A stretch of DNA of 58,458 nucleotides from contig JBMTEY010000001.1 of the NCBI GenBank assembly GCA_049433545.1, positions 1 to 58,458 on the forward strand, given 5' to 3'. Numbering within the stretch: position 1 is the stretch's first letter; each line of letters starts with the position of its first letter. A model generated the notes under the pieces. The model was not told the origin of the DNA. It was given only the letters and a program-made list of their open reading frames with translations, and did no database searches. The position numbers and the translations under genes are program-made. Positions 1 through 58,458 of this stretch are shown one piece after another. Source of the stretch: Burkholderiales bacterium. GTDB lineage: Bacteria > Pseudomonadota > Gammaproteobacteria > Burkholderiales > SG8-41.

Positions 1-1729
1 GGTGCTGGTCCGAACCTTCCAGGTAGAGATCCGCGGGAAATTTGCTCTGCGCCGCGTGTGAACCACGCAGCACGGTATGGTGCGTGGTGCCGGAATCGAA
101 CCACACGTCCAGCGTGTCCTTCACCTTTTCGTAGTTCGCCGCATCGGCACCCAGCAGTTCCGCAGCGTCGACCGCCTGCCAGGCCTCGATCCCGCCCTGC
201 TCTACGCGCTGCGCCACGGTTTCCAGCAACTCCGGCGTGCGCGGATGCAGGGCACCGGTTTCCCGGTGCACGAAAAACGGCATCGGCACGCCCCATTGCC
301 GCTGCCGCGACAGCGTCCAGTCCGGACGGTTGGCGATCATGCCGTGCAGCCGTGCCTTGCCCCAGTCGGGATAGAACTGCGTCGCCCCGACGGCACGCAA
401 TGCCGTCGCGCGCAATGTCTCTGCAGGTTTCACGCCGTTGTAGCCGGGCACATCCTCCATGCCGGCAAACCACTGCGTGGTCGCGCGCAGGATGATCGGC
501 GTCTTGTGGCGCCAGCAGTGCATGTAGCTGTGCGGCTCCATTTTGTGCGCAAGCAGCACGCCCTTTTCCTGCATGTGCGCAACGATCTGCGGATTGGCCT
601 TCCAGATCATCTGCCCGCCAAACAGCGGCAGCGACTCCGCGTATTTGCCGGTGCCCAGCACCGGGGTCAGGATCTGGTCGTCCTTCATGCCGTAATGACG
701 GCAGGACTGGAAGTCTTCGACGCCATAGGCCGGCGCCGAATGGACGATGCCGGTGCCGGTATCCAGCGTCACGTACTCGCCCAGGTAAACCGGCGATAGC
801 CGGTCGTAAAACGGATGCCGGAAGTTGATGCGCTCCAGTGCCGCACCCTTGCATGAAGCCAGCGTGGCCCCCGTCAATCCGTAACGCGCAAGGCAGGCTT
901 CCTGCAGATCGGCCGCAAGGATCAGCAGACCTTTTTCGGTATCGACCAGGTTGTAGGTGAATTCCGGATGCGCATTCAGCGCCTGGTTCGCCGGCAGCGT
1001 CCACGGCGTCGTGGTCCAGATCACCGCAAAACCCGGCTTGTCCGGCAACGCCTTCTGCCCGAAGGCTTTCGCCACCTTGTCCGGTTCCGCAAAAGGAAAA
1101 CCGACGTCGACCGCCGGATCCTTGCGGTCCTCGTACTCGACTTCCGCTTCAGCCAGCGCCGAACCGCAGTCGAAACACCAGTTCACCGGCTTCAGCCCGC
1201 GGTAGACATAGCCTTTTTTCAGCAGGATGCCGAGGGCACGAATCTCGTCGGCCTCATTCTTGTAGGCCATCGTCAGGTATGGGTTGTCCCAGTCGCCGAG
1301 CACACCCAGGCGCTGGAAATCCTTTTTCTGCCGCGCCACCTGCTCCGTCGCGTAGGCGCGGCACAGCTTCTGGGTTTCCGCCGCCGGCAGATTCTTGCCG
1401 TGCAGTTTCTCGATCTGCACCTCGATCGGCATGCCGTGGCAGTCCCAGCCCGGCACGTACGGCGCATCGAACCCCGCCAGCGTCTTCGACTTGACGATGA
1501 CGTCCTTGAGGATCTTGTTGACCGCGTGGCCGATGTGGATGTCGCCGTTGGCATACGGCGGTCCGTCATGCAGCACGAAACGTTTTTTTCCCTTGCTCGC
1601 GGCGCGGATGCGCTCATAGACGCGCTTCTCCTGCCAGCGCGCCAGCATCTGCGGCTCGCGTTTGGCGAGGTCGCCGCGCATCGGGAACGGCGTATCGGGA
1701 AGATTCAGTGTTTTCTTGTAATCAGCCAT
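1..1729 (-). CDS. ileS: Isoleucyl-tRNA synthetase, N-terminal ~576 codons (C-terminal part lies beyond the window start)
   Basis: The minus frame is open from the ATG (comp. 1727-1729) to the window edge, so it has no stop here and is absent from the ORF track. My translation reads [41 protein letters not shown]...[22 protein letters not shown] (class I HIGH motif). ribF-ileS synteny supports the call. Confidence 0.9.
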
Positions 1730-1747
1730 GGTCCCGCATCTTCACCT

Positions 1748-2710
1748 TCAGTTCGCTTCGCGCAGGCCGGCAGCCTGCGCATCGCGTCGTGCAAAAAAAT
1801 CCTTCGCATCAGCCACGTCCTGCGCGATCTGCCGCTGCAGCGTGTCGACGTCGACGTATTTCGCCTCGTCGCGGAACTTGTGCAGGAATTCGACCCGCAC
1901 CTGCTCGCCGTAGATCTGTTCTGCAAAATCGAACACATACACCTCCAGCACCGGCGCCGCGCCGCGCACCTTGACCGTCGGCCGCACGCCGAGGCTCGCC
2001 ACGCCGCGCAGCAGCTGCCCGCCTGAGCGATGGAACTCCACCGCGAAAATTCCGGACAGCGGCGGCCGGTTGTGCCGCATCTGCACATTGGCGGTCGGGA
2101 AACCCAGCTTGCGTCCCAACTGGTCGCCGCGCACCACGCGCCCGCTGATGCTGTAGGGTCGCCCCAGCAGGCGCGCCGCCCGCGTCACGTCGCCTGCAGC
2201 CAGCGCATAACGCACCGCCGTGCTCGACACCCTGACGCCGTCGAGCATCACCGTCGGCATGGTTTCGACCTCGTAGCCGCAGTGCGCGGAAAATTCCCTC
2301 AGCATCGCCAGGTCGCCGGCGCGGCGTGCGCCGAATCGAAAATCATCCCCGACCTGCAGCCAGCGCACGCCCATGCCTCGCACCAGCAGGCGTTCGATGA
2401 ATTCCTGCGCGGTGACCTGCGCCAGCGCGAAATTGAAACGGCAGATCTGCACCCGCTCCACGCCGTGCTGCGCCAGCAGTGCGCACTTCTCGCGCAGCGT
2501 GGTCAGACGCACGGGGGCCTGGTCCGGCGCGAAGAACTCGCGCGGGTGCGGCTCGAAGGTCATCACGCAGGCCGGCAGACCGCGTGTGGACGCGGCGGCG
2601 CGCAGCCTGGCAAGCATCGCCTGGTGGCCGATATGTACCCCGTCGAAATTGCCGATGGTCAGCGCGACGGGACTGGAGGCAGCGTCCGGAACGCTGTGCA
2701 GGATTTGCAT
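1748..2710 (-). CDS. ribF: Bifunctional riboflavin kinase / FAD synthetase
   Basis: 320-aa ORF. The N-terminus reads ALTIGNFDGVHIGHQAML (FAD synthetase nucleotidyltransferase motif), and the C-terminal riboflavin kinase region reads GFPTANV...GVASLGVRPT. It lies immediately upstream of ileS. Confidence 0.93.
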   Translation of the reverse strand: MQILHSVPDAASSPVALTIGNFDGVHIGHQAMLARLRAAASTRGLPACVMTFEPHPREFFAPDQAPVRLTTLREKCALLAQHGVERVQICRFNFALAQVTAQEFIERLLVRGMGVRWLQVGDDFRFGARRAGDLAMLREFSAHCGYEVETMPTVMLDGVRVSSTAVRYALAAGDVTRAARLLGRPYSISGRVVRGDQLGRKLGFPTANVQMRHNRPPLSGIFAVEFHRSGGQLLRGVASLGVRPTVKVRGAAPVLEVYVFDFAEQIYGEQVRVEFLHKFRDEAKYVDVDTLQRQIAQDVADAKDFFARRDAQAAGLREAN

Positions 2711-2726
2711 GAAGCCGGCCCTATGT

Positions 2727-2762
2727 CCTGAAAATCACGCTAAAAGGCTGAATTTTAGCGTG
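2727..2762 (-). terminator. Hairpin terminator candidate downstream of cobA
   Basis: Perfect 10-bp inverted repeat cacgctaaaa (2736-2745) / ttttagcgtg (2753-2762) with a 7-nt loop. On the minus strand it is followed by AUUUUC. Confidence 0.45.
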
Positions 2763-2778
2763 TTTCAGGAAGCAGGCG

Positions 2779-3543
2779 CTAGGCGACTCGGGTCCGGAAA
2801 TCGTCCCTGGTAGCGGTTACGGCGCCTTGCGCGCGGGCATAGACTTCACCCAGCAGGATCAGCGCCGGCCCGGTAATGCCGGATGCGGCGATCGCGCCGA
2901 GTTGCGACAGCGGCAGTGCAATTCTGCGCGACTGCGGCAGCGATGCGTTTTCGACCACCACCACCGGCAGGTCGGGCCGCACACCGCGCGCCATCAGCGT
3001 CGCCGCGATCTGCTCCGCCTCGCCGGCACCCATGTAAATGGCGCCGGTATCCGCCGCCAGTATGCTGCGCGCCCAGTCATGTTCATTTTCGCCGCGACCG
3101 GCACGCGGCGTGACGAAAGCGACGTTGCGCGACAAGCCGCGTCGCGTCATCGAAGTGCGGACATCAGCGCTGGCCGCCAGTGCCGCCGTGATGCCGGGCA
3201 CGACTTCACAGGCCACGCCCGCCTGTTCCAGTGCATCGATCTCTTCCTGCGCCCGGCCGAACAGCAGCGGGTCGCCGCCTTTGAGCCGGACGACGACGCC
3301 GCAGCGGAATGCGGCATCCACCAGGCGCTTGTTGATGAAACGCTGCGCCGTCGATTGTTTGCCGCAGCGCTTGCCGACGGCGACCTTTTCCGCGCGCACG
3401 GCGAACGCCAGCGTGTCCGGATGCATCAGCGCGTCGTGAAACACGATGTCGGCGCGCTCGAGCAGATGCGCAGCGCGCAGCGTCAGCAGGTCCGGCGCGC
3501 CCGGCCCGGCGCCAACCAGATAGACCTTGCCGGCGGTCGCCAT
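2779..3543 (-). CDS. cobA: Uroporphyrinogen-III C-methyltransferase (SUMT; siroheme branch)
   Basis: MATAGKVYLVGAGPGAPDLLTLRA...RLKGGDPLLFGR...VPGITAA are tetrapyrrole methylase motifs. I chose the ATG at 3543 rather than the ORF-track start at 3651, because the 36 upstream codons are Arg/Cys-rich and overlap the DUF934 gene. Confidence 0.85.
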   Translation of the reverse strand: MATAGKVYLVGAGPGAPDLLTLRAAHLLERADIVFHDALMHPDTLAFAVRAEKVAVGKRCGKQSTAQRFINKRLVDAAFRCGVVVRLKGGDPLLFGRAQEEIDALEQAGVACEVVPGITAALAASADVRTSMTRRGLSRNVAFVTPRAGRGENEHDWARSILAADTGAIYMGAGEAEQIAATLMARGVRPDLPVVVVENASLPQSRRIALPLSQLGAIAASGITGPALILLGEVYARAQGAVTATRDDFRTRVA

Positions 3544-3547
3544 GGGT

Positions 3548-4060
3548 TCAGGCGGATTCCGCGCGGCGGCGGAACAGCGGCAGCGGCCGCTCCACCGAGG
3601 CCTGGTAGGCTTCGCTGAAATCGCCGAAAGCGGACAGCGCCGCCAGAGCATCCATTCCGTCGTTGAGCTCGAAGGCGTCGAAGCCGCAGCGCGACAGGTA
3701 GTAAAGCTGGTCGCGCTGCACGTCGCCGATCGCGCGCAATTCGCCGCGCCAGCCGTAACGCTCGCGCAGCAGGCGCGCCGTCGAATAACCGCGGCCGTCG
3801 GTGAATTGCGGGAAATGCACTGCGATCAGGCCGAAGGCCTGCAGGCTGTCGGCGATTCGCGAAGGTTCATCGCCGCTGGCCAGCCAGACGCCGATGCGGC
3901 CCGGGTGGGCCAGCAGCCGGCTCGCATCAGACTGCCACAATGCCAGCGGCACCAGCAGGTCGCCTGCCGCGGGCAGCCGCGGAAACGTACCGTCGGCCGA
4001 ACGCTCAAGCCGCTGCCAGCTGTCGGCGGCGATCTTCGCGTTTTTGATCAGCGTTGCCAT
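3548..4060 (-). CDS. DUF934-family protein (sulfite-reductase-associated)
   Basis: 170-aa ORF with FPQFTDGRGYSTARLLRERYGWRGELRAIGDV, typical of DUF934. It sits directly downstream of cysI and overlaps the cysI 3' end by 56 nt, so the start is uncertain. Confidence 0.75.
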   Translation of the reverse strand: MATLIKNAKIAADSWQRLERSADGTFPRLPAAGDLLVPLALWQSDASRLLAHPGRIGVWLASGDEPSRIADSLQAFGLIAVHFPQFTDGRGYSTARLLRERYGWRGELRAIGDVQRDQLYYLSRCGFDAFELNDGMDALAALSAFGDFSEAYQASVERPLPLFRRRAESA

Positions 4061-5705
4061 AGACCTGCTCCTTGAACGGGATGATGCCGATGCGCCGAAC
4101 GACGTCGATGAAGCGCTCGGCTTCGCTGTCGCGCGCGGCGAGGTAGGTTTTGACGAGTGTTTCGATCACGTCCGGCACTTCGTCCTGCGCGAACGACGGC
4201 CCGATGACCCTGCCCAGCGCGGCCTCGTTGCCCTGCGCGCCGCCGATCGAGATCTGGTAGAACTCGGCGCCCTGCTTGTCGACGCCGAGAATGCCGATGT
4301 GGCCGACATGATGATGGCCGCAGGAATTCATGCAGCCGGATATGTTGAGATCAAGCTCGCCGATGTCGTGCTGGTAATCAAGGTCGTCGAAACGGCGCTG
4401 GATTGCCTCCGCCACCGGGATCGACTTGGCGTTGGCCAGCGAGCAGAAATCGCCGCCGGGGCAGGCGATGATGTTACTGATCAACCCGATGTTCGGCGTT
4501 GCAAGTCCCAGCGCCTTCGCCTCCTGCCACAGCGCATGCAGGTCGGACTGGCGCACGTCGGACAGGATCAGGTTTTGCTCGTGCGACACGCGCAGTTCGC
4601 CGAAACTGTAACGGTCGGCGAGGTCGGCTACGGCGTCCATCTGGTCGGCCGTGGCGTCCCCCGGTGGCACGCCTGTTTTTTTCAGTGACAGAGTCACCGC
4701 CGCATAACCCGGCACCTTGTGCGGATGCACGTTGCGGCGCGCCCATTTGGTAAAGCCGCGTTCGCGTGCAAGGGGCTGCGTGTAATGCACCGGCAGCGCG
4801 TCAAGCCGCTGGTATTGGGGCCGCGTGAAGCGCGCTTCGATGCGGCTGACTTCGGCTGCGGTCAGTTGCCCCGGGCCGTCTTTCAGGTGCGCCCATTCGG
4901 TATCGACCTGCGTGCGAAAATTTTCCGGTGTCAGTTCCCGCACCAGGATCTTGATGCGCGCCTTGTACTTGTTGTCGCGGCGGCCGTAACGGTTGTAGAC
5001 GCGCAGGATCGCGTCGAGATAGGTCAGCAGCTGCTGCCATGGCAGGAATTCGCGGATCACCGTGCCGATCACCGGTGTGCGCCCGAGGCCGCCGCCGACC
5101 AGGACGCGGAAGCCGGTTTCACCGCCCGAGCCCCTCACCGCCTGCAATCCGATGTCATGCACCTGGATCGCGGCACGATCCTGCTCCGCGCCGGACACCG
5201 CGATCTTGAACTTGCGCGGCAGGTAGGCGAACTCCGGATGGAAGGTTGACCACTGGCGGATCAGTTCGCACCACAGCAGCGGATCGACCACTTCGTCGGG
5301 TGCGACGCCGGCGAAATGATCGGTGGTGGTGTTGCGGATGCAGTTGCCGCTGGTCTGGATCGCATGCATCTGCACCTTCGCGAGGTAGGCAAGGATGTCC
5401 GGCACCTCCTTCAGTTTCAGCCAGTTGAACTGGATGTTCTGGCGGGTGCTGAAATGGCCGTAGCTGCGGTCCCATTTACGGGCGATGTAAGCGAGCGCTC
5501 GCAATTGGCGGGAGGACAGCAGGCCATAGGGGATCGCCACCCGGAGCATGGGCGCAAATCTTTGAATATAAATGCCATTTTGTAATCGCAGCGGGCGAAA
5601 ATCGTCTTCCGACAACTCGCCCGCAATAAAGCGCCGCGTCTGGTCGCGGAACTGCGCCACCCGCTCGTCCACCAGCCGCTGATCCACCGCATCGTAGAGA
5701 TACAT
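4005..5705 (-). CDS. cysI: Sulfite reductase hemoprotein (nitrite/sulfite reductase 4Fe-4S/siroheme family)
   Basis: MYLYDAVDQRLVDERVAQFRDQTRRF...TSGNCIRNTTTD...CPGGDFCSLANA...SGCMNSCGHHH is the siroheme/4Fe-4S Cys cluster pattern. The start at 5705 follows a GGAG-containing RBS. An alternative ATG lies at 5726. Confidence 0.88.
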   Translation of the reverse strand: MYLYDAVDQRLVDERVAQFRDQTRRFIAGELSEDDFRPLRLQNGIYIQRFAPMLRVAIPYGLLSSRQLRALAYIARKWDRSYGHFSTRQNIQFNWLKLKEVPDILAYLAKVQMHAIQTSGNCIRNTTTDHFAGVAPDEVVDPLLWCELIRQWSTFHPEFAYLPRKFKIAVSGAEQDRAAIQVHDIGLQAVRGSGGETGFRVLVGGGLGRTPVIGTVIREFLPWQQLLTYLDAILRVYNRYGRRDNKYKARIKILVRELTPENFRTQVDTEWAHLKDGPGQLTAAEVSRIEARFTRPQYQRLDALPVHYTQPLARERGFTKWARRNVHPHKVPGYAAVTLSLKKTGVPPGDATADQMDAVADLADRYSFGELRVSHEQNLILSDVRQSDLHALWQEAKALGLATPNIGLISNIIACPGGDFCSLANAKSIPVAEAIQRRFDDLDYQHDIGELDLNISGCMNSCGHHHVGHIGILGVDKQGAEFYQISIGGAQGNEAALGRVIGPSFAQDEVPDVIETLVKTYLAARDSEAERFIDVVRRIGIIPFKEQVYGNADQKREDRRRQLAAA

Positions 5706-5825
5706 CTGCCGCACTCCGCAATTCAACGATGCCGATGGTAGTGAGCCCCTTATATATCTTCAAAGAATATGTTATTTATTATACAGATTTGATTGTTATA
5801 TTGATGAATTGAGAGAGATAACCCA
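5706..5825. promoter_or_regulatory. AT-rich divergent cysI / cysB-like control region
   Basis: This stretch (ttatatatcttcaaagaatatgttatttattatacagatttgattgttatattgatgaatt) is far more AT-rich than its surroundings and lies between divergent genes. No operator is defined. Confidence 0.4.
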
Positions 5826-6758
5826 TTGAATTTACAGCAATTAAAATATCTGCGTGAAGTCGCACGCAACGGCCTGAAAGTCTCAGAGGCCGCGGAAACG
5901 CTGTTCACCTCGCAGCCGGGCATCAGCAAACAGATACGCCTGCTCGAAGAGGAACTGGGCGTAACCATCCTGGTGCGCAACGGCAAACGCATCACCTCGC
6001 TCACCGAACCGGGGCGCATCGTCGTCGACATCGCCGAACGCATCCTGCAGGACACCGAAAACCTGCGCTCGGTCGGCCGCGAATTCAACAGCGGCGGCCG
6101 CGGCACGCTGGTGATTGCCACCACCCACACCCAGGCGCGTTACGCACTGCCGCCGGCGGTCGCGCGCTTCACCCAGCGTTACCCGCAGGTGCGCCTGACC
6201 CTGCGCGAGGGCAGTCCGGAGCAGATCGCGGCGCTGTTGCAGGAGGGCTCTGCCGATCTCGGCATCGCCACCGAATCGGAAGAAGCCTTTACCGATCTGG
6301 TGACGCTGCCCTGCGCGCAGTGGACGCGCAGCGTGATCACCCCGCTGCGCCACCCGCTGCTCGAAGCCGGGCCGCTGACGCTGGAGAAAATCGCGGCATA
6401 TCCGCTGATCACCTACGATTTCGCGTTCACGCCGGGATCACCGATACAGCGCGCCTTCGATGCTGCGGGCATCCAGCCGAACGTGGTGCTCACAGCGATC
6501 GCCGCCGACGTGATCAAGGCCTATGTCGAGATGGGCATGGGCATAGGCATACTGGCCAAGATGGCTTTCGATCCGGCGCGCGACCACGGTATCAGGCTGA
6601 TCAACGCCGACCACCTGTTCGAACCGAGCACGACGCGCATCGCGCTGCGCCGCAACGCCTGGCTGCGCGGCTACGTCTACGATTTCATCGAACTGTTTTC
6701 GCCTTCGCTGAATCGCGATGTGGTCAGCGCAGCACTCGCGGCGCCCGGCGCCGGTTGA
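5826..6758 (+). CDS. cysB: LysR-family transcriptional regulator, CysB/Cbl-like
   Basis: LNLQQLKYLREVARNGLKVSEAAETLFTSQPGISKQIRLLEEELGV (wHTH), followed by a CysB-like co-inducer domain. It is divergent from cysI and starts at TTG 5826. Confidence 0.8.
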   Translation: MNLQQLKYLREVARNGLKVSEAAETLFTSQPGISKQIRLLEEELGVTILVRNGKRITSLTEPGRIVVDIAERILQDTENLRSVGREFNSGGRGTLVIATTHTQARYALPPAVARFTQRYPQVRLTLREGSPEQIAALLQEGSADLGIATESEEAFTDLVTLPCAQWTRSVITPLRHPLLEAGPLTLEKIAAYPLITYDFAFTPGSPIQRAFDAAGIQPNVVLTAIAADVIKAYVEMGMGIGILAKMAFDPARDHGIRLINADHLFEPSTTRIALRRNAWLRGYVYDFIELFSPSLNRDVVSAALAAPGAG

Positions 6759-6761
6759 TGC

Positions 6762-7529
6762 TCAGGACGTCAGGCGCGCGCGCAGCTGGTTGCTAAGCGC
6801 ATCAACCAGAGACACCAGCACGATCATCGCGATCAGCACGCTGGCGGCCTCGGAAGTCTGGAACAGGCTCAGGTGGAAATGCAGCATCTGTCCCAGGCCG
6901 CCGGCGCCGACCACGCCGAGTATCGCTGCCGCGCGCACGTTGATCTCCCAGCGGTACATCGAATAGCTCATCAGTTGCGGCAGCACCTGCGGGAAAGTCG
7001 CATACCAAAATGAGGCGACGGCGCCGATGCCATGACGACGCAGGCTGGCATGGGGTTCCGGCGGCGCATTCTCCAGCGATTCGGCGAACAGCCTGCCCAG
7101 CACCCCGGTCGTGTGTACCGCCAGCGCCAGGGTCCCGGCAAACGGGCCGAGGCCGACGGCGATCACCGCCATCACGGCCCACACCAGCTCGGGAATCGCG
7201 CGCAGCATGTTGAGCAGCATTCGCGCCAGTCCGCGCGCAACCCGTCCCCAGCGGCCCGATGCCGGCAGCGCGACCAGCAGGCCACCGACACAGGCAATCA
7301 GCGTACCCAGCCAGGAAATGGCCAGCGTCTCAAGCGTGGCATAAGCAAGCTTCTGCAAAAACACCGCGTCAACTGCAGGCCGCGCAAAGCCCTGGACGAA
7401 TTCGCCCATCTTCACAGCGGCGGTGCGCGAAAAAAAACTCGCCCAGTCGCCGGACAGACTGAACACGCACAGCGCCAGGAACAGCAGCGCGGCAGCGAAT
7501 CCGGCCAGTCCGCCCCAGGCCAGCCTCAT
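6762..7529 (-). CDS. PhnE-type ABC transporter permease (second copy)
   Basis: MRLAWGGLAGFAAALLFLAL... is a multi-TM protein with the PhnE-like EAA region LENAPPEPHASLRRHGIG. The start at 7529 forms an ATGA overlap with the stop of the upstream permease. The 59-codon upstream extension in the ORF track is rejected. Confidence 0.8.
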   Translation of the reverse strand: MRLAWGGLAGFAAALLFLALCVFSLSGDWASFFSRTAAVKMGEFVQGFARPAVDAVFLQKLAYATLETLAISWLGTLIACVGGLLVALPASGRWGRVARGLARMLLNMLRAIPELVWAVMAVIAVGLGPFAGTLALAVHTTGVLGRLFAESLENAPPEPHASLRRHGIGAVASFWYATFPQVLPQLMSYSMYRWEINVRAAAILGVVGAGGLGQMLHFHLSLFQTSEAASVLIAMIVLVSLVDALSNQLRARLTS

Positions 7530-8359
7530 GAGAGCACCTTGCGCAGGAGCGCGCTGACCAGGTCGGCGATCCAGACCAGGGCGACGAACATCAGCAGCAT
7601 CGTCAGCACTTCCGCGCCGGCGAGCATTTTCATCGACAGCTCCATCTGCTGCCCCAGGCCGCCGGCGCCGACGAACCCCATGACCACCGATGCGCGGATC
7701 GCGCATTCCCAGCGGTAAATCGTGTAAGAAGTCAGTTCCGGCAGGCTCACCGGCAATGCCGCATACCAGAAGGCCTGCAGCCGCCCCGCCCCGTTCTGCA
7801 GCAGCACCGTGGCGGCCTGGTTATCCGCCGACTCGAGTATCTCGATGTAGACCTTGCCCAACATGCCACCGTAGGTGATGCCGATGGCCATCACGCCCGC
7901 AGTGTCCCCGAGCCCGACGGCACGGACAAAAATCATCGCCCACACGATTTCCGGAATGCTGCGCAGGAAAATCAGCAGCCAGCGGATGGCTGTGCGAATC
8001 ACCGCGGGCAACGCGGCCATGCGGCCTGTCGCAATCCGCGATATCGACAGGATGCGCGTTGCCGCGAGCGCCGCCGGCAAGGCGATGGCGATGGCGATCG
8101 CGGTGCCCACGGTGGCGATGGCCACGGTTTTCCAGGCCGCCTCGATCACCAGCCTCAGGAAATCCGGCGCCGTCTCGGGAGGAAAAAAACTGCCGAGAAA
8201 CTGTCCCAGCGCGTTCAGGCTGGCGTCTCCCCACAGCGTTGCGGGATTGAACTCGGTCAGGTATCCCGCGGGAAACAGCAGGGCGATGAAAACAACTGCG
8301 GCGGTAACCCTGCCGTGCCAGGCTGGATCACGCAGCTTATGATCGCCGGCTAGGTGCAT
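7526..8359 (-). CDS. PhnE-type ABC transporter permease (first copy)
   Basis: 277-aa membrane protein containing EILESADNQAATVLLQNGAG (PhnE-like loop). It overlaps the ATPase gene stop. Confidence 0.8.
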   Translation of the reverse strand: MHLAGDHKLRDPAWHGRVTAAVVFIALLFPAGYLTEFNPATLWGDASLNALGQFLGSFFPPETAPDFLRLVIEAAWKTVAIATVGTAIAIAIALPAALAATRILSISRIATGRMAALPAVIRTAIRWLLIFLRSIPEIVWAMIFVRAVGLGDTAGVMAIGITYGGMLGKVYIEILESADNQAATVLLQNGAGRLQAFWYAALPVSLPELTSYTIYRWECAIRASVVMGFVGAGGLGQQMELSMKMLAGAEVLTMLLMFVALVWIADLVSALLRKVLS

Positions 8360-9183
8360 CGACTCAACTTCAATACCGCCGTCGGTTCTTCCGGCAGCGT
8401 CTGCACCGATGCATTGAGTTCCGCGCCGTACAGGTCGGCCAGCCTTTGGTCGCTGACTTCGGCGCGCGGAAGATCGAAAACCACCTGCCCGGCCCTGACC
8501 CCGATCATGCGTGGAAACTGCGCCAGCGCCAGATCGACCGCATGCAGGCTGACCACCAGCGTGGCGCGCCTCGCGGCGGCTTCCGCCTGCAGAACCTCGA
8601 GCGCATTGAGCGCGAGGGCCGGATCCAGCGAGGACACCGGTTCATCGAGCAGCAGCAGTTCGGCATCCGAGACAAGCAGGCGTGCCAGCGTGACGCGCTG
8701 GCGCTCGCCGCCCGAGAGCTTGTCGCAACGCAGGAACAGCTTGTCCTCAAGGTGGAAACGTTCGAGCGCGGCACGCGCGATTTCCGCGTCCTGCGGATAC
8801 ACCAGGGAACGCAGGGCCCTCCATGCGCTCCACTGCGGCAGCCGGCCCGCCAGCACGGCGTGCACCACGCGCTGCCGCGGCGGCAGGGGCGGCAGTTGCG
8901 GCGCAAGGAACAGGCGCCGCCGCAGCGCATGCAGTTGTGCCGTCGGCAGTGACCAGGGATCGATGCCCAGCACCCGCACCGATCCGGCCGCGGGCCGCAA
9001 GGCGCAGGCAAGAGTCGCCAGCAGCGTGCTCTTGCCCGCACCTGATGGGCCGATGACTGCGATCTGCTCACCCGGTGCAAAGGACAGCGTGACGCCGTCC
9101 AGCGCCGGCGCGCCGGTGACATATGAAACCCGCACCCCGGAGAGCGCAGTCTGCGGGGGCTCCTGGAGCGGCGATGCCCGCAC
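8350..9183 (-). CDS. PhnC-type ABC transporter ATP-binding protein
   Basis: Walker A GPSGAGKSTLL, signature LSGGERQRV and Walker B LLLLDEP. The GTG start overlaps the stop of the binding-protein gene. Confidence 0.88.
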   Translation of the reverse strand: MRASPLQEPPQTALSGVRVSYVTGAPALDGVTLSFAPGEQIAVIGPSGAGKSTLLATLACALRPAAGSVRVLGIDPWSLPTAQLHALRRRLFLAPQLPPLPPRQRVVHAVLAGRLPQWSAWRALRSLVYPQDAEIARAALERFHLEDKLFLRCDKLSGGERQRVTLARLLVSDAELLLLDEPVSSLDPALALNALEVLQAEAAARRATLVVSLHAVDLALAQFPRMIGVRAGQVVFDLPRAEVSDQRLADLYGAELNASVQTLPEEPTAVLKLSRCT

Positions 9184-10025
9184 TACTTGAGCAAACCCGC
9201 CGAGCGCGCCGCCTGCTCGATGCTCTTGTAGTTATCAACCTTGGTCGGTACGAAACGCGTCGCGCGCTGCAGCTTAAGTATCTCCGCGTGCTCGGGATTC
9301 TTCGCGTCAAGCGCCAGGAACGCCTTGCGGATATTGTCGACCACCGACTTGTCGAGGTCGCCGCGAACCGTCCAGTTGTAATCGTAGTACGGCGGTGTGG
9401 TGTAGAACACCCGCACCTGCTTCGGGTCGATCCGCTTTTCCTCGACCAGTTTTTCCCAGACCGAAATGTTCAGGGCGCCAGCCTCGACCTTGCCACCGGC
9501 GACCTGCAGCGCGGTGGCGTCGTGTGCCCCGGAAAAGGCAATGCGCATGTCCTTGTCCGGATTGAGCCCCTCCTTCAGCATGAACGACCTCGGCATCAGG
9601 TGACCTGATGTCGAAGACACCGAACCGAAGGCGAAATTCTTGCCCTTGAGATCGCCCAGCTTGGCGATGCCGCTGCCGGCGCGGGTGATGAACACCGAAC
9701 GGAATTTCTCGTCTTCCTCGCGCTGCACCAGCGGGATCGCGGTGCCCTTGGTACGGATATGCGCCTGCACGAACGTGAAGCCGCCGTACCACACCATGTC
9801 GAGCTTGCCCGCCGCCAGGCCTTCCACGGTCGCGGCATAGTCGGTGACCGGCGTGAACTCGACTTTCATCCCCGTCGCTTTTTCGAGGTATTTGCCCAGC
9901 GGGGCAAACTTGCGCTGCAGCTGGGTCGGGGCCTCGTCAGGAATGGCGGAAACCTTGAGGGTTTGCGCCCCCATCGCCGGGACGGCGAACAGCATTGCAA
10001 AAATAACCGGCAGGATACGCATCAT
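9183..10025 (-). CDS. PhnD-family periplasmic substrate-binding protein (substrate unknown; phosphonate, phosphite or selenate type)
   Basis: MMRILPVIFAMLFAVPAMGAQT is a signal peptide. LKVSAIPDEAP...GKLDMVWYGGFTFV...FAFGSVSSTSGHLMP is the PhnD fold. I chose the start at 10025; the upstream 27 codons of the ORF track are rejected. Confidence 0.8.
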   Translation of the reverse strand: MMRILPVIFAMLFAVPAMGAQTLKVSAIPDEAPTQLQRKFAPLGKYLEKATGMKVEFTPVTDYAATVEGLAAGKLDMVWYGGFTFVQAHIRTKGTAIPLVQREEDEKFRSVFITRAGSGIAKLGDLKGKNFAFGSVSSTSGHLMPRSFMLKEGLNPDKDMRIAFSGAHDATALQVAGGKVEAGALNISVWEKLVEEKRIDPKQVRVFYTTPPYYDYNWTVRGDLDKSVVDNIRKAFLALDAKNPEHAEILKLQRATRFVPTKVDNYKSIEQAARSAGLLK

Positions 10026-10071
10026 GGAGTACTCCCTTATTGTGAATCGGTTAACCGGACAACTGGAATAC

Positions 10072-10102
10072 AAAAAAAGACATCCCGCGAAACGGGATGT
10101 CT
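10072..10102 (-). terminator. Rho-independent terminator inside the leader of the ABC transporter operon
   Basis: Perfect 10-bp stem agacatcccg / cgggatgtct (10078-10102) with a 5-nt loop. On the minus strand it is followed by a run of 7 U (plus-strand A run 10072-10078). It lies 46 nt upstream of the PhnD-like start. Confidence 0.7.
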
Positions 10103-10399
10103 GCAAAAATTCTGGGAGGGAACGTGATGCTGCTCGGAACTGCGGGGGCGGAAATTCGGGAAGCAGACCACGAACACCGGCGACGGGACCGGTGACTTTT
10201 GGCGCAGGCGTCCACCGCGCTGCCCCAGCCTATGTTGCGCGACAGCGACCGCGTACTGCGCGAGGTCAAACGTTCAAGCAGAAACATGGCTGCTATCCTG
10301 ATCCTGAGTATTTCTGAACTCGGACCCGGCGCCGTTGCCCCGGGAGCCTTCACAAATATCAAACTTTGCGTCGGTGCACAACCGCGCCACTTACAGGGA
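10103..10399 (-). promoter_or_regulatory. Long non-coding region: candidate cis-regulatory leader or small RNA ending at the 10072-10102 terminator
   Basis: About 300 nt between the murJ stop and the terminator has no credible ORF (all six frames give low-complexity translations). It contains several GC-rich helices, for example CCCGG-N10-CCGGG. Confidence 0.3.
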
Positions 10400-11932
10400 T
10401 TAATTGCGCCGGGTAAATTGCCCTGGACGAAACCCCAGACACCAGAGCGTGAAAAAGTAGGTTCCACCGCCGGCAATCACCAGAACGGCCAGCCGCCAGA
10501 CACGTTCCAGCGCACCCGCAGTCAGCCAGCTCGTCACGGATCCGGTCAACATCCACAGCACCACGGCCATCACATACACCGCCAGTGCCAGCTTGAGCGC
10601 GAAACCGCCCCAACCCGGTTGCGGCTGATAAATTTCACGACGACGTAGTCCGCGCAGCAGCAATCCGGCGTTGAGGCAGGCGCCGAGACTGATCGCCAGT
10701 GCCAGCCCGGCGTGACGCAGTTCCCAGATGAACACGAGGTTCATCAATTGCGTCGCCACCAGCGTGACCACCGCGATCCTCACCGGGGTACGGATGTCCT
10801 GCCGCGCATAAAACCCCGGGGCCAGCACCTTGACCGCGATCAGGCCGACCAGGCCCGCCGCATACGCGATCACGGCGCTGCGCGTGTTGATGACATCGGT
10901 CGCGGTAAATGCTCCGTAATGAAACAGCGTGGTGATGAGCGGCACCGCCAGCAGCGCCAGCGCAACGGCGGCCGGCACCGCCAGCAACAGCGTCAGGCGC
11001 AGTCCCCAGTCGAGCAGTTCGGAATAGGCCTGGGCCGACTGCGTCGCGTGGTGCTTCGACAGGCTGGGCAGCAACACGGTACCAAGCGCAACGCCGAGAA
11101 GGCCGGCCGGAAATTCCATCAGGCGGTCGGCGAAGTACAGCCAGGTCACGCTGCCGGTCACCAGGAACGAAGCAAAGATGTTGTTGATCAGCAGGCTGAT
11201 CTGGCCCACAGACACGCCGAATACCGCCGGCGCCATCTGCTTCAGTACGCGCCGCACGCCTTCGTCGCCGAAATCCAGGCGCAGGCGCGGCAACATGCCG
11301 ATGCGCACCAGGAACGGCAGCTGGAAAGCCAGCTGCAGCACACCGCCGGCAAACACTGCCCACGCCAGCGCCTTGACCGGCGGATCGAACCACGGCGCGG
11401 CGACCAGCGCAAAGCCGATGAACGACAGGTTGAGCAGTACCGGCGTGAACGCCGGCACTGCGAAACGGCTCCAGGTGTTGAGTACGCCGCCCGCCAGCGA
11501 GGTCAGCGCGATGAACAGGATGTACGGAAACACGATGCGCAGCAGGTCCACTGTCAGCGCGAATTTCTCGGGCGTGGCAGTGAACCCCGGCGCGCTGATG
11601 GTGATAATCAGCGGCGCGGCCACCACGCCCAGCGCGGTGACAATGACCAGCGCCAGCGTCAGCAATCCGGCGACGTGATCGACCAGGGTCCGCGTCGCCG
11701 CTTCTCCGCGCCGGTTCTTGTATTCGGCGAGTATCGGCACGAAGGCCTGTGAGAACGCACCCTCGGCAAACAGACGCCGCAAAAGATTGGGAATCTTGAA
11801 GGCGACGAAGAACGCGTCGGTCATCAGCCCGGCGCCGAATACCCGCGCAATCACTGCATCGCGCACGAAGCCGAGCACGCGGGAAATCAGCGTCATGCTG
11901 CTGATTGTCGCTAACGCCTTGATTAAATTCAT
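10400..11932 (-). CDS. murJ: Lipid II flippase MurJ (MviN)
   Basis: [66 protein letters not shown] is the canonical MurJ N-terminus. 510 aa, polytopic. Confidence 0.93.
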
Positions 11933-12036
11933 TTATTTATGATAACGGGGCTGCGGACCTATTACTGCGCGGCTTGCGGAAAAGGCGGGTTTTCATTATG
12001 ATTGCGCCCTTTTTCCGAACGAAATCCGGAGTTTAC

Positions 12037-12300
12037 ATGGCCAATATTGCTTCAGCCAAAAAAGCCGCACGCCAGGCCGTCAAACGCCGCGCCCGCAACG
12101 CGTCGCAGCGCTCGGCATTGCGCAGCGCGATCAAGGACGTCCGCAAGGCCATCGCCGCCGGTGACAAGGCAGCGGCCCGTGCCGCGTTCCAGAAATCGGT
12201 GAGCACCATCGACTCGATCGCCGACAAGGACATCATGAACAAGAACACCGCCGCCCGCCACAAGAGCCGGCTGTCGGCAGCCGTGAAAGCCATGGCGTAA
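12037..12300 (+). CDS. rpsT: 30S ribosomal protein S20
   Basis: [39 protein letters not shown]... Divergent from murJ, which is the usual synteny. Start chosen at ATG 12037. Confidence 0.93.
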
Positions 12301-12310
12301 CGCAGCATCC

Positions 12311-12333
12311 GGCGGCCGGCTTGCCCGGCCGCC
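12311..12333. terminator. GC-rich hairpin between convergent rpsT and the DUF3579 gene
   Basis: ggcggccgg (12311-12319) pairs with ccggccgcc (12325-12333) across a 5-nt loop. The U tract is weak in both orientations. Confidence 0.45.
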
Positions 12334-12353
12334 CTTGGGCCGCATCGCGGTTT

Positions 12354-12698
12354 TCAGCTGCCGGTATCGCGTTTTGCGGCGGCAGCCGCGGCCTCGGCAG
12401 CAATATCTTCCGGTCTTTTGGCTTTGCGCCCGGGACGCAGTTTCAGCCGGTTGTCGCGGGCAAACTGCAGCAGGAATTCAAATGCCGCGCGATTGCGGCT
12501 CTCCAGCACGCGGTCTACGGCGACACAGTGCAGACCTCCGGCAAAAATCGGTTTCAGGAACGGCGAATAGGCCAGATAACCGTCCTCGCTGAACACCGAC
12601 AGCATGCCACTCAGGCGCTCGGCCCAGTCGCTGGGCCGGAACGTTTCGCCGGTTTCGGTAATCCCCTGGATGACGATTTCGGGCGAACCCTCGAACAT
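12354..12698 (-). CDS. DUF3579-family protein
   Basis: MFEGSPEIVIQGITETGETFRPSDWAERLSGMLSVF resembles DUF3579 proteins of betaproteobacteria as I remember them. It has an Ala-rich basic tail. Confidence 0.6.
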   Translation of the reverse strand: MFEGSPEIVIQGITETGETFRPSDWAERLSGMLSVFSEDGYLAYSPFLKPIFAGGLHCVAVDRVLESRNRAAFEFLLQFARDNRLKLRPGRKAKRPEDIAAEAAAAAAKRDTGS

Positions 12699-12860
12699 GA
12701 TGCAACCCCGGTTTTTATTGCGGAAAAGTCTAGCAGAACACCCCCGGTTTCGCTCTGCAAAGTCGCGGAAATTTCACTTGCCAAGCAATTCCGGGTTGAA
12801 TGAGAATAACCCGGCCGGCGGCTTAAAGCCGCCGTATGTTTTTGTGGAGAATCCATCGCC

Positions 12861-14051
12861 ATGTCTCATGTGATGAACACCTACGGTCGGCTGCCCGTCA
12901 CGTTCGAACGCGGGGAAGGCGTCTGGCTGTGGGACACGCAGGGCAAGCGTTATCTGGACGCGCTCGCGGGCGTGGCCGTGAATGCGGTCGGCCACAGCCA
13001 TCCTAAGCTGGTGGCGGCGCTGCGCGACCAGGTCGGCAAGCTGATCCACACCTCCAACATCTACCAGATCGCCGCCCAGGAAAAACTCGCCGACCGCATT
13101 GCCGGAGCCTCCGGCATGGACAGGGTGTTTTTCTGCAATTCCGGCGCGGAAGCCAACGAAGCGGCGATCAAGCTCGCGCGCTACTACGGCCACAAGAAGG
13201 GCGTCGAGAATCCCGCGGTGGTGGTGCTCGAAAAATCCTTTCACGGCCGCACCATGGCCACGCTGTCGGCCACCGGCAGCCGCAAGGTGCAGGCCGGGTT
13301 TGAACCGCTGGTGACCGGCTTTGTGCGCGTACCGTTCAACGACCTCGAGGCGGTGCGGCGCGTTGCCGCCTCCAACCGCAACGTGGTGGCCGTGCTCGCC
13401 GAACTGGTACAGGGCGAAGGCGGCGTCAGCGTCTGCGGCGACGATTACCTGAAGGGCCTGCGCGAAATCTGCGACGCCAACGGCTGGCTTCTGATGCTCG
13501 ACGAAGTGCAGACCGGCATGGGCCGCACCGGCAAGATGTTCGCATTCCAGCATTACGGCGTGATGCCGGACGTGATGGCGCTCGCCAAGGGCCTCGGCGG
13601 CGGCGTGCCGATCGGCGCCTGCGTCGCCCGCGGCGAAGCCGCCACGCTGTTCCAGCCGGGCAGCCACGGCTCGACCTTCGGCGGCAATCCGCTCGCCTGC
13701 GCGGCAGGACTCGCCACCCTGGAGATCATCGAATCCGAAAACCTGTGCCGCAACGCGGCCGAGGTCGGCTCGCATATCCGGACCAGCCTGCAGCGCGCGC
13801 TCGCCGAAACGCCTGGCGTCAGGGAAATCCGCGGCAAGGGGCTGATGATCGGCATCGAACTCGACCGTCCCTGCGGCGACCTGGTGAAAACCGCGCTCGA
13901 AGCCGGATTGCTGATCAACGTCACCGCCGACAACGTGGTGCGGCTGGTGCCGCCGCTCGTCATTTCGCGCGAGGAAGCCGACCAGCTGGTCGGCGAGCTG
14001 GCGCCGATGATCCGCTCATTCCTGATGAAGGCAGCGTCGGCCGCCGCCTGA
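12861..14051 (+). CDS. argD: Acetylornithine aminotransferase (class III PLP aminotransferase)
   Basis: FFCNSGAEANEAAIKLAR...LMLDEVQTGMGRTGKMFA...GSTFGGNPLA motifs, and it is located upstream of argF. Confidence 0.88.
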   Translation: MSHVMNTYGRLPVTFERGEGVWLWDTQGKRYLDALAGVAVNAVGHSHPKLVAALRDQVGKLIHTSNIYQIAAQEKLADRIAGASGMDRVFFCNSGAEANEAAIKLARYYGHKKGVENPAVVVLEKSFHGRTMATLSATGSRKVQAGFEPLVTGFVRVPFNDLEAVRRVAASNRNVVAVLAELVQGEGGVSVCGDDYLKGLREICDANGWLLMLDEVQTGMGRTGKMFAFQHYGVMPDVMALAKGLGGGVPIGACVARGEAATLFQPGSHGSTFGGNPLACAAGLATLEIIESENLCRNAAEVGSHIRTSLQRALAETPGVREIRGKGLMIGIELDRPCGDLVKTALEAGLLINVTADNVVRLVPPLVISREEADQLVGELAPMIRSFLMKAASAAA

Positions 14052-14072
14052 GCCGGCCTTCGCGGAAACAGC

Positions 14073-14993
14073 ATGCAACTGCGTCATTATCTTCAATTCC
14101 GGGATTTCAGCGCCGAGGACTACGCGCAGGTGTTCGCGCGCGCGGCGTGGATCAAGGAACGCTTCAAGCGCTACGAGCCGTACCTGCCGCTGCACGACCG
14201 CACGCTGGCGATGATCTTCGAAAAACAGTCGACGCGCACCAGGGTTTCGTTCGAGGCCGGCATGCTGCAGATGGGCGGCTCGGTGATCAACCTCACCTCC
14301 ACCGACACCCAGATCAGCCGCGGCGAACCGATTGAAGACATGGCGCGCGTCATCACGCGCATGGTCGACCTGGTGATGATCCGTACCTTCGAGCAACAGA
14401 TCATCGAGCGTTTCGCCACACATTCGCGGGTGCCGGTGATCAACGGCCTCACCAACGAGTACCATCCCTGCCAGATCCTCGCCGACATCTTCACCTTCAT
14501 CGAACATCGCGGCACGATCAAAGGCAAGACCGTGGCCTGGATCGGCGACTCCAACAACGTCTGCAACACCTGGCTGCAGGCGGCCGAGGTCCTGAACTTC
14601 AACGTGCACGTGTCCACGCCCCCCGGCTACGAAGTCGAACCCGAGCGCGCCGGCCTCTACGGCACCGACCACTACGAGGAATTCAAGGATCCGATGGACG
14701 CCGTCCGGGACGCCGACCTCGTCACCACCGACGTCTGGACCAGCATGGGCTTCGAAGCGGAAAACGCCGAGCGCAAACGCGCCTTCGAGGACTGGTGCAT
14801 AGACACCGACATGATGCGCGTCGCGAAAAAGGACGCGCTGTTCATGCACTGCCTGCCCGCCCACCGCGGCGAGGAAGTCACCGCCGAAGTCATCGACGGC
14901 CCGCAGAGCGTGGTGTGGGACGAGGCCGAGAACCGGCTTCACGCGCAAAAAGCACTGATGGAGTTTCTGTTACTGGGCAACGTCAAACCATGA
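14073..14993 (+). CDS. argF: Ornithine carbamoyltransferase
   Basis: FEKQSTRTRVSFE (carbamoyl-phosphate site), HPCQILAD, and HCLPAHRGEEV. Confidence 0.93.
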   Translation: MQLRHYLQFRDFSAEDYAQVFARAAWIKERFKRYEPYLPLHDRTLAMIFEKQSTRTRVSFEAGMLQMGGSVINLTSTDTQISRGEPIEDMARVITRMVDLVMIRTFEQQIIERFATHSRVPVINGLTNEYHPCQILADIFTFIEHRGTIKGKTVAWIGDSNNVCNTWLQAAEVLNFNVHVSTPPGYEVEPERAGLYGTDHYEEFKDPMDAVRDADLVTTDVWTSMGFEAENAERKRAFEDWCIDTDMMRVAKKDALFMHCLPAHRGEEVTAEVIDGPQSVVWDEAENRLHAQKALMEFLLLGNVKP

Positions 14994-15005
14994 ATCAGCG
15001 CGTGC

Positions 15006-15087
15006 ATTGGGTTCAGGGGGAGGCTAACTTGCGCAAGCAAGTTAAGGCATCGGATGCATCCGATGCCGGCCGACACCAGAACCCAAT
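15006..15087 (+). repeat. 82-nt palindromic multi-hairpin element (REP/MITE-like or structured RNA)
   Basis: An outer 9-bp inverted repeat, attgggttc (15006-15014) / gaacccaat (15079-15087), encloses two hairpins. The first is taacttgc-GCAA-gcaagtta (15025-15044). The second is the 22-nt perfect palindrome ggcatcggatgcatccgatgcc (15046-15067). Confidence 0.6.
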
Positions 15088-15139
15088 AGCACAAAAGGCT
15101 TTGATGGAATTCCTGCTGCTGGGCCACGTGAAGTCCTGA
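15088..15139 (+). pseudogene. Relic copy of the argF 3' end (encodes AQKALMEFLLLGHVKS-stop)
   Basis: The real argF tail is HAQKALMEFLLLGNVKP-stop (ends at 14993). This second copy is about 75 percent identical at the nucleotide level by my hand alignment. Most differences are synonymous, and it has no upstream coding body. Confidence 0.6.
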
Positions 15140-15220
15140 AATCCCCCCTGCCGCGTTAAAATTGCCGCCCGTGCGCTGTGCCGCGGCACCCGATCACCTG
15201 ATGCACCCCATCCGACGAAC

Positions 15221-16453
<1,233 letters not shown>

Positions 16454-16464
16454 GGAACACTTTC

Positions 16465-16773
16465 ATGTCGCAGTTCGACAACGTGTCGGTCGCCAAGAAA
16501 GCCAACGTCTATTTCGACGGCAAGTGCGTCAGCCACAGCCTGGTCTTTGCCGACGGCACGAAGAAATCCGTCGGCGTGATCCTGCCGTCGAAGCTCACCT
16601 TCAATACCGGCGATCCGGAACGCATGGAAATCATCGCCGGCAGCGGCCGCTACAGGCTCGCCGGCGGCGACTGGAAAACCGTGCGCGCCGGCGAAAGCTT
16701 CGACGTTCCCGGCAAATCCAGTTTCGATATCGAACCGGCCGAAGCCCTGCACTACGTCTGCCACTTCGGCTGA
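16465..16773 (+). CDS. ppnP: Pyrimidine/purine nucleoside phosphorylase PpnP (DUF1255/YaiE family)
   Basis: [41 protein letters not shown]... 102 aa. In the ORF track it is hidden in the 3' part of the long shadow ORF 15295-16773. Confidence 0.8.
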
Positions 16774-16907
16774 TACCGGCGGCCACGATCCCCGCCGCGC
16801 GCAATCGCGTGCGTTAAGCACGCGCAACACAAACCCCGGCCCGCCGGGGACCGCGCCGCACCCGGCGTATAATCCGGGCCTGACTCAAAAAAGAAAGGGA
16901 GCGTGAC

Positions 16908-17399
16908 ATGCCCTCATTCGACATCGTTTCCGAGGTCAACCAGGTCGAAGTCCGCAACGCTGTCGACCAGACCAACAAGGAAGTCTCCACGCGTTTCGAT
17001 TTCAAGGGCTCCGACGCCCGCGTCGAAATCAACGACAAGGAAAAAACACTGACGGTATACGGCGACGACGATTTCAAGCTCGGCCAGGTGCGCGACGTGC
17101 TGACCGCCAAACTCGCCAAGCGCGGCGTCGACATCCGCTGCCTCAAGCTCGGTGATTCCGAAACCATCAGCGGCAACAAGATGAAGCAGCCGGTCACCGT
17201 GCGCGAGGGCATCGAGCAGGAACTCGCAAAGAAGATCGTCAAGCTGATCAAGGACAGCAAGATGAAGGTGCAGGGCAGCATCCAGGGCGACGTGGTTCGC
17301 GTATCCGGCGCCAAGAAGGACCTGCTGCAGGATGCGATCGCGCTGATCCGCAAATCGATCACCGAATTTCCGCTGCAGTTCAAGAACTTCAGGGACTAG
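16908..17399 (+). CDS. yajQ: YajQ-family nucleotide/cyclic-di-GMP-binding protein (UPF0234)
   Basis: [35 protein letters not shown] is the canonical YajQ N-terminus. Confidence 0.9.
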
Positions 17400-17559
17400 G
17401 TCGTCGCCGCCATGCCGCGTTGACAGCGCACGACCGTTCTTACAGAATCGCCTGCGCTATCACGGGGGCGTTGGCAGACTCCCCGGTTCCAGACGCTCCG
17501 CGTCCAAGTGCTGCCTTCGTGTGCTGTTGGCGCCGATGCGCCAACGCGAAGGAGACCTG

Positions 17560-17904
17560 ATGGACGCCGGTGCAATTCCCCGCATCACCCCGCAGCAGCT
17601 CATGGCCTTGAGTGAACAGTCACCGGCGCCGTTGATCATCGACGTGCGCCGCGAAGCGGTTTTCCAGGCCGCCCCCGACCGGATCAGCGGCGCCCTGCGC
17701 CATGATCCGGCGACAGTCGCCGACTGGGCCGGCACGCTGCCGGCCTCCGCACGCATCGTGGTGTATTGCGTGCACGGCCACGAGGTCAGCCAGAACGCGG
17801 CCCGCGCCCTGCATGAGCACGGACTGGCTGCGCAGTTCCTCGAAGGCGGCATCGAAGCCTGGCGCGCCGCGGGCGGCAGACTGCAATCCAACAGTCGCAC
17901 GTAG
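17560..17904 (+). CDS. Single-domain rhodanese-like sulfurtransferase
   Basis: IIDVRREAVF...IVVYCVHGHEVSQNAA (active-site Cys loop). The ATG at 17560 is preceded by GGAG. Confidence 0.75.
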   Translation: MDAGAIPRITPQQLMALSEQSPAPLIIDVRREAVFQAAPDRISGALRHDPATVADWAGTLPASARIVVYCVHGHEVSQNAARALHEHGLAAQFLEGGIEAWRAAGGRLQSNSRT

Positions 17905-17908
17905 AGCC

Positions 17909-19252
17909 ATGACCCCTGATGCGCAGGACGCCACGCCGGCCGCGATCCCTTTCCGCGAAGCCTTCCGCTTCTGGCTGAAGCTCGGCTTCATCAGCTTCGG
18001 CGGGCCCGCCGGCCAGATCGCGATCATGCACGAGGAGCTGGTCGAACGCCGGCGCTGGATATCCGAGCGCCGCTTCCTGCATGCTCTGAACTACTGCATG
18101 GTGCTGCCCGGCCCCGAAGCGCAGCAGCTCGCCACCTACATCGGCTGGCTGATGCACCGGACCTGGGGCGGCATCGTCGCCGGCGGCCTGTTCGTGCTGC
18201 CCTCGCTGTTCATCCTGATCGCGCTGACGTGGATCTACATGGCCTGGGGCGACGTGCCGGCGATCGCCGGCATCCTCTACGGCATCAAGCCCGCAGTCAC
18301 CGCCATCGTCGTCGTCGCCGCGCTGCGCATCGGCATGCGCGCGCTGAAAAACGGCGTATTGTGGGGCATCGCCGCAGCGGCCTTCATCGCGCTGTTCGCA
18401 CTGAACCTGCCGTTCCCGCTGATCGTGATCGGCGCCGGTCTCATCGGCGCCGTCTGCGGCCGCGTGGCGCCGGCGCTGTTCGCCACCGGCGGCGGGCACG
18501 GCGCCGACGGCAAAAGTTACGGTGCGGCGGTGATCGACGACGACACGCCGACGCCGCAGCATGCGCTGTTCACCTGGAAACGTTTTGCCGCGGTGCTCGC
18601 TTTCGGACTGCTGCTGTGGACCGCGGCGATGGCACTGCTGATGGCAACGTACGGTTGGCAGGGCACGCTGACACAGATGGGCTGGTTCTTCACCAAGGCC
18701 GCGCTGCTGACCTTCGGCGGCGCCTATGCCGTGCTGCCCTATGTCTACCAGGCCGCAGTCGAGCACTACCAGTGGGTCACGCCGCTGCAGATGATCGACG
18801 GCCTCGCGCTCGGCGAAACCACGCCCGGACCGCTGATCATGGTGGTGGCCTTCGTCGGCTTCGTCGGCGGCTGGGCCACGCAGTTCCTCGGCGCCGACAG
18901 CCTGTTCCTTGCCGGCGCGCTGGCGGCGACCGTGGTCACCTGTTTCACCTTCCTGCCGAGCTTCATCTTCATCCTGCTCGGCGGCCCGTTGGTCGAAACC
19001 ACCCACGGTGACCTCAAGTTCACTGCGCCGCTGACCGGCATCACCGCAGCGGTGGTCGGCGTGATCCTCAACCTCGGGGTGTTTTTTGCGTACCACGTGC
19101 TGTGGCCAAAGGGCCTGCAGGGCGCGTTCGACTGGACGTCGGCGGTAATCGGCATCGCCGCCTTCCTCGCGCTGTGGCGATTCAAGGTCGGCATCATGCC
19201 GGTGATCGGCGCCTGCGCCGCGCTCGGCGCGGCGTGGACGCTGCTGGCCTGA
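17909..19252 (+). CDS. chrA: Chromate ion transporter (CHR family)
   Basis: FREAFRFWLKLGFISFGGPAGQIAIMHEELVERRRWISERRFLHALNYCMVLPGPEAQQLA, with a second CHR repeat (TFGGAYAVLPYV...GETTPGPL). ATG at 17909. Confidence 0.9.
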   Translation: MTPDAQDATPAAIPFREAFRFWLKLGFISFGGPAGQIAIMHEELVERRRWISERRFLHALNYCMVLPGPEAQQLATYIGWLMHRTWGGIVAGGLFVLPSLFILIALTWIYMAWGDVPAIAGILYGIKPAVTAIVVVAALRIGMRALKNGVLWGIAAAAFIALFALNLPFPLIVIGAGLIGAVCGRVAPALFATGGGHGADGKSYGAAVIDDDTPTPQHALFTWKRFAAVLAFGLLLWTAAMALLMATYGWQGTLTQMGWFFTKAALLTFGGAYAVLPYVYQAAVEHYQWVTPLQMIDGLALGETTPGPLIMVVAFVGFVGGWATQFLGADSLFLAGALAATVVTCFTFLPSFIFILLGGPLVETTHGDLKFTAPLTGITAAVVGVILNLGVFFAYHVLWPKGLQGAFDWTSAVIGIAAFLALWRFKVGIMPVIGACAALGAAWTLLA

Positions 19253-19966
19253 CTACGCGGCGAGACCGGCCACCCAGCGGTCGTAAATCCGGTCCGCCAC
19301 CGCGTTCAGCGCGAGCACTTTTTCGCTGATTCCCTGCTCCATCTCCGCCGGCGACTGCACCGAGGCCACGCGCCCTGCGAGCGCCGCGACTTCCTTCGCC
19401 CAGTCGCGGCACCAGGTGCGGATCATTTCCTCGGTCATCTCGACATGGCATTGCATCGCAAAATGTTTGCCCAGCACGAAAGCCTGGTTGGCGCAGGCGG
19501 TGCTCGCCATGATGCGCGTCGCACCCTCGGGAATCGCGAAGGTTTCGCCGTGCCAGTGGAAGGACAGGAATTCGCGCAGGTCGCCGCCCAGCCACTGCCG
19601 CGCTTCGGGCTGATCAAGCATTGCCACTCGCCCCCAGCCGATTTCCTTGACCGGATTGCGCGTGACCTGCGCGCCCAGCGCTTTCGCCATCAGCTGGCCG
19701 CCCAGACAATGCCCGATCACCGGCACCTCTCGCGCCACCGCGTCGCGGATCAGATCACAAATTTGCCCTATCCACGGCAGGTCGTCATTGACACTCATCG
19801 GCCCGCCCATGAAACACAGGCCGGCATAGGCCCTCGCATCCGCAGGCACCGGCTCGCCGGCGTCGATCGCTATGATGCGGTACGGTATCTGCCTGCGCTC
19901 GAGGTACGTGGCAAAATAGGCCGGCCCCTCGGTGGGCATGTGGCGGAAAATGGCAACGGGTTTCAT
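19253..19966 (-). CDS. Class I glutamine amidotransferase-like protein
   Basis: PVIGHCLGGQLMAKALG (nucleophile elbow) and FHWHGETF (GATase1 motifs). 237 aa. Confidence 0.8.
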   Translation of the reverse strand: MKPVAIFRHMPTEGPAYFATYLERRQIPYRIIAIDAGEPVPADARAYAGLCFMGGPMSVNDDLPWIGQICDLIRDAVAREVPVIGHCLGGQLMAKALGAQVTRNPVKEIGWGRVAMLDQPEARQWLGGDLREFLSFHWHGETFAIPEGATRIMASTACANQAFVLGKHFAMQCHVEMTEEMIRTWCRDWAKEVAALAGRVASVQSPAEMEQGISEKVLALNAVADRIYDRWVAGLAA

Positions 19967-19979
19967 GGAAGGGTCCGGT

Positions 19980-20642
19980 ATGCGATGGAATCATCTTAAA
20001 TCAATCTGCGCCGTCTTTCTGTGCGCCGCAGCACCCGCACTCGCCGCGGACATCAGCGTGGTCGGCCTGTTCGGCGGCAAGGCGGTACTGGTGATCAACG
20101 GCGGCAAGCCGCGCACCGTGTCCGCCGGTGAATCCACGCCGGAGGGCGTGCGCCTGGTCAGTGCCGACAGCAAGGCCGCGGTCATCGAACACCAGGGCAG
20201 GCGCATGACGCTGGCGCCGGGCGGCGGCATGCGCATCGGCGGCGGGCCGACCGGCGGCAGCAGCGGCGGCGGCGAAACCGTGACGCTGACCGCGGATTCG
20301 CAGGGCCATTACCTCGCGCTGGGACAGATCAACGGCGGCTCGGTGCAGTTTCTGGTAGATACCGGCGCCACCGCCATCGCGATACCCAGTTCCCTCGCCC
20401 GCCGGCTCGGCATCAACTACCTCGGCGGACAACGCGGCTACACCCAGACTGCCAACGGCCGCGCCGCGGCTTACCGGATCACGCTGGACACCGTGAAACT
20501 CGGCGACATCACGCTGCACGCGGTGGAAGCCGTGGTGCTTGAAGGCGACGGGCTGAAGGTGGCGCTGCTGGGCATGAGTTTCCTCAACCGCACCGAGATG
20601 AAGCGGGATGGGCAGGCGCTGACGCTGACCAAGCGGTTCTGA
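19980..20642 (+). CDS. Retropepsin-like clan AA aspartic protease (TIGR02281-like), secreted
   Basis: Signal peptide MRWNHLKSICAVFLCAAAPALA, and the catalytic motif FLVDTGATAIAIP. Confidence 0.8.
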   Translation: MRWNHLKSICAVFLCAAAPALAADISVVGLFGGKAVLVINGGKPRTVSAGESTPEGVRLVSADSKAAVIEHQGRRMTLAPGGGMRIGGGPTGGSSGGGETVTLTADSQGHYLALGQINGGSVQFLVDTGATAIAIPSSLARRLGINYLGGQRGYTQTANGRAAAYRITLDTVKLGDITLHAVEAVVLEGDGLKVALLGMSFLNRTEMKRDGQALTLTKRF

Positions 20643-20667
20643 AGCGGAATGGAACCGGGCTGGGGAT

Positions 20668-21927
20668 TTACTTCTTTTCGGTTTCGCCACCGACCATCGC
20701 CAGCAAATGCCCGAACTTGCTGCGCTTTGTATCCAGATACCGGCGGTTGGCCTCGCGCGGCGGAATGTCGACAGCGACGCGTTCGACGACCTTGAGTCCG
20801 AACTTCTCCAGCGCCGAGACCTTGTCCGGGTTGTTGGTCATCAGCCTGACCTCGCGTGCGCCGAGATCAAACAGGATGTGCGCACCGGCACGGTAGTCGC
20901 GCATGTCGGCGGCAAAACCCAGCGCGTGGTTGGCTTCGACGGTGTCGCTGCCCTGGTCCTGCAGCGCGTAGGCGCGGATCTTGTTCAAGAGGCCGATGCC
21001 GCGGCCCTCATCAAACATGTAGACCAGCACACCGCTGCCGGCCTGCTCGATCATGTGCATCGCTGCATCCAGCTGTTCGCCGCAGTCGCAGCGCTCGGAA
21101 CCGAACACGTCGCCGGTCAGGCACTGTGAATGCAGGCGCACCAGCACCGGCTCGCCGAGCCTGATTTCGCCTTTGACCAGCGCGACGAACACGTTGGATT
21201 CGAGGCTGTCGGCATAGACCACCAGCCTGAATTCGCCGGCCTTGCTGGTCGGTAGCACGGTTTCGGCCTTGCGCTGGATGGTGCGCTCGTTCTCACGATA
21301 AGTGACGAGTTCGGCGATGTCGAGGATGCGGATGCCGTGTTTCGCCGCGAACTTTTCCAGGTCGGGACGCCGCGCCATGCTGCCGTCGGGATTCATGATT
21401 TCGCAGATCACGCCGGCGGGCTTGAGGCCGGCAAGCCGCGCGAGATCCACCGCGGCTTCGGTATGGCCGCGCCGCGCCAGCACGCCGCCGTCCACCGCGC
21501 GCAACGTCTGCAGGCGGCCAGGGCGGATCAGATCGGTGGGTTTGGCGTGGTCGGCGATCGCCACCGCGATGGTGCGCGCACGGTCGAGCGCCGACATGCC
21601 CGAACCCACGCCCTCGCGGGCGTCGATTGGAGTCGCGAAGGCGGTGCCGAACTTGGTCTGGTTGCCGCTGTCGTCGGCGATCAGTGACAGGCCCAGCGCG
21701 CGCATCCGCTCTTCGGTCAGCGCCAGCGACACCAGGCCGCGGCCTTCGCTCGCCATGAAGTTGATGGCTTCGGGTGTGGCGCGTTCGGCGGCGACGAACA
21801 GGTCGCCTTCGTTTTCGCGGTCGGCGCTGTCGACGAGGATCACCATCTGTCCACGCCGCACCTCGGGCAGGATCTGCTCGATGGTGTATTCAGTGGTACT
21901 GCGTTCGGTGGTTTTGTCGGCGGACAT
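20668..21927 (-). CDS. ribBA: Bifunctional 3,4-dihydroxy-2-butanone-4-phosphate synthase / GTP cyclohydrolase II
   Basis: VDSADRENEGDLFVAAE (DHBP synthase), and RLHSQCLTGDVFGSERCDCGEQL (GCH II zinc site). Confidence 0.93.
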   Translation of the reverse strand: MSADKTTERSTTEYTIEQILPEVRRGQMVILVDSADRENEGDLFVAAERATPEAINFMASEGRGLVSLALTEERMRALGLSLIADDSGNQTKFGTAFATPIDAREGVGSGMSALDRARTIAVAIADHAKPTDLIRPGRLQTLRAVDGGVLARRGHTEAAVDLARLAGLKPAGVICEIMNPDGSMARRPDLEKFAAKHGIRILDIAELVTYRENERTIQRKAETVLPTSKAGEFRLVVYADSLESNVFVALVKGEIRLGEPVLVRLHSQCLTGDVFGSERCDCGEQLDAAMHMIEQAGSGVLVYMFDEGRGIGLLNKIRAYALQDQGSDTVEANHALGFAADMRDYRAGAHILFDLGAREVRLMTNNPDKVSALEKFGLKVVERVAVDIPPREANRRYLDTKRSKFGHLLAMVGGETEKK

Positions 21928-22003
21928 GGCGCGGTCACTGACCGCAGGCGCGCGGTAAATCGTAACTATTTGATTTTATTGATATTTTTGTCATCGCCCT
22001 GGA

Positions 22004-22651
22004 TCACGTCCGGGAGACAATCAGGCGCAGGAATTCGGCGCGGGTGACGTCCTTGTTGAATTCGCCGGTGAACGCGGAAGTCGACGCAATCGAATTCTGC
22101 TTTTGGATGCCGCGCATGATCATGCACATGTGCTGGGCCTCGATCACCACCGCGACGCCGGCAGGGTCGAGCGTGTCCTGGATGCAGTCGCGAATCTGCA
22201 CGGTGAGCCGTTCCTGCACCTGCAGCCGCCGCGCATAGGCATCGACCACGCGCGGCACTTTCGACAGGCCGACAATGCGGCCCTTGGGGATGTAGGCGAC
22301 GTGGGCCTTGCCGAAGAAGGGCAGCATGTGGTGCTCGCACAGCGAGTAGACCTCGATGTCGCGCACGATCACCATCTGCTGGTATTCCTCGGTGAACATC
22401 GCCGAGCGCAGGATTTCCGCGGGGTCGAGGTCGTAACCGTGGGTCAGGAACTGCAGCGCCTTGGCCACGCGCTCCGGCGTCTTCACCAGGCCTTCGCGGT
22501 CCGGGTCCTCGCCGACGTCCTTCAGGATGTGGCGGTAGCGGTCGGCGATGCTGCGGATGATTTCCGGATTGTAATGGTCGTTCCTGGCGTAACCGTCCAT
22601 CACGTTTTCTTCGCGCATGTCGCTCACGGGCAGATTGTCACGCGGCTTCAT
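22004..22651 (-). CDS. folE: GTP cyclohydrolase I (FolE type 1)
   Basis: [22 protein letters not shown]...RLQVQERLT... 215 aa. The start ATG overlaps the dxs stop (ATGA at 22648-22651). The longer ORF-track extension to 23161 is rejected. Confidence 0.9.
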
Positions 22652-24552
22652 TTTGTCTTCACCATGGCCAGACGTTCGCGGATCGAATGTGCGATTCCGG
22701 TGGCATCCAGTCCCACGCTCGCCAGCTGCAGCGAGGGATCTCCCTGATCGATGAAGCTGTCGGGCAGACCCAGTTGCAGCACCGGTATGTTCAGTTCGTT
22801 GCGCTGCATCGCCTCCAGCACCGCGCTGCCGGCGCCGCCCATCACCACGTTTTCCTCGATGGTCACCAGCAGCGCGTGTTTCGCCGCCAGTTCGCGCACC
22901 AGGTCTTCGTCCAGCGGCTTGACGAAGCGCATGTTCGCCACCGTGGCGTCGAATTCCGCGGCAACCTCGAGCGCCGGCGCCAGCATCGAGCCGAAGGCCA
23001 GTATCGCGATGTTGCCTTTGCCGCGCCGCCGTACTTCGCCGCGACCCAGCGGCAATGCGGTCATCTCCTTCTCGACCGCCACGCCGGGCCCGGTGCCGCG
23101 CGGGTAGCGCACGGCGGCAGGGGTATTCATCTGGAAAGCCGTGAAAAGCATCTGCCGGCATTCGTTTTCATCGGCCGGCGTCATCACCGTCATGTTGGGC
23201 AGGCAGCGCAGGTAACTCAGATCGAAGCTGCCGTTATGCGTGGCGCCGTCAGCGCCGACCAGACCGCCGCGGTCGAGCGCGAACACCACCGGCAGGTTCT
23301 GGATCTGCACGTCGTGGATCAGCTGGTCGTAGCCGCGCTGCAGGAAGGTCGAGTAGATCGCCACCACCGGCTTGTAGCCCTCGCAGGCCACGCCCGCGGC
23401 GAAGGTCACCGCATGCTGCTCGGCGATGCCGACGTCGAAATAACGTTTCGGATATTGCGCGGCGAACTTCACCATGCCCGAGCCTTCGCGCATCGCCGGC
23501 GTGATGCCGACCAGGCGCGGATCGCGCTCGGCCATGTCGCACAGCCATTCGCCGAAGACCTGGGTGTAGGTCGGTTTGCTGACGGATTTGCCGCCTGACT
23601 TGCCCGTGGCGATGCCCGACTTGTGGTCGAATTTCGACACGCCGTGATAGAGGATGGGATCGGCTTCTGCCAGCTTGTAGCCCTGGCCCTTGCGCGTCAC
23701 CACGTGCAGGAACTGCGGACCCTTCAGGTTGCGGATGTTGTGCAGCGTCGGTATCAGCGCATCGAGGTCGTGGCCGTCGATCGGGCCGATGTAGTTGAAA
23801 CCGAATTCCTCGAACATCGTGCCCGGCGTGACCATGCCCTTGACATGTTCCTCGGCGCGGCGCGCGAGGTCACCCAGCACTTTTTCGCCGAGCCCCTTGG
23901 CCGCGGCATAAAAACGCCCCGACATCAGTTTCGCCAGGTACTTGTTGAGCGCGCCCACAGGCGGCGAGATCGACATGTCGTTGTCGTTGAGCACCACCAG
24001 CAGGTCGACGTCCATCGCCCCGGCATTGTTCAGCGCCTCGAAGGCCATGCCCGCGCTCATCGCGCCGTCGCCGATGATCGCCACCGCATGGCGCGGCTCG
24101 CCCTTCAACTTGGCGGCCACCGCCATGCCCAGGGCAGCGCTGATCGAGGTGCTCGAATGCGCGGTGCCGAAGGTGTCGTAGACGGATTCAGTGCGCTGGG
24201 GGAAACCCGAGATGCCCTGCCACATGCGCAGGTTCTTCATCGCCTCGCGGCGGCCGGTCAGTATCTTGTGGCCATACGTCTGGTGGCCGACGTCCCACAC
24301 CAGGCGGTCGTGCGGCGTGTCAAAGACGTAATGCAGTGCGATGGTGAGCTCGACCGTGCCGAGATTGGACGACAGGTGGCCGCCGGTCTGACTCACCGAC
24401 TCCAGCAGGTAGGCGCGCAGTTCGTCGGCCAGCCGCGGCAGCTGGCTGCGCTCGAGCAGCCGCAGGTCGGCGGGCGTAGCCAGGGATTTCAGCAGCCCGT
24501 ATTCGGGCCTGTCCTGATCCCCGGAGCCTTCCATGGTCAATATCGCAGTCAT
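22648..24552 (-). CDS. dxs: 1-deoxy-D-xylulose-5-phosphate synthase
   Basis: [46 protein letters not shown] and [15 protein letters not shown] (TPP motif). Confidence 0.95.
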
Positions 24553-24564
24553 GCCGTTATTGTC

Positions 24565-25461
24565 TCAGAACTTGCGCAGGACGATGAAATCGGCCAATTG
24601 CGCGAGCCGTGTGCCGCGCTCGCCGAACGATGCGATGGCCTGCAAGGCCTGTTCACGCAGGTCCGCCGCCAGTGCCTTGGCCTGGCTGACACCCATCGCG
24701 CTGACATAGGTCGGTTTTCCCTGCTCCGCATCCTTGCCCGCCGTCTTGCCGAGCGTTGCGGTCGGCGCCTCGGCGTCGAGCACATCGTCGACGACCTGGA
24801 ACGCCAGGCCGATCGCCTTGGCATAGGCATCGACCCGCGCCAGTCCGGCATCATCAAGACCGCTGCCGCAGCGCGCGCCGAGCACGGCCGCGGCGCGAAT
24901 CAGCGCACCGGTCTTGTGAATGTGCATGAATTCGAGTTCGGGCACGGTCAGCGTCTCGCCCACCGCGGCAAGATCGATGGCCTGGCCGCCCGCCATGCCG
25001 CGCGAACCTGCTGCTATCCCCAGCAGCTTGATCATGTCGAGCTGCGCGGTGGCGTCGTCGGCAAGGCGGTATTCGCCGAGCAGCTGGAACGCGAGGCTCT
25101 GCAGCGCATCACCCACCAGCAGCGCGGTGGCTTCGTCGAACTCGACGTGGCAGGTTGGTTTGCCCCGTCGCAGCACGTCATCGTCCATGCACGGCAGGTC
25201 GTCATGCACCAGCGAATAGGCATGGATGATTTCCACGGCCGCACCGGCGACCGTCACGCGTTCGGGATCCGCCTGCGACACTTCGCCGGCGGCATAAGCC
25301 AGCAGCGGGCGCACGCGTTTGCCGCCGCCGAGCACGGCATAGCGCATCGCCGCGTGCAGGCGTGACGGCGCGATCTCGGCCGACGGCAGCACGCGCTGCA
25401 GGAAGGCTTCGATGCGGTTCTGCCCGGCTGCAACCCAGGCCTGGAAATCAGGAGCCGTCAC
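24565..25461 (-). CDS. ispA: Farnesyl diphosphate synthase
   Basis: LVHDDLPCMDDDVLRRGKPT (first DDxxD) and FQVVDDVLD (second DDxxD). Confidence 0.92.
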   Translation of the reverse strand: MTAPDFQAWVAAGQNRIEAFLQRVLPSAEIAPSRLHAAMRYAVLGGGKRVRPLLAYAAGEVSQADPERVTVAGAAVEIIHAYSLVHDDLPCMDDDVLRRGKPTCHVEFDEATALLVGDALQSLAFQLLGEYRLADDATAQLDMIKLLGIAAGSRGMAGGQAIDLAAVGETLTVPELEFMHIHKTGALIRAAAVLGARCGSGLDDAGLARVDAYAKAIGLAFQVVDDVLDAEAPTATLGKTAGKDAEQGKPTYVSAMGVSQAKALAADLREQALQAIASFGERGTRLAQLADFIVLRKF

Positions 25462-25470
25462 AAAGTGGGG

Positions 25471-25707
25471 TTATTGTTCTGCGGCGCCGAAATTCTTCAG
25501 CACGCCGTTTTCGAGGATCTTCACCTGCTGCTGCGCGTCCTGCAGCTGGGTCTGGCAGACCTTGAGCAGTTCCGCGCCGCGTTTGTACGCCGCCAGCGAC
25601 TGTTCCAGCGGCATCTGGCCCTCTTCCATGGCTTCGACGATTTTCTCGAGTTCCGCGAGCGCCGATTCGAATGTCGGATTGTTCTGGTTCTTGGGCGATT
25701 TGGACAT
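25471..25707 (-). CDS. xseB: Exodeoxyribonuclease VII small subunit
   Basis: FESALAELEKIVEAMEEGQMPLEQSLAAYKRGAELLKVCQTQL. xseB-ispA-dxs synteny supports the call. Confidence 0.9.
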   Translation of the reverse strand: MSKSPKNQNNPTFESALAELEKIVEAMEEGQMPLEQSLAAYKRGAELLKVCQTQLQDAQQQVKILENGVLKNFGAAEQ

Positions 25708-25794
25708 GGCGGAATCGCCTCGTTGGATAAACCGAAAGACTAGCGCAATCAGCGAGTTGCGGTCAACGCGCCGAACCAGCGGGCACGCAGGCCC

Positions 25795-27024
25795 CTAGCC
25801 ACGCCCGGCGCTGTCCACCCGATCGATCACGGCCCGCGGAATCAGGCTCAGCTTCACCAGAGGCTTCAGTGATTCATCGCTGCTCTGCTTGCAGAACTCG
25901 CGGATCGCAAGGAATGCCCGTGCCGCCGCCGTGTCGTTCCAGAACCACTGGTCGATGGCCTTCGCCGCGAGATTGCCGGGCTGCGCCGCGGCAGCCTCGA
26001 AATAGTACGCCTTGACGTCGTCGCAGGCGCGCTTCACCGCGACCCCGGCGCTCATGCCGGCGACGACGGGCAGTACGGGCGCATCGTCGAGATAAGCCAG
26101 CACGTGATTCACTGCGTCGTCCACCGTCGCGCCGAACACGCCCACGGTGGTGCGGCCGCGCCGTTTGCGCGCCAGGTCATACCATGGAGCCAGTTGCGCA
26201 ACCTCGTCGCGTAGGGCCTGGGCCAGTCCGCCCGCGCCGGTTTTGGCCGCGGCAAAGCTCACCGGGCAGGCAAATCCGGAATCAGCGGATGCGGCATCCG
26301 GCGCATCCTCCGGAAAATCCTCCAGCACCGGGCCTGATTTTTTTTCGAACAGGGCCAGCAGGCTGCGCAGCACCCTGCGCTGGAAGTCCGCTTCATTCGG
26401 GGAACCGAAGGGACGGCCGAGCATGAACGGCACCCACAACGCGCGCGACGGTTTGATCGCCGCGGTCTGCTCACGGATCAGGCTGATCTGCGCCGTCGCC
26501 ACGCCTTCGCGCTCGAGGTAGTGTCCGAGTGCGCCCACGGCGCACGTGCAGTTGGGTCAGACCGGTGTCAGCAATACCGCATCCACCTTGTCCTTTTTCA
26601 GCAGCGCCGCGAGCTCGCGGGCCTTGGCCTCGAGGGCTCGGACCGGCGCCGCGCCCATGAAAGCATAGTGATAGTCCGACACCGATCCCACCACGCCTTC
26701 AGCCTGCAGTTCTCGCAGGCGGTCAAGCGGAAACACCACGTTGACGTCTTCCTGGAAGCCGCTGCGGTCGAAGTTCACCGAGCTGTGGCTCATGATCAGG
26801 TCGGCGTGCGGCGTATCGCCAGGGATCACGCGGTAATCCGCCGCGCCCGGCGGAAACGGCCGGTCTCCGCGCACGTGCACCCCGGAGGTGGTGATGATCG
26901 CCACCCGGCGCTCGCGCAGCGGCGGCCCGGGCACGAACGGCGTCGCGCCGAAATCCGGCAGGTCGCGGATCTTGTCGAGATGGTGCTGCCGCTCAAATTC
27001 CGGAAGATCGCTCAATCGCGCCAT
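25795..27024 (-). CDS. GrdB/PrdB-family reductase selenoprotein-B homologue. One 409-residue frame with Sec (UGA) at codon 156 (comp. 26557-26559)
   Basis: ORF-track pieces 26557-27024 and 25795-26538 are in the same frame and separated only by one TGA. Read-through gives ...DKVDAVLLTPV-U-PNCTCAVGALGHYLEREGVATAQISLIRE... The N-terminal part (VAIITTSGVHVRGDRPF...DYRVIPGD...VVFPLDRLREL) looks GrdB/PrdB-like. A hairpin follows the UGA. Confidence 0.8.
26529..26559 (-). promoter_or_regulatory. UGA plus candidate bacterial SECIS hairpin (GrdB/PrdB-like gene)
   Basis: Minus strand: UGA, then 11 nt (CCCAACUGCAC), then a perfect 7-bp stem GUGCGCC / GGCGCAC with a GUG loop (26529-26545). Confidence 0.7.
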
Positions 27025-27052
27025 CTGCTGTCCTTTCGGTTGCCATTAATTA

Positions 27053-27667
27053 TCAGCGCTGATGCTTGCCCAAGTTCCAGCCGCTTTTCGCCAGGTGTTT
27101 CTCGCCGACGTGGATAGGCTCCTCCTCCAGCGGCGTCGCCATGGTGTCGTTCCAGCGGTTGAGGAAACCGAAGTTTGCTATGACTGCCACGATTTCCACG
27201 ATCTGCCCTTCGCTCCAGTGCTTCTTGAGTTCGGCGAACATCTCGTCTGTAACCGCATTGGGCTGTGCCGCGCCGGCAATCGCAACTTCCAGTGCCGCAC
27301 GTTCCGCCTCGGAAAACAATGAACTGGTGCGAAATTCCCAGACAGCCTCGAGTTTTTCTGCTTCAACGCCCAGCCGGAGCGCCGCCCCGGCAGTGTGCGC
27401 CATTCAGTAATGGCAACCGTGTGCACGGCTCGCGACGTGGGCCAGCATGCGTTTGAACGCCACCGTCACTTCACCCTGCGGATCCCATACCGCAGCAGCG
27501 AGCTGGGCCATAGCCAGAACCAGTTTGGGTTTGCGTTGCATGATCAGCATGCTGTTCGGCACGAAACCCAGCGTTCGCGTGTAGGTCTTGAACGCCTCCT
27601 GCAGTTCCGGTACGGCATCCTGCGGCAGGGGCGCAAGCCGCGGATCGGGTCGGTCATTTTGTTTCAT
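27053..27667 (-). CDS. AhpD/carboxymuconolactone-decarboxylase-like peroxidase-related selenoprotein. 204 residues with Sec (UGA) at codon 88 (comp. 27404-27406)
   Basis: ORF-track pieces 27404-27739 and 27053-27403 are in frame across a single TGA. Read-through gives HVASRAHGCHY-U-MAHTAG, which aligns with EVASNAAGCRYCTAHNAE of the Cys paralogue at 28786-29382. The similarity runs on both sides of the TGA. ATG 27667 is preceded by GGAGGA. Confidence 0.85.
27373..27406 (-). promoter_or_regulatory. UGA plus candidate SECIS hairpin (AhpD-like gene)
   Basis: Minus strand: UGA, then 12 nt (AUGGCGCACACU), then stem GCCGGGG / CUCCGGC (7 bp, one G-U pair) with loop CGGCG (27373-27391). Confidence 0.6.
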
Positions 27668-27683
27668 CAATGTTTCCTCCTGG

Positions 27684-28289
27684 TCAAGATTGTTTCGTCG
27701 GGTTCGGGTATTCAAGGCAGCGCAGCAGATTGCAGGCAATGGAATTCAACGCATCGCGGTCCGGATTGACCTTGCCGAACAGTCGCAATCCCTGGATGCC
27801 CGCAACCAGGAAACGGGCCAGCGCACGGACGTCAGCGTCGTCGGAAATTTCCCCGCGCCCCTGCCCGCGTGCCAGCGCTTCGGCAAACGAAACTTCGATG
27901 CGCTCCAGGCTGCGCCGGACCTTGACTGCAGTGGCATGATCGCGTCGCGCCAGTTCGGCGGCGCAGTTGCCGATGAAGCACCCGCGCCGCCCCGGGCCGG
28001 CGACGATGCGGTCTATCAGTTCGCCGACGAATCCGGCAATCGCATCCTGCACCGGCAGCGGCCGTTGCAGCGCGGTGTTGATGCGGGCCAGTCCCTGTTT
28101 TTCATAACGCTCGAGAGAACGGTGCAGCAGCGCGCGCTTGCCGCCGAATGTCGCATACAGGCTGGAGCGGCTGAGTCCGGTGGCCGCACACAGGTCGTCG
28201 AGCGACGTCGCTTTGTAGCCCTTGGCCCAGAACGCCTGCATCGCCTGTTCCAGTGCAATGTCGGGCTCGAACTCACGATGCCTTGCCAT
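27684..28289 (-). CDS. TetR/AcrR-family transcriptional regulator
   Basis: ALEQAMQAFWAKGYKATSLDDLCAATGLSRSSLYATFGGKRAL is a TetR N-terminal HTH. 201 aa. Confidence 0.88.
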   Translation of the reverse strand: MARHREFEPDIALEQAMQAFWAKGYKATSLDDLCAATGLSRSSLYATFGGKRALLHRSLERYEKQGLARINTALQRPLPVQDAIAGFVGELIDRIVAGPGRRGCFIGNCAAELARRDHATAVKVRRSLERIEVSFAEALARGQGRGEISDDADVRALARFLVAGIQGLRLFGKVNPDRDALNSIACNLLRCLEYPNPTKQS

Positions 28290-28292
28290 TAT

Positions 28293-28748
28293 TTATTTGA
28301 CAGCGCCTGCCGCCAGTCCGTTGAGCGCCTTGCGCAGATTCTGCGTCACCGCGCCGCAATCCCCGCCCTGCTTGTGGCGTGCGGCGAGAAACTGCGGATC
28401 GTTGTATCCCAGCCACACCTGTCCGGAGGCATCCTGCCAAGCCAGCGCCTTCAGCAGCAGATCAATGCCGCTGGACTGCGCGCACAGCATCAAAGGCGTG
28501 CCGCCCTGGGGATTGCCGAACACCAGCAATTCCGTCGGGCGCAGTTCCTTGCCGATTTTTTTCGCGCCGGCGGCATGATCCACGCGCAGGAAGATATTGA
28601 GTCCCTTGCCCTTGGCGGCCGCCTCGAAGCGGTCGAGGGTGTCCTTGACGCTGTGCGGGCTCTTCAGGGCGATCAGGCCGTCGGCAGACCATGCGGAAAA
28701 CGGCAGCAGCGACAGCAGCAATACAGCGGCAATACGCATCCTGTTCAT
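28293..28748 (-). CDS. DUF302-domain protein with signal peptide
   Basis: MNRMRIAAVLLLSLLPFSAWSA is a signal peptide. PTELLVFGNPQGGTPLM...IDLLLKALAWQD...VWLGYNDPQFLAARH is the DUF302 pattern. Confidence 0.8.
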   Translation of the reverse strand: MNRMRIAAVLLLSLLPFSAWSADGLIALKSPHSVKDTLDRFEAAAKGKGLNIFLRVDHAAGAKKIGKELRPTELLVFGNPQGGTPLMLCAQSSGIDLLLKALAWQDASGQVWLGYNDPQFLAARHKQGGDCGAVTQNLRKALNGLAAGAVK

Positions 28749-28785
28749 GGATTTCTCCGGTTATGTGACAGCACCCGCCCGATGC

Positions 28786-29382
28786 CTACTTGGCATGCAC
28801 CCCGGGATTCCAACCCGAAGCGGCGAGATGCTTGCGGGCAAATTCCAGCGGATGTTCCTCGAGTTGGGTTGCCAGCGTGTCGTTCCAGCGGTTGAGCCAG
28901 CCGAAGAACGAAATCACCGACACGATTTCGATGATCGCATCTTCCGAGAAATGTTTCTTCAACTCGTCGAAATGGGCATCCGTGGCGGACGGCGGACAGC
29001 CGCCGGCGGCCAGTGCCAGGCTGAGGGCAGCGCGCTCGGCCGCGGTGAACAGAGGACTGGTCTGGAACTGCCACAACGCATGCAGCTTTTCCTCGGGAAC
29101 CTTGCCGCGCTCGACCACGTTTTCGGCGTTATGCGCAGTGCAGTAGCGACAACCGGCGGCATTGCTGGCGACTTCCGCCACCATCAGGCGCAGCGCCGTC
29201 GGCACCTCGCCCGCATCGGCCATCACCGCTTCGCGCAGGGTCTGGATGGCGCGAAACACTTTCGGCCGCCGCGCCAGCGTCAGCCAGCTGTTGGGCACGT
29301 AACCGCGCTGTTTTTTCGATTTTTCGAAATCCGCCGCGAACTCGGCGATGCGTTCTGCTGAAGCCGATGAGACTCTGGCCAT
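28786..29382 (-). CDS. AhpD/CMD-like peroxidase-related protein (Cys form, CxxC). Resembles the rSAM/ArsS-associated peroxidase-like family
   Basis: GYVPNSWLTLARRPKVF...VASNAAGCRYCTAHN...IIEIVSVISFFGWLNRWNDTLATQLEE. ATG 29382 is preceded by GGAGGA. It is a paralogue of 27053-27667 and divergent from the radical SAM gene. Confidence 0.82.
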   Translation of the reverse strand: MARVSSASAERIAEFAADFEKSKKQRGYVPNSWLTLARRPKVFRAIQTLREAVMADAGEVPTALRLMVAEVASNAAGCRYCTAHNAENVVERGKVPEEKLHALWQFQTSPLFTAAERAALSLALAAGGCPPSATDAHFDELKKHFSEDAIIEIVSVISFFGWLNRWNDTLATQLEEHPLEFARKHLAASGWNPGVHAK

Positions 29383-29458
29383 TCCATTTCCTCCGGTTAA
29401 TCGTGTTTGCCCGGCGCGGCAATTTGGTTTGACTGCGCGCCGCGGGCGGCTGACGGTT

Positions 29459-29500
29459 TTCAATGTCTTGCCGCATCGACCTATTATAGAATGATCGTTC
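29459..29500 (+). promoter_or_regulatory. Candidate sigma70 promoter and near-palindromic operator for the radical SAM operon
   Basis: TTCAAT (29459-29464), a 17-nt spacer, then TATTAT (29482-29487). This is immediately followed by GAATGATCGTTC (29489-29500), which matches its own reverse complement at 10 of 12 positions. Confidence 0.3.
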
Positions 29501-29653
29501 CAGAATACAACCGTTGCCGTTTCGGCTCATCCCGGTAAACAAGCAGGCAGCGTCACGGTACGGGGCGAATCGTGATATGAAGCCGGTTGTAAGGAACGCC
29601 CGGAAATTCCGACCGATGGTTTTTGCTGTAAACCGAGTTCCAGGAGCCGTTTG

Positions 29654-30619
29654 ATGCATGCCACCCTGCCCTTGATGGAAGCCAGTGATTTCCCGGCGAT
29701 CCGCCGCCGGCGCACCGAAACGCTGCAGGTTAACCTCGGTTACAAGTGCAACCAGAGCTGCCTGCACTGCCACGTCAACGCCGGTCCCACCCGCACTGAA
29801 CTGATGTCGCAGGAAACCATCCTCGACGTGATCGCCTATCTGCAGTCCGCCGGCATCGGCACACTGGATGTCACCGGAGGCGCGCCGGAGCTGAACCCCC
29901 ATTTCCGCTCTCTGGTCGAAACCGCGCGCAAGCTCGGCATACGCGTCATCGACCGCTGCAACCTGACCATCCTGTTTGAACCCGGACAGGAAACACTCGC
30001 GCAATTCCTTGCCGGTCAACAGGTTGAAATCACCGCCTCGCTGCCGTGTTATTCCGCAGACAATGTCGACCGCCAGCGCGGCAAGGGCGTATTCGACGCC
30101 AGCATCCGTGCGCTGCAACTGCTGAACGGACTCGGTTACGGCCGGCCCGGTTCCGCGCTGAAACTGAACCTGGTCTACAACCCGCAGGGTCCGGTGCTGC
30201 CCCCCGCCCAGCCGCAGCTCGAGCTCGATTACAAAAAACGACTGGCCGACGACCATGGCATCGTGTTCAATGAACTGTATGTCATCACCAACATGCCGAT
30301 CCAGCGCTTCGGCAGCACGCTGGTCTCCAGGGGACAGTTCAATCAGTACATGAGCCTGCTGAAAAACGCCTACCAGCCGGCCAACCTGGAATCGGTGATG
30401 TGCCGCACGCAACTCTCGGTCGACTGGCAGGGATTTGTCTACGACTGCGATTTCAACCAGATGCTCGATCTGCCGCTGGCGTGGAAACATCGGCCACGCA
30501 CCCACCTGCGCGAGTTGATAGGGGCCGATCCCGCGGGTAACCCCATCGTGGTCAGGGACCACTGTTACGGCTGCACCGCCGGCCAGGGTTCCAGCTGCGG
30601 CGGCGCACTGGTCGACTGA
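29654..30619 (+). CDS. arsS: Radical SAM / Cys-rich C-terminal domain protein (ArsS / TIGR04167-like; Cys rather than Sec in the C-terminal motif)
   Basis: LQVNLGYKCNQSCLHCHVNAG (CxxxCxxC radical SAM cluster). The C-terminal Cys-rich tail reads VVRDHCYGCTAGQGSSCGGALVD. Confidence 0.8.
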   Translation: MHATLPLMEASDFPAIRRRRTETLQVNLGYKCNQSCLHCHVNAGPTRTELMSQETILDVIAYLQSAGIGTLDVTGGAPELNPHFRSLVETARKLGIRVIDRCNLTILFEPGQETLAQFLAGQQVEITASLPCYSADNVDRQRGKGVFDASIRALQLLNGLGYGRPGSALKLNLVYNPQGPVLPPAQPQLELDYKKRLADDHGIVFNELYVITNMPIQRFGSTLVSRGQFNQYMSLLKNAYQPANLESVMCRTQLSVDWQGFVYDCDFNQMLDLPLAWKHRPRTHLRELIGADPAGNPIVVRDHCYGCTAGQGSSCGGALVD

Positions 30620-30640
30620 CAGCCATCCCCGTCCTGAGGC

Positions 30641-32032
30641 ATGACGATGATAGAACCGATTTTCGCGGTGTATTTCTGGGGTTTCCTGATCCTCTACGGC
30701 GGCGTGATGTACGCCATCTCGCCGCAGTCCCGCACCAGCGCCAGCTTCTTCACCGGCAGCGACGATGCCGGCCGCCCGGCGACCGAATGGGCCCTGATCT
30801 GCAGCATCTTCATCAGCTGGATATTCGCCAAATCGGTGACCAATGCAGCCAACCTCGGTGCCGCCTACGGCATCGTCGGCGGGCTGGCCTATGCCATGTA
30901 CTGGCTGTCGATACCGGTCGCCGGCATCGTCATCTACCGTTTGCGCACGCGCCATGGCGCAACCGGCCTGGTATCGTTCCTGATCGGCCGCTACGGGCGG
31001 CTGGCGGCGCTGGCGTTCACGCTCGCCATCCTGATCCGGCTCTACAACGAAGTGTGGAGCAACACCGCGGTCGTCGGCGCCTATTACGGAAAGGCCGGAG
31101 AGTGGACCTTCATCGCCTCGGCGCTGCTGTTTACTGCGGCCACTCTTTTCTACAGCATGAAGGGCGGACTGCGCAGTTCGATAGTCACCGACGTGATCCA
31201 GGCCGTGCTGTTCGTCATCGTGCTCGGCGTGGTGCTGTTCCTGGTCTTGCCCAAGCACGGACTGGGCACGCTGCTGTCGGTGGGTGATTTCCGGCTCAAC
31301 GCCGGCGTCGACCTGCTGCTGGTGGCGCTGCTGCAGGTGGTGTCATACCCGTTCCACGACCCGGTGCTCACCGACCGCGGCTTCATCACCCGCGAAAAAA
31401 CCATGCTGCGCGCGATGATCGTCGCCGGCGTGCTCGGCTTCATCTGCATTTTCGCCTTCAGCCTGGTCGGCGTGCACGCCAAACTCGAAGGTCTGCCGAC
31501 CGGCGACAACATGCCCGGCGCGGTGGCGCTGGCCTTCGGCACCCTGCCCTACCTGATGATGACCGTGGTGATGATCATGGCGGCGGGCTCGACGCTGGAC
31601 TCGACGTTTTCGTCGGTCGCCAAGTCCATCGGCCAGGAACTGCCGATGCTCGCCGGGCGGCTGCCGGGACCGCGTGCGATGGTCATCGGCATGTGGACCA
31701 TGCTGGCGTTCGCGATACTCGGCAACCTGCCGATGATCGCCGGCACCGACATCCTCAAGGCCACCACGGTCAGCGGCACCATGGTGATGGGCCTGGCGCC
31801 GGTGTTCCTGCTGGCGCCGCTGGTTAAACATTCGCCATGGAGTTTCCATCTCGCATTTTGGCCTGGCGTGATCCTCGGTGTCCTGCTCGCAGGCGGCGGC
31901 ATTCCGCAGGCCTGGGCCATCGGTGACGGCAAATATGCGCTGCTGCTCGGCACCAACCTCTACGGTCTGCTGATCTGCATTGCCGGCTTCCTCGCGCCGG
32001 TGATATGGCAGCGGCTGCGCGCGGCACGCTGA
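30641..32032 (+). CDS. Sodium:solute symporter (SSS) family transporter, substrate unknown
   Basis: 463-aa polytopic protein. SMKGGLRSSIVTDVIQAVLF resembles the SSS signature. It begins 21 nt after arsS. Confidence 0.7.
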   Translation: MTMIEPIFAVYFWGFLILYGGVMYAISPQSRTSASFFTGSDDAGRPATEWALICSIFISWIFAKSVTNAANLGAAYGIVGGLAYAMYWLSIPVAGIVIYRLRTRHGATGLVSFLIGRYGRLAALAFTLAILIRLYNEVWSNTAVVGAYYGKAGEWTFIASALLFTAATLFYSMKGGLRSSIVTDVIQAVLFVIVLGVVLFLVLPKHGLGTLLSVGDFRLNAGVDLLLVALLQVVSYPFHDPVLTDRGFITREKTMLRAMIVAGVLGFICIFAFSLVGVHAKLEGLPTGDNMPGAVALAFGTLPYLMMTVVMIMAAGSTLDSTFSSVAKSIGQELPMLAGRLPGPRAMVIGMWTMLAFAILGNLPMIAGTDILKATTVSGTMVMGLAPVFLLAPLVKHSPWSFHLAFWPGVILGVLLAGGGIPQAWAIGDGKYALLLGTNLYGLLICIAGFLAPVIWQRLRAAR

Positions 32033-32036
32033 CCGC

Positions 32037-33029
32037 ATGCAACCCGGACGCAGCTGCCCCCTGCACTACCGCTATGCGCCGCAATCGCTGCGCCGGCCGC
32101 CGGAAATCCTGGCCGACACGCTGTATGTGATCGGCGGACTCTACGGCAACCTTCCCGCGTTGCAGGCCGTATCTGCGCTGGCCGCGGCCGAGCCGGAGCC
32201 GGTGGCGCTGGTGTTCAACGGCGACTTCAACTGGTTCAACATCGACGGCGGCGGATTTTCGGCGATCAATGAAACCGTGCTGCAACACCACGCGCTGCGC
32301 GGCAACGTTGAAACCGAACTCGCCGGGGATGACGATGAGGCGGGCTGCGGCTGCGCCTATCCGGACAGCGTCGGCGACGAGGAAGTCGCCCGCTCCAATG
32401 CCATGCTCGCGCAGTTGCGCGCCACCGCGCGCAGGTTTCCGGACCTGCGCTCCCAGCTCGCCGCGCTGCCGATGAACCGGGTCGCCGAAGTCGGCGGCCT
32501 GCGCATTGCCATCGTACACGGCGACTGTGAATCGCTGGCCGGCTGGTCGTACGACGAATCGGCTTTCCGCGGCACCACCGGCAGCACGCGCCTCGCCGCA
32601 CATTTCGCCGCCAGCGGCGCGCGCATCATCGCCAGCAGCCACACCTGCCTGCCGGTGGCGCTGCGCCAGCGCAGGCCACAGGGCGACTGCGCGCTGTTCA
32701 ACAACGGCGCGGCCGGCATGCCCAATTTCGCCGGCACCCAATTCGGGGTGATCACGCGGATAGCAACCACCCCCGCGCGCCCATCGGCCGCGCTCTACGG
32801 CACAGTCATCCATGGCGTGCACATTGATGCGCTGGCCGTGCACTACGATTCCGCACAATGGCAACAGGACTTCGCAGCCAACTGGCCGGCCGGCAGCGCC
32901 GGATACCTGTCCTATCACCGGCGCATCACCCAGGGCCCGCGCCACGGCATCAACAAGGCCCTGCACAAGGGCATCCACCTCAATCCTGAACTGCTGCGCG
33001 GACTGCGCGCCAGCGAGGCGATTCAATGA
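32037..33029 (+). CDS. Hypothetical protein with degenerate metallophosphoesterase-like motifs
   Basis: LYVIGGLYGN, VFNGDFNWFN, LRGNVE, IVHGD and SSHTC loosely follow calcineurin-like phosphoesterase motif order, but the first motif lacks the canonical Asp/His. It begins 4 nt after the transporter gene. Confidence 0.5.
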   Translation: MQPGRSCPLHYRYAPQSLRRPPEILADTLYVIGGLYGNLPALQAVSALAAAEPEPVALVFNGDFNWFNIDGGGFSAINETVLQHHALRGNVETELAGDDDEAGCGCAYPDSVGDEEVARSNAMLAQLRATARRFPDLRSQLAALPMNRVAEVGGLRIAIVHGDCESLAGWSYDESAFRGTTGSTRLAAHFAASGARIIASSHTCLPVALRQRRPQGDCALFNNGAAGMPNFAGTQFGVITRIATTPARPSAALYGTVIHGVHIDALAVHYDSAQWQQDFAANWPAGSAGYLSYHRRITQGPRHGINKALHKGIHLNPELLRGLRASEAIQ

Positions 33030-35158
33030 AAAAAAGCAAACTGCTGGTATTCGCACTGATCGCCGCGGGCATCGTCGCGTTTTTTGCATTCGACCTGAAG
33101 CAGTACTTCACCCTGGATTATTTCCAGGCACAGCGCGCGGCGATCGATGCCGAAGTCCAGTCCCGGCCGTTGCGCTCGGCCCTGCTGTTTTTTGCCGCCT
33201 ATGTCGCGGTCACCGGGCTGTCGCTGCCGGGTGCCGCCATCATGACGCTGGTGGCGGGCGCGGTGTTCGGCCTGCTGTGGGGCACGATCATCGTGTCATT
33301 CGCCTCGACTTTGGGTGCCACGCTGGCCTTCCTCGCCTCTAGATTCCTGCTGCGCGACTGGGTGCAGGACAAATTCGGCGACAAGCTGCGGCCGATCAAC
33401 GACGGCATCGCGCGCGAAGGCGGTTTTTACCTGTTTGCGCTGCGCCTGGTGCCGGCCTTTCCGTTTTTCGTGATCAACCTGGTGATGGGCCTGACGTCCA
33501 TCCGCACCTGGACCTACTACTGGGTCAGCCAGCTCGGCATGTTTGCCGGCACCGTGGTATACGTCTACGCCGGCACCCAGCTCGGGGAATTCCGCATTTC
33601 GGCGGGACTGATCGGCGCCTTCGTGCTGCTGGGCCTGTTCCCGCTCGCCGCGAAAAAAACCCTGGACGCGCTGAAGGCGCGCAAGGTCTACGCCGGCTGG
33701 AACCGGCCCGCGCGTTTCGACCGTAACCTCGTCGTCATCGGCGCCGGCTCGGCAGGGCTGGTCTCCGCCTACATCGCTGCGGCGGTGAAAGCGAAAGTGA
33801 CGCTGGTCGAGAAACACAGGATGGGCGGCGACTGCCTGAACACCGGCTGCGTGCCGTCCAAGGCGCTGATCAAGTCGGCGAAACTGCTGGCGACCATGAA
33901 ACACGCCAGCAACTACGGCCTGAAGGACACGCAGGTGGATTTCGACTTTGCCGAGGTCATGGAACGCGTGCAACGCGTGGTCCGTAAAGTCGAGCCCCAT
34001 GATTCCGTCGAACGCTACACCGCGCTGGGCGTCGAATGCATCAGCGGCGAGGCAAAGATCACTTCGCCGTGGAGCGTCGAAGTGAAAACCCCCGCGGGCG
34101 CGCAGACGCTGACCACGCGCGGCATTGTCATTGCCGCCGGCGCGCGCCCCTTCGTGCCGCCGATACCCGGGATCAACGATGTCGGCTGCCTGACCTCTGA
34201 CACGGTGTGGGAACTGCGCACACTGCCGAAACGCCTGGTGGTGCTCGGCGGCGGCCCGATCGGCTGCGAACTGACGCAGTGTTTCGCCCGTCTAGGCTCA
34301 CAGGTCATCCAGGTCGAGATGCTTCCGCGGATCATGATCCGCGAGGATCCGGAAATTTCCGACATGGTGCTGCAGAAATTCCGTGCCGAAGGCGTCAGCG
34401 TGCTGGTGAACCACAAGGCGCAGCGCTTCGCGGTCGAAAACGGTGAAAAAGTCCTGTACTGCGAAAACGAAGGCCGCGAAGTGCGCATCACCTTCGACGC
34501 ACTGCTGTGCGCGGTCGGCCGCGTCGCCAACACCTCAGGCTACGGCCTCGAGGAACTCGGTATCCCGGTGACGAAATCGCGCACCGTCGAAGTCAACGAA
34601 TTCCTGCAGACCAGATACCCGAACATCCTCGTTTGCGGCGATGTCGCCGGACCGTACCAGTTCACCCACACCGCGGCGCACACCGCCTGGTATGCCGCGG
34701 TCAACGGCCTGTTCGGCGGGTTCAAAAAATTCCGTGTTGATTACTCGGTGATCCCCTGGGCCACGTTTACCGACCCCGAAGTCGCGCGCGTCGGCCTCAA
34801 TGAAACCGAGGCCAGGGAAAAAAACATTTCCTGCGAAGTCACCACCTACGGCATCGACGACCTCGACCGCGCCATCGCTGACGGTACTGCGCACGGCATG
34901 GTCAAGGTATTGACCGTGCCCGGCAAGGACAAGATCCTGGGCGCCACCATCGCAGGCGAGCATGCCGGCGACCTGATCACCGAATTCGTCACCGCAATGA
35001 AACACGGCATCGGACTCAACAAGATCCTCGGTACCATCCACATCTACCCGACGCTCGCCGAAGCCAACAAGTACGTGGCAGGGAACTGGAAGCGCGCACA
35101 CGCGCCCCAAGCATTGCTGGAATGGGTGGAGAAGTTTCATGCGTGGCGGCGAGGATAA
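33026..35158 (+). CDS. Fusion protein: TVP38/TMEM64 (DedA-like) membrane domain plus FAD-dependent pyridine nucleotide-disulfide oxidoreductase (mercuric/glutathione reductase-like)
   Basis: The N-terminal ~220 aa are multi-TM (VSFASTLGATLAFLASRFLLRDWV...LRLVPAFPFFVINLVMG). These are followed by LVVIGAGSAGLVSAY, the redox-active GGDCLNTGCVPSK, a second Rossmann motif VVLGGGPIGCE, and a dimerisation domain. ATGA overlap with the upstream gene. Confidence 0.85.
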   Translation: MKKSKLLVFALIAAGIVAFFAFDLKQYFTLDYFQAQRAAIDAEVQSRPLRSALLFFAAYVAVTGLSLPGAAIMTLVAGAVFGLLWGTIIVSFASTLGATLAFLASRFLLRDWVQDKFGDKLRPINDGIAREGGFYLFALRLVPAFPFFVINLVMGLTSIRTWTYYWVSQLGMFAGTVVYVYAGTQLGEFRISAGLIGAFVLLGLFPLAAKKTLDALKARKVYAGWNRPARFDRNLVVIGAGSAGLVSAYIAAAVKAKVTLVEKHRMGGDCLNTGCVPSKALIKSAKLLATMKHASNYGLKDTQVDFDFAEVMERVQRVVRKVEPHDSVERYTALGVECISGEAKITSPWSVEVKTPAGAQTLTTRGIVIAAGARPFVPPIPGINDVGCLTSDTVWELRTLPKRLVVLGGGPIGCELTQCFARLGSQVIQVEMLPRIMIREDPEISDMVLQKFRAEGVSVLVNHKAQRFAVENGEKVLYCENEGREVRITFDALLCAVGRVANTSGYGLEELGIPVTKSRTVEVNEFLQTRYPNILVCGDVAGPYQFTHTAAHTAWYAAVNGLFGGFKKFRVDYSVIPWATFTDPEVARVGLNETEAREKNISCEVTTYGIDDLDRAIADGTAHGMVKVLTVPGKDKILGATIAGEHAGDLITEFVTAMKHGIGLNKILGTIHIYPTLAEANKYVAGNWKRAHAPQALLEWVEKFHAWRRG

Positions 35159-35205
35159 TACATAACCCGTTGTTTTTATTGATATTTATTAAAAAATTGC
35201 TGTTC

Positions 35206-36018
35206 ATGCTGTTGCTGGCCGTCGCCCCTTTCCCGGCATCCGCGCAAGCTTTCGATCACGATCACAAAGCCTGGGACGCGCTGCTGAAAAAACATGTCGT
35301 GCTGATCGACGGCGGCAAGGCATCGCAGGTGCGCTATGCCGGCTTTGCGCAGGAGCCCGCCGCGCTGAAAACTTACCTTGGCACCTTGTCAAAAGTCAGT
35401 GCGCAGGAATTCTCCGGCTGGAGCAAACCGCAGCAGATGGCCTTCCTTATCAACGCCTACAACGCGTACACCGTCGAGAAAATCCTCACTCGCCATCCCG
35501 ACATCCGCTCGATCTGGGATTTCGGGAAAATTTTCGGCAATCCGTTCAAGGACAAATTCTTCAAACTGCTCGGCCGCGACTTTTCGCTGGACATGATCGA
35601 GCATGAAACCCTGCGCAAGCCCGGCGCCTACAACGAGCCACGCGTGCACTTCGCGGTGAACTGCGCCTCGGTGGGCTGCCCGATGCTGCGTGAGGAAGCC
35701 TACGTCCCCACGCGTCTCGATGCGCAGCTCGAGGAACAGACGCGGCGTTTCCTCTCGGATCGCAGCCGCAACCGCTACAACCCGCAGAGCAACACGCTGG
35801 AAGTTTCCGAAATCTTCAAATGGTTCAGCGAGGACTGGACCAGCGGCTATCGCGGCTTTGAAGGAAAAAATCCGGCGATCCAGTCGCGCGAGCAATTCTT
35901 CGCGGCGTACGCAACGCTGCTTGCCGACAGCCCCACCCAGCAGCAGGCCATCGCCGACCGCAAGGCCGGCATCTCGCATCTGGATTATGATTGGGCATTG
36001 AACGTCGCAAAGAAATAA
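35206..36018 (+). CDS. DUF547-domain protein, probably exported
   Basis: AFLINAYNAYTVEKIL...VHFAVNCASVGCPML...EVSEIFKWF is the DUF547 pattern. The N-terminus MLLLAVAPFPASAQA is signal-like. The true start may be an upstream TTG near 35178. Confidence 0.78.
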   Translation: MLLLAVAPFPASAQAFDHDHKAWDALLKKHVVLIDGGKASQVRYAGFAQEPAALKTYLGTLSKVSAQEFSGWSKPQQMAFLINAYNAYTVEKILTRHPDIRSIWDFGKIFGNPFKDKFFKLLGRDFSLDMIEHETLRKPGAYNEPRVHFAVNCASVGCPMLREEAYVPTRLDAQLEEQTRRFLSDRSRNRYNPQSNTLEVSEIFKWFSEDWTSGYRGFEGKNPAIQSREQFFAAYATLLADSPTQQQAIADRKAGISHLDYDWALNVAKK

Positions 36019-36036
36019 TCCCTCTCCGGCTCTCCC

Positions 36037-36723
36037 GTGTCGCTGTCCATCATCATTCCGGCACTCAATGAAGCCGGCAACATTCCGGAACTGCTTGAAC
36101 GCCTGCAGCCGCTGCGGCGGCGCGGCGTGGAAGTCGTCGTCGTCGACGGCGGCAGCACGGATGCCACTGCAACACTCGCCGAAGCCGGTGCTGACAAGGT
36201 CCTGATCACGGCCCCCGGCCGCGCGCGCCAGATGAACGTCGGCGCCGCTGCAGCCGGCGGTGAAATCCTCTGCTTCCTGCACGCCGACTCGCAACTGCCG
36301 GATAACGCCGACGGCCTGATCATCGACGGCCTCAGCCGCGGCCGGCGCAGCTGGGGACGCTTCGACGTGCGCATCGCCGGCAACCACGCAATGCTCGACG
36401 TCATCGCGTGGATGATGAACTGGCGTTCGCGGCTGACCGGCATCGCCACCGGCGACCAGGGTCTGTTCGTCACACGATCACTGTTCGAGGCCGCCGGGAG
36501 ATTCCCGGAAATCGCGCTGATGGAAGACATCGCGTTATCGCGGCAACTCAAGGTCTACGGTCCGCCGCTGTGCCTGTCGCACCGGCTCACCACTTCCGGC
36601 CGGCGCTGGGAAAAACACGGGCTGTGGCGCACCATGCTGCTGATGTGGCGGCTGCGCCTGGAATTCTGGCTGGGCGCCGACCCGGACAAACTCGCCTTGC
36701 GTTATGCCCGGCACAAACCCTGA
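36037..36723 (+). CDS. Family-2 glycosyltransferase-like protein (TIGR04283-like, rSAM/selenodomain-associated transferase 2)
   Basis: LSIIIPALNEAGNIPELLERL...VVVVDGGSTDAT...FLHADSQLP (GT-A fold with DxD-like motif). GTG start at 36037. Confidence 0.75.
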   Translation: MSLSIIIPALNEAGNIPELLERLQPLRRRGVEVVVVDGGSTDATATLAEAGADKVLITAPGRARQMNVGAAAAGGEILCFLHADSQLPDNADGLIIDGLSRGRRSWGRFDVRIAGNHAMLDVIAWMMNWRSRLTGIATGDQGLFVTRSLFEAAGRFPEIALMEDIALSRQLKVYGPPLCLSHRLTTSGRRWEKHGLWRTMLLMWRLRLEFWLGADPDKLALRYARHKP

Positions 36724-37351
36724 TTTCACGATCCTGGTGTTTGCCAAGGCGCCGCTGGCCGGCCAGGTGAAAACACGGCTGATTCCGCTGCTCGGTGCAG
36801 CCGGCGCGGCCGCTTTGCACCGGCAGCTGCTGGCCCATGCGCTCGGCATCGCGCGCAGCGCCTCTGCGGGTTCTCTCGAATTGTGGTGCACTCCCGACAC
36901 CGCGCATCCCTTTCTGCAAACCGTCGCCCGCACCCGTGACGCAAGCCTGCGCCTGCAGCAGGGCGCGGATCTCGGCGCACGCATGGCCCATGCTTTCGCG
37001 GACGCATTGCGGATGCACGAACGCGCAATCTGCATCGGCGCCGATTGCCCCGCATTGGCCGCACTGCATCTGCGTGATGCCGACGCAGCATTGCGCAACG
37101 GCAATGACGCCGTATTCGTGCCGGCCGAGGACGGCGGTTACGCGCTGGTCGGGCTCGCGCGCCGCGTGCCCGATATTTTCAACGGCATCGACTGGGGTGG
37201 ACCGCAGGTCATGGCGCAGACCCGTGCGCGCATGCGCGCAGCCGGAGTGCGCTGGCATGAACTGGAAACCCTGTGGGACGTCGACCGCCCGGAGGATCTG
37301 CAGCGCCTGCAACAGTCCGGCTGGCACGACCATGCACCTGTCGCGGACTGA
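36704..37351 (+). CDS. DUF2064 / CofC-MobA-like nucleotidyl- or glycosyl-transferase (TIGR04282-like, transferase 1)
   Basis: ILVFAKAPLAGQVKTRLIPLLG...IGADCPAL...VFVPAEDGGYALVGL...IDWGGPQV. 20-nt overlap with the upstream gene. Confidence 0.75.
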   Translation: MPGTNPDFTILVFAKAPLAGQVKTRLIPLLGAAGAAALHRQLLAHALGIARSASAGSLELWCTPDTAHPFLQTVARTRDASLRLQQGADLGARMAHAFADALRMHERAICIGADCPALAALHLRDADAALRNGNDAVFVPAEDGGYALVGLARRVPDIFNGIDWGGPQVMAQTRARMRAAGVRWHELETLWDVDRPEDLQRLQQSGWHDHAPVAD

Positions 37352-38069
37352 ACGGCTGGCGGTTCTGGCAGTGCTGCTTGCTGCCGGTACCGCCTTTGCC
37401 GTCGGCGACCGCATCAGCGCCGGGGCGTTTTCGGCGGTGCCGCCAGGTAACGCGTTGCCGGCCGGTTGGACCATCAAGGACTCGCCGAACATCAAGGTAC
37501 ATACCCGCTACTCGCTGGTCGACGACAACGGCTCCACCGTGCTGCGCGCCGATTCCGCGGCAGGCGCGGCGGGCATCGGCCGCGAACTGAAGGTAAATCC
37601 GGCGGAATTTCCGCTGCTGCGCTGGCGCTGGAAAGTCGCCAACCTGATCGAGCAGGCCGACCTGCGCACCAAGGAAGGCGACGATTTCCCAGCACGCATT
37701 TACGTCACCTTCGACTATCCGCTGGAAAAACTGCCTTTCTTCGAGCGCAGCAAGCTGCGGCTTGCGCGCACTTTCTTTGATCCGCAATTGCCGGCGGCAA
37801 CGCTGTGCTACGTGTGGGACGGCAAGGTGCCGGCGGAAACCATCGCGCCCAGCGCCTATACCGACCGCGTGCGCCTGATCGTGGCGGAATCCGGCCCGGC
37901 GCGGGTCGGCGAGTGGGTGGCCATGGAACGCAACATCGCGCGTGACTTCCGCGCGGCATTCGGCGAAGCCGCGCCGCCGGTGAACGGCATCATCATCGCC
38001 ACCGACAGCGACAATACTGGCGCCAAAGCAACAGCCTTTTATGGCGACATTTTCTTTTATAAACAATAA
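37332..38069 (+). CDS. DUF3047-domain protein with signal peptide
   Basis: MHLSRTERLAVLAVLLAAGTAFA is a signal peptide. LRWRWKVANLIEQADLRTKEGDDFPARIYVTFD is the DUF3047 pattern. In the ORF track it is hidden inside the long ORF 36795-38069. 20-nt overlap with the upstream gene. Confidence 0.75.
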   Translation: MHLSRTERLAVLAVLLAAGTAFAVGDRISAGAFSAVPPGNALPAGWTIKDSPNIKVHTRYSLVDDNGSTVLRADSAAGAAGIGRELKVNPAEFPLLRWRWKVANLIEQADLRTKEGDDFPARIYVTFDYPLEKLPFFERSKLRLARTFFDPQLPAATLCYVWDGKVPAETIAPSAYTDRVRLIVAESGPARVGEWVAMERNIARDFRAAFGEAAPPVNGIIIATDSDNTGAKATAFYGDIFFYKQ

Positions 38070-38247
38070 GTTATGAGTTACATGTCCGGTGCATGCCGGA
38101 ACCCGCCAAGAATTTATATTGCCTTTTGATGGGCCCTGGGAAAGAATAGCCCCTCTTTTTTGCCGCGGGTTCAGCGCCTTAATTCATTTAGATTCAAGAC
38201 CTTGAAGCATCATCGAAAGCTGACCAACCACTCGCCCTGCCCGCTGC

Positions 38248-39360
38248 ATGTCTGATCTCTCCAGCGTCACCGCATTCCACGCGGCCGCGTCGCAACTCCC
38301 CGTCCACTGGTACTTTGATCCGCGGATTCATGAAGCCGAACTGCGCCTGTTGTTCGACAAAGGCCCAGGATATGTCGGCCATGAACTGATGGTGCCGAAC
38401 AGCGGCGACTATCACGCGCTGGCGTGGCAGGACAACGCGCAGGCCCTGGTGCGCAACGACCGCGGCGTCGAACTGCTGTCCAACATCTGCCGCCATCGCC
38501 AGGCCGTGATCCTCAAGGGCCGCGGCAATGCAAAGAACATCATCTGCCCGCTGCATCGCTGGACCTACGGGCTCGACGGCAAGCTGCTGGGCGCCCCGCA
38601 TTTTGCCGACAACCCCTGCCTGGACCTGGCACGCACGCCGCTGACCAGCTGGAACGGACTGCTGTTCAGCGGCCAGCGTGACGTTGCCCGCGACCTGGCT
38701 CGCCTCGGCGTGATGAATGACCTCGACTTCTCGGGTTACATGCTCGACCGCGTGGAGATCGACGAATACGCCTGCAACTGGAAAACCTTCATCGAGGTCT
38801 ACCTCGAGGACTACCACGTCGAGCCCTTCCATCCCGGACTGGGACAATTCGTCAACGTGTCCGACCTGCGCTGGGAATTCGGCGACTGGTACAGCGTGCA
38901 GACCTGCGGCCTGAAAAACGCGCTGGCACGCCCCGGCAGCCCGGTCTACCAGCGCTGGCACGAACAGGTCATGCGCTACGGCGAAGGCCGGCAGCCGGCG
39001 CACGGCGCAATCTGGCTGACCTATTTTCCGAACATCATGGTGGAGTGGTACCCGCACGTGCTGGTGGTGAGCACCATCGTGCCGCGCGGCCCCGAGGCAT
39101 GCAGTAACGTTGTCGAGTTTTATTATCCCGAGGACATCGCACTGTTCGAACGCGGGTTCGTCGAAGCCGAGCAGGCGGCGTACCGCGAAACCGCGATCGA
39201 AGACGCCGAGATCATCGCGCGCATGACCGAGGGACGCCGCGCGCTGTGGCGCCAGGGCCGCAGCGAGGCCGGCCCCTACCAGTCACCGCTGGAGGACGGC
39301 ATGGTGCATTTCCACGCATTTTTGCAGCGCGAGATCGGCGCCCGGTTGCCGGCAATTTAA
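38248..39360 (+). CDS. Rieske (2Fe-2S) non-heme-iron oxygenase alpha-subunit-like protein
   Basis: CRHRQAVILKG...ICPLHRWTY (Rieske CxH...CxxH), followed by an SRPBCC-type catalytic domain (EVYLEDYHVEPFHPG). Confidence 0.82.
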   Translation: MSDLSSVTAFHAAASQLPVHWYFDPRIHEAELRLLFDKGPGYVGHELMVPNSGDYHALAWQDNAQALVRNDRGVELLSNICRHRQAVILKGRGNAKNIICPLHRWTYGLDGKLLGAPHFADNPCLDLARTPLTSWNGLLFSGQRDVARDLARLGVMNDLDFSGYMLDRVEIDEYACNWKTFIEVYLEDYHVEPFHPGLGQFVNVSDLRWEFGDWYSVQTCGLKNALARPGSPVYQRWHEQVMRYGEGRQPAHGAIWLTYFPNIMVEWYPHVLVVSTIVPRGPEACSNVVEFYYPEDIALFERGFVEAEQAAYRETAIEDAEIIARMTEGRRALWRQGRSEAGPYQSPLEDGMVHFHAFLQREIGARLPAI

Positions 39361-39388
39361 TTCAATAAATTCAATAACTTACAATCAT

Positions 39389-39422
39389 TCCGCGGCGATC
39401 CCGGGCAACCGCGGATTTTTTT
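39389..39422 (+). terminator. Rho-independent terminator after the Rieske oxygenase gene
   Basis: tccgcgg (39389-39395) pairs with ccgcgga (39409-39415), followed by a run of 7 T. Confidence 0.7.
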
Positions 39423-39491
39423 CGCGCTTGATTTTCGATTGGCGTTTGCTACCTTTGCCCCTCCAACAACCCGGGCGGCGACGCAACTTCA

Positions 39492-40343
39492 ATGACGTAT
39501 ACGACGCTGATCAGCGCAGAAAACACCGCCGCGCATCTTGATGATCCGGACTGGGTCGTCTGCGATTGCCGCCACGATCTGGCAAATTACAGCGCCGGCT
39601 ACAAGGCATACCGCGCAGGGCACATACCGGGCGCGCGTTTCCTGCATCTCGACGTCGACCTCTCGGGTCCCAAGACCGGCCTCAACGGCCGCCATCCTCT
39701 GCCGCATCCCGCCACCTTCTGCCTGCGGCTGGGCGCGCTCGGAATCAGCAACAACACGCAGGTCGTCGCCTACGACGAAACCGGCGGCGTCTATGCCGCG
39801 CGGCTGTGGTGGATGCTGCGCTGGGTCGGGCACAGCCGCGTCGCCGTGCTCGACGGTGGCTGGCAGGCCTGGGTCAAATCGGGGAAACCGGTAACCGTCG
39901 AACAACCGGCCGTCACCGCGACGACGTTCAACGGACGCACGCAGCCGCGCACCGCCGCCGACAGCGCCGAAATACTCACGCACCTGCAGGACCGCAAGGC
40001 GCTGGTGCTGGATGCGCGCGCCAGCGACCGTTACCGCGGCGAAAACGAAACGCTGGATCCGGTGGCCGGCCACATCCCCGGTGCGCTCAACCGTTTTTTC
40101 CGCATGAACCTGGCTGAAGACGGTCGCTTCAAACCCGCCGCAAAACTGAAACAGGAGTTCGGCACCATGCTCAACGGGCATGCGCCGGAAGCCATCATTC
40201 ACCAGTGCGGGTCCGGCGTGACCGCCTGCCACAACCTGCTCGCGATGGAAGTCGCCGGACTGCCCGGCTCGCGACTGTATCCGGGATCGTGGAGTGAATG
40301 GGTCAGCGACCGCCGCCGCCCGGTCGCCACCGGCGCCGCCTGA
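39492..40343 (+). CDS. sseA: 3-mercaptopyruvate sulfurtransferase (tandem rhodanese)
   Basis: Two rhodanese domains. The active-site loop HQCGSGVTACH (CGSGVTA) is typical of 3-MST rather than thiosulfate sulfurtransferase. Confidence 0.85.
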   Translation: MTYTTLISAENTAAHLDDPDWVVCDCRHDLANYSAGYKAYRAGHIPGARFLHLDVDLSGPKTGLNGRHPLPHPATFCLRLGALGISNNTQVVAYDETGGVYAARLWWMLRWVGHSRVAVLDGGWQAWVKSGKPVTVEQPAVTATTFNGRTQPRTAADSAEILTHLQDRKALVLDARASDRYRGENETLDPVAGHIPGALNRFFRMNLAEDGRFKPAAKLKQEFGTMLNGHAPEAIIHQCGSGVTACHNLLAMEVAGLPGSRLYPGSWSEWVSDRRRPVATGAA

Positions 40344-40368
40344 TCTTCGTGTAACTGCGCCGCGAGCC

Positions 40369-40749
40369 ATGCTGCTGCTCGCCGACCTGATCCTGGTCGT
40401 CCATTTCCTGTTCGTGCTGTTTGTCGTCGCCAGCCTGCCGCTGGTATGGGCGGGCGCGCTGGCCGGCTGGCGCTGGGTGCGCCATCGCGGATTCCGCTTC
40501 GCGCATCTTGCGGCCATCCTGTTTGTCACTGCCGAATCGCTGGCCGGGGTATGGTGCCCGCTGACGCTGTGGGAAGACGCACTGCGCGGAACCGTGCAGG
40601 AAAAAAGTTTTGTCGCGCGCTGGATCCACGCGCTGCTGTATTACGACCTGCCGCCGGCGGTGTTCACCGTCGCCTATCTGCTGTTCGCGGCACTGGTGGC
40701 ACTGACCTGGTGGCGAATCCCGCCGCAGCGGGGGCGCCGGGCACAATGA
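40369..40749 (+). CDS. DUF2784-domain membrane protein
   Basis: MLLLADLILVVHFLFVLFVVASLPLV...SLAGVWCPLTLWEDALRG resembles DUF2784. ATG at 40369. Confidence 0.65.
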   Translation: MLLLADLILVVHFLFVLFVVASLPLVWAGALAGWRWVRHRGFRFAHLAAILFVTAESLAGVWCPLTLWEDALRGTVQEKSFVARWIHALLYYDLPPAVFTVAYLLFAALVALTWWRIPPQRGRRAQ

Positions 40750-40793
40750 AAAAAGGGGCGCTACGCGCCCCTTTTTCGCCCGCATACCGCCGG

Positions 40794-42065
40794 TCAGACC
40801 AGGGCGTCTGCCCATATGTTGCGCGCCCAGCCCCAGGCATATTCGGCTTCGGAGCCACTCGCCGCCTTGGAGACGCCGCCCGAGCCCTTGACCGGCGCGA
40901 TGGTCTTCTGCGACGCATTGTAGCGGTGCACCGACGCCACGTGCATGGCGCTACTGCCGCTGACGAAGCTGTAGCAGGTGTTCATCATCATCGGATCGCT
41001 GTTGACCGGCTGGCCTTTCAGCAAGGCGACGACCGCGGCCGCGCACACCTTGGCCTGCTGGTTGGCCATGCTGCCCGACTTCGGCATGCCCGGCGCGGAC
41101 AGCGTGCTGTCGCCGAGCACATGCACGCCTTTTACCGCGGTCGATTCGCAGGTCATCCAGTCGACGCCGCACCAGCGGTTGTTGGCGGTAATCAGCCCGG
41201 TCTTGACCGCGATGTCTCCGGCGCGCTGCGCCGGCACCACATTCAGCACATCAGCCTTGACATTGTCGAACTGCAGCTTCAGCACCTTGCCCCTGACGTC
41301 GACATCGAGAATCTCGTTCCTGGGCAGGTAATCGATCAACCCCTTGTACATGCTGTTCCATGCCGCCAGGAACAGACCCTTCTTCGACACGATATCCGGG
41401 TTCGAGTCGAGCACAAGAATTTTCGAGCGCGGTTTGGACTTTTTGAAGTAGTCGGCAATCTGGCATACGCGTTCGTATGGTCCCGGCGGACAGCGGTACG
41501 GCCCCGGCGGAATGTGCAGCGCGTAGACTCCGCCGTCGCGCATGGCTTCCAGTTGCTTGCGCAGGATCACGGTCTGCTCTCCCGCTTTCCACGCATGCGG
41601 CACCTGCCGCTGTGCTTCGGGGTTGTTGAGTCCTGGGATCCGCTCGGTCATGAAGGCGATGCCGGGGGACACGATCACGCGCTCGTAGCCCAGAGTGTCG
41701 CCGCCGGCGAGACGCACGGTACGTTTTGCTGCATCGATGCCGGTCACGGTATCGCGAATTACCCGCACCCCGCGCTGCCGCAGTCCATCGTAGGTGAACG
41801 TGATGTCGTTCATACGGGCGTTGCCGCCGATCACAAGGTTGCTGATCGGACACGAGATGAAGTGCTCGTTGGGCTCCACCAGGGTGACGTCGATTTCCGG
41901 CGCCCACATTTTCACGTACTTGGCCACGGTGGCGCCGCCGTAACCGCCGCCCACCACCACCACGCGTGCCGAGCCGGCACTGCCGCCGGTTGCACAACCC
42001 GCCACTGCGCCGATGCCGGCGGTTGCTGCGGTCCACTTGACGAATTCGCGTCTGGATATGGTCAT
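40794..42065 (-). CDS. fccB: Flavocytochrome c sulfide dehydrogenase, flavoprotein subunit
   Basis: Tat signal MTISRREFVKWTAATAGIGAVAG. FAD motif VVVVGGGYGGATVAKY. The CPISN and YRCPPGPYER motifs are typical of FccB/SoxF. Confidence 0.88.
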   Translation of the reverse strand: MTISRREFVKWTAATAGIGAVAGCATGGSAGSARVVVVGGGYGGATVAKYVKMWAPEIDVTLVEPNEHFISCPISNLVIGGNARMNDITFTYDGLRQRGVRVIRDTVTGIDAAKRTVRLAGGDTLGYERVIVSPGIAFMTERIPGLNNPEAQRQVPHAWKAGEQTVILRKQLEAMRDGGVYALHIPPGPYRCPPGPYERVCQIADYFKKSKPRSKILVLDSNPDIVSKKGLFLAAWNSMYKGLIDYLPRNEILDVDVRGKVLKLQFDNVKADVLNVVPAQRAGDIAVKTGLITANNRWCGVDWMTCESTAVKGVHVLGDSTLSAPGMPKSGSMANQQAKVCAAAVVALLKGQPVNSDPMMMNTCYSFVSGSSAMHVASVHRYNASQKTIAPVKGSGGVSKAASGSEAEYAWGWARNIWADALV

Positions 42066-42075
42066 GACATTCTCC

Positions 42076-42417
42076 TCAGCGTGCCGCCGGCGCCGGCGCG
42101 GCCCGGCCCGGGGTGACCGCGGCAAAATAACCGGCAATCAGTGAAAGTTGCGCGTCGGTATAGCCCTTGGCGTGCTGGTGCATGATGGTCGCCGGGCGTT
42201 TGCCGTCGCGGAATTCCTGCAATTGTTTCAACAGGTAGTCACGGTTCTGGCCGGCCAGGCTGGGCGGGACGCCGTTGACGCTGCGCCCGTCGGTGCCGTG
42301 GCAGGTGAAGCAGGTTGCTGCCAGGTTGCGTGCGTAATTGGCATCTGCAGCCGACGCGGACTGCCACGCACTGCCGCCGACCAGGACGATGGCCAGCAGC
42401 GTTCGGACTTTGTTCAT
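42076..42417 (-). CDS. fccA: Monoheme cytochrome c subunit of flavocytochrome c
   Basis: Signal peptide MNKVRTLLAIVLVGGSAWQSASA and a single heme site CFTCH. It lies immediately upstream of fccB. Confidence 0.8.
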   Translation of the reverse strand: MNKVRTLLAIVLVGGSAWQSASAADANYARNLAATCFTCHGTDGRSVNGVPPSLAGQNRDYLLKQLQEFRDGKRPATIMHQHAKGYTDAQLSLIAGYFAAVTPGRAAPAPAAR

Positions 42418-42552
42418 GTGCTCCTCCATGAAAAACGAAACGGAAAACCAAGTGCGCCTTGCCGAATCTGTATCATGCATTTTTTTATGGATACAGTTTC
42501 CGGCGATTTCCGGAGACTGTCAACGGAAAATAGAACCGGAAAGCAGGAAACG

Positions 42553-42573
42553 CGGCAGGCATTGCGCCTGCCG
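42553..42573 (-). terminator. Hairpin terminator candidate after clpA
   Basis: cggcaggc / gcctgccg form an 8-bp stem with a 5-nt loop, starting 4 nt after the clpA stop. A moderately U-rich tract follows on the minus strand. Confidence 0.5.
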
Positions 42574-42577
42574 TGCG

Positions 42578-44839
<2,262 letters not shown>

Positions 44840-44867
44840 GGGTGTCCGATCATGGGCAAGTGTGACT

Positions 44868-45176
44868 TCAATTCTCTTCCATTACGCACTGTAACGGATG
44901 TTGGTGCTGCTTGGCGTACGACTTTACCTGCTCGACCTTGGTCGCCGCAACATCCCTGGGAAACACGCCGCACACGCCCATGCCCTCGCGGTGCACTTTC
45001 AGCATGACCTGGGTGGCGCGTTCGCGGCTCAAGGCAAAAAACCGCTGGAGCACCCCGACGACGAAATCCATCGGGGTGTAGTCGTCGTTGAGCAGCAGCA
45101 CCTTGAACATCGGGGGCGGCTTGGTCTTGGTACGCTTCGCCTCAAGGACGGTGTCTTCACGCTGCCTGTTCGCCAT
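44868..45176 (-). CDS. clpS: ClpS adaptor protein
   Basis: [27 protein letters not shown]...[19 protein letters not shown]. Confidence 0.93.
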
Positions 45177-45446
45177 GCTGTTGACTGTTCGAAATACGCC
45201 CTTCCGGAAAGAGGGTCCCGCGAACCTATTGTCTCCGGAATGGGGAAATTTTCAAGTGGCGGAATTAATGGGATAAAACCGCCTGTTTTGCGGTTTGCCG
45301 CCACCGCTTGACTTTCGCCGGCAAATACCCTAGAAAGCAGTCGGGTGTTGGGGTTCAGGCTTTATCGCAAGACCAGTTTGGCCAATGCGATCCTTGGAAC
45401 TCGAACAAATCGCGGAGCCCATCCGCTTTTCTATCAAGGCAGGCAT

Positions 45447-45650
45447 ATGGCAACTGGTACTGTGAAATGGTTCAATGACTCCAAGGGTTACGGGTTCATC
45501 ACCCCGGACGACGGCAGCGAAGATCTTTTCGCGCACTTCTCCGCGATCCAGATGAATGGCTTCAAGACACTGAAAGAAGGCCAGAAAGTGTCTTTCGAAG
45601 TCACCCAGGGCCCGAAGGGCAAGCAAGCCTCTAACATCCAAGCAGCCTGA
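45447..45650 (+). CDS. cspA: Cold-shock protein (CspA family)
   Basis: [34 protein letters not shown] (RNP1/RNP2 motifs). 67 aa. Confidence 0.94.
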
Positions 45651-45700
45651 AGCTGTGAATTCCGCCGCCGGCAGCGATGCCGGTGGCCCTGCGCCAGACA

Positions 45701-45736
45701 AAGCCCGCGGACCATCATGGTCCTGCGGGCTTTTTT
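45701..45736 (+). terminator. Rho-independent terminator after cspA
   Basis: aagcccgcggacc-atcat-ggtcctgcgggctt is a nested hairpin followed by TTTTTT. Confidence 0.75.
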
Positions 45737-45927
45737 CTGCCGTCCGCCCGCCGGGGCTCCGTTTATGCCATAGACAATAAATGCGATAATCGCCCGACGG
45801 ACCAGCATGGGAAGAGCGCGGACGACGCAAGTGCCGATCCTGCTCGTGGAACGCCCCGGGACGCCCTACAGATCGCCGGAACCGGCCGATCACTTAACCG
45901 ACAAAAATCCGAACGGAGAATTTAGCA

Positions 45928-47304
45928 ATGAGTGGAAAACTGGACCTGCTGAAAATCGCGCAGGAAGAAGCAAACGGCGACCTGTTCAAGTACCTGGACG
46001 GCGTTTTCAAACGTTCCAAGACCCAGCCGCGCGGCATCAGCGACGCCATCATCTGGGAAGGCGGCAACTTCACCGGCGGCGTAAACCCGGTTGCCCACGC
46101 GCTCACCGACACCTTTGCGTTGAACGGCACCATCATGGCGCTCGATGTGCTCGGCCTGCCCTTCCTCGGCGTGCCGATGATGGCCCAGTTCCGCCACGAC
46201 TCGAAGCTGAAGTCGCTGGAGTGGTTCGGCAAGATGGATTACACCTGCCTGAAGTGGTCCACCGCGGGTGACTTCATGGTCAATGACGGCGGCAAGAAGG
46301 TGGTCGTCGCCGGCAAGTCAGCCAACGCTCCGCTGCGCACCGCCGCCGGCGTCTACTGCAACGTCCGCCCCTATGGCTCGATCACCAACGTTCGATTCAT
46401 GCCCGGCCTGCCGTATTCGCAGGACAACAAGAAATTCGTCGTCGAAAAAGCCACCGGCAACATCCACTCCGAAATGAACACCCCCGGCGTGCGCATGGCC
46501 TACGCCGCGCGCCTGTTCCTGAAGCTGGTCAATGACCGGGGCTGCATCGGCCGCGTCGCCACCAAGCCGACCCAGGCCAAGGAAGACGCGGTGAACGCGG
46601 GCCTCTTCCGCTGGCTGCTCCAGGGTACCAAGTTCAAGCTGAAGCGCCAGTACGCGGTCGACGCCTACGAAGAGCACAAGGACAACGTCCACGCCATCGT
46701 CGCCCTGCTGCCGAAAGACTTCAAGGCCGGCATGGAAAACTGGGGCGGCGACATTTATGAACACATCTCCGACACCAACTTCGGCCTGCTGCTGCACGAC
46801 ATGTGCGAACAGCGCGAGTGCATCGTCTACTCGACTGACCTCGACGGCGACCGCCTGACCGACCTGATGGCCGACGCGCCGGACGTGCTGCGCAAGTGGG
46901 GACAGATGGTGCTCGACCACGCCAAGACCGGCAAAAAAATGGCCGACGTGTGGAAAGAGATGGGCTTCACCATGACCAACGGCAAGGACATGACCAGCGT
47001 CATGTACCGCATGGAAGGCGCGCCGATCTACGAACAGACCCTCGGCTCCGCCGACGCGATGCTGCAGCGCCTGCTCAACGGCGACGAAACTGTCGGCGGC
47101 ACCAAGGACCCGTACGATCCGCGCATCCACTTCGTGCTGATCAACGAGGCCTACAAAGCCGCGAACCCCGGCAACAAGGAACTCGCCGCGTGGCTCGATG
47201 CCCAGCTCGCGACCTTCGACAAGATCTACGCCGGCAAGCGCCCGCGCTACCTCGACGGCTACAACAAGCTGAAAGAAACCATCAAGCCCTGGGGTAGCAA
47301 GTAA
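45928..47304 (+). CDS. Hypothetical soluble protein, 458 aa, no family recognised
   Basis: Clean ORF with a GGAGAA RBS 8 nt upstream and strongly G/C-ending codon choice like the neighbouring genes. I see no signal peptide, TM segment, P-loop, Rossmann or Cys-cluster motif. It has its own terminator. Confidence 0.8.
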   Translation: MSGKLDLLKIAQEEANGDLFKYLDGVFKRSKTQPRGISDAIIWEGGNFTGGVNPVAHALTDTFALNGTIMALDVLGLPFLGVPMMAQFRHDSKLKSLEWFGKMDYTCLKWSTAGDFMVNDGGKKVVVAGKSANAPLRTAAGVYCNVRPYGSITNVRFMPGLPYSQDNKKFVVEKATGNIHSEMNTPGVRMAYAARLFLKLVNDRGCIGRVATKPTQAKEDAVNAGLFRWLLQGTKFKLKRQYAVDAYEEHKDNVHAIVALLPKDFKAGMENWGGDIYEHISDTNFGLLLHDMCEQRECIVYSTDLDGDRLTDLMADAPDVLRKWGQMVLDHAKTGKKMADVWKEMGFTMTNGKDMTSVMYRMEGAPIYEQTLGSADAMLQRLLNGDETVGGTKDPYDPRIHFVLINEAYKAANPGNKELAAWLDAQLATFDKIYAGKRPRYLDGYNKLKETIKPWGSK

Positions 47305-47334
47305 GCCTTCGCCTGGCGCCCCTTGCGGCGCAGG

Positions 47335-47370
47335 AAATGACAACGCCCGCTGCTGCGGGCGTTGTCATTT
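47335..47370 (+). terminator. Strong hairpin terminator after the 458-aa gene
   Basis: Perfect 16-bp stem aaatgacaacgcccgc / gcgggcgttgtcattt with a 4-nt loop. A second, weaker hairpin lies just upstream at about 47309-47334. Confidence 0.7.
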
Positions 47371-47500
47371 GCAGGCCTGATTCCGCTGATCGCGTCATTC
47401 TCGCCGCCTGCATATGGCACTTTTATTCCGCATTGCGGGATAAGAGCAAACCTCCTTCAAGGTGTAATTTCAGGACGTGAAATCCGAAAAATTACAAATA

Positions 47501-47528
47501 TTGGACATTTCGTCATAGTATGTATAAT
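47501..47528 (+). promoter_or_regulatory. Near-consensus sigma70 promoter upstream of aceB
   Basis: TTGGAC (47501-47506), a 16-nt spacer, then TATAAT (47523-47528), inside a markedly AT-rich 230-nt intergenic region. Confidence 0.5.
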
Positions 47529-47604
47529 GCATTGCAGCAACGACTATGATATTAATTTTTGCTATACGAAATAATAATTTCCTAATCGCCTCCAGGAGCC
47601 GCTC

Positions 47605-49236
47605 ATGACCGCCCTGAAATTACCCGAAGGCATCGAAATACTCGGCCCGATGCCCGCCCCTTTCGGTGAAATCCTCACCCCGCAAGCCCTCGCCTTCGTC
47701 GCCAAGCTGTCGCGCAAGTTTGAAGCGCGCCGGCTCGGGCTGCTGAAAATGCGCGCGCAGCGCCAGGGGGCGTTCGATGGCGGACAGCTTCCGGATTTCC
47801 TGCCCGCCACGCAGTCGCTGCGCGAATCGGCATGGACCATCGGCAGGGTGCCCGCGGATCTGCAGGACCGGCGTGTCGAAATCACCGGGCCGACCGACCG
47901 CAAGATGGTGATCAACGCGCTGAACTGCGGCGCCAACGTGTTCATGGCTGACTTCGAGGATTCGAACGCACCGACCTGGAGCAACATGATTGAAGGACAG
48001 GTCAATCTCCGCAATGCTGTCCGCCGCACCATCACCTTCGACAGCCCGGAAGGCAAGCGTTACCAGCTCAACGAAAAGATCGCCACACTGCTGGTTCGGC
48101 CCCGCGGCTGGCACCTGCCCGAAAACCACATGCTAGTCGACGGTGCGCCGGTCTCCGGCGCGATCTTCGACTTTGCGCTGTATGTATTCCACAACGCCAA
48201 GGAACTGCTCGCGCGGGATACCGGACCTTATTTCTACCTGCCGAAAATGGAAAGCCACCTCGAAGCCCGGCTGTGGAACGACATCTTCGTTATGGCCCAG
48301 CGCGAGATCGGCCTGCCGCAGGGCACGATCAAGGCCACGGTGCTGATCGAGACCGTGCTCGCCGCGTTTGAAATGGACGAAATCCTCTTCGAGCTGCGCG
48401 AACACTGCGTGGGCCTCAACATCGGTCGCTGGGATTACATCTTCAGCTGCATCAAGAAATTCCGCTCGAACAGGGATTTCTGCCTTGCCGACCGCAGCCA
48501 GGTCACGATGACCGCACCGTTCATGCGCGCCTACGCGCTGCTGCTGATCCAGACCTGCCACAAACGCAAAGCCTTCGCGATGGGCGGCATGGCGGCGCAG
48601 ATACCGATCAAGGGCGACCCGGCCGCGAACGAGGCCGCGCTCGCCAAGGTCCGCGCCGACAAGGAACGGGAAGCCACCGACGGCTGCGACGGCACCTGGG
48701 TTGCGCACCCGGGCCTGGTCGGCATCGCCAGGGAAGTGTTCGACAAGCACATGCCCGGCCCCAACCAGGTCAGCCGCCAGCGTCCTGATGTCAAGGTCAC
48801 CGCCAGCGACCTGCTGGATTTCAAACCTGAAGCGCCGATCACCGAAGCCGGCCTGCGCAACAACATCAGTGTCGGCATCCAGTACATCGGCGCCTGGCTG
48901 GCCGGCAACGGCTGCGTGCCGGTCTACAACCTGATGGAAGACGCCGCGACCGCGGAAATCTCGCGCTCCCAGATCTGGCAGTGGATGCGCAGCCCCAAGG
49001 GCGTGCTCGACGACGGCCGCAAGGTCACCCGCGACATGTTCCGCAAGATGCTGCCGGAAGAACTCGCACGCGTGCGCAGTGAACTCGGCGAAACGGCATG
49101 GAAAGCCGGGCAGTACGAGCAGGCGGCTAAACTGTTCGAACAGATCACTGCCAGCGACGACTACGTCGAATTCCTGACCCTGCCGGGTTATGAATGGCTG
49201 ACACGCGACCTGGAAACCGCTTCCGCTGACGCATAG
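47605..49236 (+). CDS. aceB: Malate synthase A
   Basis: [36 protein letters not shown]...[20 protein letters not shown]...[12 protein letters not shown]. 543 aa. Confidence 0.93.
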
Positions 49237-49256
49237 CTGCATCTTGCCCCATTACG

Positions 49257-49282
49257 ACCCCCGCAGCGCCGGGGGTTTTTTT
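49257..49282 (+). terminator. Rho-independent terminator after aceB
   Basis: acccccg-cagcgc-cgggggt hairpin followed by TTTTTTT. Confidence 0.7.
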
Positions 49283-49299
49283 CGTACTACACTGACGCC

Positions 49300-49851
49300 A
49301 TGAGCACGGTCATCCTGTTCAACAAACCCCATGGCGTGATCTGCCAGTTCAGCCCCTCGCCGCCGCATGCGACGCTGAAGGATTTCATTGATATTCCCGG
49401 CGTATATCCTGCCGGACGCCTGGACACCGACAGCGAAGGCCTGGTCGCGCTGACCGCGGACGGCGCCCTGCAGCACCACATCACAGACCCGCAGCACAAA
49501 CTCCCCAAAACCTACTATGTACAGGTGGAAGGCGTCCCGGGCGCCGCCGCCCTCGCTCCGTTGCGCACCGGCATCCAGTTAAGCGACTACCGGACACGGC
49601 CGGCGGAAGTCGAATCCGTGGACGAACCGGACTGGCTGTGGCCGCGCGTGCCGCCGATCCGGGCGCGCAAGGCGATACCGACAGCATGGCTGCGCATCGT
49701 CCTGCGCGAAGGCCGCAACCGCCAGGTGCGGCGCATGACGGCAGCCGCCGGCTTCCCGACATTGCGGCTGATCCGTTATGCCATCGGTCCGTGGACACTG
49801 GCGGGAATCGAACCGGGGCGCTGGATCACGTCGAAAGTCAATTTTGAATGA
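49300..49851 (+). CDS. rluE: rRNA pseudouridine synthase, RsuA/RluE family
   Basis: [13 protein letters not shown]...[20 protein letters not shown] (catalytic Asp motif) and ...[12 protein letters not shown]. Confidence 0.85.
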
Positions 49852-50014
49852 CAAACTCCATGCAACTGGCGGCTTATCGATCCGTACAATGTCTGCAGCG
49901 CCGATATTTTTCATGCCTGTCAACCGCCGGTCACTATTGCCGTTACTCGTGCCTGACCGGGAATCCCGGTCGCCGGCCGCAAGGCCCGGTTGATCAACCA
50001 CTAATGAGGAAATC

Positions 50015-50167
50015 ATGAACAAACTGTTTGCCGCCATTATCGCCGCCGTGTTCGCCACCGTTTCTGTCGCCCCGGCGTTCGCCGCTGAGAAAAAGGAAGA
50101 AAAGAAGGAAATGAAGAAAGAAGCCAAGAAAGGCGAGAAAAAAGCCAAGAAAGACGACAAGAAGTAA
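50015..50167 (+). CDS. Small secreted Lys/Glu-rich low-complexity protein (50 aa)
   Basis: Below the ORF-track size cutoff. GAGGA RBS. MNKLFAAIIAAVFATVSVAPAFA is a signal peptide, followed by AEKKEEKKEMKKEAKKGEKKAKKDDKK. A terminator follows. Confidence 0.65.
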   Translation: MNKLFAAIIAAVFATVSVAPAFAAEKKEEKKEMKKEAKKGEKKAKKDDKK

Positions 50168-50184
50168 GCTTCTTGCAGTCGGAA

Positions 50185-50215
50185 AAGGCAGGGCGCAATG
50201 CCCTGCCTTTTTTTG
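50185..50215 (+). terminator. Rho-independent terminator after the small Lys-rich gene
   Basis: aaggcagggc-gcaat-gccctgcctt followed by TTTTT. Confidence 0.8.
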
Positions 50216-50277
50216 TTCCTCCCGGCCGTGCGGCCCGCATGAAAAACCCCGGGAAACGCCGGTAGTAAAATACCGCC

Positions 50278-50739
50278 ATGGGCAGCAATGATCTCATCTG
50301 GAAACCCAACGTCACGGTAGCCGCAGTCGTCGAACGCGAAGGGCAATTCCTGCGGGTCGAGGAAGAAACGGCCGCAGGTGTGCGCTACAACCAGCCCGCC
50401 GGCCACCTGGAGCCTGAAGAGTCGCTGCTCGACGCCGTGGTCCGCGAAACCCTTGAGGAAACCGCATGGGGGTTCACGCCGACGGCCCTGATCGGCGTCT
50501 ACCAACACCGGCATCCCGGCGACGACGTAACCTACCTGCGCTTCGCCTTCACCGGCACCCTTGCCGATCACCAGCCGCAACGCCGGTTGGACGACGGCAT
50601 CCTGCGTGCGCTGTGGATGCCGGTCACCGAAGTCCGCGCCTGCAAAAAGCTGCACCGCAGCCCCCTGCTGATGCAATGCGTCGATGACCATCTGGCCGGC
50701 CGGCGTTATCCGCTGGACCTGATCCGGCACCACGCCTGA
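50278..50739 (+). CDS. NUDIX hydrolase
   Basis: Nudix box [28 protein letters not shown] overlap with mnmA. Confidence 0.85.
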
Positions 50740-51893
50740 TGTCTGCCCGACAGAAAATCGTGGTCGGCATGTCGGGCGGCGTCGACTCCTCCGTCGCCGC
50801 GCTGCTGCTGAAGCAGCAGGGCCATGATGTCATCGGCCTGTTCATGAAAAACTGGGAAGATGACGATACCGACGAGAATTGCACTTCGCGCCAGGACCTG
50901 ATCGACGCCGTCGCGGTGGCCGACCGCATCGGCATCGAGATCGAAGCCGTCAATTTCAGCGCCGAGTACAAGGAACGCGTTTTCAGCGAGTTCCTCAGCG
51001 AATATCGCGCCGGCCGCACGCCCAATCCGGATGTGTTGTGCAATGCCGAAATCAAGTTCCGGGCCTTCCTCGACCATGCGCTGAGCCTCGGCGCCGACCG
51101 CATCGCCACCGGGCACTACGCGCAGGTGCGCGAGCGCGACGGCCTGCACCAGCTGCTGAAGGCCGAGGACGGCACCAAGGACCAGAGTTACTTCCTCTAC
51201 CGCCTGAACCAGCAGCAGCTGGCGAAGACCCTGTTTCCGCTTGGCGCTCTCTACAAGCGTGACGTACGCGACATCGCGCGCCGCGAAGGCCTGCCCAACC
51301 ACGACAAGAAGGATTCGACCGGGATCTGTTTCATCGGTGAACGCCCGTTCCGGGAATTCCTCAACCGTTACCTGCCGGCGAACCCGGGCGACATCGTCAC
51401 GCCAGAGGGGGTCAAGATCGGCAAACACATGGGCCTGATGTTCTACACGCTGGGCCAGCGCCAGGGCCTGGGCATCGGCGGCACGCGCGGCGGCGACGGT
51501 GATGCCTGGTATGTCGCGGACAAGGACATGCGCGGCAACAAGCTGGTCGTGGTGCAGGGACACGACCATCCGCGGCTGCTGTCCGACCAGTTGACCGCGG
51601 TCAATCTGAACTGGATCAGCGGCGAGGCGCCGCGCACGCACTGGGTTTACGGCGCCAAGACGCGTTACCGCCAGCAGGATGCCGCCTGCTCGCTGTCGTC
51701 GGCAAGCGGGGAAAACTGCGTGGTCGAGTTTGCGGAGAACCAGTGGGCGGTGACGCCCGGACAATCGGTGGTGATCTACGAAAGCCGCGTCTGCATCGGC
51801 GGCGGCATCATCAAATCGGCACGCCAGGCGCCGCCTGCCGCGCAGCTGGAAACCGGCTGCCCGCCGGATGCCGTCAGCGGCGGTGCGCGCTAA
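50739..51893 (+). CDS. mnmA: tRNA 2-thiouridine(34) synthase
   Basis: [34 protein letters not shown] (PP-loop) and ...KDQSYFLY... Confidence 0.93.
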
Positions 51894-52502
51894 TCAGGAC
51901 GGCGCGGTATCGCGGAACGACTGCCGCTGCGCGAGTTTCTCGGCGAGCCGCGCCAGGTTGGGATGGCTGCGCCGCCACGGCTGGTCGGGCAGGCGCAGGT
52001 CGAGGAAACCCAGGCAGCAGCCGACGGCGATGTCCGCCAGCGTGAAAAAATCCCCCGCGCACCACGGCTTCGCAGCCAGTTCGTCGGCCAGCGCCTGCAA
52101 CGCGCGATCGATCTTGCCCTGCTGACGCGCAATCCACTCCAGCGACTGCTGCGATTCGTCGCGGCGCCGTTCCACGAAAATCGCCACGCCCGCATCCGTG
52201 CAGCCGTCGGCCAGCGCCTCCCAGCGCCGCACCTGGATACGCGGGCGTTTTTCTTCGGGGATCAGGCGGTTGCCCGGGCTCGCGTTGTCGATGTATTCGA
52301 CGATCACGCGCGAATCGAACAGCGTGCTTTCATCATCCAGCACCAGTACCGGGATTTTCCCTAGCGGATTCAATTGCGCAACAGTGCTTGAAGGCGTGTT
52401 CGGCGCATCGACGACGAACTCGTGTTCGAGGCGCTTTTCAATCAAGGCAATGCGCGCCTTGCGGGTATAGGGACTCGTCGGCGTCCCGATCAGCTTCATC
52501 AT
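51894..52502 (-). CDS. Glutathione S-transferase family protein
   Basis: MMKLIGTPTSPYTRKARIALIEKRLEHEFV...LNPLGKIPVLVLDDESTLFDSRVIVEYI (GST N-domain). Only the last 202 codons of ORF-track entry 51894-53420 are used. Confidence 0.82.
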   Translation of the reverse strand: MMKLIGTPTSPYTRKARIALIEKRLEHEFVVDAPNTPSSTVAQLNPLGKIPVLVLDDESTLFDSRVIVEYIDNASPGNRLIPEEKRPRIQVRRWEALADGCTDAGVAIFVERRRDESQQSLEWIARQQGKIDRALQALADELAAKPWCAGDFFTLADIAVGCCLGFLDLRLPDQPWRRSHPNLARLAEKLAQRQSFRDTAPS

Positions 52503-52625
52503 GTGGATTGCTTGGAGGATTGCGGAATAAAAAGCGCGCGGATTATAGCACCGCCATCCTTGACGCAAGACGCCACCGAACGTACGCTTGGCGCTCCTCC
52601 CCAACCGCCTGCAAAGAGGTCGCAC

Positions 52626-53396
52626 ATGGGCGCCACCGAACAGTTCGTGCTCTTTACCCAACCCGGGTGAAGTAGCTGTCTCCGGGCGAAAGAGTTTCTT
52701 TCGCGCAAAAAAATCGATTTCGTCGCCATCGACGTGCTGAACGATCCCGCCGGCCGTGAACGCCTGCTCAAATTCGGCGTGCGCAACGTACCGGTGGTTG
52801 CCCGCGGCGACCAGTTCGTGTTCGGACAGAACCTGGAAGACGTCGCCGAGTTCGTCGGCCTCCAGGGCACCGGCCACAAACCGCTGCCGCCTGAAGAACT
52901 GATCCGCAGATGGGTGCTGGTGCTGCGCGCCGCACAGCGTTTCATGCGGCAGATGCCCGACGGCAAACTGAATGAGCTGGTCATCGACAACCGTGACCGC
53001 TCGATCCGGTTGATGGGCCATCATGTGTTCCGCATCGGCGAGGCGTACCTGGAATCGGTCGAAAGCGGCGTGGAATACGCCGTGCAGCTCGCCAATGTGC
53101 CGCCGAAAGACGGCACCTTCACCAGCGGCGATGAAATCGCGCGTTACGGCGACACCGTCATCGCACGCCTCGAGAACTGGTGGAACAAGCTCGAAGACAA
53201 ATCCTGCCAGCAGAAGATCAAGACCTTCTTCGGCATGCAGCCCATCCACATGCTCTACGAACGCTCGACCTGGCACAGCGCGCAGCACGTACGGCAACTC
53301 GCCGCGGTGCTCGAACGCTTCGGCATAACCCCTGACGGAAAACTCACCGCGGAAGATCTGGCCGGTTTGCCTCTGCCCGAGCGGCTTTGGGAATAA
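52626..53396 (+). CDS. Glutaredoxin-like (UxxC) / DinB-superfamily fusion selenoprotein. 256 residues with Sec (UGA) at codon 15 (52668-52670)
   Basis: My translation across the TGA, in the frame of ORF 52734-53396, gives MGATEQFVLFTQPG-U-SSCLRAKEFLSRKKIDFVAIDVLNDPAGRERLLKFGVRNVPVV. This is a Grx fold with U at the first CxxC position. It is followed by a DinB-like His-rich helical domain (GHHVFRIGE...TWHSAQHVRQL). AGAGG RBS. Confidence 0.8.
52668..52704 (+). promoter_or_regulatory. UGA plus candidate SECIS hairpin (Grx-DinB gene)
   Basis: UGA, then 15 nt, then a perfect 7-bp stem GCGAAAG / CUUUCGC with loop AGUUU (52686-52704). Confidence 0.6.
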
Positions 53397-53425
53397 TTGT
53401 TTAAAATCAAATAGTTGCAATAAAT

Positions 53426-53454
53426 TCTACCTCTGCATCTGGGGTGGATTTTTT
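53426..53454 (+). terminator. Rho-independent terminator after the Grx-DinB selenoprotein gene
   Basis: ucuaccuc / ggggugga form an 8-bp stem (two G-U pairs) with a 7-nt loop, followed by TTTTTT. Confidence 0.6.
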
Positions 53455-53480
53455 GCCGCGCGGCAGGCATGCGCTACACT
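53453..53480 (+). promoter_or_regulatory. Candidate promoter for selA-selB
   Basis: TTGCCG (53453-53458), a 16-nt spacer, then TACACT (53475-53480). Confidence 0.35.
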
Positions 53481-53576
53481 GCGTCTTCGTTATTCCAAGC
53501 CGCAATTTTCCGCAGCAAACCCCGCACTGATCTGCAGCCCGATGACTCCGATGCCACGCCGCATGGCCACGCCGCC

Positions 53577-54980
53577 ATGGTGAATCCCGCTGAAGCCGCG
53601 CGTCGCGCGTTGCCTTCGGTCGATCGCCTGCTCGGCAGTAGCGCGGTGGCGGACCTCATCACGACCTACGGCCGTACCCGCGTAACCGCAGTGCTGCGCG
53701 ATGCGCTCGACGCCGAGCGCGCAAGGCTGGCGCACCCTGATGCCGCCGCCTGGAACGAAACCACTTTCCTGAAAACCTATGCCGCACTGCTGCGAGATTC
53801 CGTCGCCCCCTCGCTGAAACCGGTGTTCAACCTCACCGGCACCGTGCTGCACACCAACCTCGGCCGCGCGGTGATGCCGCAGAGCGCCGCCGCCGCGGTG
53901 ATGGCGGCGATGACCAACCCGGTGAACCTCGAATTCGATCTCGCTACCGGTACCCGCGGCGAACGCGACAGCCATGTCGAACGCCGCCTGATCCAGCTCA
54001 CCGGCGGCGAGAAGGCGGTGGCCGTCAACAACAACGCCGCGGCGGTCTATCTCGCTCTGAACACGCTGGCGCTGAAACGCGAAGTGCTGGTGTCGCGCGG
54101 CGAACTGATCGAAATCGGCGGCGCCTTCCGCATCCCCGACATCATGTCACGCGCCGGAGTGAAACTGGTCGAAGTCGGCACCACCAACCGCACCCACCTC
54201 AAGGACTATGCCGAGGCGATCACGCCGCGCACCGCCGCGATCATGAAGGTGCACACCAGCAATTACGTGGTGCAGGGATTCACCGCGGCAGTGCCCGAGC
54301 CGGAACTGGCGAAACTCGCGCATGAACACGATCTGCCGTTCATCGTCGACCTCGGCAGCGGCACGCTGATCGACCTCGAGCACTACGGCCTACCGCACGA
54401 GCCGACGCCGCGCGAAGCACTCGCCAACGGCGCAGACGTCGTCACCTTCAGCGGCGACAAGCTGCTCGGCGGCCCGCAGGCCGGCCTGCTGACCGGTCGC
54501 CGCGACCTGATGGCGCGCATCGCCAAAAACCCGATGAAACGCGCGCTACGCCTCGACAAGCTGACGCTGGCTGCGCTCGACGCCGTGCTGCGGCTCTACC
54601 TGCACCCCGAACGCCTGCATGAGGAACTGCCTGCACTGCGCTGGCTGACACGCACCCCGGAAGACATGGCGGCACAGGCCGCGCGCCTGCAGCCGGCACT
54701 GGCAGCGGCACTGGGGGAACAGTGGAAAGTCGAGACCGTTGACTGCAAATCGCAGATCGGCAGCGGCGCGCTGCCGGTCGACTCGCTGCCGGGCAAGGCC
54801 CTCGCCGTCAGCCCCGCCGTGAAAAAAGGCAACCTCAACAAGCTCGCCGCCGCCTTTCGCGACCTGCCGCTGCCGGTGATCGGCCACATCCGCGACGGCG
54901 CGCTGGTGTTCGACCTGCGCTGCCTGGACCGCGAGGACGAATTTGCGGCGCAACTGCAACAGCTGAAGATCCCGAAATGA
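53577..54980 (+). CDS. selA: L-seryl-tRNA(Sec) selenium transferase
   Basis: LPSVDRLLGS...NLTGTVLHTNLGRA...NNNAAAVYLAL...GGAFRIPDIM...FSGDKLLGGPQAG (PLP Lys). I prefer the start at 53577. The ORF-track ATG at 53469 would lie upstream of the candidate -10 box. Confidence 0.92.
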   Translation: MVNPAEAARRALPSVDRLLGSSAVADLITTYGRTRVTAVLRDALDAERARLAHPDAAAWNETTFLKTYAALLRDSVAPSLKPVFNLTGTVLHTNLGRAVMPQSAAAAVMAAMTNPVNLEFDLATGTRGERDSHVERRLIQLTGGEKAVAVNNNAAAVYLALNTLALKREVLVSRGELIEIGGAFRIPDIMSRAGVKLVEVGTTNRTHLKDYAEAITPRTAAIMKVHTSNYVVQGFTAAVPEPELAKLAHEHDLPFIVDLGSGTLIDLEHYGLPHEPTPREALANGADVVTFSGDKLLGGPQAGLLTGRRDLMARIAKNPMKRALRLDKLTLAALDAVLRLYLHPERLHEELPALRWLTRTPEDMAAQAARLQPALAAALGEQWKVETVDCKSQIGSGALPVDSLPGKALAVSPAVKKGNLNKLAAAFRDLPLPVIGHIRDGALVFDLRCLDREDEFAAQLQQLKIPK

Positions 54981-56995
54981 TCATCGCCACCGCGGGTCAC
55001 ATCGACCACGGCAAGACGCTGCTGGTCAAAACCCTGACCGGCACCGACACCGACCGCCTGCCCGAGGAAAAGGCGCGCGGCATCTCGATCGACCTCGGCT
55101 TCGCCTACCTGCCGCTGGACGGCGGCGGCCTGATCGGTTTTGTCGACGTCCCGGGCCACGAACGCTTCATCCGCAACATGCTCGCCGGCGTGTCGGGCAT
55201 CGATTATGCGCTGCTGGTGGTCGCCGCGGACGACGGCGTAATGCCGCAGACCGTCGAACACCTGCAGATCCTCGACCTGCTGCATATCCGCCGTGGAGCG
55301 GCAGTCATTACAAAAATCGACCGTGTCGATGCCGCGCGCGTCGAGCAGGTCAGCGCCCAGGTGCGTGCACTGCTGGCGCCGACGCGGCTCGCCGATGTCG
55401 CGATCCACCCGGTGTCTGCGGTCAGCGGCGCCGGCATGGCCGAACTGAAGACAGTGCTGCTGCGCGAAGCTGCGGCGCAGAACCAGCGCAGCGCCGAAGG
55501 ACAGCACCTGCGTTACGCCATCGACCGGGCGTTCAGCATCGCCGGCAGCGGCACCGTAGTCACCGGCACGGTGTTCAATGGCAACGTAAGAACCGGCGAC
55601 AAGCTGGTGATTTCACCCGCGGGACGCGAAGTGCGCGTGCGCAGCATCCAGATCCACGGCAAAGCCGCGGACCAGGCGCGCGCCGGCGAACGCTGCGCGC
55701 TGAACCTGACCGGCGCCGACGTCGAATCGGTGCGCCGGGGCGACTGGGTAATGGCTGCGGCGATCCACCGACCGACGCAGAAACTCGACGTGCGGCTGAG
55801 CGTGCTGCAGGCCGAGGCACATCCGCTGAAGCACTGGACGCCGGTGCATCTGCATCTCGCCACCGCCGACGTCACCGCGCGCGTGTCGCTGCGCCGCGGT
55901 GAGGCGCTGGCTCCGGGCAAGGACATCATCGCGCAGCTGGCGCTCGACGAACCGGTATCCGCGCTGCACGGCGACCGTTTCATCCTGCGTGACCAGTCTT
56001 CGACGCGCACCGTCGGCGGCGGCACCATCATTGATCCCGCCCCGCCCGCGGCACGGCGCAGCAAGGCGCGCGACGCCGTGCTCGCCGCGCTGGAGTCCGC
56101 GGACGCCACCAACGCGCTCACCGCGCTGAGCGCCGGCGGCAAACCGGTAGACCTCGCGCACTTTGAAGCGGTCTTCAACCTGCTGCCCGAAGTCGCCGCC
56201 GCGGAATACGCGCGCGCCGACCTCCTGCCGCTGGGCAAGGACCGCCGCATCGCCATCACCGGCACGCGCCTGGCCGCCGTCCACGAAGCCGCCGTCAAAC
56301 AGCTGCGCGCCTTCCACCAGGCGCAGCCACAGGCGACGGGCTTGGAAATCGAAACCCTGCGCGCGACGCTGGCACCTGAACTCGACGGCGACGCCTTCGG
56401 CCATGCGCTGCGCCTGCTCGCCGACAAACGCACGATCGAAATCCACAGTTCGCTCGCGCGTATTCCCGGCCACGACAGCACCGCCAACAGCGCCGATACG
56501 CGGATGTGGGAAACCGTGCAGCCGGTGCTGCTGGCGGCCGGCTTCAATCCGCCGCCGCTGAAGGAACTGGCGCCGCTGCTGAAAATCAAGGATGCGCTGC
56601 TCAAGGATTTTCTGTATCGCCAGACGAAGGCCGGCAATCTCTACCGCGTTGGCGCCGAAAGGTTTTACCTCAAAAACACCATGGCCGTGCTGGCCGCGAC
56701 AGCGCAAGCAGTCTGCGCAAAACAGCCGAGCGGCCAGTTCACCGCGGCACAGTACCGCGACGCCACCGGCATAGGCCGCACGCTGGCGATCGAGATTCTC
56801 GAAACGCTGGACTCACTGACCGTCACCCAGCGCATCGGTGACGCGCGCAAGATGCGCAAGGACTTCGCGCCCATACTCGGCGCCGCCGATCCGGCGCCAC
56901 CGCCACCGCCGGGTGCTGCAGCCAAGGCACAGTCGCAGAAGCCGGCGGCGCACAAACCGCAGCAACGCCCCCCTTTCCGCAACAAACGTTATTGA
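54977..56995 (+). CDS. selB: Selenocysteine-specific translation elongation factor
   Basis: [44 protein letters not shown]...DVPGHERFI...TKID, plus winged-helix C-terminal domains. ATGA overlap with selA. It carries an unusual Pro/Lys/Gln-rich tail of about 40 aa. Confidence 0.93.
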
Positions 56996-57005
56996 AAGAG
57001 CAATC

Positions 57006-57914
57006 ATGGCTACTACCGCATTTGACGTCATAGTCATCGGCGAAGGCATCGCCGGACTCACCGCCGCCGGCAAGCTGGCCGCGCAAGGCATCAGCACCGC
57101 CACCTTTGAAGAACAACTCTTCGGCGGTCTCGTGCTCAATGTGAATGAACTCGATCCGGCGCCCGCCGGCGGAGAAGCCGGCGGCGCCGCCTTCGCCTCC
57201 GAACTGACCCAGGCCAACGCCGATGCCGGCGTCACCAGCATCCAGGAACCGGTGACCGCGATCGCCGCCGCCGACGGCGGCTTCACGGTGACCACCGCCG
57301 GCGGCAGCTACCGCGCACGCCAGGTCGTCGTCGCCAGCGGTGCAAAACTGAAAACGCTGGGCGTACCCGGCGAAGCCGATTTCGAAGGCCGCGGCGTGTC
57401 GAAGTGCGCGGACTGCGACGGGCCGATGTTCCAGAACGAAACGGTCGCCGTGGTCGGCGGCGGCGATTCCGCGCTGCAGGAAGCGCTGGTGCTGGCACAG
57501 TACTGCGGCAAGGTGCTGCTGCTCCATCGCGGTACGGCATTCCGCGCGCAGAAACATTTCATAGACCATGTCGCCGCCAACCCGAAAATCGAAGTGCGCT
57601 TCGGCGTCACTGTGGAAGCCGTGCTCGGCGGCAACATGGTGGAAAAGCTGCGCATCCACAACGGCAAAGGCAGCGAGGAAATCCCCTGCGCCGGCCTGTT
57701 CGCCTACATAGGGCTGGATCCCAATGCCTCATTCGTGCCGGACACCGTCAAACGTGACGCCACGGGCCGCCTGGTCACCAGTGACGCCCTGGAAACCGCG
57801 CTGCCCGGACTGTGGGCGGTCGGCGCGGTGCGCAGCGGCTGCGGCGGCAGTCTCGCCGATGCGATGGCCGAGGCAAAACGCGCTGCCGACGGTATCGCGG
57901 CGCGCCTGAAATAA
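57006..57914 (+). CDS. Thioredoxin-reductase-like NAD(P)/FAD-dependent oxidoreductase
   Basis: DVIVIGEGIAGLTAA (FAD), the redox-active CADC in GVSKCADCDGPMF, and VAVVGGGDSALQEAL (NADPH). It begins 10 nt after selB. Confidence 0.85.
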   Translation: MATTAFDVIVIGEGIAGLTAAGKLAAQGISTATFEEQLFGGLVLNVNELDPAPAGGEAGGAAFASELTQANADAGVTSIQEPVTAIAAADGGFTVTTAGGSYRARQVVVASGAKLKTLGVPGEADFEGRGVSKCADCDGPMFQNETVAVVGGGDSALQEALVLAQYCGKVLLLHRGTAFRAQKHFIDHVAANPKIEVRFGVTVEAVLGGNMVEKLRIHNGKGSEEIPCAGLFAYIGLDPNASFVPDTVKRDATGRLVTSDALETALPGLWAVGAVRSGCGGSLADAMAEAKRAADGIAARLK

Positions 57915-57915
57915 A

Positions 57916-58458
57916 TCAGGGCTTGCGCACCGCGCAGGCCATCAGCCGTTCCCAGCCTTCGCGACCAAGCCGGCGCAGCGTCTCGATGTTGTCCCGGTAA
58001 ATGCGTTCGGTGTCGGGATGCGCGACGACGGCGCGCTCGACGCTTGATTCACGCAGCAGGTGCAGCGTCGGATACGGCGAACGATTTGTGCAATTGGTAA
58101 TGTCGTCGGTTTCGGTATCGGCAAACTGGTACTGCGGATGGAAACTCGCCACCTGCAGCACGCCTTCCAGCCCGAGGTCGGCGACCAGAGCGTCGGCGAC
58201 CTCGAGGAAATCGTTGAAGTCGAGAAAATCAGCCATCACCTGCGGATGGATCAGCAGCGTGGTTTCGGTCTGCTGTTCGTCGGCAGCAGCCAGCACCTGC
58301 AATTCATCCGCCAGTACCTGCAACAGCGCTTCCGGCGTGGTCGCGTCGCTGACCGCGTAGCGGATGCGGTCAGCGGCGTATACTGCGCCCGCGAACGGGC
58401 ACAGGTTGAGGCCGATCACCGCCTTCTCCAGCCAGTTGCGGGTCGCGGCAATCACTTC
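57916..58458 (-). CDS. DUF1415-domain protein (N-terminus probably just beyond the window end)
   Basis: WLEKAVIGLNLCPFA...VASFHPQYQF...NCTNRSPYPTLHLLRE is the DUF1415 pattern. The frame is open to the window edge. Confidence 0.75.
   Translation of the reverse strand, partial: EVIAATRNWLEKAVIGLNLCPFAGAVYAADRIRYAVSDATTPEALLQVLADELQVLAAADEQQTETTLLIHPQVMADFLDFNDFLEVADALVADLGLEGVLQVASFHPQYQFADTETDDITNCTNRSPYPTLHLLRESSVERAVVAHPDTERIYRDNIETLRRLGREGWERLMACAVRKP

Follow-up and report, generated by a model that had tools for sequence, protein, structure and literature searches.

The 58-kb window analysed here, that is, the whole stretch of DNA under study, comes from an uncultured Burkholderiales bacterium and carries thirteen genes in two divergently transcribed arms. 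It raises the question of whether these genes form a single pathway for an arsenic- or selenium-containing molecule, as an earlier note on this DNA had suggested, or belong to separate systems that happen to be neighbours. The evidence presented below indicates that the locus probably comprises two neighbouring modules within a metal(loid)-stress island rather than one 13-gene pathway.

Organisation of the locus and its setting

An open reading frame check of the window confirmed all 13 genes with their strands and spacing as described earlier, together with the divergent region, two in-frame TGA codons and selAB at a distance of about 15 kb (Table 1). The successive gaps between genes are +21, +4, -4, about +44, +18, -20 and -20 nt in the right arm and 28, 16, 3 and 37 nt in the left arm. 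The DUF547 gene has an alternative start at 35122. The chromosomal slot occupied by both arms lies between xseB and a Rieske-oxygenase gene, and its content differs among relatives. Genes for arsM, selD, tRNA, MTA phosphorylase (MTAP) and ECF sigma factors were not found within the 58-kb window.

Table 1. Coordinates and assignments of the features of the locus and of selAB in the window
Feature	Position	Strand	Assignment or basis
Left arm, five genes	25795-29382	-	TetR and two selenoproteins
PrdB/GrdB-like selenoprotein, 409 aa	25795-27024	-	PF07355 (GRDB), 43 bits
SECIS-like hairpin, PrdB-like gene	26529-26545	-	predicted; 7-bp stem, 3-nt loop
AhpD/CMD-like selenoprotein, 204 aa	27053-27667	-	PF02627, 40.8 bits
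SECIS-like hairpin, AhpD-like gene	27373-27391	-	predicted; 8-bp stem
TetR-family regulator	27684-28289	-	PF00440 (TetR_N), PF16925 (TetR_C_13)
Exported DUF302 protein, signal-peptide-like N-terminus	28293-28748	-	PF03625, 66 bits
AhpD/CMD-like protein, CxxC type (CRYC), first left-arm gene	28786-29382	-	PF02627, 42 bits; TIGR01926, 72.8 bits
Divergent intergenic region, 271 nt	29383-29653		between the two arms
Left-arm putative promoter/operator	29482-29511	-	sequence motif, conservation
Putative ECF-sigma-type promoter motif GTAAGGA-N14-CGAC	29589-29613	+	sequence motif, enrichment
Right arm, eight genes	29654-38069	+	ArsS/TIGR04167, TIGR04283 and TIGR04282 cluster
ArsS-family radical SAM enzyme, Cys type	29654-30619	+	TIGR04167, PF04055, PF12345 (DUF3641)
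Sodium:solute-symporter (SSS)-like membrane transporter, divergent	30641-32032	+	TIGR00813, 40.6 bits (cut-off 184)
Metallophosphoesterase-fold protein, altered metal site	32037-33029	+	AlphaFold model, motif comparison
TVP38/DedA (VTT) and class I FAD pyridine-nucleotide disulfide oxidoreductase fusion	33026-35158	+	PF09335, PF07992, PF02852
Exported DUF547 protein, NCASVGC	35206-36018	+	PF04784, 97 bits
GT2 glycosyltransferase, TIGR04283	36037-36723	+	282.6 bits (cut-off 182)
DUF2064 protein, TIGR04282	36704-37351	+	204.5 bits (cut-off 134)
Exported DUF3047 protein	37332-38069	+	PF11249, 244 bits
selA	53469-54980		confirmed in window
selB	54977-56995		confirmed in window

The right arm and its link to arsenic

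The right arm is a full-length example of a known and widespread ArsS-type cluster, with at least 594 relatives in species-representative genomes. Its radical SAM protein carries the motifs CNQSCLHC and, C-terminally, CYGCTAGQGSSCGG and reaches 460.5 bits against TIGR04167/ArsS (cut-off 300), which is 160 bits above the equivalog cut-off; as all eight genes are, in addition, syntenic in the loci L001 and L002 of related species, the earlier description of this locus as divergent does not hold. Assignment of the radical SAM, GT2 and DUF2064 proteins to the TIGR04167/04283/04282 set is, on the other hand, upheld by scores above all three curated cut-offs, and NCBIfam labels this cluster as arsenosugar biosynthesis. 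Gene content was counted in the 59 species loci with at least 8 kb available downstream of arsS. The GT2 and DUF2064 genes are present in 43 and 44 of these, respectively, and co-occur (Fisher p = 1e-8), followed by the genes for the TVP38-FAD fusion (38/59), the phosphoesterase (24/59), DUF3047 (18/59), DUF547 (14/59, always alongside TVP38-FAD) and the SSS-like transporter (7/59, downstream of arsS).

The transporter assignment made earlier is weak: the window protein falls below the TIGR00813 cut-off and has a sub-threshold Pfam SSF match. Orthologues in L084 and L086 carry PF00474. The protein previously termed a degenerate phosphoesterase gave no matches in Pfam, NCBIfam and PDB sequence searches. 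Its AlphaFold model (pLDDT 91.5) resembles metallophosphoesterases, with SapH (3qfm, E 6.5e-11) as the top match, and its metal site is altered, with GGLYGN for the DxH of motif I, GNVE for GNHE and SHTC for GHTH; both GGLYGN and C104-G-C106 are invariant. The TVP38-FAD fusion (710 aa; VTT/TVP38, Pyr_redox_2 and Pyr_redox_dim domains; motif CLNTGC) stays below the cut-offs of NF004991 (506 bits against 620) and MerA TIGR02053 (366 bits against 454).

Absence of arsM from the window, confirmed by a gene search across the 58 kb, had been used as an argument that the product may not be a classical arsenosugar. It gives no grounds for a non-arsenic product: an ArsM-like gene lies in or adjoins the arsS cluster in only 13 of the 80 species-level arsS loci, and its absence is therefore the usual state and no sign of new chemistry. 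Where present, it follows arsS directly in several loci (L005, L013), in L005 within the same xseB slot as in the window. The best NCBIfam matches of these ArsM-like proteins are all arsenite methyltransferases and their Cys motifs YYGCG, SNCVVNL and ECLGGA are retained; at 170.8 bits against 263, they reach none of the curated ArsM cut-offs. MTAP (275.8 bits, cut-off 274.85) is encoded in 6 loci, and genes for PiT-type phosphate/arsenate permeases recur within the clusters.

These sub-threshold ArsM-like scores are among the observations that would suit a role of the right arm in handling selenium or another chalcogen or metalloid, in which the ArsS homologue adenosylates methylated selenium and the transferases yield a selenosugar-like product. 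Others are a TIGR03169 oxidoreductase, of a family fused to SelD, in 14/80 clusters (353 bits, cut-off 310), the existence of selenoproteins among TIGR04167 members, and the presence in the window of selAB and of an ABC binding protein from TIGR04553, a family labelled 'putative selenate'. Such a role is nevertheless very improbable, given that the sole characterised ArsS-family member acts on DMAs(III), that the Cys motifs kept by the ArsM-like neighbours are As(III)-binding, that Cys and not Sec occupies the TIGR04167 Sec position in 95/95 ArsS homologues examined, and that the selenate transporter is encoded 19 kb from the locus, outside the syntenic block.

Selenoproteins of the left arm

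The PrdB-like protein scores 108.9 bits on TIGR04483 PrdB, under the 300-bit cut-off, and its C-terminal region of about 180 aa has no matches to known domains. Its Sec codon, TGA at 26557-26559, lies in the motif LLTPV-U-PNCTC (UxxCxC) and is retained in 66/66 homologous loci; in the alignment, the full-length homologues P0141 and P0216 have Cys here. The predicted SECIS hairpin begins 11 nt past the TGA and is paired in 175/175 cells representing 25 distinct sequences, with one compensatory and four wobble-only pairs, and the synonymous sites of its stem are almost invariant as against the variable neighbouring synonymous sites. The AhpD-like selenoprotein scores 74.7 bits on TIGR01926, slightly under the cut-off of 81.8 bits. 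Its TGA (27404-27406; motif GCHY-U, CxxU) is retained in 31 loci, and CRYC is found at the equivalent position in the AhpD-like paralogue. Here the hairpin begins 12 nt past the TGA and is paired in 94% of cells, with three compensatory pairs and a covariation score reached by 0/500 shuffles. On these sequence criteria, namely conserved TGA codons, Cys homologues, SECIS covariation and selAB in the window, the two proteins are genuine selenoproteins. That two selenoprotein genes and a regulator adjoin the ArsS arm, as described earlier, is likewise upheld. Most forms of the left arm include a TetR gene.

Control and co-occurrence of the two arms

On the - strand, the putative left-arm promoter is composed of TTGTAT (29510-29505), a 16-nt spacer with the palindrome GAAyGATCrTTC and TATAAT (29488-29483), which places a candidate TetR operator between the -35 hexamer and a perfect TATAAT. 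It was missed by a consensus scan because the -35 hexamer matches at only 3/6 positions. The element ATTATAGAATGATCRTTCCAGAATRCAA is conserved in its 12 carrier loci (L081-L087, L110, L114, L117, L119 and L120), and L110 has it 62 nt ahead of the arm's first gene, at a distance of 2.6 kb from arsS. The ECF-type motif occurs once in the 58-kb window, and the arsS ATG follows about 40 nt after its 3' end. In 4.4 Mb, counting both strands, 27 of 38 strict matches precede a same-strand arsS by less than 250 nt; the motif is also found upstream of other cluster genes and of an operon that includes an ECF sigma gene, and it stays with arsS where the left arm is missing. L134 has the canonical sigmaF motif GTAACC-N16-CGAA (PMC3511200) upstream of arsS, and ECF sigma and NrsF genes adjoin in L003 and L134. 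Judged from these motifs, the arms are under separate control, the TetR operator travelling with the left arm and the ECF-type motif with arsS.

ECF-type promoters, neighbouring genes for ECF sigma factors and NrsF, and bufferin-type copper-defence genes at the same location could also be expected of a general envelope-stress system, for instance one for modification or flipping of a lipid or carrier, in which the radical SAM substrate is not arsenic and the TVP38/DedA-reductase, GT2 and exported DUF547 and DUF3047 proteins target a membrane component. The DedA-family membrane domain and the lack of an adjacent arsM in most clusters agree with this proposal. It is improbable in view of the ArsS score, far over the equivalog cut-off, and of the recurrent ArsM-like, MTAP and permease genes described above.

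The 13 genes had earlier been viewed as a single conserved unit. The left arm was, however, found within 10 kb of arsS in 0/80 species-level arsS loci, and in the two closest relatives (83% and 79% ArsS identity), which lack it, xseB directly abuts arsS. The PrdB-like gene occurs on 52 contigs of 5 kb or more, and in 17 of these left-arm genes adjoin arsS, in rearranged forms. Co-occurrence of the arms, chosen in the earlier note as one of its tests, is half borne out, being absent from the 80 species loci and present in one betaproteobacterial sub-lineage; the pairing is real but limited to one bacterial lineage. The 13 genes do not constitute one conserved unit. The arms, in addition, carry different control elements, each staying with its own arm. 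The adjacency of the left arm to arsS persists through rearrangements (L086, L109, L134), an observation that fits a closer functional tie than that of mere neighbours and counts against the two-module reading.

A single pathway, in which the selenoproteins, AhpD-like proteins and DUF302 act on the arsenic or selenium molecule of the right arm, could for example use Sec to reduce pentavalent methylarsenicals to DMAs(III), the trivalent form that ArsS needs and that does not keep in air. Besides the 17 contigs, the proposal draws on adjacency that outlasts changes of gene order and insertions (L081, L086, L109), on L134, where the PrdB-like gene starts about 150 bp or less from arsS between different flanks, on DUF302 genes recurring alone near arsS (L003, beside the ECF sigma and NrsF genes, and L028, both without selenoprotein genes), and on NF041537, a catalogued family in which ArsM is fused to an AhpD domain (CxxU). 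We consider it unlikely: the positive cases are not independent, nearly all having the xseB flank; PrdB-like genes of other contigs occur with TctC, CoA-transferase and enoyl-CoA hydratase genes and no arsS nearby; the window's AhpD-like protein gave no match to NF041537 in a profile search; and the distribution and distinct promoters of the arms speak against it. Some functional coupling of the two arms is a possibility, albeit a doubtful one.

The reading preferred here, which we hold to be reasonably likely, is that of an ArsS-type operon (module 1; 29589-38069, +) and a separate TetR-autorepressed redox operon (module 2; 25795-29511, -) as divergently transcribed neighbours. Module 2, with its PrdB/GrdB-like and AhpD-like selenoproteins, AhpD-like CxxC protein and DUF302 protein, would most likely be a thiol/selenol redox module that settled beside arsS in one lineage; it may serve arsS from outside the core pathway. 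The eight genes of module 1 would be driven by the ECF-sigma-type promoter and so be induced as a unit by metal(loid) or oxidant stress. As the window holds no arsM, MTAP or ECF sigma gene, substrate supply and regulator are assumed to be encoded elsewhere, and the methylated arsenic may be taken up or made by an unlinked ArsM.

ArsS adenosylates DMAs(III) to DDMAA (PMC13598754), a reaction credited to Cheng et al. 2021 in PMC12159101. This step is the only known part of the pathway chemistry, subsequent steps having been demonstrated in no organism in the literature searched, and the earlier view of the chemistry as mostly undescribed is accurate for what follows it. In module 1, ArsS would transfer the 5'-deoxyadenosyl group of SAM onto dimethylarsenite to give 5'-deoxy-5'-dimethylarsinoyl-adenosine (DDMAA), as shown for the family, and adenine might then be removed, an MTA phosphorylase being present in the cluster of some relatives. 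The TVP38/DedA-FAD disulfide reductase may supply reducing power at the membrane, holding the arsenical trivalent or thiol-bound, and the SSS-like transporter, the Cys-rich altered phosphoesterase and the exported DUF547 and DUF3047 proteins would be lineage-specific accessories. The DUF2064 protein resembles CofC/MobA-type nucleotidyltransferases (CofC match 43 bits) and could activate arseno-ribose-1-phosphate with a nucleotide, from which the TIGR04283 GT2 would move the arseno-sugar to an acceptor. The product would be an arsenosugar or arsenosugar lipid; it tells against this reading that, to our knowledge, such sugars have been described in cyanobacteria and algae and not in heterotrophic betaproteobacteria.

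Gene content of the two modules and their relatives

The thirteen genes, their spacing and the 271-nt divergent region described in the earlier note are all present in the window (see table). The right arm comprises eight genes encoding ArsS, an SSS-like transporter, a phosphoesterase-fold protein, a TVP38-FAD reductase, DUF547, a GT2-like transferase, a DUF2064 transferase and DUF3047, while the left arm comprises five, encoding an AhpD-like protein with CxxC, DUF302, a TetR regulator, an AhpD-like protein with CxxU (AhpD-U) and a PrdB/GrdB-like protein. Almost all the domains previously assigned were recovered by HMM scans, including DUF547, DUF3047, DUF302, TetR, the two CMD/AhpD-like proteins and the GRDB-domain protein; the assigned SSS transporter is SSS-like, but only weakly so. 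The locus is real and is best read as two modules rather than as one uncharacterised organo-selenium or organo-arsenic pathway of thirteen genes.

Coordinates of the features discussed in the window and in related loci
Feature	Sequence	Position (nt)	Strand
Left arm	window	25795-29382	-
TGA (Sec) codon, PrdB-like gene	window	26557-26559	-
TGA (Sec) codon, AhpD-like gene	window	27404-27406	-
AhpD-like paralogue with Cys	window	28786-29382	-
Divergent region	window	29383-29653	
Left-arm element	window	29482-29511	
Right-arm motif	window	29589-29613	
Right arm	window	29654-38069	+
Phosphoesterase-fold gene	window	32037-33029	+
selA and selB	window	53469-56995	
PhnCDE-like ABC transporter	window	7526-10106	-
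ChrA homologue	window	17702-19252	+
FAD oxidoreductase	window	40794-42137	-
Exact sigmaF motif	L003	3793	-
Exact sigmaF motif	L003	3835	+
arsS cluster of P. subflava	L012	2890-13793	
Exact sigmaF motif	L028	9507	
Exact sigmaF motif	L028	9538	
Split DUF3047 gene	L083	7892-8629	
Split TetR gene	L085	4488-5073	
Bufferin-type operon	L109	5618-7714	
Exact sigmaF motif	L134	9937-9962	-
Bufferin-type genes	L134	12478-15462	
Exact sigmaF motif	L134	15840-15865	-

The radical SAM protein belongs to the ArsS family, as had been proposed, with a whole-protein HMM score of 460.5 bits on TIGR04167 (curated equivalog cut-off 300), the CX3CX2C cluster motif CNQSCLHC, a C-terminal CYGCTAGQGSSCGG and a PF12345 (DUF3641) match of 186.5 bits. 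Cys occupies the family's Sec position in all 95 ArsS homologues examined. Adenosylation of DMAs(III) to DDMAA by ArsS is established for the Synechocystis enzyme only (PMC13598754), and the same activity is predicted for the window protein from its family membership. The assignment of the two transferases was likewise borne out: the GT2 protein scores 282.6 bits on TIGR04283 (cut-off 182) and the DUF2064 protein 204.5 bits on TIGR04282 (cut-off 134). Both genes lie in the arsS operon, and they co-occur across loci (Fisher p = 1e-8; 59 loci). The biochemistry of these two families is taken from the family names only, and literature searches returned no functional study of DUF3047, DUF547, TIGR04282 or TIGR04283. 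Conversion of DDMAA to a glycoside via MTA phosphorylase, a CofC-like nucleotidyltransferase and the GT2 would be a plausible route.

A scan of one genome per species yielded at least 594 relatives of the window ArsS, the best 80 loci of which were examined; gene content was counted in the 59 of these whose sequence continues for 8 kb or more past arsS on its downstream side. DUF2064 and GT2 genes are present in 44 and 43 of the 59 loci, respectively, followed by TVP38-FAD (38/59), the phosphoesterase-fold gene (24/59), DUF3047 (18/59), DUF547 (14/59) and the SSS-like gene (7/59), and the window is therefore the fullest version of a known neighbourhood. The two closest species loci among the best 80, L001 and L002 (ArsS identities of 83% and 79%), carry the same eight genes in the same order. 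The right arm, put forward earlier as part of an uncharacterised pathway, adds one more member to a cluster type that is already known, occurs widely and has been characterised in part.

The 58-kb window was correctly described as devoid of an ArsM homologue, but the use of this absence as a sign of a non-classical product does not stand, an ArsM-like gene being found within the arsS cluster in only 13 of the 80 loci (best 80 of at least 594 relatives), so that absence is the common state. The best NCBIfam matches of the ArsM-like genes are all arsenite methyltransferases, yet below the cut-offs, and their products retain the YYGCG, SNCVVNL and ECLGGA motifs, the cysteines of which bind As(III) in ArsM structures. 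One such gene lies directly 3' of arsS in L005, in the xseB-flanked slot that the window cluster also occupies. Other constituents among the 80 loci include a TIGR03169 oxidoreductase (14 loci), an MTA phosphorylase passing TIGR01694 (6 loci) and a PiT-type permease recognised by sequence alone (2 loci). The phosphoesterase and ArsM genes were considered as mutually exclusive alternatives; this was dropped, as the pattern, with one overlap, is not significant (p = 0.22).

Cultured carriers of the cluster type include Pseudogulbenkiania subflava, Piscinibacter sakaiensis, Rubrivivax rivuli and Pseudomonas peli. The cluster of P. subflava DSM 22618 (L012) contains genes for MTAP, the TIGR03169 oxidoreductase, HD-GYP, an ECF sigma factor, DUF2064, an ArsM-like protein, a PiT-like permease, ArsS, TVP38-FAD and GT2, with three copies of the ECF-type motif, and would make a good experimental model. 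PhnD-like ABC genes were seen inside the arsS clusters of six species. In a strain with a 99% identical ArsS (L083), DUF3047 is split into two ORFs of 194 and 48 aa, possibly through decay or sequencing error.

The phosphoesterase-fold protein, labelled a 'degenerate phosphoesterase' in the earlier note, has no Pfam, NCBIfam or PDB sequence match. Its AlphaFold model (pLDDT 91.5) predicts a calcineurin-like metallophosphoesterase fold, the best Foldseek match being SapH (3qfm; E 6.5e-11, target-normalised TM-score 0.71-0.75), with numerous further metallophosphoesterases ranking behind it. Of the five metal-binding motifs tested (DxH, GD, GNH[DE], H, GH.H), the protein retains GD (D63) and HGD (H161), while across 30 homologues motif I reads GGLYGN without exception, motif III reads GNVE and motif V SHTC. 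C104-G-C106 and C204 are invariant, C7 and C164 nearly so, and the two motif I metal ligands are lost. The state of these motifs in the 30 homologues, together with the invariant CGC, indicates that the metal site is remodelled, not decayed. The cysteine pattern together with the loss of the motif I ligands would be compatible with a site for a soft metalloid, for instance As(III).

The 710-aa reductase joins a VTT/TVP38 membrane domain to an FAD-dependent disulfide reductase of class I (CLNTGC, Pyr_redox_2, Pyr_redox_dim). Mercuric reductase MerA was considered and rejected: the protein reaches 366 bits on TIGR02053 (cut-off 454), its C-terminus has no Cys pair and its N-terminus is the VTT domain, not NmerA. 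A PDB sequence search with the DUF547 protein gave no match.

Selenoproteins of the left arm and their adjacency to arsS

Both left-arm selenoproteins are real, in agreement with the earlier note. The TGA of the PrdB-like gene is kept in 66 of 66 homologous loci within LLTPV-U-PNCTC, and that of the AhpD-like gene in 31 loci within GCHY-U-MAH. Cys is found at the former site in the full-length homologues P0141 and P0216, while the AhpD-like paralogue has CRYC at the latter. Hairpins begin 11 to 12 nt 3' of each TGA; that of the PrdB-like gene is paired in 175 of 175 cells across homologues, with one compensatory pair, and that of the AhpD-like gene is 94% paired, with three compensatory pairs and a covariation score reached by none of 500 shuffles. 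In single-sequence folding the hairpin energies were no better than those of shuffles (z-scores 0.23 and -0.84) and unremarkable for the G+C content, and the support for the SECIS hairpins therefore comes from covariation, not from folding energy. The features that mark bacterial selenoprotein genes, namely a conserved in-frame UGA, Cys homologues and a downstream hairpin, are accompanied by selA and selB, already noticed in the window; selC and selD were not found within it.

The PrdB-like protein falls below the cut-offs of the selenoprotein B models (TIGR04483, 108.9 bits against 300; TIGR01918, 56.8 bits against 65.45) and passes Pfam GRDB (43 bits against 22) over the last 70 model positions only. 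A PDB sequence search gave no match, and a P0216-based model was poor (pLDDT 68), with nothing useful from Foldseek. Environmental 'PrdB' selenoproteins are abundant in ocean metagenomes and catalogued without function (PMC2398784), and AhpD-like CxxU proteins are among the known prokaryotic selenoprotein families, with no function assigned (PMC13188914).

In close relatives the arsS cluster is flanked by xseB-ispA-dxs on one side and by a Rieske oxygenase-rhodanese pair on the other, and the content of this slot varies from four genes (L004) through five, including an ArsM-like gene (L005), and eight (L001, L002) to eight plus the left arm (the window and L081, a further related locus). The Rieske oxygenase and rhodanese genes were rejected as members of the cluster, since they are conserved only as a flank in close relatives and directly follow shorter clusters (L004).

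The two arms behave as a conserved unit only in part. PrdB-like, AhpD-U and TetR genes occur within 10 kb of arsS in none of the 80 species-level loci (best 80 of at least 594), but in a second search, anchored on the PrdB-like protein in metagenome contigs, arsS was also present on 17 of the 52 contigs that are 5 kb or longer, almost all with the same xseB flank. The sole case with different flanks is L134, where no more than about 150 bp separate the start of the PrdB-like gene from arsS-SSS-PE-TVP38FAD (PE, the phosphoesterase-fold gene). Other PrdB-like genes are accompanied by TctC, CoA-transferase and enoyl-CoA hydratase genes, with no arsS nearby. The make-up of the left arm also differs between contigs, TctC and OsmC genes being inserted in L081 and TetR being the first gene in L086; in L085 the TetR gene is split (136 + 77 aa), where decay or a sequencing error is possible. 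DUF302 neighbours arsS by itself in L028 and, with ECF sigma and NrsF genes also at hand, in L003.

The left arm is a selenoprotein operon, putatively under TetR control and most likely with a redox role, that adjoins arsS in a single lineage only. Functional coupling of some kind between the arms is a tentative possibility, while the full one-pathway reading is unlikely. Similarly improbable is a reading in which the PrdB-like and AhpD-like selenoproteins and DUF302 serve organoarsenical biosynthesis in aerobic betaproteobacteria as a dedicated reductive module that depends on Sec. Such a module might regenerate trivalent dimethylarsenite for ArsS or act reductively on the adenosylated intermediate. 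Selenium use would then be tied mechanistically to the chemistry of arsenic natural products, and a first function would be at hand for the environmental 'PrdB' selenoproteins, which are abundant. In L092, L093, L098, L109, L110 and L115 the arms are separated by a bufferin-type DUF2282-DUF692-DUF2063-DoxX operon, and the presence of these copper-defence genes between or beside the arms, L134 included, suggests a composite metal-stress island.

Elsewhere in the window, the binding protein of a PhnCDE-like ABC transporter passes TIGR04553, 'putative selenate ABC transporter substrate-binding protein' (372 bits, cut-off 250). The sole NCBIfam match of a 447-aa FAD oxidoreductase is the selenoprotein subtype of type III sulfide:quinone reductase (97 bits, cut-off 525). 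A homologue of the chromate transporter ChrA lies 6.5 kb from the left arm, and ChrB and ChrA are syntenic in L084.

Putative control elements of the two arms

The divergent region holds a separate element for each arm. The left-arm element is a stretch of 30 bp, ATTATAGAATGATCRTTCCAGAATRCAA, conserved in the 12 related loci carrying it, which on the - strand reads as TTGTAT, 16 nt holding a palindrome, and a perfect TATAAT. The regulator matches PF00440 and its gene lies inside the operon; in L110 the element is located 62 nt before the first left-arm gene and 2.6 kb from arsS. The element has the classic layout of a TetR-repressed promoter and, judged from this arrangement, probably belongs to the left arm. 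An inverted-repeat finder returned nothing in the intergenic region, the imperfect palindrome being visible only on comparison of loci. A sigma-70 scan of 29300-29700 gave no promoter; the left-arm promoter proposed here has a -35 matching 3/6 positions and is assigned by its conservation. An Rfam scan of 25400-38400 (E <= 1) gave chance-level matches only, with no riboswitch in the divergent region.

In most loci, including those without a left arm, the 5' end of the right-arm motif, GTAAGRA-N14/15-CGAC, precedes the start codon of arsS by 55-100 nt; the window has one copy. Strict matches fall in that position in 27 of 38 cases (4.4 Mb, both strands); the motif is also found upstream of TVP38-FAD, MTAP, DUF2064-ArsM and an ECF-sigma-containing operon (L012). 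The Caulobacter sigmaF site is GTAACC-N16-CGAA (PMC3511200), and Caulobacter bufferin operons are controlled by SigmaF-NrsF (PMC11626156). In L134 this exact motif precedes both arsS and the DUF692 operon of bufferin type; it also flanks the ECF-sigma/NrsF/DUF302 genes beside arsS in L003 and is present in L028, so that two flavours of putative ECF-type promoter accompany arsS clusters. No ECF sigma, sigF or nrsF gene was found in the window, and the literature searched contained no report of arsS as a member of the sigmaF-NrsF regulon. Motif enrichment, resemblance to the sigmaF site and the company of NrsF and bufferin genes together suggest that the arsS cluster is part of a regulon for metal(loid) or oxidant stress under ECF control.

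Significance and comparison with known systems

The present analysis adds the predicted ECF-type promoter of arsS clusters, their recurrent NrsF/bufferin/DUF302 company, the remodelled phosphoesterase and the lineage-specific PrdB-like link; none of these changes the fact that the window is unexceptional, one instance among hundreds of such loci. The cluster type offers candidates for the post-ArsS steps of arsenosugar or arsenolipid synthesis, namely the MTA phosphorylase (in relatives), the CofC-like nucleotidyltransferase, the GT2 and the membrane-bound disulfide reductase, and its presence in cultured, tractable bacteria makes direct testing feasible. The predicted ECF-type promoter and the NrsF/bufferin co-location, which suggest a metal(loid)- or oxidant-stress regulon, point to inducing conditions. 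The selenoprotein operon beside arsS would be a lead on the function of environmental PrdB-like proteins only if the coupling is real.

The right arm resembles the ArsM-ArsS pathway of Synechocystis sp. PCC 6803 in its radical SAM family (460 bits), CX3CX2C motif and Cys-rich DUF3641 C-terminus, and in the ArsM-like gene directly 3' of arsS in related loci. It differs in the absence of arsM from the window, in a larger cluster (TVP38-FAD reductase, GT2, DUF2064, phosphoesterase-fold protein, DUF547, DUF3047 and SSS-like transporter), in its heterotrophic betaproteobacterial host and in its predicted ECF-type promoter; tested with the 'arsenosugar ArsM' model of cyanobacteria (cut-off 400), the ArsM-like genes of its relatives reach only 92 bits. 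Relative to the NCBIfam/TIGRFAMs neighbourhood of TIGR04167, TIGR04282 and TIGR04283 ('arsenosugar biosynthesis'), the window is a maximal version with all three members above cut-off in one operon, but its phosphoesterase-fold gene has no NCBIfam match at E <= 1, and hence no assignment to the phosphoesterase family named in the earlier note. The heavy-metal regulon of Caulobacter sigmaF-NrsF, which includes bufferin DUF2282-DUF692-DUF2063-DoxX operons, has a promoter architecture similar to the predicted site GTAAGG-N15-CGAC of the window, and NrsF and bufferin genes adjoin arsS in the window's relatives; the commonest ECF sigma adjacent to arsS, however, is of family TIGR02943.

The AhpD-like selenoprotein agrees with the CxxU family (TIGR01926/Pfam CMD) in its CMD domain, its CxxU and its adjacent Cys paralogue, although, at 74.7 bits, it falls slightly short of the cut-off of TIGR01926 (81.8). 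The PrdB-like protein shares with PrdB of D-proline reductase and GrdB of glycine/sarcosine/betaine reductase a homology of about 190 residues, Sec in a UxxC-type motif at the homologous place and a bacterial SECIS 3' of the Sec codon. Unlike these, it is extended at its C-terminus by a helical part of about 180 residues and has an aerobic-type betaproteobacterial host, and none of the partner subunits PrdA, GrdA, GrdC, GrdD and GrdE is among the annotated window proteins; it resembles the abundant environmental 'PrdB' selenoproteins of ocean metagenomes (PMC2398784).

Follow-up and report, generated by a model that had tools for sequence, protein, structure and literature searches.

PrdB, a subunit of D-proline reductase, and GrdB, its counterpart in glycine reductase, are selenoproteins with a common UxxC motif, in which U stands for selenocysteine (Sec) (PMC13188914, selenoprotein motif table). 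Operons encoding two selenoproteins are likewise a recognised pattern, represented by grdA-grdB, by prdB-prdC and by the pairing of Prx-like with AhpD-like genes (PMC13188914, section 9). The name PrdB has also been given to environmental proteins, defined by a pfam07355 match and a UxxC motif: 42 such genes were found in the Sargasso Sea by Zhang and Gladyshev in 2005 (PMC1088965), and the GOS survey of 2008 counted 235 Sec and 110 Cys forms (PMC2398784). 'PrdB' is among the most abundant selenoprotein families in oxic surface water (PMC1088965, PMC2398784). Both surveys retained D-proline reductase as the name and function of these proteins, and their accounts of 'PrdB' do not mention a C-terminal domain, an absence of PrdA, a pairing with AhpD-like proteins or fusions to TauD, all of which are described below (PMC1088965, PMC2398784). 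We found no literature specific to the PrdB-like/GrdB-like PF07355 subfamily treated here.

The gene analysed in this work lies in a 58,458-nucleotide stretch of DNA from a Burkholderiales bacterium, hereafter the window. We conclude that the minus strand from 27024 to 25795 is very probably one gene, which encodes a 409-residue selenoprotein with a SelB-read hairpin and a proposed redox role of its UxxC motif. The protein combines the two elements of the definition in Table 2 of the GOS survey, a pfam07355 match and a Sec-containing UxxC motif (PMC2398784). The gene is a further member of a selenoprotein kind that has already been counted, and not a new family; the presumed identity of its subfamily with the 'PrdB' family of the surveys follows from the definition and not from a match to survey sequences.

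Reading frame of the PrdB-like gene

25795-27024, minus strand: complete coding sequence of the PrdB/GrdB-like selenoprotein, from the ATG at 27024-27022 to the TAG stop codon at 25797-25795, 409 residues
26557-26559, minus strand: UGA codon 156, read as Sec from the family alignment, first residue of U-P-N-C
26548-26550, minus strand: codon of Cys159, the UxxC partner of U156, present as Cys in all 194 family members

The frame from 27024 to 25795 comprises 410 codons, and a TGA, surrounded by the peptide LLTPV-U-PNC, is its sole internal stop. An earlier note on this DNA had read the open reading frames (ORFs) 26557-27024 (468 nt, 156 codons counting the TGA) and 25795-26538 (opened by the GTG at 26538) as a single frame interrupted by one TGA, with six open codons, PNCTCA, immediately after it; a reading-frame check confirms the common frame and locates the six open codons at 26556-26539, between the TGA and the GTG. 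A ribosome-binding-like motif, GAAAGGA, occupies 27037-27031 upstream of the ATG, and the N-terminus, MARLSDLPEFER, agrees with the N-termini of full-length homologues. The predicted read-through product has a mass of ~44 kDa.

Gene callers divide the gene, as had been foreseen in that note, and the public calls consist of a 155-aa PF07355 fragment and a 'hypothetical protein' of ~245 aa. The same division is found among the best 150 cluster representatives of an exhaustive profile search, 84 of which are 'proteins' of ~245 residues that start right after the UxxC motif. The family comprises 3502 clusters at 50% identity (E <= 0.001). Because the calls split the family at the Sec codon, hundreds of selenoproteins are filed as hypothetical fragments.

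Conservation of codon 156

A TGA is found at the aligned codon in all 80 of the related genomic loci that were fetched (46-94% amino-acid identity). The tblastn alignments of these loci extend across the TGA from residue 1 to ~400, with the coding sequence conserved on both flanks. The loci come from Beta-, Alpha- and Gammaproteobacteria, Desulfobacterota, SAR324 and Rokubacteria; the family's hosts are mostly proteobacterial, chiefly Burkholderiales and marine Alpha- and Gammaproteobacteria, and include SAR324. Carriers of the gene include the complete genomes OZ257137.1 (locus L038) and OZ245780.1 (locus L065) and the cultured Zwartia hollandica LF4-65 (locus L047).

The family alignment of 194 sequences has Cys at position 156 in 114 of them and TGA in the other 80. 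U156 thus faces Cys or Sec in its homologues, with Cys in each of the 114 full-length Cys-type sequences. The latter are single polypeptides of ~415-430 aa and of the PV-C-PNC type, and are likewise tagged PF07355; at the aligned site, homologue P0021 reads VCLLC and homologue P0096 reads VCPNC. The suggestion in the earlier note of a Sec-containing orphan is therefore retained for its Sec codon and abandoned for its picture of a lone orphan, since the family is very large.

SECIS-type hairpin and Sec machinery

26529-26545, minus strand: SECIS-type hairpin, stem of 7 bp starting 11 nt downstream of the UGA, identified by folding and covariation

The arms of the hairpin are GUGCGCC (26545-26539, 5') and GGCGCAC (26535-26529, 3'), and the loop is GUG (26538-26536). 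The perfect 7-bp stem that had been noticed 11 nt past the UGA is present exactly as described. Gene callers let the C-terminal fragment begin at the GUG of this loop. Folding of the 40-nt stretch after the UGA gives the hairpin as the structure of minimum free energy; stretches of 86, 50 and 40 nt past the UGA fold no better than shuffled sequences (z = +0.95, -0.26 and -0.85, respectively). With a G+C content of 63% in the window, a perfect hairpin of at least 7 bp that starts 9-13 nt downstream is found at 0.56% of all positions and after 13 of the 1575 TGA triplets (0.8%). The hairpin by itself is weak evidence for Sec insertion.

As the z-scores are unremarkable, the case for recoding rests on covariation and not on folding energy. 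Alignment A1, which holds 81 sequences, reveals changes on both sides of the stem in five of its seven pairs; 94% of the stem cells are paired, compared with 26-65% in slid controls, and none of 500 shuffles attained the observed values. Pair 25-39 occurs as UA (48), CG (23), UG (5), GC (2) and AU (1), and a Cys-to-Arg change at the first base of a codon is matched by a synonymous third base of an Ala codon in the stem. Among the related loci, G31 and U32 of the loop are invariant, as is the C directly after the UGA. The stem overlaps the conserved peptide TCAVGAL, and part of its conservation is therefore driven by the protein.

These recoding signals are direct observations, and the proposal that the hairpin acts as a Sec-insertion signal is borne out by its conservation and covariation among the relatives in A1. 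It is the comparison with relatives, with a TGA in 80 of 80 loci and covariation in the stem, that raises the hairpin above the level of chance. On this comparative evidence, we regard codon 156 as a genuine selenocysteine codon in a PrdB/GrdB-like redox protein.

53469-54980, plus strand: selA, selenocysteine synthase (PF03841, 530 bits)
54977-56995, plus strand: selB, SECIS-binding elongation factor (PF00009, PF25461, PF09106, PF09107)

Both selA and selB had been recognised in the window from the sequence alone, and Pfam supports the two assignments. Neither ARAGORN nor Rfam detects a tRNA-Sec gene (selC) within the window, and the scanned window ORFs include no match to the SelD family. 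The absence of selC and selD from the window neither favours nor counters the Sec reading.

Relation to PrdB, GrdB and their partners

The read-through product matches the Pfam GRDB family (PF07355) with 43.1 bits against a cut-off of 22, in line with its earlier description as GrdB/PrdB-like. The match covers residues 84-153 and involves the last ~70 positions of the profile alone (275-345 of 347). Residues 35-227 align to positions 26-219 of the 238 positions of the PrdB model TIGR04483 (E 2.6e-31), and the homology spans nearly the whole ~240-residue length of PrdB. The score, 108.9 bits, is below the NCBIfam cut-off of 300. Likewise below their cut-offs are GrdB (TIGR01917; 48.6 against 602.2) and the GrdF and GrdH models NF040794 and NF040795 (55 against 800 and 62.3 against 775), and the family-wide selenoprotein-B model TIGR01918 is missed narrowly (56.8 against 65.45 bits).

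The window protein resembles PrdB of Clostridium sticklandii and Clostridioides difficile in its Sec-containing UxxC motif and in the SECIS element directly downstream, and shares with GrdB, GrdF and GrdH the Pfam GRDB match and the UxxC motif. This family relationship is established here by the alignments. By contrast with PrdB, the protein has an extra conserved, helical C-terminal domain of ~180 residues (409 against ~240 residues in total), its hosts are uncultured Burkholderiales-type and other Proteobacteria rather than Clostridia, and the neighbours of the family are TetR, AhpD-like, GST, TauD and TctC genes. Neither a PrdA proprotein, the source of the pyruvoyl group, nor PrdC is encoded near the window gene, and GrdE, GrdC and GrdD of the glycine reductase clusters are equally missing there. 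Pfam detects no GrdA, GrdE or PrdA family among the scanned window ORFs, and the GRDA and Gly_reductase families are absent from the 25 most frequent nearest-neighbour families of the 80 related loci, which upholds the earlier remark that no grdA, grdE or prdA lies nearby.

C-terminal region and structural model

25798-26335, minus strand: C-terminal ~180 residues (~231-409), mainly helical, no Pfam or NCBIfam match
26266-26268, minus strand: codon of Cys253, within an ACP motif at the start of the C-terminal region; 193 of 194 family members have Cys

Besides Cys253, which is invariant in alignment A2, the conserved residues of the C-terminal region are W281, R289, R291, T292, G295, E343, A344, P349 and G350. 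Its conservation makes Cys253 a candidate for a third redox or ligand residue. An AlphaFold2 model was obtained for the Cys homologue P0096, which is 48% identical to the window protein (pLDDT 84, pTM 0.84). The model comprises a strand at 149-153, the C156-P-N-C159 motif, a helix at 159-172 and C-terminal helices over 266-428. The U/C-x-x-C motif is flanked by a beta-strand on one side and by the N-terminal end of a helix on the other, an arrangement typical of redox-active CxxC centres. For NxDRSGF (model residues 82-90), the loop with the highest conservation, the pLDDT is below 50. Residues 1 to ~230 of the window protein form a PrdB-like alpha/beta domain.

A Foldseek comparison of the P0096 model with the PDB gave no fold match at E <= 0.001, and the best matches display a weak likeness to B12-binding and periplasmic-binding alpha/beta domains. 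Because these matches are weak, no function can be assigned from the fold. A search of the PDB by sequence returned nothing at E <= 1.

Gene neighbourhood

28293-28748, minus strand: DUF302 gene, first of the same-strand run (PF03625), found in 6 of 80 loci
27684-28289, minus strand: TetR-family regulator gene, just upstream of the AhpD-like gene (PF00440, PF16925)
27053-27667, minus strand: AhpD-like/CMD gene, upstream of the PrdB-like gene (PF02627, and translation)

The genes of the same-strand run are arranged in the order DUF302, TetR, AhpD-like(U) and PrdB-like(U). The AhpD-like gene also contains an in-frame TGA, at 27406-27404, in the context GCHY-U-MAH (CxxU), which is followed after a 12-nt spacer by a hairpin with an 8-bp stem and a 3-nt loop starting with G; it belongs with the known AhpD-like CxxU selenoproteins (COG2128/PF02627). 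Its stop codon lies 28 nt ahead of the PrdB-like ATG, and the two genes are probably co-transcribed. Of the 80 loci, 17 have an AhpD-like gene beside the PrdB-like gene, with either of the two coming first, and 17 of 18 adjacent copies, on either side, have a TGA at the same codon. This gene linkage is observed directly. The arrangement is a formal parallel to the grdA-grdB pair, in that the window gene is accompanied by a second selenoprotein gene bearing CxxU; the partner is, however, an AhpD/CMD-fold protein (PF02627) and not GrdA (PF04723). The 2026 review (PMC13188914) lists no operon that pairs AhpD-like(U) with PrdB-like(U).

In 18 of 80 loci a TetR relative is encoded close to the PrdB-like gene; that of the window is probably the regulator of the cassette. 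GST genes are among the nearest neighbours in 5-6 loci, TauD dioxygenases adjoin, or are fused to, other family members, and TctC and sulfatase genes are further neighbours within the family. Further neighbours of the PrdB-like gene in the window are xseB, ispA and dxs. An ORF of 709 aa at 29129-31258 on the minus strand was judged spurious; it has no Pfam match and overlaps an ArsS-like gene on the opposite strand. The neighbourhood, assessed over 80 loci from Pfam-confirmed neighbours only, since greedy ORF picking is noisy in high-G+C DNA, is heterogeneous across the family. Given this heterogeneity, the AhpD-like partnership applies to the clade of the window gene only.

Alternative explanations

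A selenoprotein at this locus could also serve as a sensor or carrier, with the UxxC motif responding to redox state or to a metal (Se, As, Cr, Hg) within a stress regulon. The window encodes, together with the TetR regulator, the radical SAM protein of the ArsS-like gene, a chromate transporter and a fusion of a DedA-type VTT domain with a disulfide oxidoreductase, and at locus L086 an ECF sigma/NrsF pair and bufferin genes lie directly upstream. Such neighbours are, however, not conserved across the family, the fusions to TauD and the adjacency suggest an enzymatic partnership, and the homology is to catalytic reductase subunits. We consider a sensor or carrier role unlikely.

The PF07355 match, the near full-length alignment to the PrdB model and the UxxC motif common to PrdB and GrdB (PMC13188914) are features that a true Stickland-type subunit, PrdB or GrdB/GrdF/GrdH, would display, with PrdA or GrdE and GrdA encoded elsewhere in the genome. 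This is very unlikely, as the scores for PrdB, GrdB, GrdF and GrdH are far under the curated cut-offs and that for the family-wide model is narrowly under, GRDA and Gly_reductase are found neither in the scanned window ORFs nor in the top 25 neighbour families, the protein has the additional 180-residue domain, and the neighbours are of the TetR, AhpD-like, GST, TauD and TctC kinds. The hosts, mostly Burkholderiales and marine Alpha- and Gammaproteobacteria, also speak against it; these are not known as amino-acid fermenters. The window protein is not a Stickland-type proline or glycine reductase subunit, and the label 'proline reductase' is probably wrong for this family.

Read-through without Sec, by a near-cognate Trp or Cys or in a reassigned code, would fit the invariant C after the UGA; a UGA followed by C is a weak termination context. 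It is nevertheless extremely improbable. Position 156 is Cys in the homologues and never Trp or Gly, the covarying hairpin stands at a SelB-type distance with selA and selB in the same window, and many window ORFs end in TGA, which indicates that the genetic code is standard. A real stop at the TGA, with either a pseudogene or a 155-aa gene and a ~247-aa gene from the GTG at 26538, agrees with the public gene calls but has a negligible probability, as an inactivating stop would not persist at one codon in all 80 loci, with identities as low as 46% and conserved flanks, the PNCTCA codons between TGA and GTG are conserved and include the invariant C159, and each Cys-type homologue is one continuous chain of ~415-430 aa.

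Proposed mechanism and implications

For the selenoprotein reading of the gene, we infer the following redox cycle, partner and class of substrate. SelB, encoded 30 kb away in the window, would bind the hairpin and deliver Sec-tRNA at UGA-156, which would yield the active-site motif U156-P-N-C159. U156 and C159 would most likely form a selenol/thiol reductase that cycles through a selenenylsulfide. By analogy with PrdB of D-proline reductase, the selenolate would attack the substrate or an oxidised partner, Cys159 would resolve the adduct into the selenenylsulfide, and a thiol or selenol partner would re-reduce the latter. In the window, re-reduction would likely fall to the AhpD-like CxxU selenoprotein, whose gene directly precedes that of the PrdB-like protein, and the TetR gene further upstream would be the presumed regulator. 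The C-terminal domain, with Cys253 and R289/R291/T292, may bind the substrate; the conserved arginines prompt the speculation that it is perhaps anionic.

We tentatively suggest, as a possibility that is somewhat less than even, that the 'PrdB' proteins of aerobic Proteobacteria are self-contained reductases, in which their own C-terminal domain replaces the pyruvoyl subunit and the partners are, depending on the clade, AhpD-CxxU or TauD proteins. If this is true, the genes of one clade would form a two-selenoprotein cassette, for which we found no earlier description, with an AhpD-fold CxxU protein as a GrdA-like relay, and the enzyme of another clade would work with, or be fused to, a TauD-type dioxygenase. 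The family would then catalyse a hitherto undescribed reaction, a reductive bond cleavage or a detoxification, in many bacteria of soil, freshwater and the ocean. The name that it carries in selenoproteome surveys is that of a clostridial fermentation enzyme, which the family almost certainly is not. The AhpD-like(U) partner, the TetR control, the adjacency or fusion to TauD, and Cys253 together with the R-x-R-T motif provide leads on its function in aerobes.

Selenocysteine at an in-frame TGA

The PrdB-like gene lies in a continuous frame on the minus strand, with the following features.

ATG 27024 to TAG 25797-25795 (-): PrdB-like frame, 410 codons, single internal stop
26559-26557 (-): internal TGA, codon 156 of the PrdB-like frame
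26557-27024 and 25795-26538 (-): ORFs within the PrdB-like frame, the latter GTG-initiated
26536-26538 (-): GTG from which ORF finders begin the 247-aa downstream ORF; it is the SECIS apical loop

Only the TGA and six open codons (PNCTCA) separate the two ORFs, and reading from 27024 to 25795 bears out the proposal of an earlier note that both share one frame interrupted by a lone TGA. Scanning bacterial genomes, one for each species, revealed 156 relatives, and 80 loci were fetched. All 80 (46-94% amino-acid identity) contain TGA at the codon aligned to 156, and in every one a single tblastn alignment spanning roughly residues 1 to 400 crosses it. These Sec-type loci span Burkholderiales and other Betaproteobacteria, Alpha- and Gammaproteobacteria, Desulfobacterota, SAR324 and Rokubacteria. 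The closest (L001, 94% amino-acid identity) belongs to an uncultured Burkholderiales metagenome-assembled genome and has the same neighbours as in the window.

Full-length homologues of 415-436 residues have PV-C-PNC at the Sec site. In a family alignment of 194 sequences, 114 have Cys at position 156 and the other 80 have TGA, so the expectation that homologues carry Cys or Sec here held throughout; Pro157 and Cys253 are each kept in 193 sequences, and Cys159 in all 194. A stop codon that is preserved across 46-94% identity and is replaced by Cys alone is the signature of selenocysteine, and residue 156 is almost certainly Sec. A pseudogene or two separate genes are excluded by the conservation across the 80 loci and the 194-sequence alignment.

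Clustered at 50% identity, the hits of an exhaustive profile search amount to 3502 clusters with E <= 0.001, of which 1857 reach E <= 1e-10 and 465 reach E <= 1e-30. Among the best 150 representatives, 84 begin at profile position 163, just past the UxxC motif; they represent the C-terminal halves of miscalled Sec forms. Protein-database matches are mostly C-terminal pieces of ~245 residues, the 'hypothetical proteins' of ~245 aa that arise from the GTG-start artefact at the SECIS loop. The split is directly visible in the related locus L086, where a 155-aa PF07355 gene is followed by an unannotated 245-aa gene, as was anticipated for standard gene callers. Four loci (L019, L055, L071 and L077) contain two tandem PrdB-like paralogues, each with TGA at the aligned codon.

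The SECIS-type hairpin and selenocysteine machinery

The TGA is followed by CCCAACUGCAC-GUGCGCC-GUG-GGCGCAC. This folds into a hairpin that begins 11 nt past the UGA and has a fully paired 7-bp stem and a 3-nt loop. The sequence and the minimum-free-energy fold of the 40-nt stretch both agree with the hairpin described in the earlier note. By itself the hairpin is not remarkable in DNA of 63% G+C: a comparable one follows 0.56% of all window positions and 13 of 1575 TGA triplets, and folding energies of the region are no better than those of shuffles.

Stem covariation was measured on an ungapped alignment of 81 sequences with 500 shuffles. Across the seven proposed pairs, 94% of cells are paired; five pairs show changes on both sides, and none of the 500 shuffles attains any of the observed measures. 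Pairing falls to 26-65% when the 3' arm is slid by 1-3 columns. The clearest case is pair 25-39 (UA 48, CG 23, UG 5, GC 2, AU 1), whose 5' base opens a Cys/Arg/Gly/Ser codon and whose 3' base is the synonymous third position of an Ala codon; because the silent base tracks the amino-acid change, selection on the protein alone is insufficient to explain the pairing. Loop positions G31 and U32 are invariant. As in the Escherichia coli fdhF element, SelB needs a spacing of 11 nt and an apical loop containing G-U.

Both selA and selB, reported previously in the window, were located.

53469-54980: selA
54977-56995: selB

No tRNA-Sec was detected in the window and no selD was found among its scanned ORFs; both may lie elsewhere in the genome. 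Read-through of the UGA without Sec insertion is unlikely because homologues show Cys alone at position 156, the stem of the hairpin covaries, and the window contains selA and selB.

Two redox-type genes bracket selA-selB. On one flank, a 508-aa protein (51894-53420, minus strand) has GST domains at residues ~308-499 only, its N-terminal 300 residues being without a match; on the other lies a thioredoxin-reductase-like flavoprotein (56838-57914, plus strand).

Family assignment and domain organization

The read-through product matches Pfam GRDB (PF07355) over residues 84-153, scoring 43.1 bits where the cut-off is 22. Its residues 35-227 align with nearly all 238 positions of the NCBIfam PrdB model, at 108.9 bits compared with the required 300; the family-wide selenoprotein-B model is narrowly missed (56.8 versus 65.45 bits), and the GrdB, GrdF and GrdH models score far under their cut-offs. 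The PF07355 and PrdB-model scores indicate that the N-terminal ~230 residues constitute a divergent PrdB-like domain, in line with the initial GrdB/PrdB-like assignment.

The C-terminal ~180 residues have no match in Pfam or NCBIfam, and residues W281, R289, R291, T292, G295, E343, A344, P349 and G350 are conserved in Sec and Cys forms. An AlphaFold2 model was built for P0096, a Cys homologue 48% identical to the window protein (pLDDT 84, pTM 0.84). In this model C156-P-N-C159 lies at the junction of strand 149-153 with helix 159-172, and helices make up the C-terminal region. No solved structure was matched by sequence, nor by fold at E <= 0.001.

Gene neighbourhood

The PrdB-like gene closes a same-strand run with intergenic gaps of 3-28 nt, and xseB-ispA-dxs lie downstream.

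28293-28748 (-): DUF302, first in the run
27684-28289 (-): TetR, second in the run
27053-27667 (-): AhpD-like/CMD (PF02627), immediately upstream of the PrdB-like gene
27406-27404 (-): in-frame TGA of the AhpD-like gene, GCHY-U-MAH, CxxU motif

The AhpD-like TGA is followed by 12 nt, a G+C-rich 8-bp stem and a 3-nt loop with an initial G; the stem shows compensatory changes, e.g. GCCGGGGC/GCUCCGGC versus GCUGGGGC/GCUCCAGC. This similar second hairpin in the same gene run supports the SECIS reading of the first.

Of the 80 loci, 18 have TetR nearby and 17 an AhpD-like gene. The latter either precedes or follows the PrdB-like gene, and its TGA is at the same codon in 17 of 18 adjoining copies. 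That the adjacency is kept though gene order changes argues for functional coupling in the window clade. Nearest neighbours in the wider family are heterogeneous (TctC 8, GST 5-6, TetR 4, TauD 3, PrpD 3, HAD 3, and SelA 2 of the 80 loci). The earlier note saw no such partners nearby in the window, and in the 80 loci neither GrdA nor Gly_reductase (PrdA/GrdE) is among the 25 most frequent nearest-neighbour families. The family scores, the lack of these partners among those neighbours, the extra domain and the hosts make it unlikely that the protein is a bona fide Stickland subunit.

A TauD/TfdA dioxygenase gene adjoins the Sec-type loci L054, L059, L061 and L075 (in the first three about 600-1400 nt upstream of the Sec codon) and the Cys-type loci L081-L083 (L081:7261-8112; L082:4369-5274). 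TauD is fused to the PrdB-like protein in the homologues P0148-P0150, of 708-724 residues (L084:6001-8127, L085:6001-8127). Sulfatase and GST genes recur near marine Cys-type loci.

In L086, an ECF sigma factor and NrsF anti-sigma (L086:4299-5480) lie directly upstream of the split gene on the same strand, with bufferin (BufA1) and MbnB/DUF692 genes nearby. This context hints at a metal or oxidative-stress regulon; a sensor or carrier role in such a regulon is a less likely alternative for the PrdB-like protein.

Several further genes were observed. Divergently upstream of the cassette is a radical SAM + DUF3641 protein (ArsS-like; 29651-30619, plus strand), and L086 has these two domains together beside an ArsM-like methyltransferase near the PrdB-like gene; the ArsS-like family TIGR04167 also includes Sec-containing members. 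A chrB-b RNA motif (Rfam RF03086, 53.3 bits; 17463-17514, plus strand) lies just upstream of a chromate-transporter gene (PF02417; 17702-19252, plus strand). At 33026-35158 (plus strand) a 710-aa protein joins a DedA-type VTT membrane domain to a pyridine nucleotide-disulfide oxidoreductase, and in L082 and L083 a VTT-domain gene separates TauD from the PrdB-like gene.

Relation to known selenoproteins and proposed redox role

Sec in PrdB-like proteins outside Clostridia is already on record. 'Proline reductase PrdB' (pfam07355, UxxC) was among the most abundant selenoprotein families in both the Sargasso Sea survey, with 42 genes (PMC1088965), and the later GOS survey, with 235 Sec and 110 Cys forms (PMC2398784, Table 2); a 2006 survey counted 'proline reductase' selenoproteins in Anaeromyxobacter and Geobacter (PMC1794560). 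The sequences of the Sargasso Sea and GOS surveys may belong to the subfamily seen here, with which they share pfam07355 and UxxC. No description of the extra C-terminal domain, the absence of PrdA, the TauD fusions or the AhpD-like selenoprotein pairing was found by literature text search or in the reviews PMC9312934 and PMC13188914, the latter's section on selenoprotein operons included.

Homology to the selenol/thiol subunit of D-proline reductase and the published PrdB mechanism suggest, by analogy, a redox cycle for which the UxxC motif is probably the catalytic centre. The U156 selenolate would attack the substrate or an oxidised partner, C159 would resolve the adduct into a selenenylsulfide, and a thiol or selenol donor would re-reduce it. 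In the window the AhpD-like CxxU protein would probably be this donor, tentatively as a direct partner of the PrdB-like protein; in other loci, GST or thioredoxin-type proteins would act instead. More speculatively, the C-terminal domain may take the substrate-binding role of PrdA/GrdE in the clostridial enzymes.

Follow-up and report, generated by a model that had tools for sequence, protein, structure and literature searches.

A seemingly stop-broken AhpD-like gene of a Burkholderiales bacterium most likely codes for a single intact redox enzyme with an active-site selenocysteine

Gene organization of the locus

The window analysed here is a stretch of 58,458 nucleotides from a Burkholderiales bacterium, in which a Cys-containing AhpD/CMD paralogue, a DUF302 gene, a TetR-family regulator gene, an AhpD-like gene and a PrdB-like gene, the last two each with an in-frame TGA, follow one another on the same strand with gaps of 37, 3, 16 and 28 nt, and are in turn followed by xseB-ispA-dxs (Table 1). 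An ArsS radical-SAM cluster lies divergent from this unit, and the DUF302 gene is syntenic in related loci. The five genes probably form one transcription unit. A scan of positions 25400-29800 returned no promoter-like site, and terminator-like sites at background level, so that the operon structure rests on the short intergenic distances and on synteny.

Table 1. Coordinates of the genes and sequence features discussed in the text
Feature	Position	Strand	Remarks
PrdB/GrdB-like gene (predicted selenoprotein), 409 codons	25795..27024	(-)	28 nt downstream of the AhpD-like gene
Hairpin of the PrdB-like gene	26542-26526	(-)	GUGCGCC-GUG-GGCGCAC, 11 nt past the TGA
In-frame TGA of the PrdB-like gene	26556-26554	(-)	LLTPV-U-PNCTC
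AhpD/CMD-like CDS (predicted selenoprotein)	27053..27667	(-)	204 codons; Pfam CMD PF02627; 204-aa Cys homologues
Downstream ORF piece of the AhpD-like gene	27053..27403	(-)	
Upstream ORF piece of the AhpD-like gene	27404..27739	(-)	
Stop codon of the AhpD-like gene	27055-27053	(-)	TGA, then TAA
SECIS-like hairpin	27373..27391	(-)	5' arm 27391-27384, loop GGC 27383-27381, 3' arm 27380-27373
ATG directly after the in-frame TGA	27403-27401	(-)	
In-frame UGA, predicted selenocysteine, residue 88	27404..27406	(-)	motif C85-H-Y-U88-M-A-H91
Likely start codon of the AhpD-like gene	27667-27665	(-)	ATG
Shine-Dalgarno-like GGAGG	27676..27680	(-)	8 nt 5' of ATG 27667; from sequence
TetR-family regulator	27684..28289	(-)	Pfam TetR_N, TetR_C_13; stop 16 nt before the start of the AhpD-like gene
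DUF302 protein, signal-peptide-like N-terminus	28293..28748	(-)	Pfam PF03625; between Cys paralogue and TetR gene
Cys paralogue, 198 aa	28786..29382	(-)	GCRYC, same AhpD/CMD subfamily; 48% identity, E 2e-56
selA, L-seryl-tRNA(Sec) selenium transferase	53469..54980	(+)	TIGR00474, 580.6 bits vs cut-off 267.9
selB, SECIS-binding selenocysteine-specific elongation factor	54977..56995	(+)	TIGR00475, 435.5 bits vs 242.25

The two ORF pieces of the AhpD-like gene are contiguous in a single frame, with one TGA as their sole separator, and re-translation of that frame reads VASRAHGCHY-*-MAHTAG across the junction; both points had been made in the initial annotation, in which the junction was given as VASRAHGCHY-U-MAHTAG. 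It had also placed the UGA opposite the second Cys in the paralogue's CxxC motif and had cited one block of similarity on each flank of the TGA. The pairwise alignment (48% identity over 196 residues) agrees, the TGA standing opposite the second Cys of GCRYC, and both blocks are found in it.

The PrdB-like gene carries its in-frame TGA at the known Sec position of PrdB/GrdB, and this TGA and the hairpin that follows it are kept in 23 of 24 distinct orthologues. The close database homologues are almost all C-terminal fragments of ~245 residues, which would mean that they are split Sec forms. The protein also has an extra C-terminal half of ~180 residues without family match, and a sequence search of the PDB with the PrdB-like protein gave no match.

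Conservation of the TGA and exchange of Sec and Cys

The position of the TGA is that of a residue on which the family does not vary, since all 120 of the best database homologues have the second Cys of G-C-x-Y-C-M-A-H there, within a near-invariant G-C-x-Y-C-M-A-H-T-A-G. These Cys homologues are full length (204 aa) and 66-83% identical to the AhpD-like protein. A degenerate 32-nt DNA pattern for G-C-x-Y-TGA-M-A-H-T-A-G, with ~48 bits of information, was searched in a collection of one genome per species (596 Gb), and 64 loci with TGA at the second Cys were found, against roughly 0.004-0.05 chance matches expected by an arithmetic estimate. Nearly all of them come from Betaproteobacteria/Burkholderiales MAGs; the source organisms of the Sec forms are uncultured MAGs, and the samples that yielded this clade are largely freshwater, groundwater and soil. 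In all complete copies the frame is open on either side of the TGA and both translated halves are clearly orthologous, and second copies with MAHNAG or MAHSAG, present in some genomes, have the TGA too. Counting distinct orthologous sequences, at least 86 retain the TGA. Moreover, relative to the window copy the median dN/dS of the 78 codons preceding the TGA is 0.16 and that of the 112 codons following it 0.13, and such values of about 0.15 point to purifying selection on both halves. A metagenome scan that allowed TGA, TGC or TGT gave TGA in 31 of 118 cases among the matches listed, a TGA-to-Cys ratio that is indicative only.

In a quick distance tree (neighbour-joining, 278 sequences), a single clade of 96 takes in 87 of the 89 Sec forms together with nine Cys forms, parsimony on the tree gives about five Sec/Cys changes, and the window's Cys paralogue is an outgroup lineage. 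From this tree the Sec forms appear nearly monophyletic, and Sec-to-Cys switching appears to have been repeated within the Burkholderiales clade, which fits the dynamic Sec/Cys exchange that has been published (PMC1794560).

The Cys paralogue of the window has orthologues with 79-90% identity in seven other genomes (L012, L025, L037, L042, L047, L048 and L052), all of which have TGC/TGT and lack the hairpin, and the motif context of this lineage differs (SNAAGCRYCTAHNAE). It is best read as an old, separately conserved lineage rather than as a selenium-sparing twin, and for this reason the idea of a Se-replete and a Se-limited isoform, one of two raised in the initial annotation for the Sec/Cys pair, the other being a different substrate for each, looks less likely. 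Two distinct functions would fit the pair better than interchangeable isoforms, because the two proteins share just 48% identity, the paralogue has conserved orthologues of its own and the motif context is different.

The hairpin downstream of the UGA

The hairpin that the initial annotation had described 12 nt past the UGA is present, and it can be drawn with 7 bp and a 5-nt loop or with 8 bp and a 3-nt loop, the latter reading GCCGGGGC / GGC / GCUCCGGC. In an alignment of 86 different TGA-form sequences, 94.8% of the cells for the eight proposed pairs are paired, as compared with just 30-61% when the register is slid by 1-3 columns, and third-codon positions within the stem hardly vary. Two of the eight pairs show compensatory changes (C-G to U-A in four sequences, C-G to G-C in two), and G-U to A-U changes in the stem are seen in 11 sequences; the strong conservation of the hairpin leaves the covariation thin, with seven compensatory cells at two of eight pairs.

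The hairpin is tested most sharply against Cys forms. Of 82 TGA forms, 80 have 7-8 of 8 pairs in register, as against 6 of 8 or less, mostly 3-4, in all 81 Cys-codon forms with the same peptide motif. The two TGA exceptions (L057 and L116), which the tree places apart from the main Sec clade, form another hairpin at this position, one with a bulge; a Cys form within the Sec clade (P0003) retains a 6-of-8 relic of the hairpin, and 3 of 8 hairpin positions pair in the window's Cys paralogue.

Compared with shuffles, the hairpin region has no significant fold energy in a sequence of 63% GC (z = -0.4), and neither has the PrdB-like hairpin region, so that the thermodynamic argument was dropped; the validation of the putative hairpin lies instead in the comparison between sequences. 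An Rfam scan of the window returned only a chrB-b motif; Rfam is not known to hold a bacterial SECIS model, so that this result says nothing on the hairpin. Bacterial SECIS elements have been described as stem-loops immediately 3' of the UGA whose small apical loop contains G (PMC1088965). The hairpin agrees with this description in its 12-nt spacing and in its loop G-G/U-C, which begins with G; it is also conserved, with some covariation, and specific to the TGA forms.

Family, fold and closest known relatives

With Cys in place of the stop, the protein scores 40.8 bits against Pfam CMD PF02627 (cut-off 23). Its best NCBIfam match, also with U read as C, is TIGR01926 'peroxidase-related enzyme' (74.7 bits, cut-off 81.8), and two NCBIfam '(seleno)protein' models match below their cut-offs, namely NF053654 (YciW-related; 65.4 vs 310) and NF041238 (AhpD_rel_CFYUT; 28.5 vs 175). 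Since the TIGR01926 score is below the curated cut-off, the protein is placed in the broader AhpD-like/COG2128-type group and is not a strict member of TIGR01926.

The structure modelled was that of a Cys orthologue with 83% identity (P0001). Its AlphaFold model (pLDDT 92.4) is all-helical, with the CxxC at the N-terminus of helix 86-98, and the best structural matches are the Bmp8 entries 6OHI and 6OHJ (TM 0.80-0.88, rmsd 1.8 A), the second of which is the C82A mutant, altered in the first Cys of Bmp8. AhpD and 'peroxidase-related' structures rank after Bmp8, at 17-24% identity. The Mycobacterium tuberculosis-type AhpD, 6K40, 2PRR, 6E8L and 7XW1 have in common with the AhpD-like protein the all-helical CMD fold and a CxxC at a helix N-terminus; the solved AhpD/CMD proteins are just 17-24% identical to it, and the M. 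tuberculosis-type AhpD reduces the peroxiredoxin AhpC, for which no ahpC/peroxiredoxin gene was found among the genes within ~5 kb on either side of the AhpD-like gene. Further, the AhpD-like protein has a His at +3 from the second Cys/Sec, whereas the M. tuberculosis AhpD has it at +4.

Bmp8, a thiol-dependent debrominase of the pentabromopseudilin pathway, is the closest solved and biochemically characterised relative. Sequence comparison gives E 3e-33 and 38% identity over 174 residues, the next solved relative having E 9e-9, and the signatures GF.PN, GC.YC..H and FGFLNRWN are shared. Bmp8 has Cys at both motif positions, and Sec88 of the predicted protein aligns with the second of them, C85. 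Bmp8 debrominates tetrabromopyrrole, and a reduction of the C-Br bond through oxidation of the Cys pair to a disulfide is proposed (PMC5577590). The gene context of Bmp8 is a bromopyrrole cluster (bmp1-10, with halogenase, ACP-thioesterase and P450), which is absent around the AhpD-like gene, and an identity of 38% to Bmp8 would not by itself fix the substrate.

The statement in the initial annotation that AhpD-like proteins are a recognised bacterial selenoprotein family is borne out by the literature (PMC1088965, PMC2398784, PMC13188914). AhpD-like CxxU selenoproteins (COG2128/TIGR01926) were reported by Zhang and Gladyshev from the Sargasso Sea in 2005 and from GOS in 2008; in ocean metagenomes they count among the most abundant families of selenoproteins, and a 2026 review has the family under TIGR01926. 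The present protein resembles them in belonging to the same Pfam/COG superfamily, in having Sec in place of the second Cys, in the small-loop SECIS directly after the UGA and in being outnumbered by Cys homologues. Unlike the earlier members, it belongs to a distinct Burkholderiales/Betaproteobacteria clade and is often paired with a PrdB-like selenoprotein. In a 2006 census one selenoprotein family was counted in Betaproteobacteria, with FdhA as the sole selenoprotein of the Sec-decoding members (PMC1794560).

Decoding of the in-frame UGA

An absence of Sec machinery had been named at the outset as a finding that would speak against selenocysteine; selA and selB are both encoded in the window, 26 kb from the AhpD-like gene. 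The gene selC was not found in the 58-kb window, either with ARAGORN or in a permissive Rfam scan downstream of selB, and selD was not found among the 36 window ORFs scanned. A reassignment of TGA in the genetic code was considered and rejected, given that TGA is the commonest stop in the window and ends 31 of the 52 predicted ORFs, the AhpD-like gene's own stop included; two of these 31 ends are the proposed Sec codons of the AhpD-like and PrdB-like genes.

The conserved TGA, the TGA-specific hairpin, the presence of selA and selB and the literature all favour what was initially put forward, a hidden AhpD/CMD selenoprotein with a CxxU motif and a SECIS hairpin. It is very probable that UGA88 is decoded in a SelB-dependent manner by way of the hairpin, giving a redox protein with the motif Cys85-x-x-Sec88 that would pass through a selenenylsulfide in its cycle. 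The stretch 27667..27053 (-) would be one gene for a 204-residue, all-helical redox protein of AhpD/CMD fold, in which the hairpin, 12 nt after UGA88, would recruit SelB-GTP-Sec-tRNA(Sec), and UGA88 would then be decoded as selenocysteine, not as a stop. As deduced from homology with Bmp8, a thiol-dependent reductase, and with AhpD-type proteins, the attacking nucleophile would be the selenol at the second motif position, and Cys85 would resolve the intermediate to give an intramolecular selenenylsulfide.

Stop-codon read-through stimulated by downstream structure occurs in bacteria and viruses, and on such general grounds the UGA could be read by a standard tRNA (a Trp or Cys near-cognate) without any selenocysteine, the hairpin just slowing the ribosome or termination. 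This is very unlikely, since the codon stands at the invariant redox Cys, for which Sec is a known substitute in the family, and the 12-nt spacing and small G-containing loop match bacterial SECIS elements (PMC1088965 for both); moreover, selA and selB lie in the same window, and the PrdB-like gene next door has the same arrangement at the known PrdB/GrdB Sec position.

It is still more doubtful that the gene is truly split, with a stop at the UGA and a restart at the AUG that directly follows it, to give polypeptides of 87 and 116 residues acting separately or in a complex. TGA-ATG is a classic stop-start arrangement, and gene callers and public records do give two separate pieces; the public records hold a 116-residue 'carboxymuconolactone decarboxylase family protein' and, for the gene next to it, a 155-residue 'PrdB' fragment. 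However, the Met also follows the Cys in the Cys forms (C-M-A-H in 118 of 120 homologues), so that it did not arise as a start codon after a split, and no Shine-Dalgarno-like sequence was seen in the 20 nt upstream; an independent start at this ATG, which the initial annotation had regarded as adverse to its proposal, is disfavoured by both observations. Furthermore, the break would cut an active-site motif at the helix N-terminus of a single compact domain, a split would give no reason for a hairpin confined to the TGA forms, and none of more than 86 sequences has TAA or TAG instead of TGA as the break codon.

Finally, the chance of a pseudogene or of an assembly or sequencing error is negligible, for although a single base change from TGC or TGT to TGA would suffice, the same TGA recurs in 64 species-level genomes, each assembled independently, four nearly identical contigs from separate samples share it, both halves appear to be under strong purifying selection and the Sec forms are nearly monophyletic in the tree.

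The PrdB-like neighbour and candidate functions

Among Sec-form AhpD-like genes whose flanks are long enough, 26 of 90 have the TetR gene immediately upstream in the same orientation, and 22 of 83 have the PrdB-like gene immediately downstream. The order is reversed at three loci (L196-L198), where the PrdB-like gene precedes the AhpD-like Sec gene; near other PrdB-like genes the Cys paralogue is the only AhpD-like gene, or there is none at all, and the remaining Sec forms, as well as the Cys forms examined, are found in unrelated gene contexts. Judged from these neighbourhoods, the pairing is recurrent but not obligatory. An obligate partnership was rejected on the same counts, the PrdB-like gene being downstream in only 22 of 83 Sec forms and some PrdB-like genes being without an AhpD-like Sec neighbour. 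The section on selenoprotein operons in the 2026 review does not mention the pairing.

The arrangement resembles that of glycine reductase, with its GrdA (CxxU) and GrdB (UxxCxxC), in that two selenoprotein genes are adjacent, one with CxxU and the other a GrdB/PrdB homologue with U-x-x-C-x-C. Unlike GrdA, the CxxU protein of the locus has the AhpD fold, and no gene for a grdE/prdA-type pyruvoyl subunit was seen among the neighbours examined. The AhpD-like protein probably works with the PrdB-like selenoprotein, or re-reduces it, and candidate roles would be this re-reduction, a Bmp8-like reductive cleavage of small molecules or peroxide-related chemistry. It is conceivable, if rather unlikely, that the two proteins form a TetR-controlled two-selenoprotein reductase in aerobic Burkholderiales, a non-clostridial analogue of GrdA/GrdB, with the AhpD-like protein as selenol/thiol partner in the place of selenoprotein A; the adjacency of the genes in both orders in different genomes speaks for such a system, and the fact that the pairing is not obligatory in either direction speaks against it. 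Alternatively, because of its kinship with Bmp8, the AhpD-like protein might itself carry out a Sec-dependent reductive cleavage, such as a dehalogenation, by analogy with the iodothyronine deiodinases.

Conclusions

AhpD-like CxxU selenoproteins have been known since 2005, and the Burkholderiales gene adds to that family; what goes beyond the descriptions consulted is the size of the Burkholderiales clade with its near-invariant hairpin, the recurrent PrdB-like pairing, the closeness to Bmp8 and the truncated form in which public records still carry the gene. It seems broken by a stop but most likely codes for a single redox enzyme, intact and with selenocysteine in its active site. For annotation, it is a well-controlled case of a selenoprotein split in two by current pipelines, and the conserved motif and hairpin could become a model for repairing at least 64 species-level genomes. 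For the biology of the family, the Sec-using AhpD-like clade is extended into Burkholderiales, two selenoprotein families that have been known as abundant in metagenomes since 2005, AhpD-like and PrdB-like, are predicted to be linked in one regulated operon, and thiol/selenol reductive chemistry of the Bmp8 type offers a concrete, testable candidate function.

Genes adjoining the AhpD-like Sec gene and their public annotation

The AhpD-like Sec gene is adjoined by a PrdB/GrdB-like gene whose in-frame TGA (26556-26554) lies in the context LLTPV-U-PNCTC and is followed by the hairpin GUGCGCC-GUG-GGCGCAC at 26542-26526, both TGA and hairpin being conserved in 23 of 24 orthologues. The C-terminal half of this protein (about 180 residues) gave no match to families or to the PDB. 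In the databases the genes appear in pieces: the records for 27053-27403 and 26557-27024 of the window have been entered as separate proteins, the cluster mate MGA0032603.1 is a 116-aa "carboxymuconolactone decarboxylase family protein", and the PrdB-like pieces are 155-aa fragments named "D-proline reductase PrdB / selenoprotein B".

In all contexts examined, the PrdB-like gene adjoins the ArsS cluster. Here, this divergently transcribed cluster encodes the radical SAM "(seleno)protein" ArsS, carrying a C-terminal Cys (SSCGG) in the window, as well as a sodium:solute symporter, a 330-aa protein without assigned function, a 710-aa fusion of a VTT domain with an FAD disulfide reductase, a DUF547 protein and the transferases TIGR04283 and TIGR04282 ("arsenosugar biosynthesis").

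Coordinates and strands of the features described in the window
Feature	Position	Strand	Remarks
chrB-b RNA motif	17463-17514	+	53.3 bits (gathering score 36.5)
Chromate efflux transporter gene	17702-19252	+	chrB-b motif just upstream
PrdB/GrdB-like gene	25795-27024	-	Split by in-frame TGA
Divergently transcribed cluster	29651-37351	+	ArsS, symporter, further genes
3-Mercaptopyruvate sulfurtransferase-like rhodanese	39492-40343	+	Adjoins flavoprotein
Flavoprotein, 447 aa	40794-42137	-	
508-aa protein	51894-53420	-	Divergent from selA
selA and selB	53469-56995	+	Scores well over curated cut-offs

Selenocysteine machinery and other features of the window

The selA and selB genes overlap by 4 nt; tRNA-Sec was not found downstream of selB, nor selD among the 36 ORFs scanned in the window. 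The 447-aa flavoprotein matches weakly both the "type III sulfide:quinone reductase, selenoprotein subtype" and a SelD-associated N-terminal domain, each far under the cut-off. As regards the 508-aa protein, its glutathione S-transferase match is confined to the C-terminal 200 residues, the N-terminal 300 being without assignment.

Second copies, outlying Sec forms and Cys forms

In several genomes (those of loci L003, L008, L011, L038, L040, L056, L138 and L179) the AhpD-like gene is present twice in its Sec form, the two copies lying in tandem in L011. The second copies show a MAHNAG or MAHSAG motif and retain the hairpin.

Two TGA forms, L057:2013-2066(-) and L116:1195-1248(-), are placed outside the main Sec clade of the neighbour-joining tree, and their hairpin, at an unchanged distance from the TGA, differs from that of the other forms and contains a bulge (GCGGGCG-GUU-CGCUCCGC); they may represent an independent Cys-to-Sec event. 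Moreover, two Cys forms, P0003 (L072:809-1423) and P0001 (L069:2199-2813), are positioned within the Sec clade. P0001 is 83% identical to the AhpD-like protein of the window, and its gene adjoins xseB without a PrdB-like gene. P0003 retains the AALRLG peptide and 6 of the 8 hairpin pairs, a remnant which looks like a decaying SECIS following a Sec-to-Cys reversion.

Follow-up and report, generated by a model that had tools for sequence, protein, structure and literature searches.

A candidate unannotated selenoprotein gene encoding a predicted glutaredoxin–DinB fusion beside selA-selB in a Burkholderiales bacterium

Selenoproteins with a glutaredoxin (Grx) fold are already known. The selenoprotein glutaredoxin Grx1 of Clostridium (Alkaliphilus) oremlandii, solved as its Cys variant cGrx1 (PDB 7c10), is a single-domain protein of about 85 residues from an anaerobic Firmicute, with Sec as the first residue of its UxxC motif. 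It is listed in the selenoprotein inventory as an experimentally verified family, 'Glutaredoxin (Grx), PF00462, UxxC', and is reportedly linked to the reduction of selenoprotein MsrA. Among the Grx-like thioredoxins YruB/Cp9, BC3987 and NrdH, which carry a T-x3-C-x2-C signature, the gene for the Cp9 redoxin lies between genes for a thioredoxin reductase (TrxR)-like protein (cp34) and a peroxiredoxin, and that TrxR-like protein and Grx homologue form a peroxiredoxin-reducing system (PMC3720550 and its reference 29). The DinB/YfiT ('S-transferase-like') superfamily, which includes BstA, mycothiol S-transferase, YfiT and DR0053, has metal-dependent thiol S-transferases among its members (PMC10950700). 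Known members are stand-alone homodimers without a redox domain, and none is reported as a selenoprotein. Precedents for a DinB metal domain fused to a second domain in a thiol- or selenol-dependent enzyme are the mycothiol-dependent maleylpyruvate isomerase (MDMPI, PDB 2nsf) and the sulfoxide/selenoxide synthases EgtB and OvsA (PDB 8u41).

The window analysed here is a stretch of 58,458 nucleotides from a Burkholderiales bacterium (assembly GCA_049433545.1, contig JBMTEY010000001.1, positions 1 to 58,458). A first-pass annotation, made from the sequence alone, had proposed that a TGA codon near position 52,668 is read as selenocysteine in a Grx-like domain fused to a DinB-superfamily domain. 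The sequence features on which that proposal rested were all confirmed. An ATG at 52626-52628, with AGAGG 6 nt upstream, opens a frame that runs through the TGA at codon 15 and remains open to the stop TAA, 256 codons in all. The ORF usually called, 52734-53396, starts at a GTG inside the Grx domain, while a mechanically listed ORF, 52422-52670, ends at the TGA in the same frame. The features of the locus are as follows.

51894-52502, minus strand: divergent glutathione S-transferase (GST) gene, YibF-type
52560-52588, plus strand: promoter-like site, TTGACG (52560-52565), a 17-nt spacer and TACGCT (52583-52588)
52615-52619, plus strand: Shine-Dalgarno-like AGAGG
52626-53396, plus strand: full coding sequence of the predicted Sec-Grx-like/DinB fusion protein (256 codons including U15; stop TAA 53394-53396)
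52647-52820, plus strand: Grx-like thioredoxin-fold domain (residues 8-65 by Pfam; the predicted fold extends to about residue 80)
52668-52670, plus strand: UGA predicted to be read as selenocysteine (U15), first position of the U-S-S-C redox motif
52677-52679, plus strand: predicted resolving cysteine C18 (TGT)
52686-52704, plus strand: predicted bacterial SECIS (bSECIS) hairpin, with a family-conserved core at 52687-52693 / 52697-52703 and apical loop GUU at 52694-52696
52926-53300, plus strand: predicted DinB/YfiT-like four-helix-bundle domain (residues 101-225 by Pfam), with His triad codons H133 (53022-53024), H217 (53274-53276) and H221 (53286-53288)
53426-53454, plus strand: terminator-like hairpin plus T-run between the fusion gene and selA
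53469-54980, plus strand: selA, the true start of which is probably the internal ATG at 53577
54977-56995, plus strand: selB, overlapping selA by 4 nt
57006-57914, plus strand: TrxR-like flavoprotein gene with a CADC redox motif, a candidate reductant of the Sec-Grx-like domain

The TGA was found at this codon in 79 of 79 genome loci and 72 of 80 metagenome loci, the other 8 having TGC or TGT. Hence, all 151 Sec-form loci, which are the closest relatives (down to 56% identity), carry TGA. The upstream peptide F-x-L-F-T-Q-P-G is conserved, with synonymous changes in its codons, and an ATG lies 10-14 codons upstream of the TGA, with a conserved -35-like box further upstream. More than 40 remoter full-length homologues, together with the 8 metagenome loci, have QPGC[ST]SC at this position, and C15, C18, the cis-Pro P56, H217 and H221 are invariant in the alignment. 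In a tree, 149 Sec forms made one clade with no Cys form inside it. A pseudogene or a sequencing error was rejected because the TGA is present in 151 independent assemblies. Neither of two conditions set beforehand as refuting the proposal was fulfilled, as orthologues do not begin downstream of the TGA and Cys-form homologues with Cys at exactly this column are plentiful.

A further possibility is that the UGA is a real stop, in which case the locus would make a 14-residue leader peptide and a separate DinB-family protein starting at GTG 52734 or another internal start, as every public annotation has it. Gene callers indeed produce products of 205-238 residues, named 'DinB family protein' or 'glutaredoxin domain-containing protein'. 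However, the called starts differ from genome to genome and cut through a Grx fold that is complete only if the UGA is read, giving an N-terminal peptide MGATEQFVLFTQPG-U-SSCLR. The 36 codons between the UGA and GTG 52734, and the 8 codons before the UGA, evolve as coding sequence, the Cys-form homologues are continuous through this position, and a SECIS-type hairpin and selA-selB lie alongside. This reading is therefore very unlikely.

The hairpin GCGAAAG/CUUUCGC starts at 52686, 15 nt after the TGA, and was extended by ViennaRNA to 8 bp with loop GUU (52686-52693 / 52697-52704) and -8.6 kcal/mol on its own. It was compared with the published bSECIS criteria, namely an apical loop of 3-9 nt with G in its first two positions, a stem of 4-16 bp, a distance of 16-37 nt from the UGA and an MFE of -7.5 kcal/mol or lower (PMC13188914). 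The observed loop GUU, stem of 8 bp in the window (7 bp conserved), spacing of 23 nt and -8.6 kcal/mol meet all four, though in orthologues lacking the G19-C37 pair the 7-bp core alone gives -5.2 kcal/mol. The 71-nt context is not more stable than shuffled sequences (z = -0.86), so thermodynamics alone would not single it out, and a search of Rfam at gathering thresholds found no RNA family at the site, giving no support either way. RNAalifold found no covariation, as none of the 7 pairs has a double change and the stem is invariant apart from two A-to-G changes that keep a G-U pair. A synonymous-site test was used instead. Across 62 orthologues, the six hairpin codons have a summed synonymous-codon entropy of 0.24 bit, whereas the next-lowest non-overlapping six-codon stretch of the gene has 3.77 bit, and none of 161 other conserved codons falls below 0.15 bit. 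It is conservation, of the TGA and of these codons, that puts the observation beyond chance. The invariant 17-nt SECIS core (CGAAAGAGUUUCUUUCG) is a convenient search key.

Upstream of the gene, the promoter-like site is the only match to TTGACG-N17-TANNNT in the window, and CTTGACG is conserved in at least 90% of aligned orthologous intergenic regions, although a general consensus scan did not list the site because its -10 is weak. A purine-rich AAAGA-GG block is present in most orthologues. The terminator-like hairpin rests on the consensus scan only, and the roles of both regulatory sites are inferred from sequence.

With U read as C, residues 8-65 matched Pfam Glutaredoxin (PF00462) with 50.2 bits (E = 2.9e-13) against a cut-off of 22.9, and this match spans the TGA. 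The C-terminal part scored 21.4 bits against Pfam DinB_2 (PF12867), just under the gathering cut-off of 24.8, but precomputed Pfam hits list PF12867 for many close homologues. AlphaFold models of the closest Cys-form homologue (P0124, 48% identical) and of window residues 16-256 have pLDDT 94-96 and pTM 0.90-0.91. In these models, the U15-S-S-C18 position precedes helix 1, and Foldseek placed the C-terminal domain in the DinB fold. The His triad aligns with the His residues of DinB-like 3di5, H133 being at least 90% conserved.

Profile searches identified the neighbouring genes as GST (NF007682, 185.8 bits against a cut-off of 181), selA (TIGR00474, 580 bits, aligned from residue 46), selB (TIGR00475, 435 bits) and a TrxR-like gene (TIGR01292, 223 bits, below the equivalog cut-off of 343). 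The selA orthologue in locus L005, one of the loci compared, starts at MVNPAAAARR. selA-selB lie downstream in 41 of 50 Sec-form loci with enough flank (82%), and the TrxR-like gene directly follows selB in 22 of 25. In Sec-form loci the TrxR-like gene tracks selB rather than the Grx-DinB gene. However, in two Cys-form loci without sel genes (L086 and L164) a TrxR-family gene lies directly downstream of Grx-DinB, though the TrxR-like genes next to the Sec and Cys forms are only 31-34% identical, which does not establish orthology. The divergent GST, which the first-pass annotation treated as a partner of the gene, is present in only 58 of 113 Sec-form loci. A tRNA-Sec was not found in the window, and selC and selD were not seen there, for selD without a dedicated search.

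Recoding of the UGA other than as Sec, by near-cognate or suppressor read-through to Trp or Cys that the hairpin merely stimulates, was also considered. Nothing specific favours it beyond the lack of covariation in the hairpin and of a visible selC and selD in the window. Against it, the position is the catalytic Cys of a CxxC motif, the classic Sec/Cys pair, the hairpin fits the SelB-type bSECIS model including a G in the apical loop, selA and selB are adjacent in 82% of loci with enough flank, and two further genes with Sec-type motifs are in the same window. This alternative is likewise very unlikely.

The interpretation given in the first-pass annotation, a Sec-Grx fused to a DinB-type domain, is supported, and identification of the gene as a selenoprotein gene, in which SelB guided by the hairpin inserts selenocysteine at UGA 52668, is almost certain, though inferred from sequence and not from selenium detected in the protein. 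Its proposed selenium/thiol redox module with GST, selAB and the TrxR-like reductase remains inference. What the analysis establishes is coding continuity through the UGA, Sec/Cys pairing with remoter homologues, an RNA-level constraint on the hairpin, the two folds as predicted models, and synteny with selA-selB. Metal binding, glutathione-dependent disulfide reductase activity, thiol S-transferase activity and the mechanism as a whole are inferred. The position next to selA-selB most simply reflects co-inheritance of a selenoprotein gene with its decoding machinery.

The mechanism can be proposed only tentatively, and is somewhat less likely than not. The DinB domain would use a metal at His133/His217/His221 to bind and activate a low-molecular-weight thiol, probably glutathione in this lineage, or a thiol conjugate, as DinB-superfamily S-transferases do. 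The fused U-x-x-C centre would attack the resulting disulfide or thioether-linked sulfur to form a Se-S bond, which would be resolved by C18. The oxidised centre would then be re-reduced by the locus-encoded TrxR-like flavoprotein with NAD(P)H, as Cp34 reduces Cp9, with glutathione as the alternative reductant. The net result would be a GST-like reductive or thiol-transfer enzyme in which a DinB bundle replaces the GST helical domain. Against it, the gene neighbourhoods of the Cys forms are heterogeneous catabolic islands.

A role in selenium handling, such as reduction of selenite or selenodiglutathione, or transfer of selenide to SelD, together with the TrxR-like enzyme, would explain the position beside selA-selB. 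The synteny with selA-selB-TrxR-like is tight, and the in vivo selenium donor to SelD is still unresolved, with thioredoxin and glutathione systems as candidates (PMC13188914). However, Cys-form homologues sit in unrelated catabolic neighbourhoods without sel genes, nine of 50 Sec-form loci with enough flank lack selAB nearby (the one such locus inspected showed unrelated genes), and lineage-specific insertions of up to 5 kb separate the gene from selA. Selenoprotein genes also commonly neighbour sel genes without acting on selenium. This role is unlikely.

It is also possible, but again unlikely, that the two domains act independently, with the Grx-like domain either a general disulfide reductase tethered to a DinB protein of unrelated function or a redox switch regulating the DinB domain. 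No direct evidence links the two sites, and one Cys-form member carries a third domain, MmgE/PrpD, which shows modular shuffling. Against this, the fusion is kept across homologues down to about 30% identity with a fixed linker length, the high pTM (0.90) indicates a defined inter-domain packing, and the catalytic residues of both domains are co-conserved.

A more far-reaching possibility is not excluded but is improbable. The selenolate of U15 and the His-triad metal would form one composite active site, a selenium-metal or selenium-thiol centre in a fold never before seen in a selenoenzyme. With its own TrxR-like reductase, this would catalyse a reductive C-S or S-S cleavage, or an isomerisation, of glutathione conjugates in uncultured Burkholderiales. 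It would then be a new catalytic class of selenoenzyme and a main reason why these lineages keep the Sec machinery.

The gene would add a well-supported, abundant and phylogenetically coherent selenoprotein subfamily that is common in uncultured freshwater and soil Burkholderiales. All 151 Sec-form loci are from environmental assemblies, and all carriers are metagenome-assembled genomes, labelled mostly Burkholderiales/Betaproteobacteria, with a few Binatia. The subfamily appears in truncated form in every database entry seen, and no NCBIfam model fits. A profile built from these sequences would correct hundreds of gene calls. It appears to be the first case of a DinB-superfamily domain inside a selenoprotein. 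A 2026 list of 119 selenoprotein families has no DinB entry, and literature searches found no report of a DinB-like selenoprotein, although it cannot be excluded that BSepDB lists these genes under 'Grx'. The statement in the first-pass annotation that such proteins had been reported in metagenome surveys could not be confirmed. The Sec forms mark the catalytic residue and point to a likely reductase partner, which makes testable a Grx-DinB family in which no member, Sec or Cys, has a known substrate or function.

Compared with the known systems, Grx1 of C. oremlandii is the best sequence match among solved structures (E = 4e-17) and matches the predicted fold at TM 0.87, but it has no DinB domain, while the window protein has USSC and lacks the classical Grx GG-x-DD glutathione-binding motif. 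Of the other closest solved relatives of the Grx-like domain, BC3987 (3zit) and NrdH, BC3987 matches with TM 0.9 and rmsd 1.3 Å. The signature of these redoxins is present as T11-x3-U15-x2-C18, the best NCBIfam hit is GlrX_YruB, and a TrxR-like gene lies in this locus too. However, the scores are far below the family cut-offs (YruB 42.3 against 88.55, Uxx_star 41.6 against 66, NrdH 34 against 85.75 bits), so the domain resembles these families, UXX-star included, but is not a member of any. Its active site is USSC rather than CPxC or CVQC, the domain is fused rather than free-standing, and the acceptor would be the fused DinB domain and not a peroxiredoxin or ribonucleotide reductase.

The predicted DinB domain shares the four-helix bundle with DR0053 (6iz2; TM 0.83-0.85, rmsd about 3 Å), other Foldseek hits including YfiT (1rxq), 2f22, 3di5, 2nsf and 5wk0, and has the three His residues of the metal site in the same helices. 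Sequence similarity is marginal, with a PDB profile E of about 3e-3 in addition to the sub-threshold Pfam score, and the family-specific motifs E-R-x2-W-H-x2-Q-H-x-R-Q and the C-terminal G-L-P-x-P-E-x2-W are not known to have a described counterpart. The maleylpyruvate isomerase and the EgtB/OvsA synthases appear among the Foldseek hits, but their DinB domain is N-terminal, their partner domains are unrelated to thioredoxin folds, and TM normalised to the target is only 0.24-0.45. The overall layout, an N-terminal thioredoxin fold with a catalytic Cys at the start of helix 1 followed by an all-helical domain, is that of the Cys-type glutathione transferases (Omega, CLIC and Xi classes), and whole-chain Foldseek hits are to GSTs and CLICs. 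However, the superposition is poor (rmsd 11-18 Å, TM about 0.3), Pfam gave no GST_C hit and the helical domain is a different fold, so that the resemblance is one of analogy and not of membership.

The sequence is as described in the first-pass annotation, and its observation of a reading frame continuing through an in-frame TGA held in full. An ATG at 52626, preceded by AGAGG (52615-52619), opens a frame that reads MGATEQFVLFTQPG, meets TGA at 52668-52670 and continues as SSCLRAKEFLSRKKIDFVAIDV without another stop to TAA 53394-53396, giving 256 codons. In the mechanical ORF list, one ORF (52422-52670) ends at this TGA, and the next starts at GTG 52734 in the same frame. The segment GCGAAAG-AGUUU-CUUUCGC lies 15 nt after the TGA and is drawn by ViennaRNA as an 8-bp stem (52686-52693 / 52697-52704) with loop GUU, at -8.6 kcal/mol alone and -12.3 in the 49-nt context. 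However, the 71-nt context is not more stable than shuffled sequence (z = -0.86), and thermodynamics alone would therefore not make the case.

With U written as C, the protein matches Pfam Glutaredoxin over residues 8-65 (50.2 bits against a cut-off of 22.9), and the TGA falls on the first Cys of CxxC, whereas no NCBIfam model reaches its cut-off. A search of about 5.8 billion clustered proteins gave 3,774 homologues. Almost all of the 120 best are 205-238 residues long, the eight that were read begin at different internal codons, and the few that carry a name are called 'DinB family protein' or 'glutaredoxin domain-containing protein', which is the pattern expected if gene callers stop at a Sec codon.

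The DNA of 79 loci from GTDB species genomes, 56-93% identical at protein level, was retrieved, and all 79 have TGA at the homologous codon, preceded by a conserved F-x-L-F-T-Q-P-G and an ATG 10-14 codons upstream. A second scan, of JGI metagenome contigs, seeded with a Cys-form alignment, returned 72 TGA forms and 8 TGC or TGT forms among the 80 best loci. All carriers are metagenome-assembled genomes. In 62 unique gapless orthologues, the eight codons before the TGA keep their residues while using up to five synonymous codons, which is the signature of translation. An exhaustive HMMER search of 1.84 billion cluster representatives found 847 relatives, of which 42 full-length sequences were read (247-276 residues, plus one 721-residue fusion). 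The 41 that were aligned are 30-48% identical to the window protein and carry QPGC[ST]SC at this position, and in the alignment C15 (= U), C18, P56, G203, R213, H217, H221, R223 and Q224 are invariant. Hence, neither of the conditions set beforehand as arguing against the first-pass annotation was found, namely orthologues that start downstream of the TGA and lack the Grx-like N-terminus, or the absence of any Cys-form homologue with Cys at this position.

Across 72 unique orthologous sequences, the 17 nt CGAAAGAGUUUCUUUCG (window 52687-52703) are invariant, apart from two A-to-G changes that keep a G-U pair and one G-to-A change. These nucleotides cover codons +6 to +11 after the UGA (A/T-K-E-F-L-S), and their synonymous-codon entropy sums to 0.24 bit, as compared with 3.77 bit for the next-lowest non-overlapping six-codon stretch of the gene. 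The mean outside the hairpin is 1.1 bit per codon, and none of 161 other conserved codons is below 0.15 bit. TTT and CTT are fixed in the hairpin, whereas other Phe and Leu codons of this gene vary freely among synonymous codons. This shows selection on the RNA itself, though there are no compensatory changes and the pairing as such is therefore not proven by covariation. The element satisfies every constraint of the published bacterial SECIS model (PMC13188914), which are an apical loop of 3-9 nt with G in its first two positions (here GUU), an upper stem of 4-16 bp (here 7-8), 16-37 nt between the UGA and the loop (here 23), and an MFE of -7.5 kcal/mol or lower (here -8.6). In the orthologues that lack the outer G-C pair (27 of 73 unique sequences), the core alone gives -5.2 kcal/mol.

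Two AlphaFold2 models were made, one of the nearest Cys-form homologue, P0124 (pLDDT 94.4, pTM 0.90), and the other of window residues 16-256 (pLDDT 95.8, pTM 0.91), and in both a thioredoxin fold followed by a helical bundle is predicted. Foldseek against the PDB matches each predicted domain separately. The C-terminal domain matches the DinB/YfiT proteins DR0053 (6iz2, TM 0.83-0.85), YfiT (1rxq), 2p1a, 3di5, 2f22 and mycothiol-dependent maleylpyruvate isomerase (2nsf), and more weakly BstA (5wk0) and OvsA (8u41). The N-terminal domain matches BC3987 (3zit, TM 0.9, rmsd 1.3 Å), cGrx1 (7c10) and NrdH. No solved structure matches the whole chain, as whole-chain hits are GSTs and CLICs at rmsd 11-18 Å, which share only the layout of a thioredoxin fold plus a helical domain.

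By sequence profile, the best solved relative of the N-domain is cGrx1 (E = 4e-17), which, as judged by the entry name, appears to be the Cys variant of the Clostridium oremlandii selenoprotein Grx1. The N-domain carries the T-x3-C-x2-C signature of Grx and NrdH redoxins, as T11-x3-U15-x2-C18 (PMC3720550). The DinB domain reaches 3di5 and 6iz2 only at E of about 3e-3 to 8e-3, but the alignment places H133, H217 and H221 on the DinB His residues. As Pfam DinB_2 scores 21.4 bits against a cut-off of 24.8, membership of the superfamily rests on the predicted fold and the His triad, not on the Pfam threshold.

The genetic context of the fusion gene was examined, and the neighbouring genes were confirmed. 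The features around the gene are as follows.

50739-51893: mnmA
51894-52502: divergent YibF-type GST
52560-52588: promoter-like TTGACG-N17-TACGCT, the -35 element of which is conserved among orthologues
53426-53448: terminator-like hairpin
53469-54980: selA, the start of which is probably at 53577
54977-56995: selB, overlapping selA by 4 nt (54977-54980)
57006-57914: TrxR-like flavoprotein with a CADC motif, scoring 223 bits, below the TrxR equivalog cut-off of 343
57916-58455, minus strand: DUF1415 protein of unknown function (PF07209, E = 1.5e-70), converging on the TrxR-like gene and conserved at this position in several orthologous loci

The mechanical selA ORF starts at 53469, but the TIGR00474 match begins at residue 46, and the orthologue in one of the orthologous loci, L005, starts at MVNPAAAARR. 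The true start is therefore probably ATG 53577, which leaves a 180-nt gap containing the terminator-like hairpin. The only Rfam family hit in the window is a chrB-b RNA motif at 17463-17514 on the plus strand (53.3 bits against a gathering score of 36.5).

Over the 151 Sec-form loci, selA or selB lies within 5.5 kb downstream in 41 of 50 loci with enough flank, the TrxR-like gene follows selB directly in 22 of 25, the divergent GST is present in 58 of 113, and mnmA lies upstream in 70 of 95. The gap between the fusion gene and selA varies from 0 to 5 kb, and in L005 it holds TctC-type binding-protein genes and other unrelated genes. In two more distant Sec-form genome loci, L073 and L074 (59-60% identity), selB follows the fusion gene directly with no selA hit in between, and the order of the sel genes is therefore not fixed. 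In a neighbour-joining tree, a simple method applied here to a biased sample, all 149 Sec forms make one clade with no Cys form inside it.

Given the synteny with sel genes, a role in selenium delivery to the Sec pathway is the main functional rival to a role in thiol chemistry. However, Cys-form homologues lie in heterogeneous catabolic islands with LysR or IclR regulators, TctC, CoA-transferases, amidohydrolases and a GST, and without sel genes, which weakens this alternative, and it is considered unlikely. In two of the Cys-form loci (L086 and L164), a TrxR-family gene follows directly on the same strand, its product being 31-34% identical to the window's TrxR-like protein. One Cys form (P0203, 721 aa, found on a single Logan contig) is a triple fusion of MmgE/PrpD (N- and C-terminal domains), Grx and DinB, a possible hint that the family acts on small organic acids or their thiol adducts, though only this one occurrence was found.

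The window holds two more probable selenoprotein genes, both with Pfam support when U is read as C.

27053-27640, minus strand (TGA at about 27404-27406): CMD/AhpD-like gene with the motif C-H-Y-U
25795-27024, minus strand (TGA 26557-26559): probable GrdB-like gene with the motif U-P-N-C, directly downstream of the AhpD-like gene

In the first, the frame of ORF 27053-27403 continues upstream through a TGA, giving ...SRAHGCHY-U-MAHTAGAAL, which is the CxxU motif of AhpD/CMD-like selenoproteins, and Pfam CMD matches across the TGA (E = 1.9e-10). In the second, ORF 26557-27024 ends ...DAVLLTPV-TGA and continues in frame as PNCTCAVGALGHYLEREG, a UxxC motif. The hairpin GUGCGCC-GUG-GGCGCAC starts 12 nt after this UGA, and Pfam GRDB matches just upstream of the TGA (E = 4.6e-11). 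The fusion protein would therefore not be the only client of selAB in this genome. selC and selD were not seen in the window.

The first-pass interpretation of the gene as encoding a Sec-containing Grx-like domain fused to a DinB-type domain is thus supported. The sequence analysis itself shows that the UGA is translated, that a Sec/Cys pair occupies the nucleophilic position of a Grx-like CxxC, that a SECIS-type RNA element is under selection, that a DinB bundle, as predicted, with an intact His triad is fused to the redox domain, and that the gene is inherited together with selA-selB. On this evidence, which is from sequence and predicted structures alone, identification as a selenoprotein is made with high confidence. 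What the enzyme does, including any metal binding, thiol transfer or reduction by the TrxR-like protein, is inferred by analogy. DinB-superfamily enzymes (BstA, MST) use the His-bound metal to bind and activate a low-molecular-weight thiol for S-transfer (PMC10950700). The gene for the YruB/Cp9-type redoxin lies between TrxR-like (cp34) and peroxiredoxin genes, and that TrxR-like protein and the Grx homologue form a peroxiredoxin-reducing system (PMC3720550, Fig. 6 legend and its reference 29). In the most economical model, which remains tentative, electrons would pass from NAD(P)H to the TrxR-like flavoprotein (CADC), then to U15/C18, and then to a thiol conjugate or mixed disulfide held at the DinB metal site. 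The enzyme would then be a functional analogue of Cys-type GSTs with a different helical domain.

Sec-containing glutaredoxin is an established family, and marine surveys list 'Grx' and 'Grx-like' UxxC selenoproteins (PMC1088965, PMC2398784). One of the Sec-form loci, L097 (AACY023306817.1), is a 1.4-kb contig that carries a nearly identical N-terminus (MGATEQFVLFTQPG*SSCLRAKEFLSRKKIDFVAIDVLNDPA) and the divergent GST, and the AACY prefix is probably that of the marine GOS/Sargasso project. If so, close relatives of the window organism were already in the data sets used for the classic selenoproteome surveys, and the Grx part may already have been counted there. Those papers describe domain fusions only for Prx, Prx-like and UGSC proteins. 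A 2026 inventory of 119 prokaryotic selenoprotein families contains no DinB entry (PMC13188914), and full-text searches for selenoproteins with DinB returned nothing relevant, the tables of BSepDB lying outside this comparison. The two-domain architecture, uncharacterised in both its Cys and Sec forms, is therefore considered undescribed, while the Sec redox domain that it contains is a known one.
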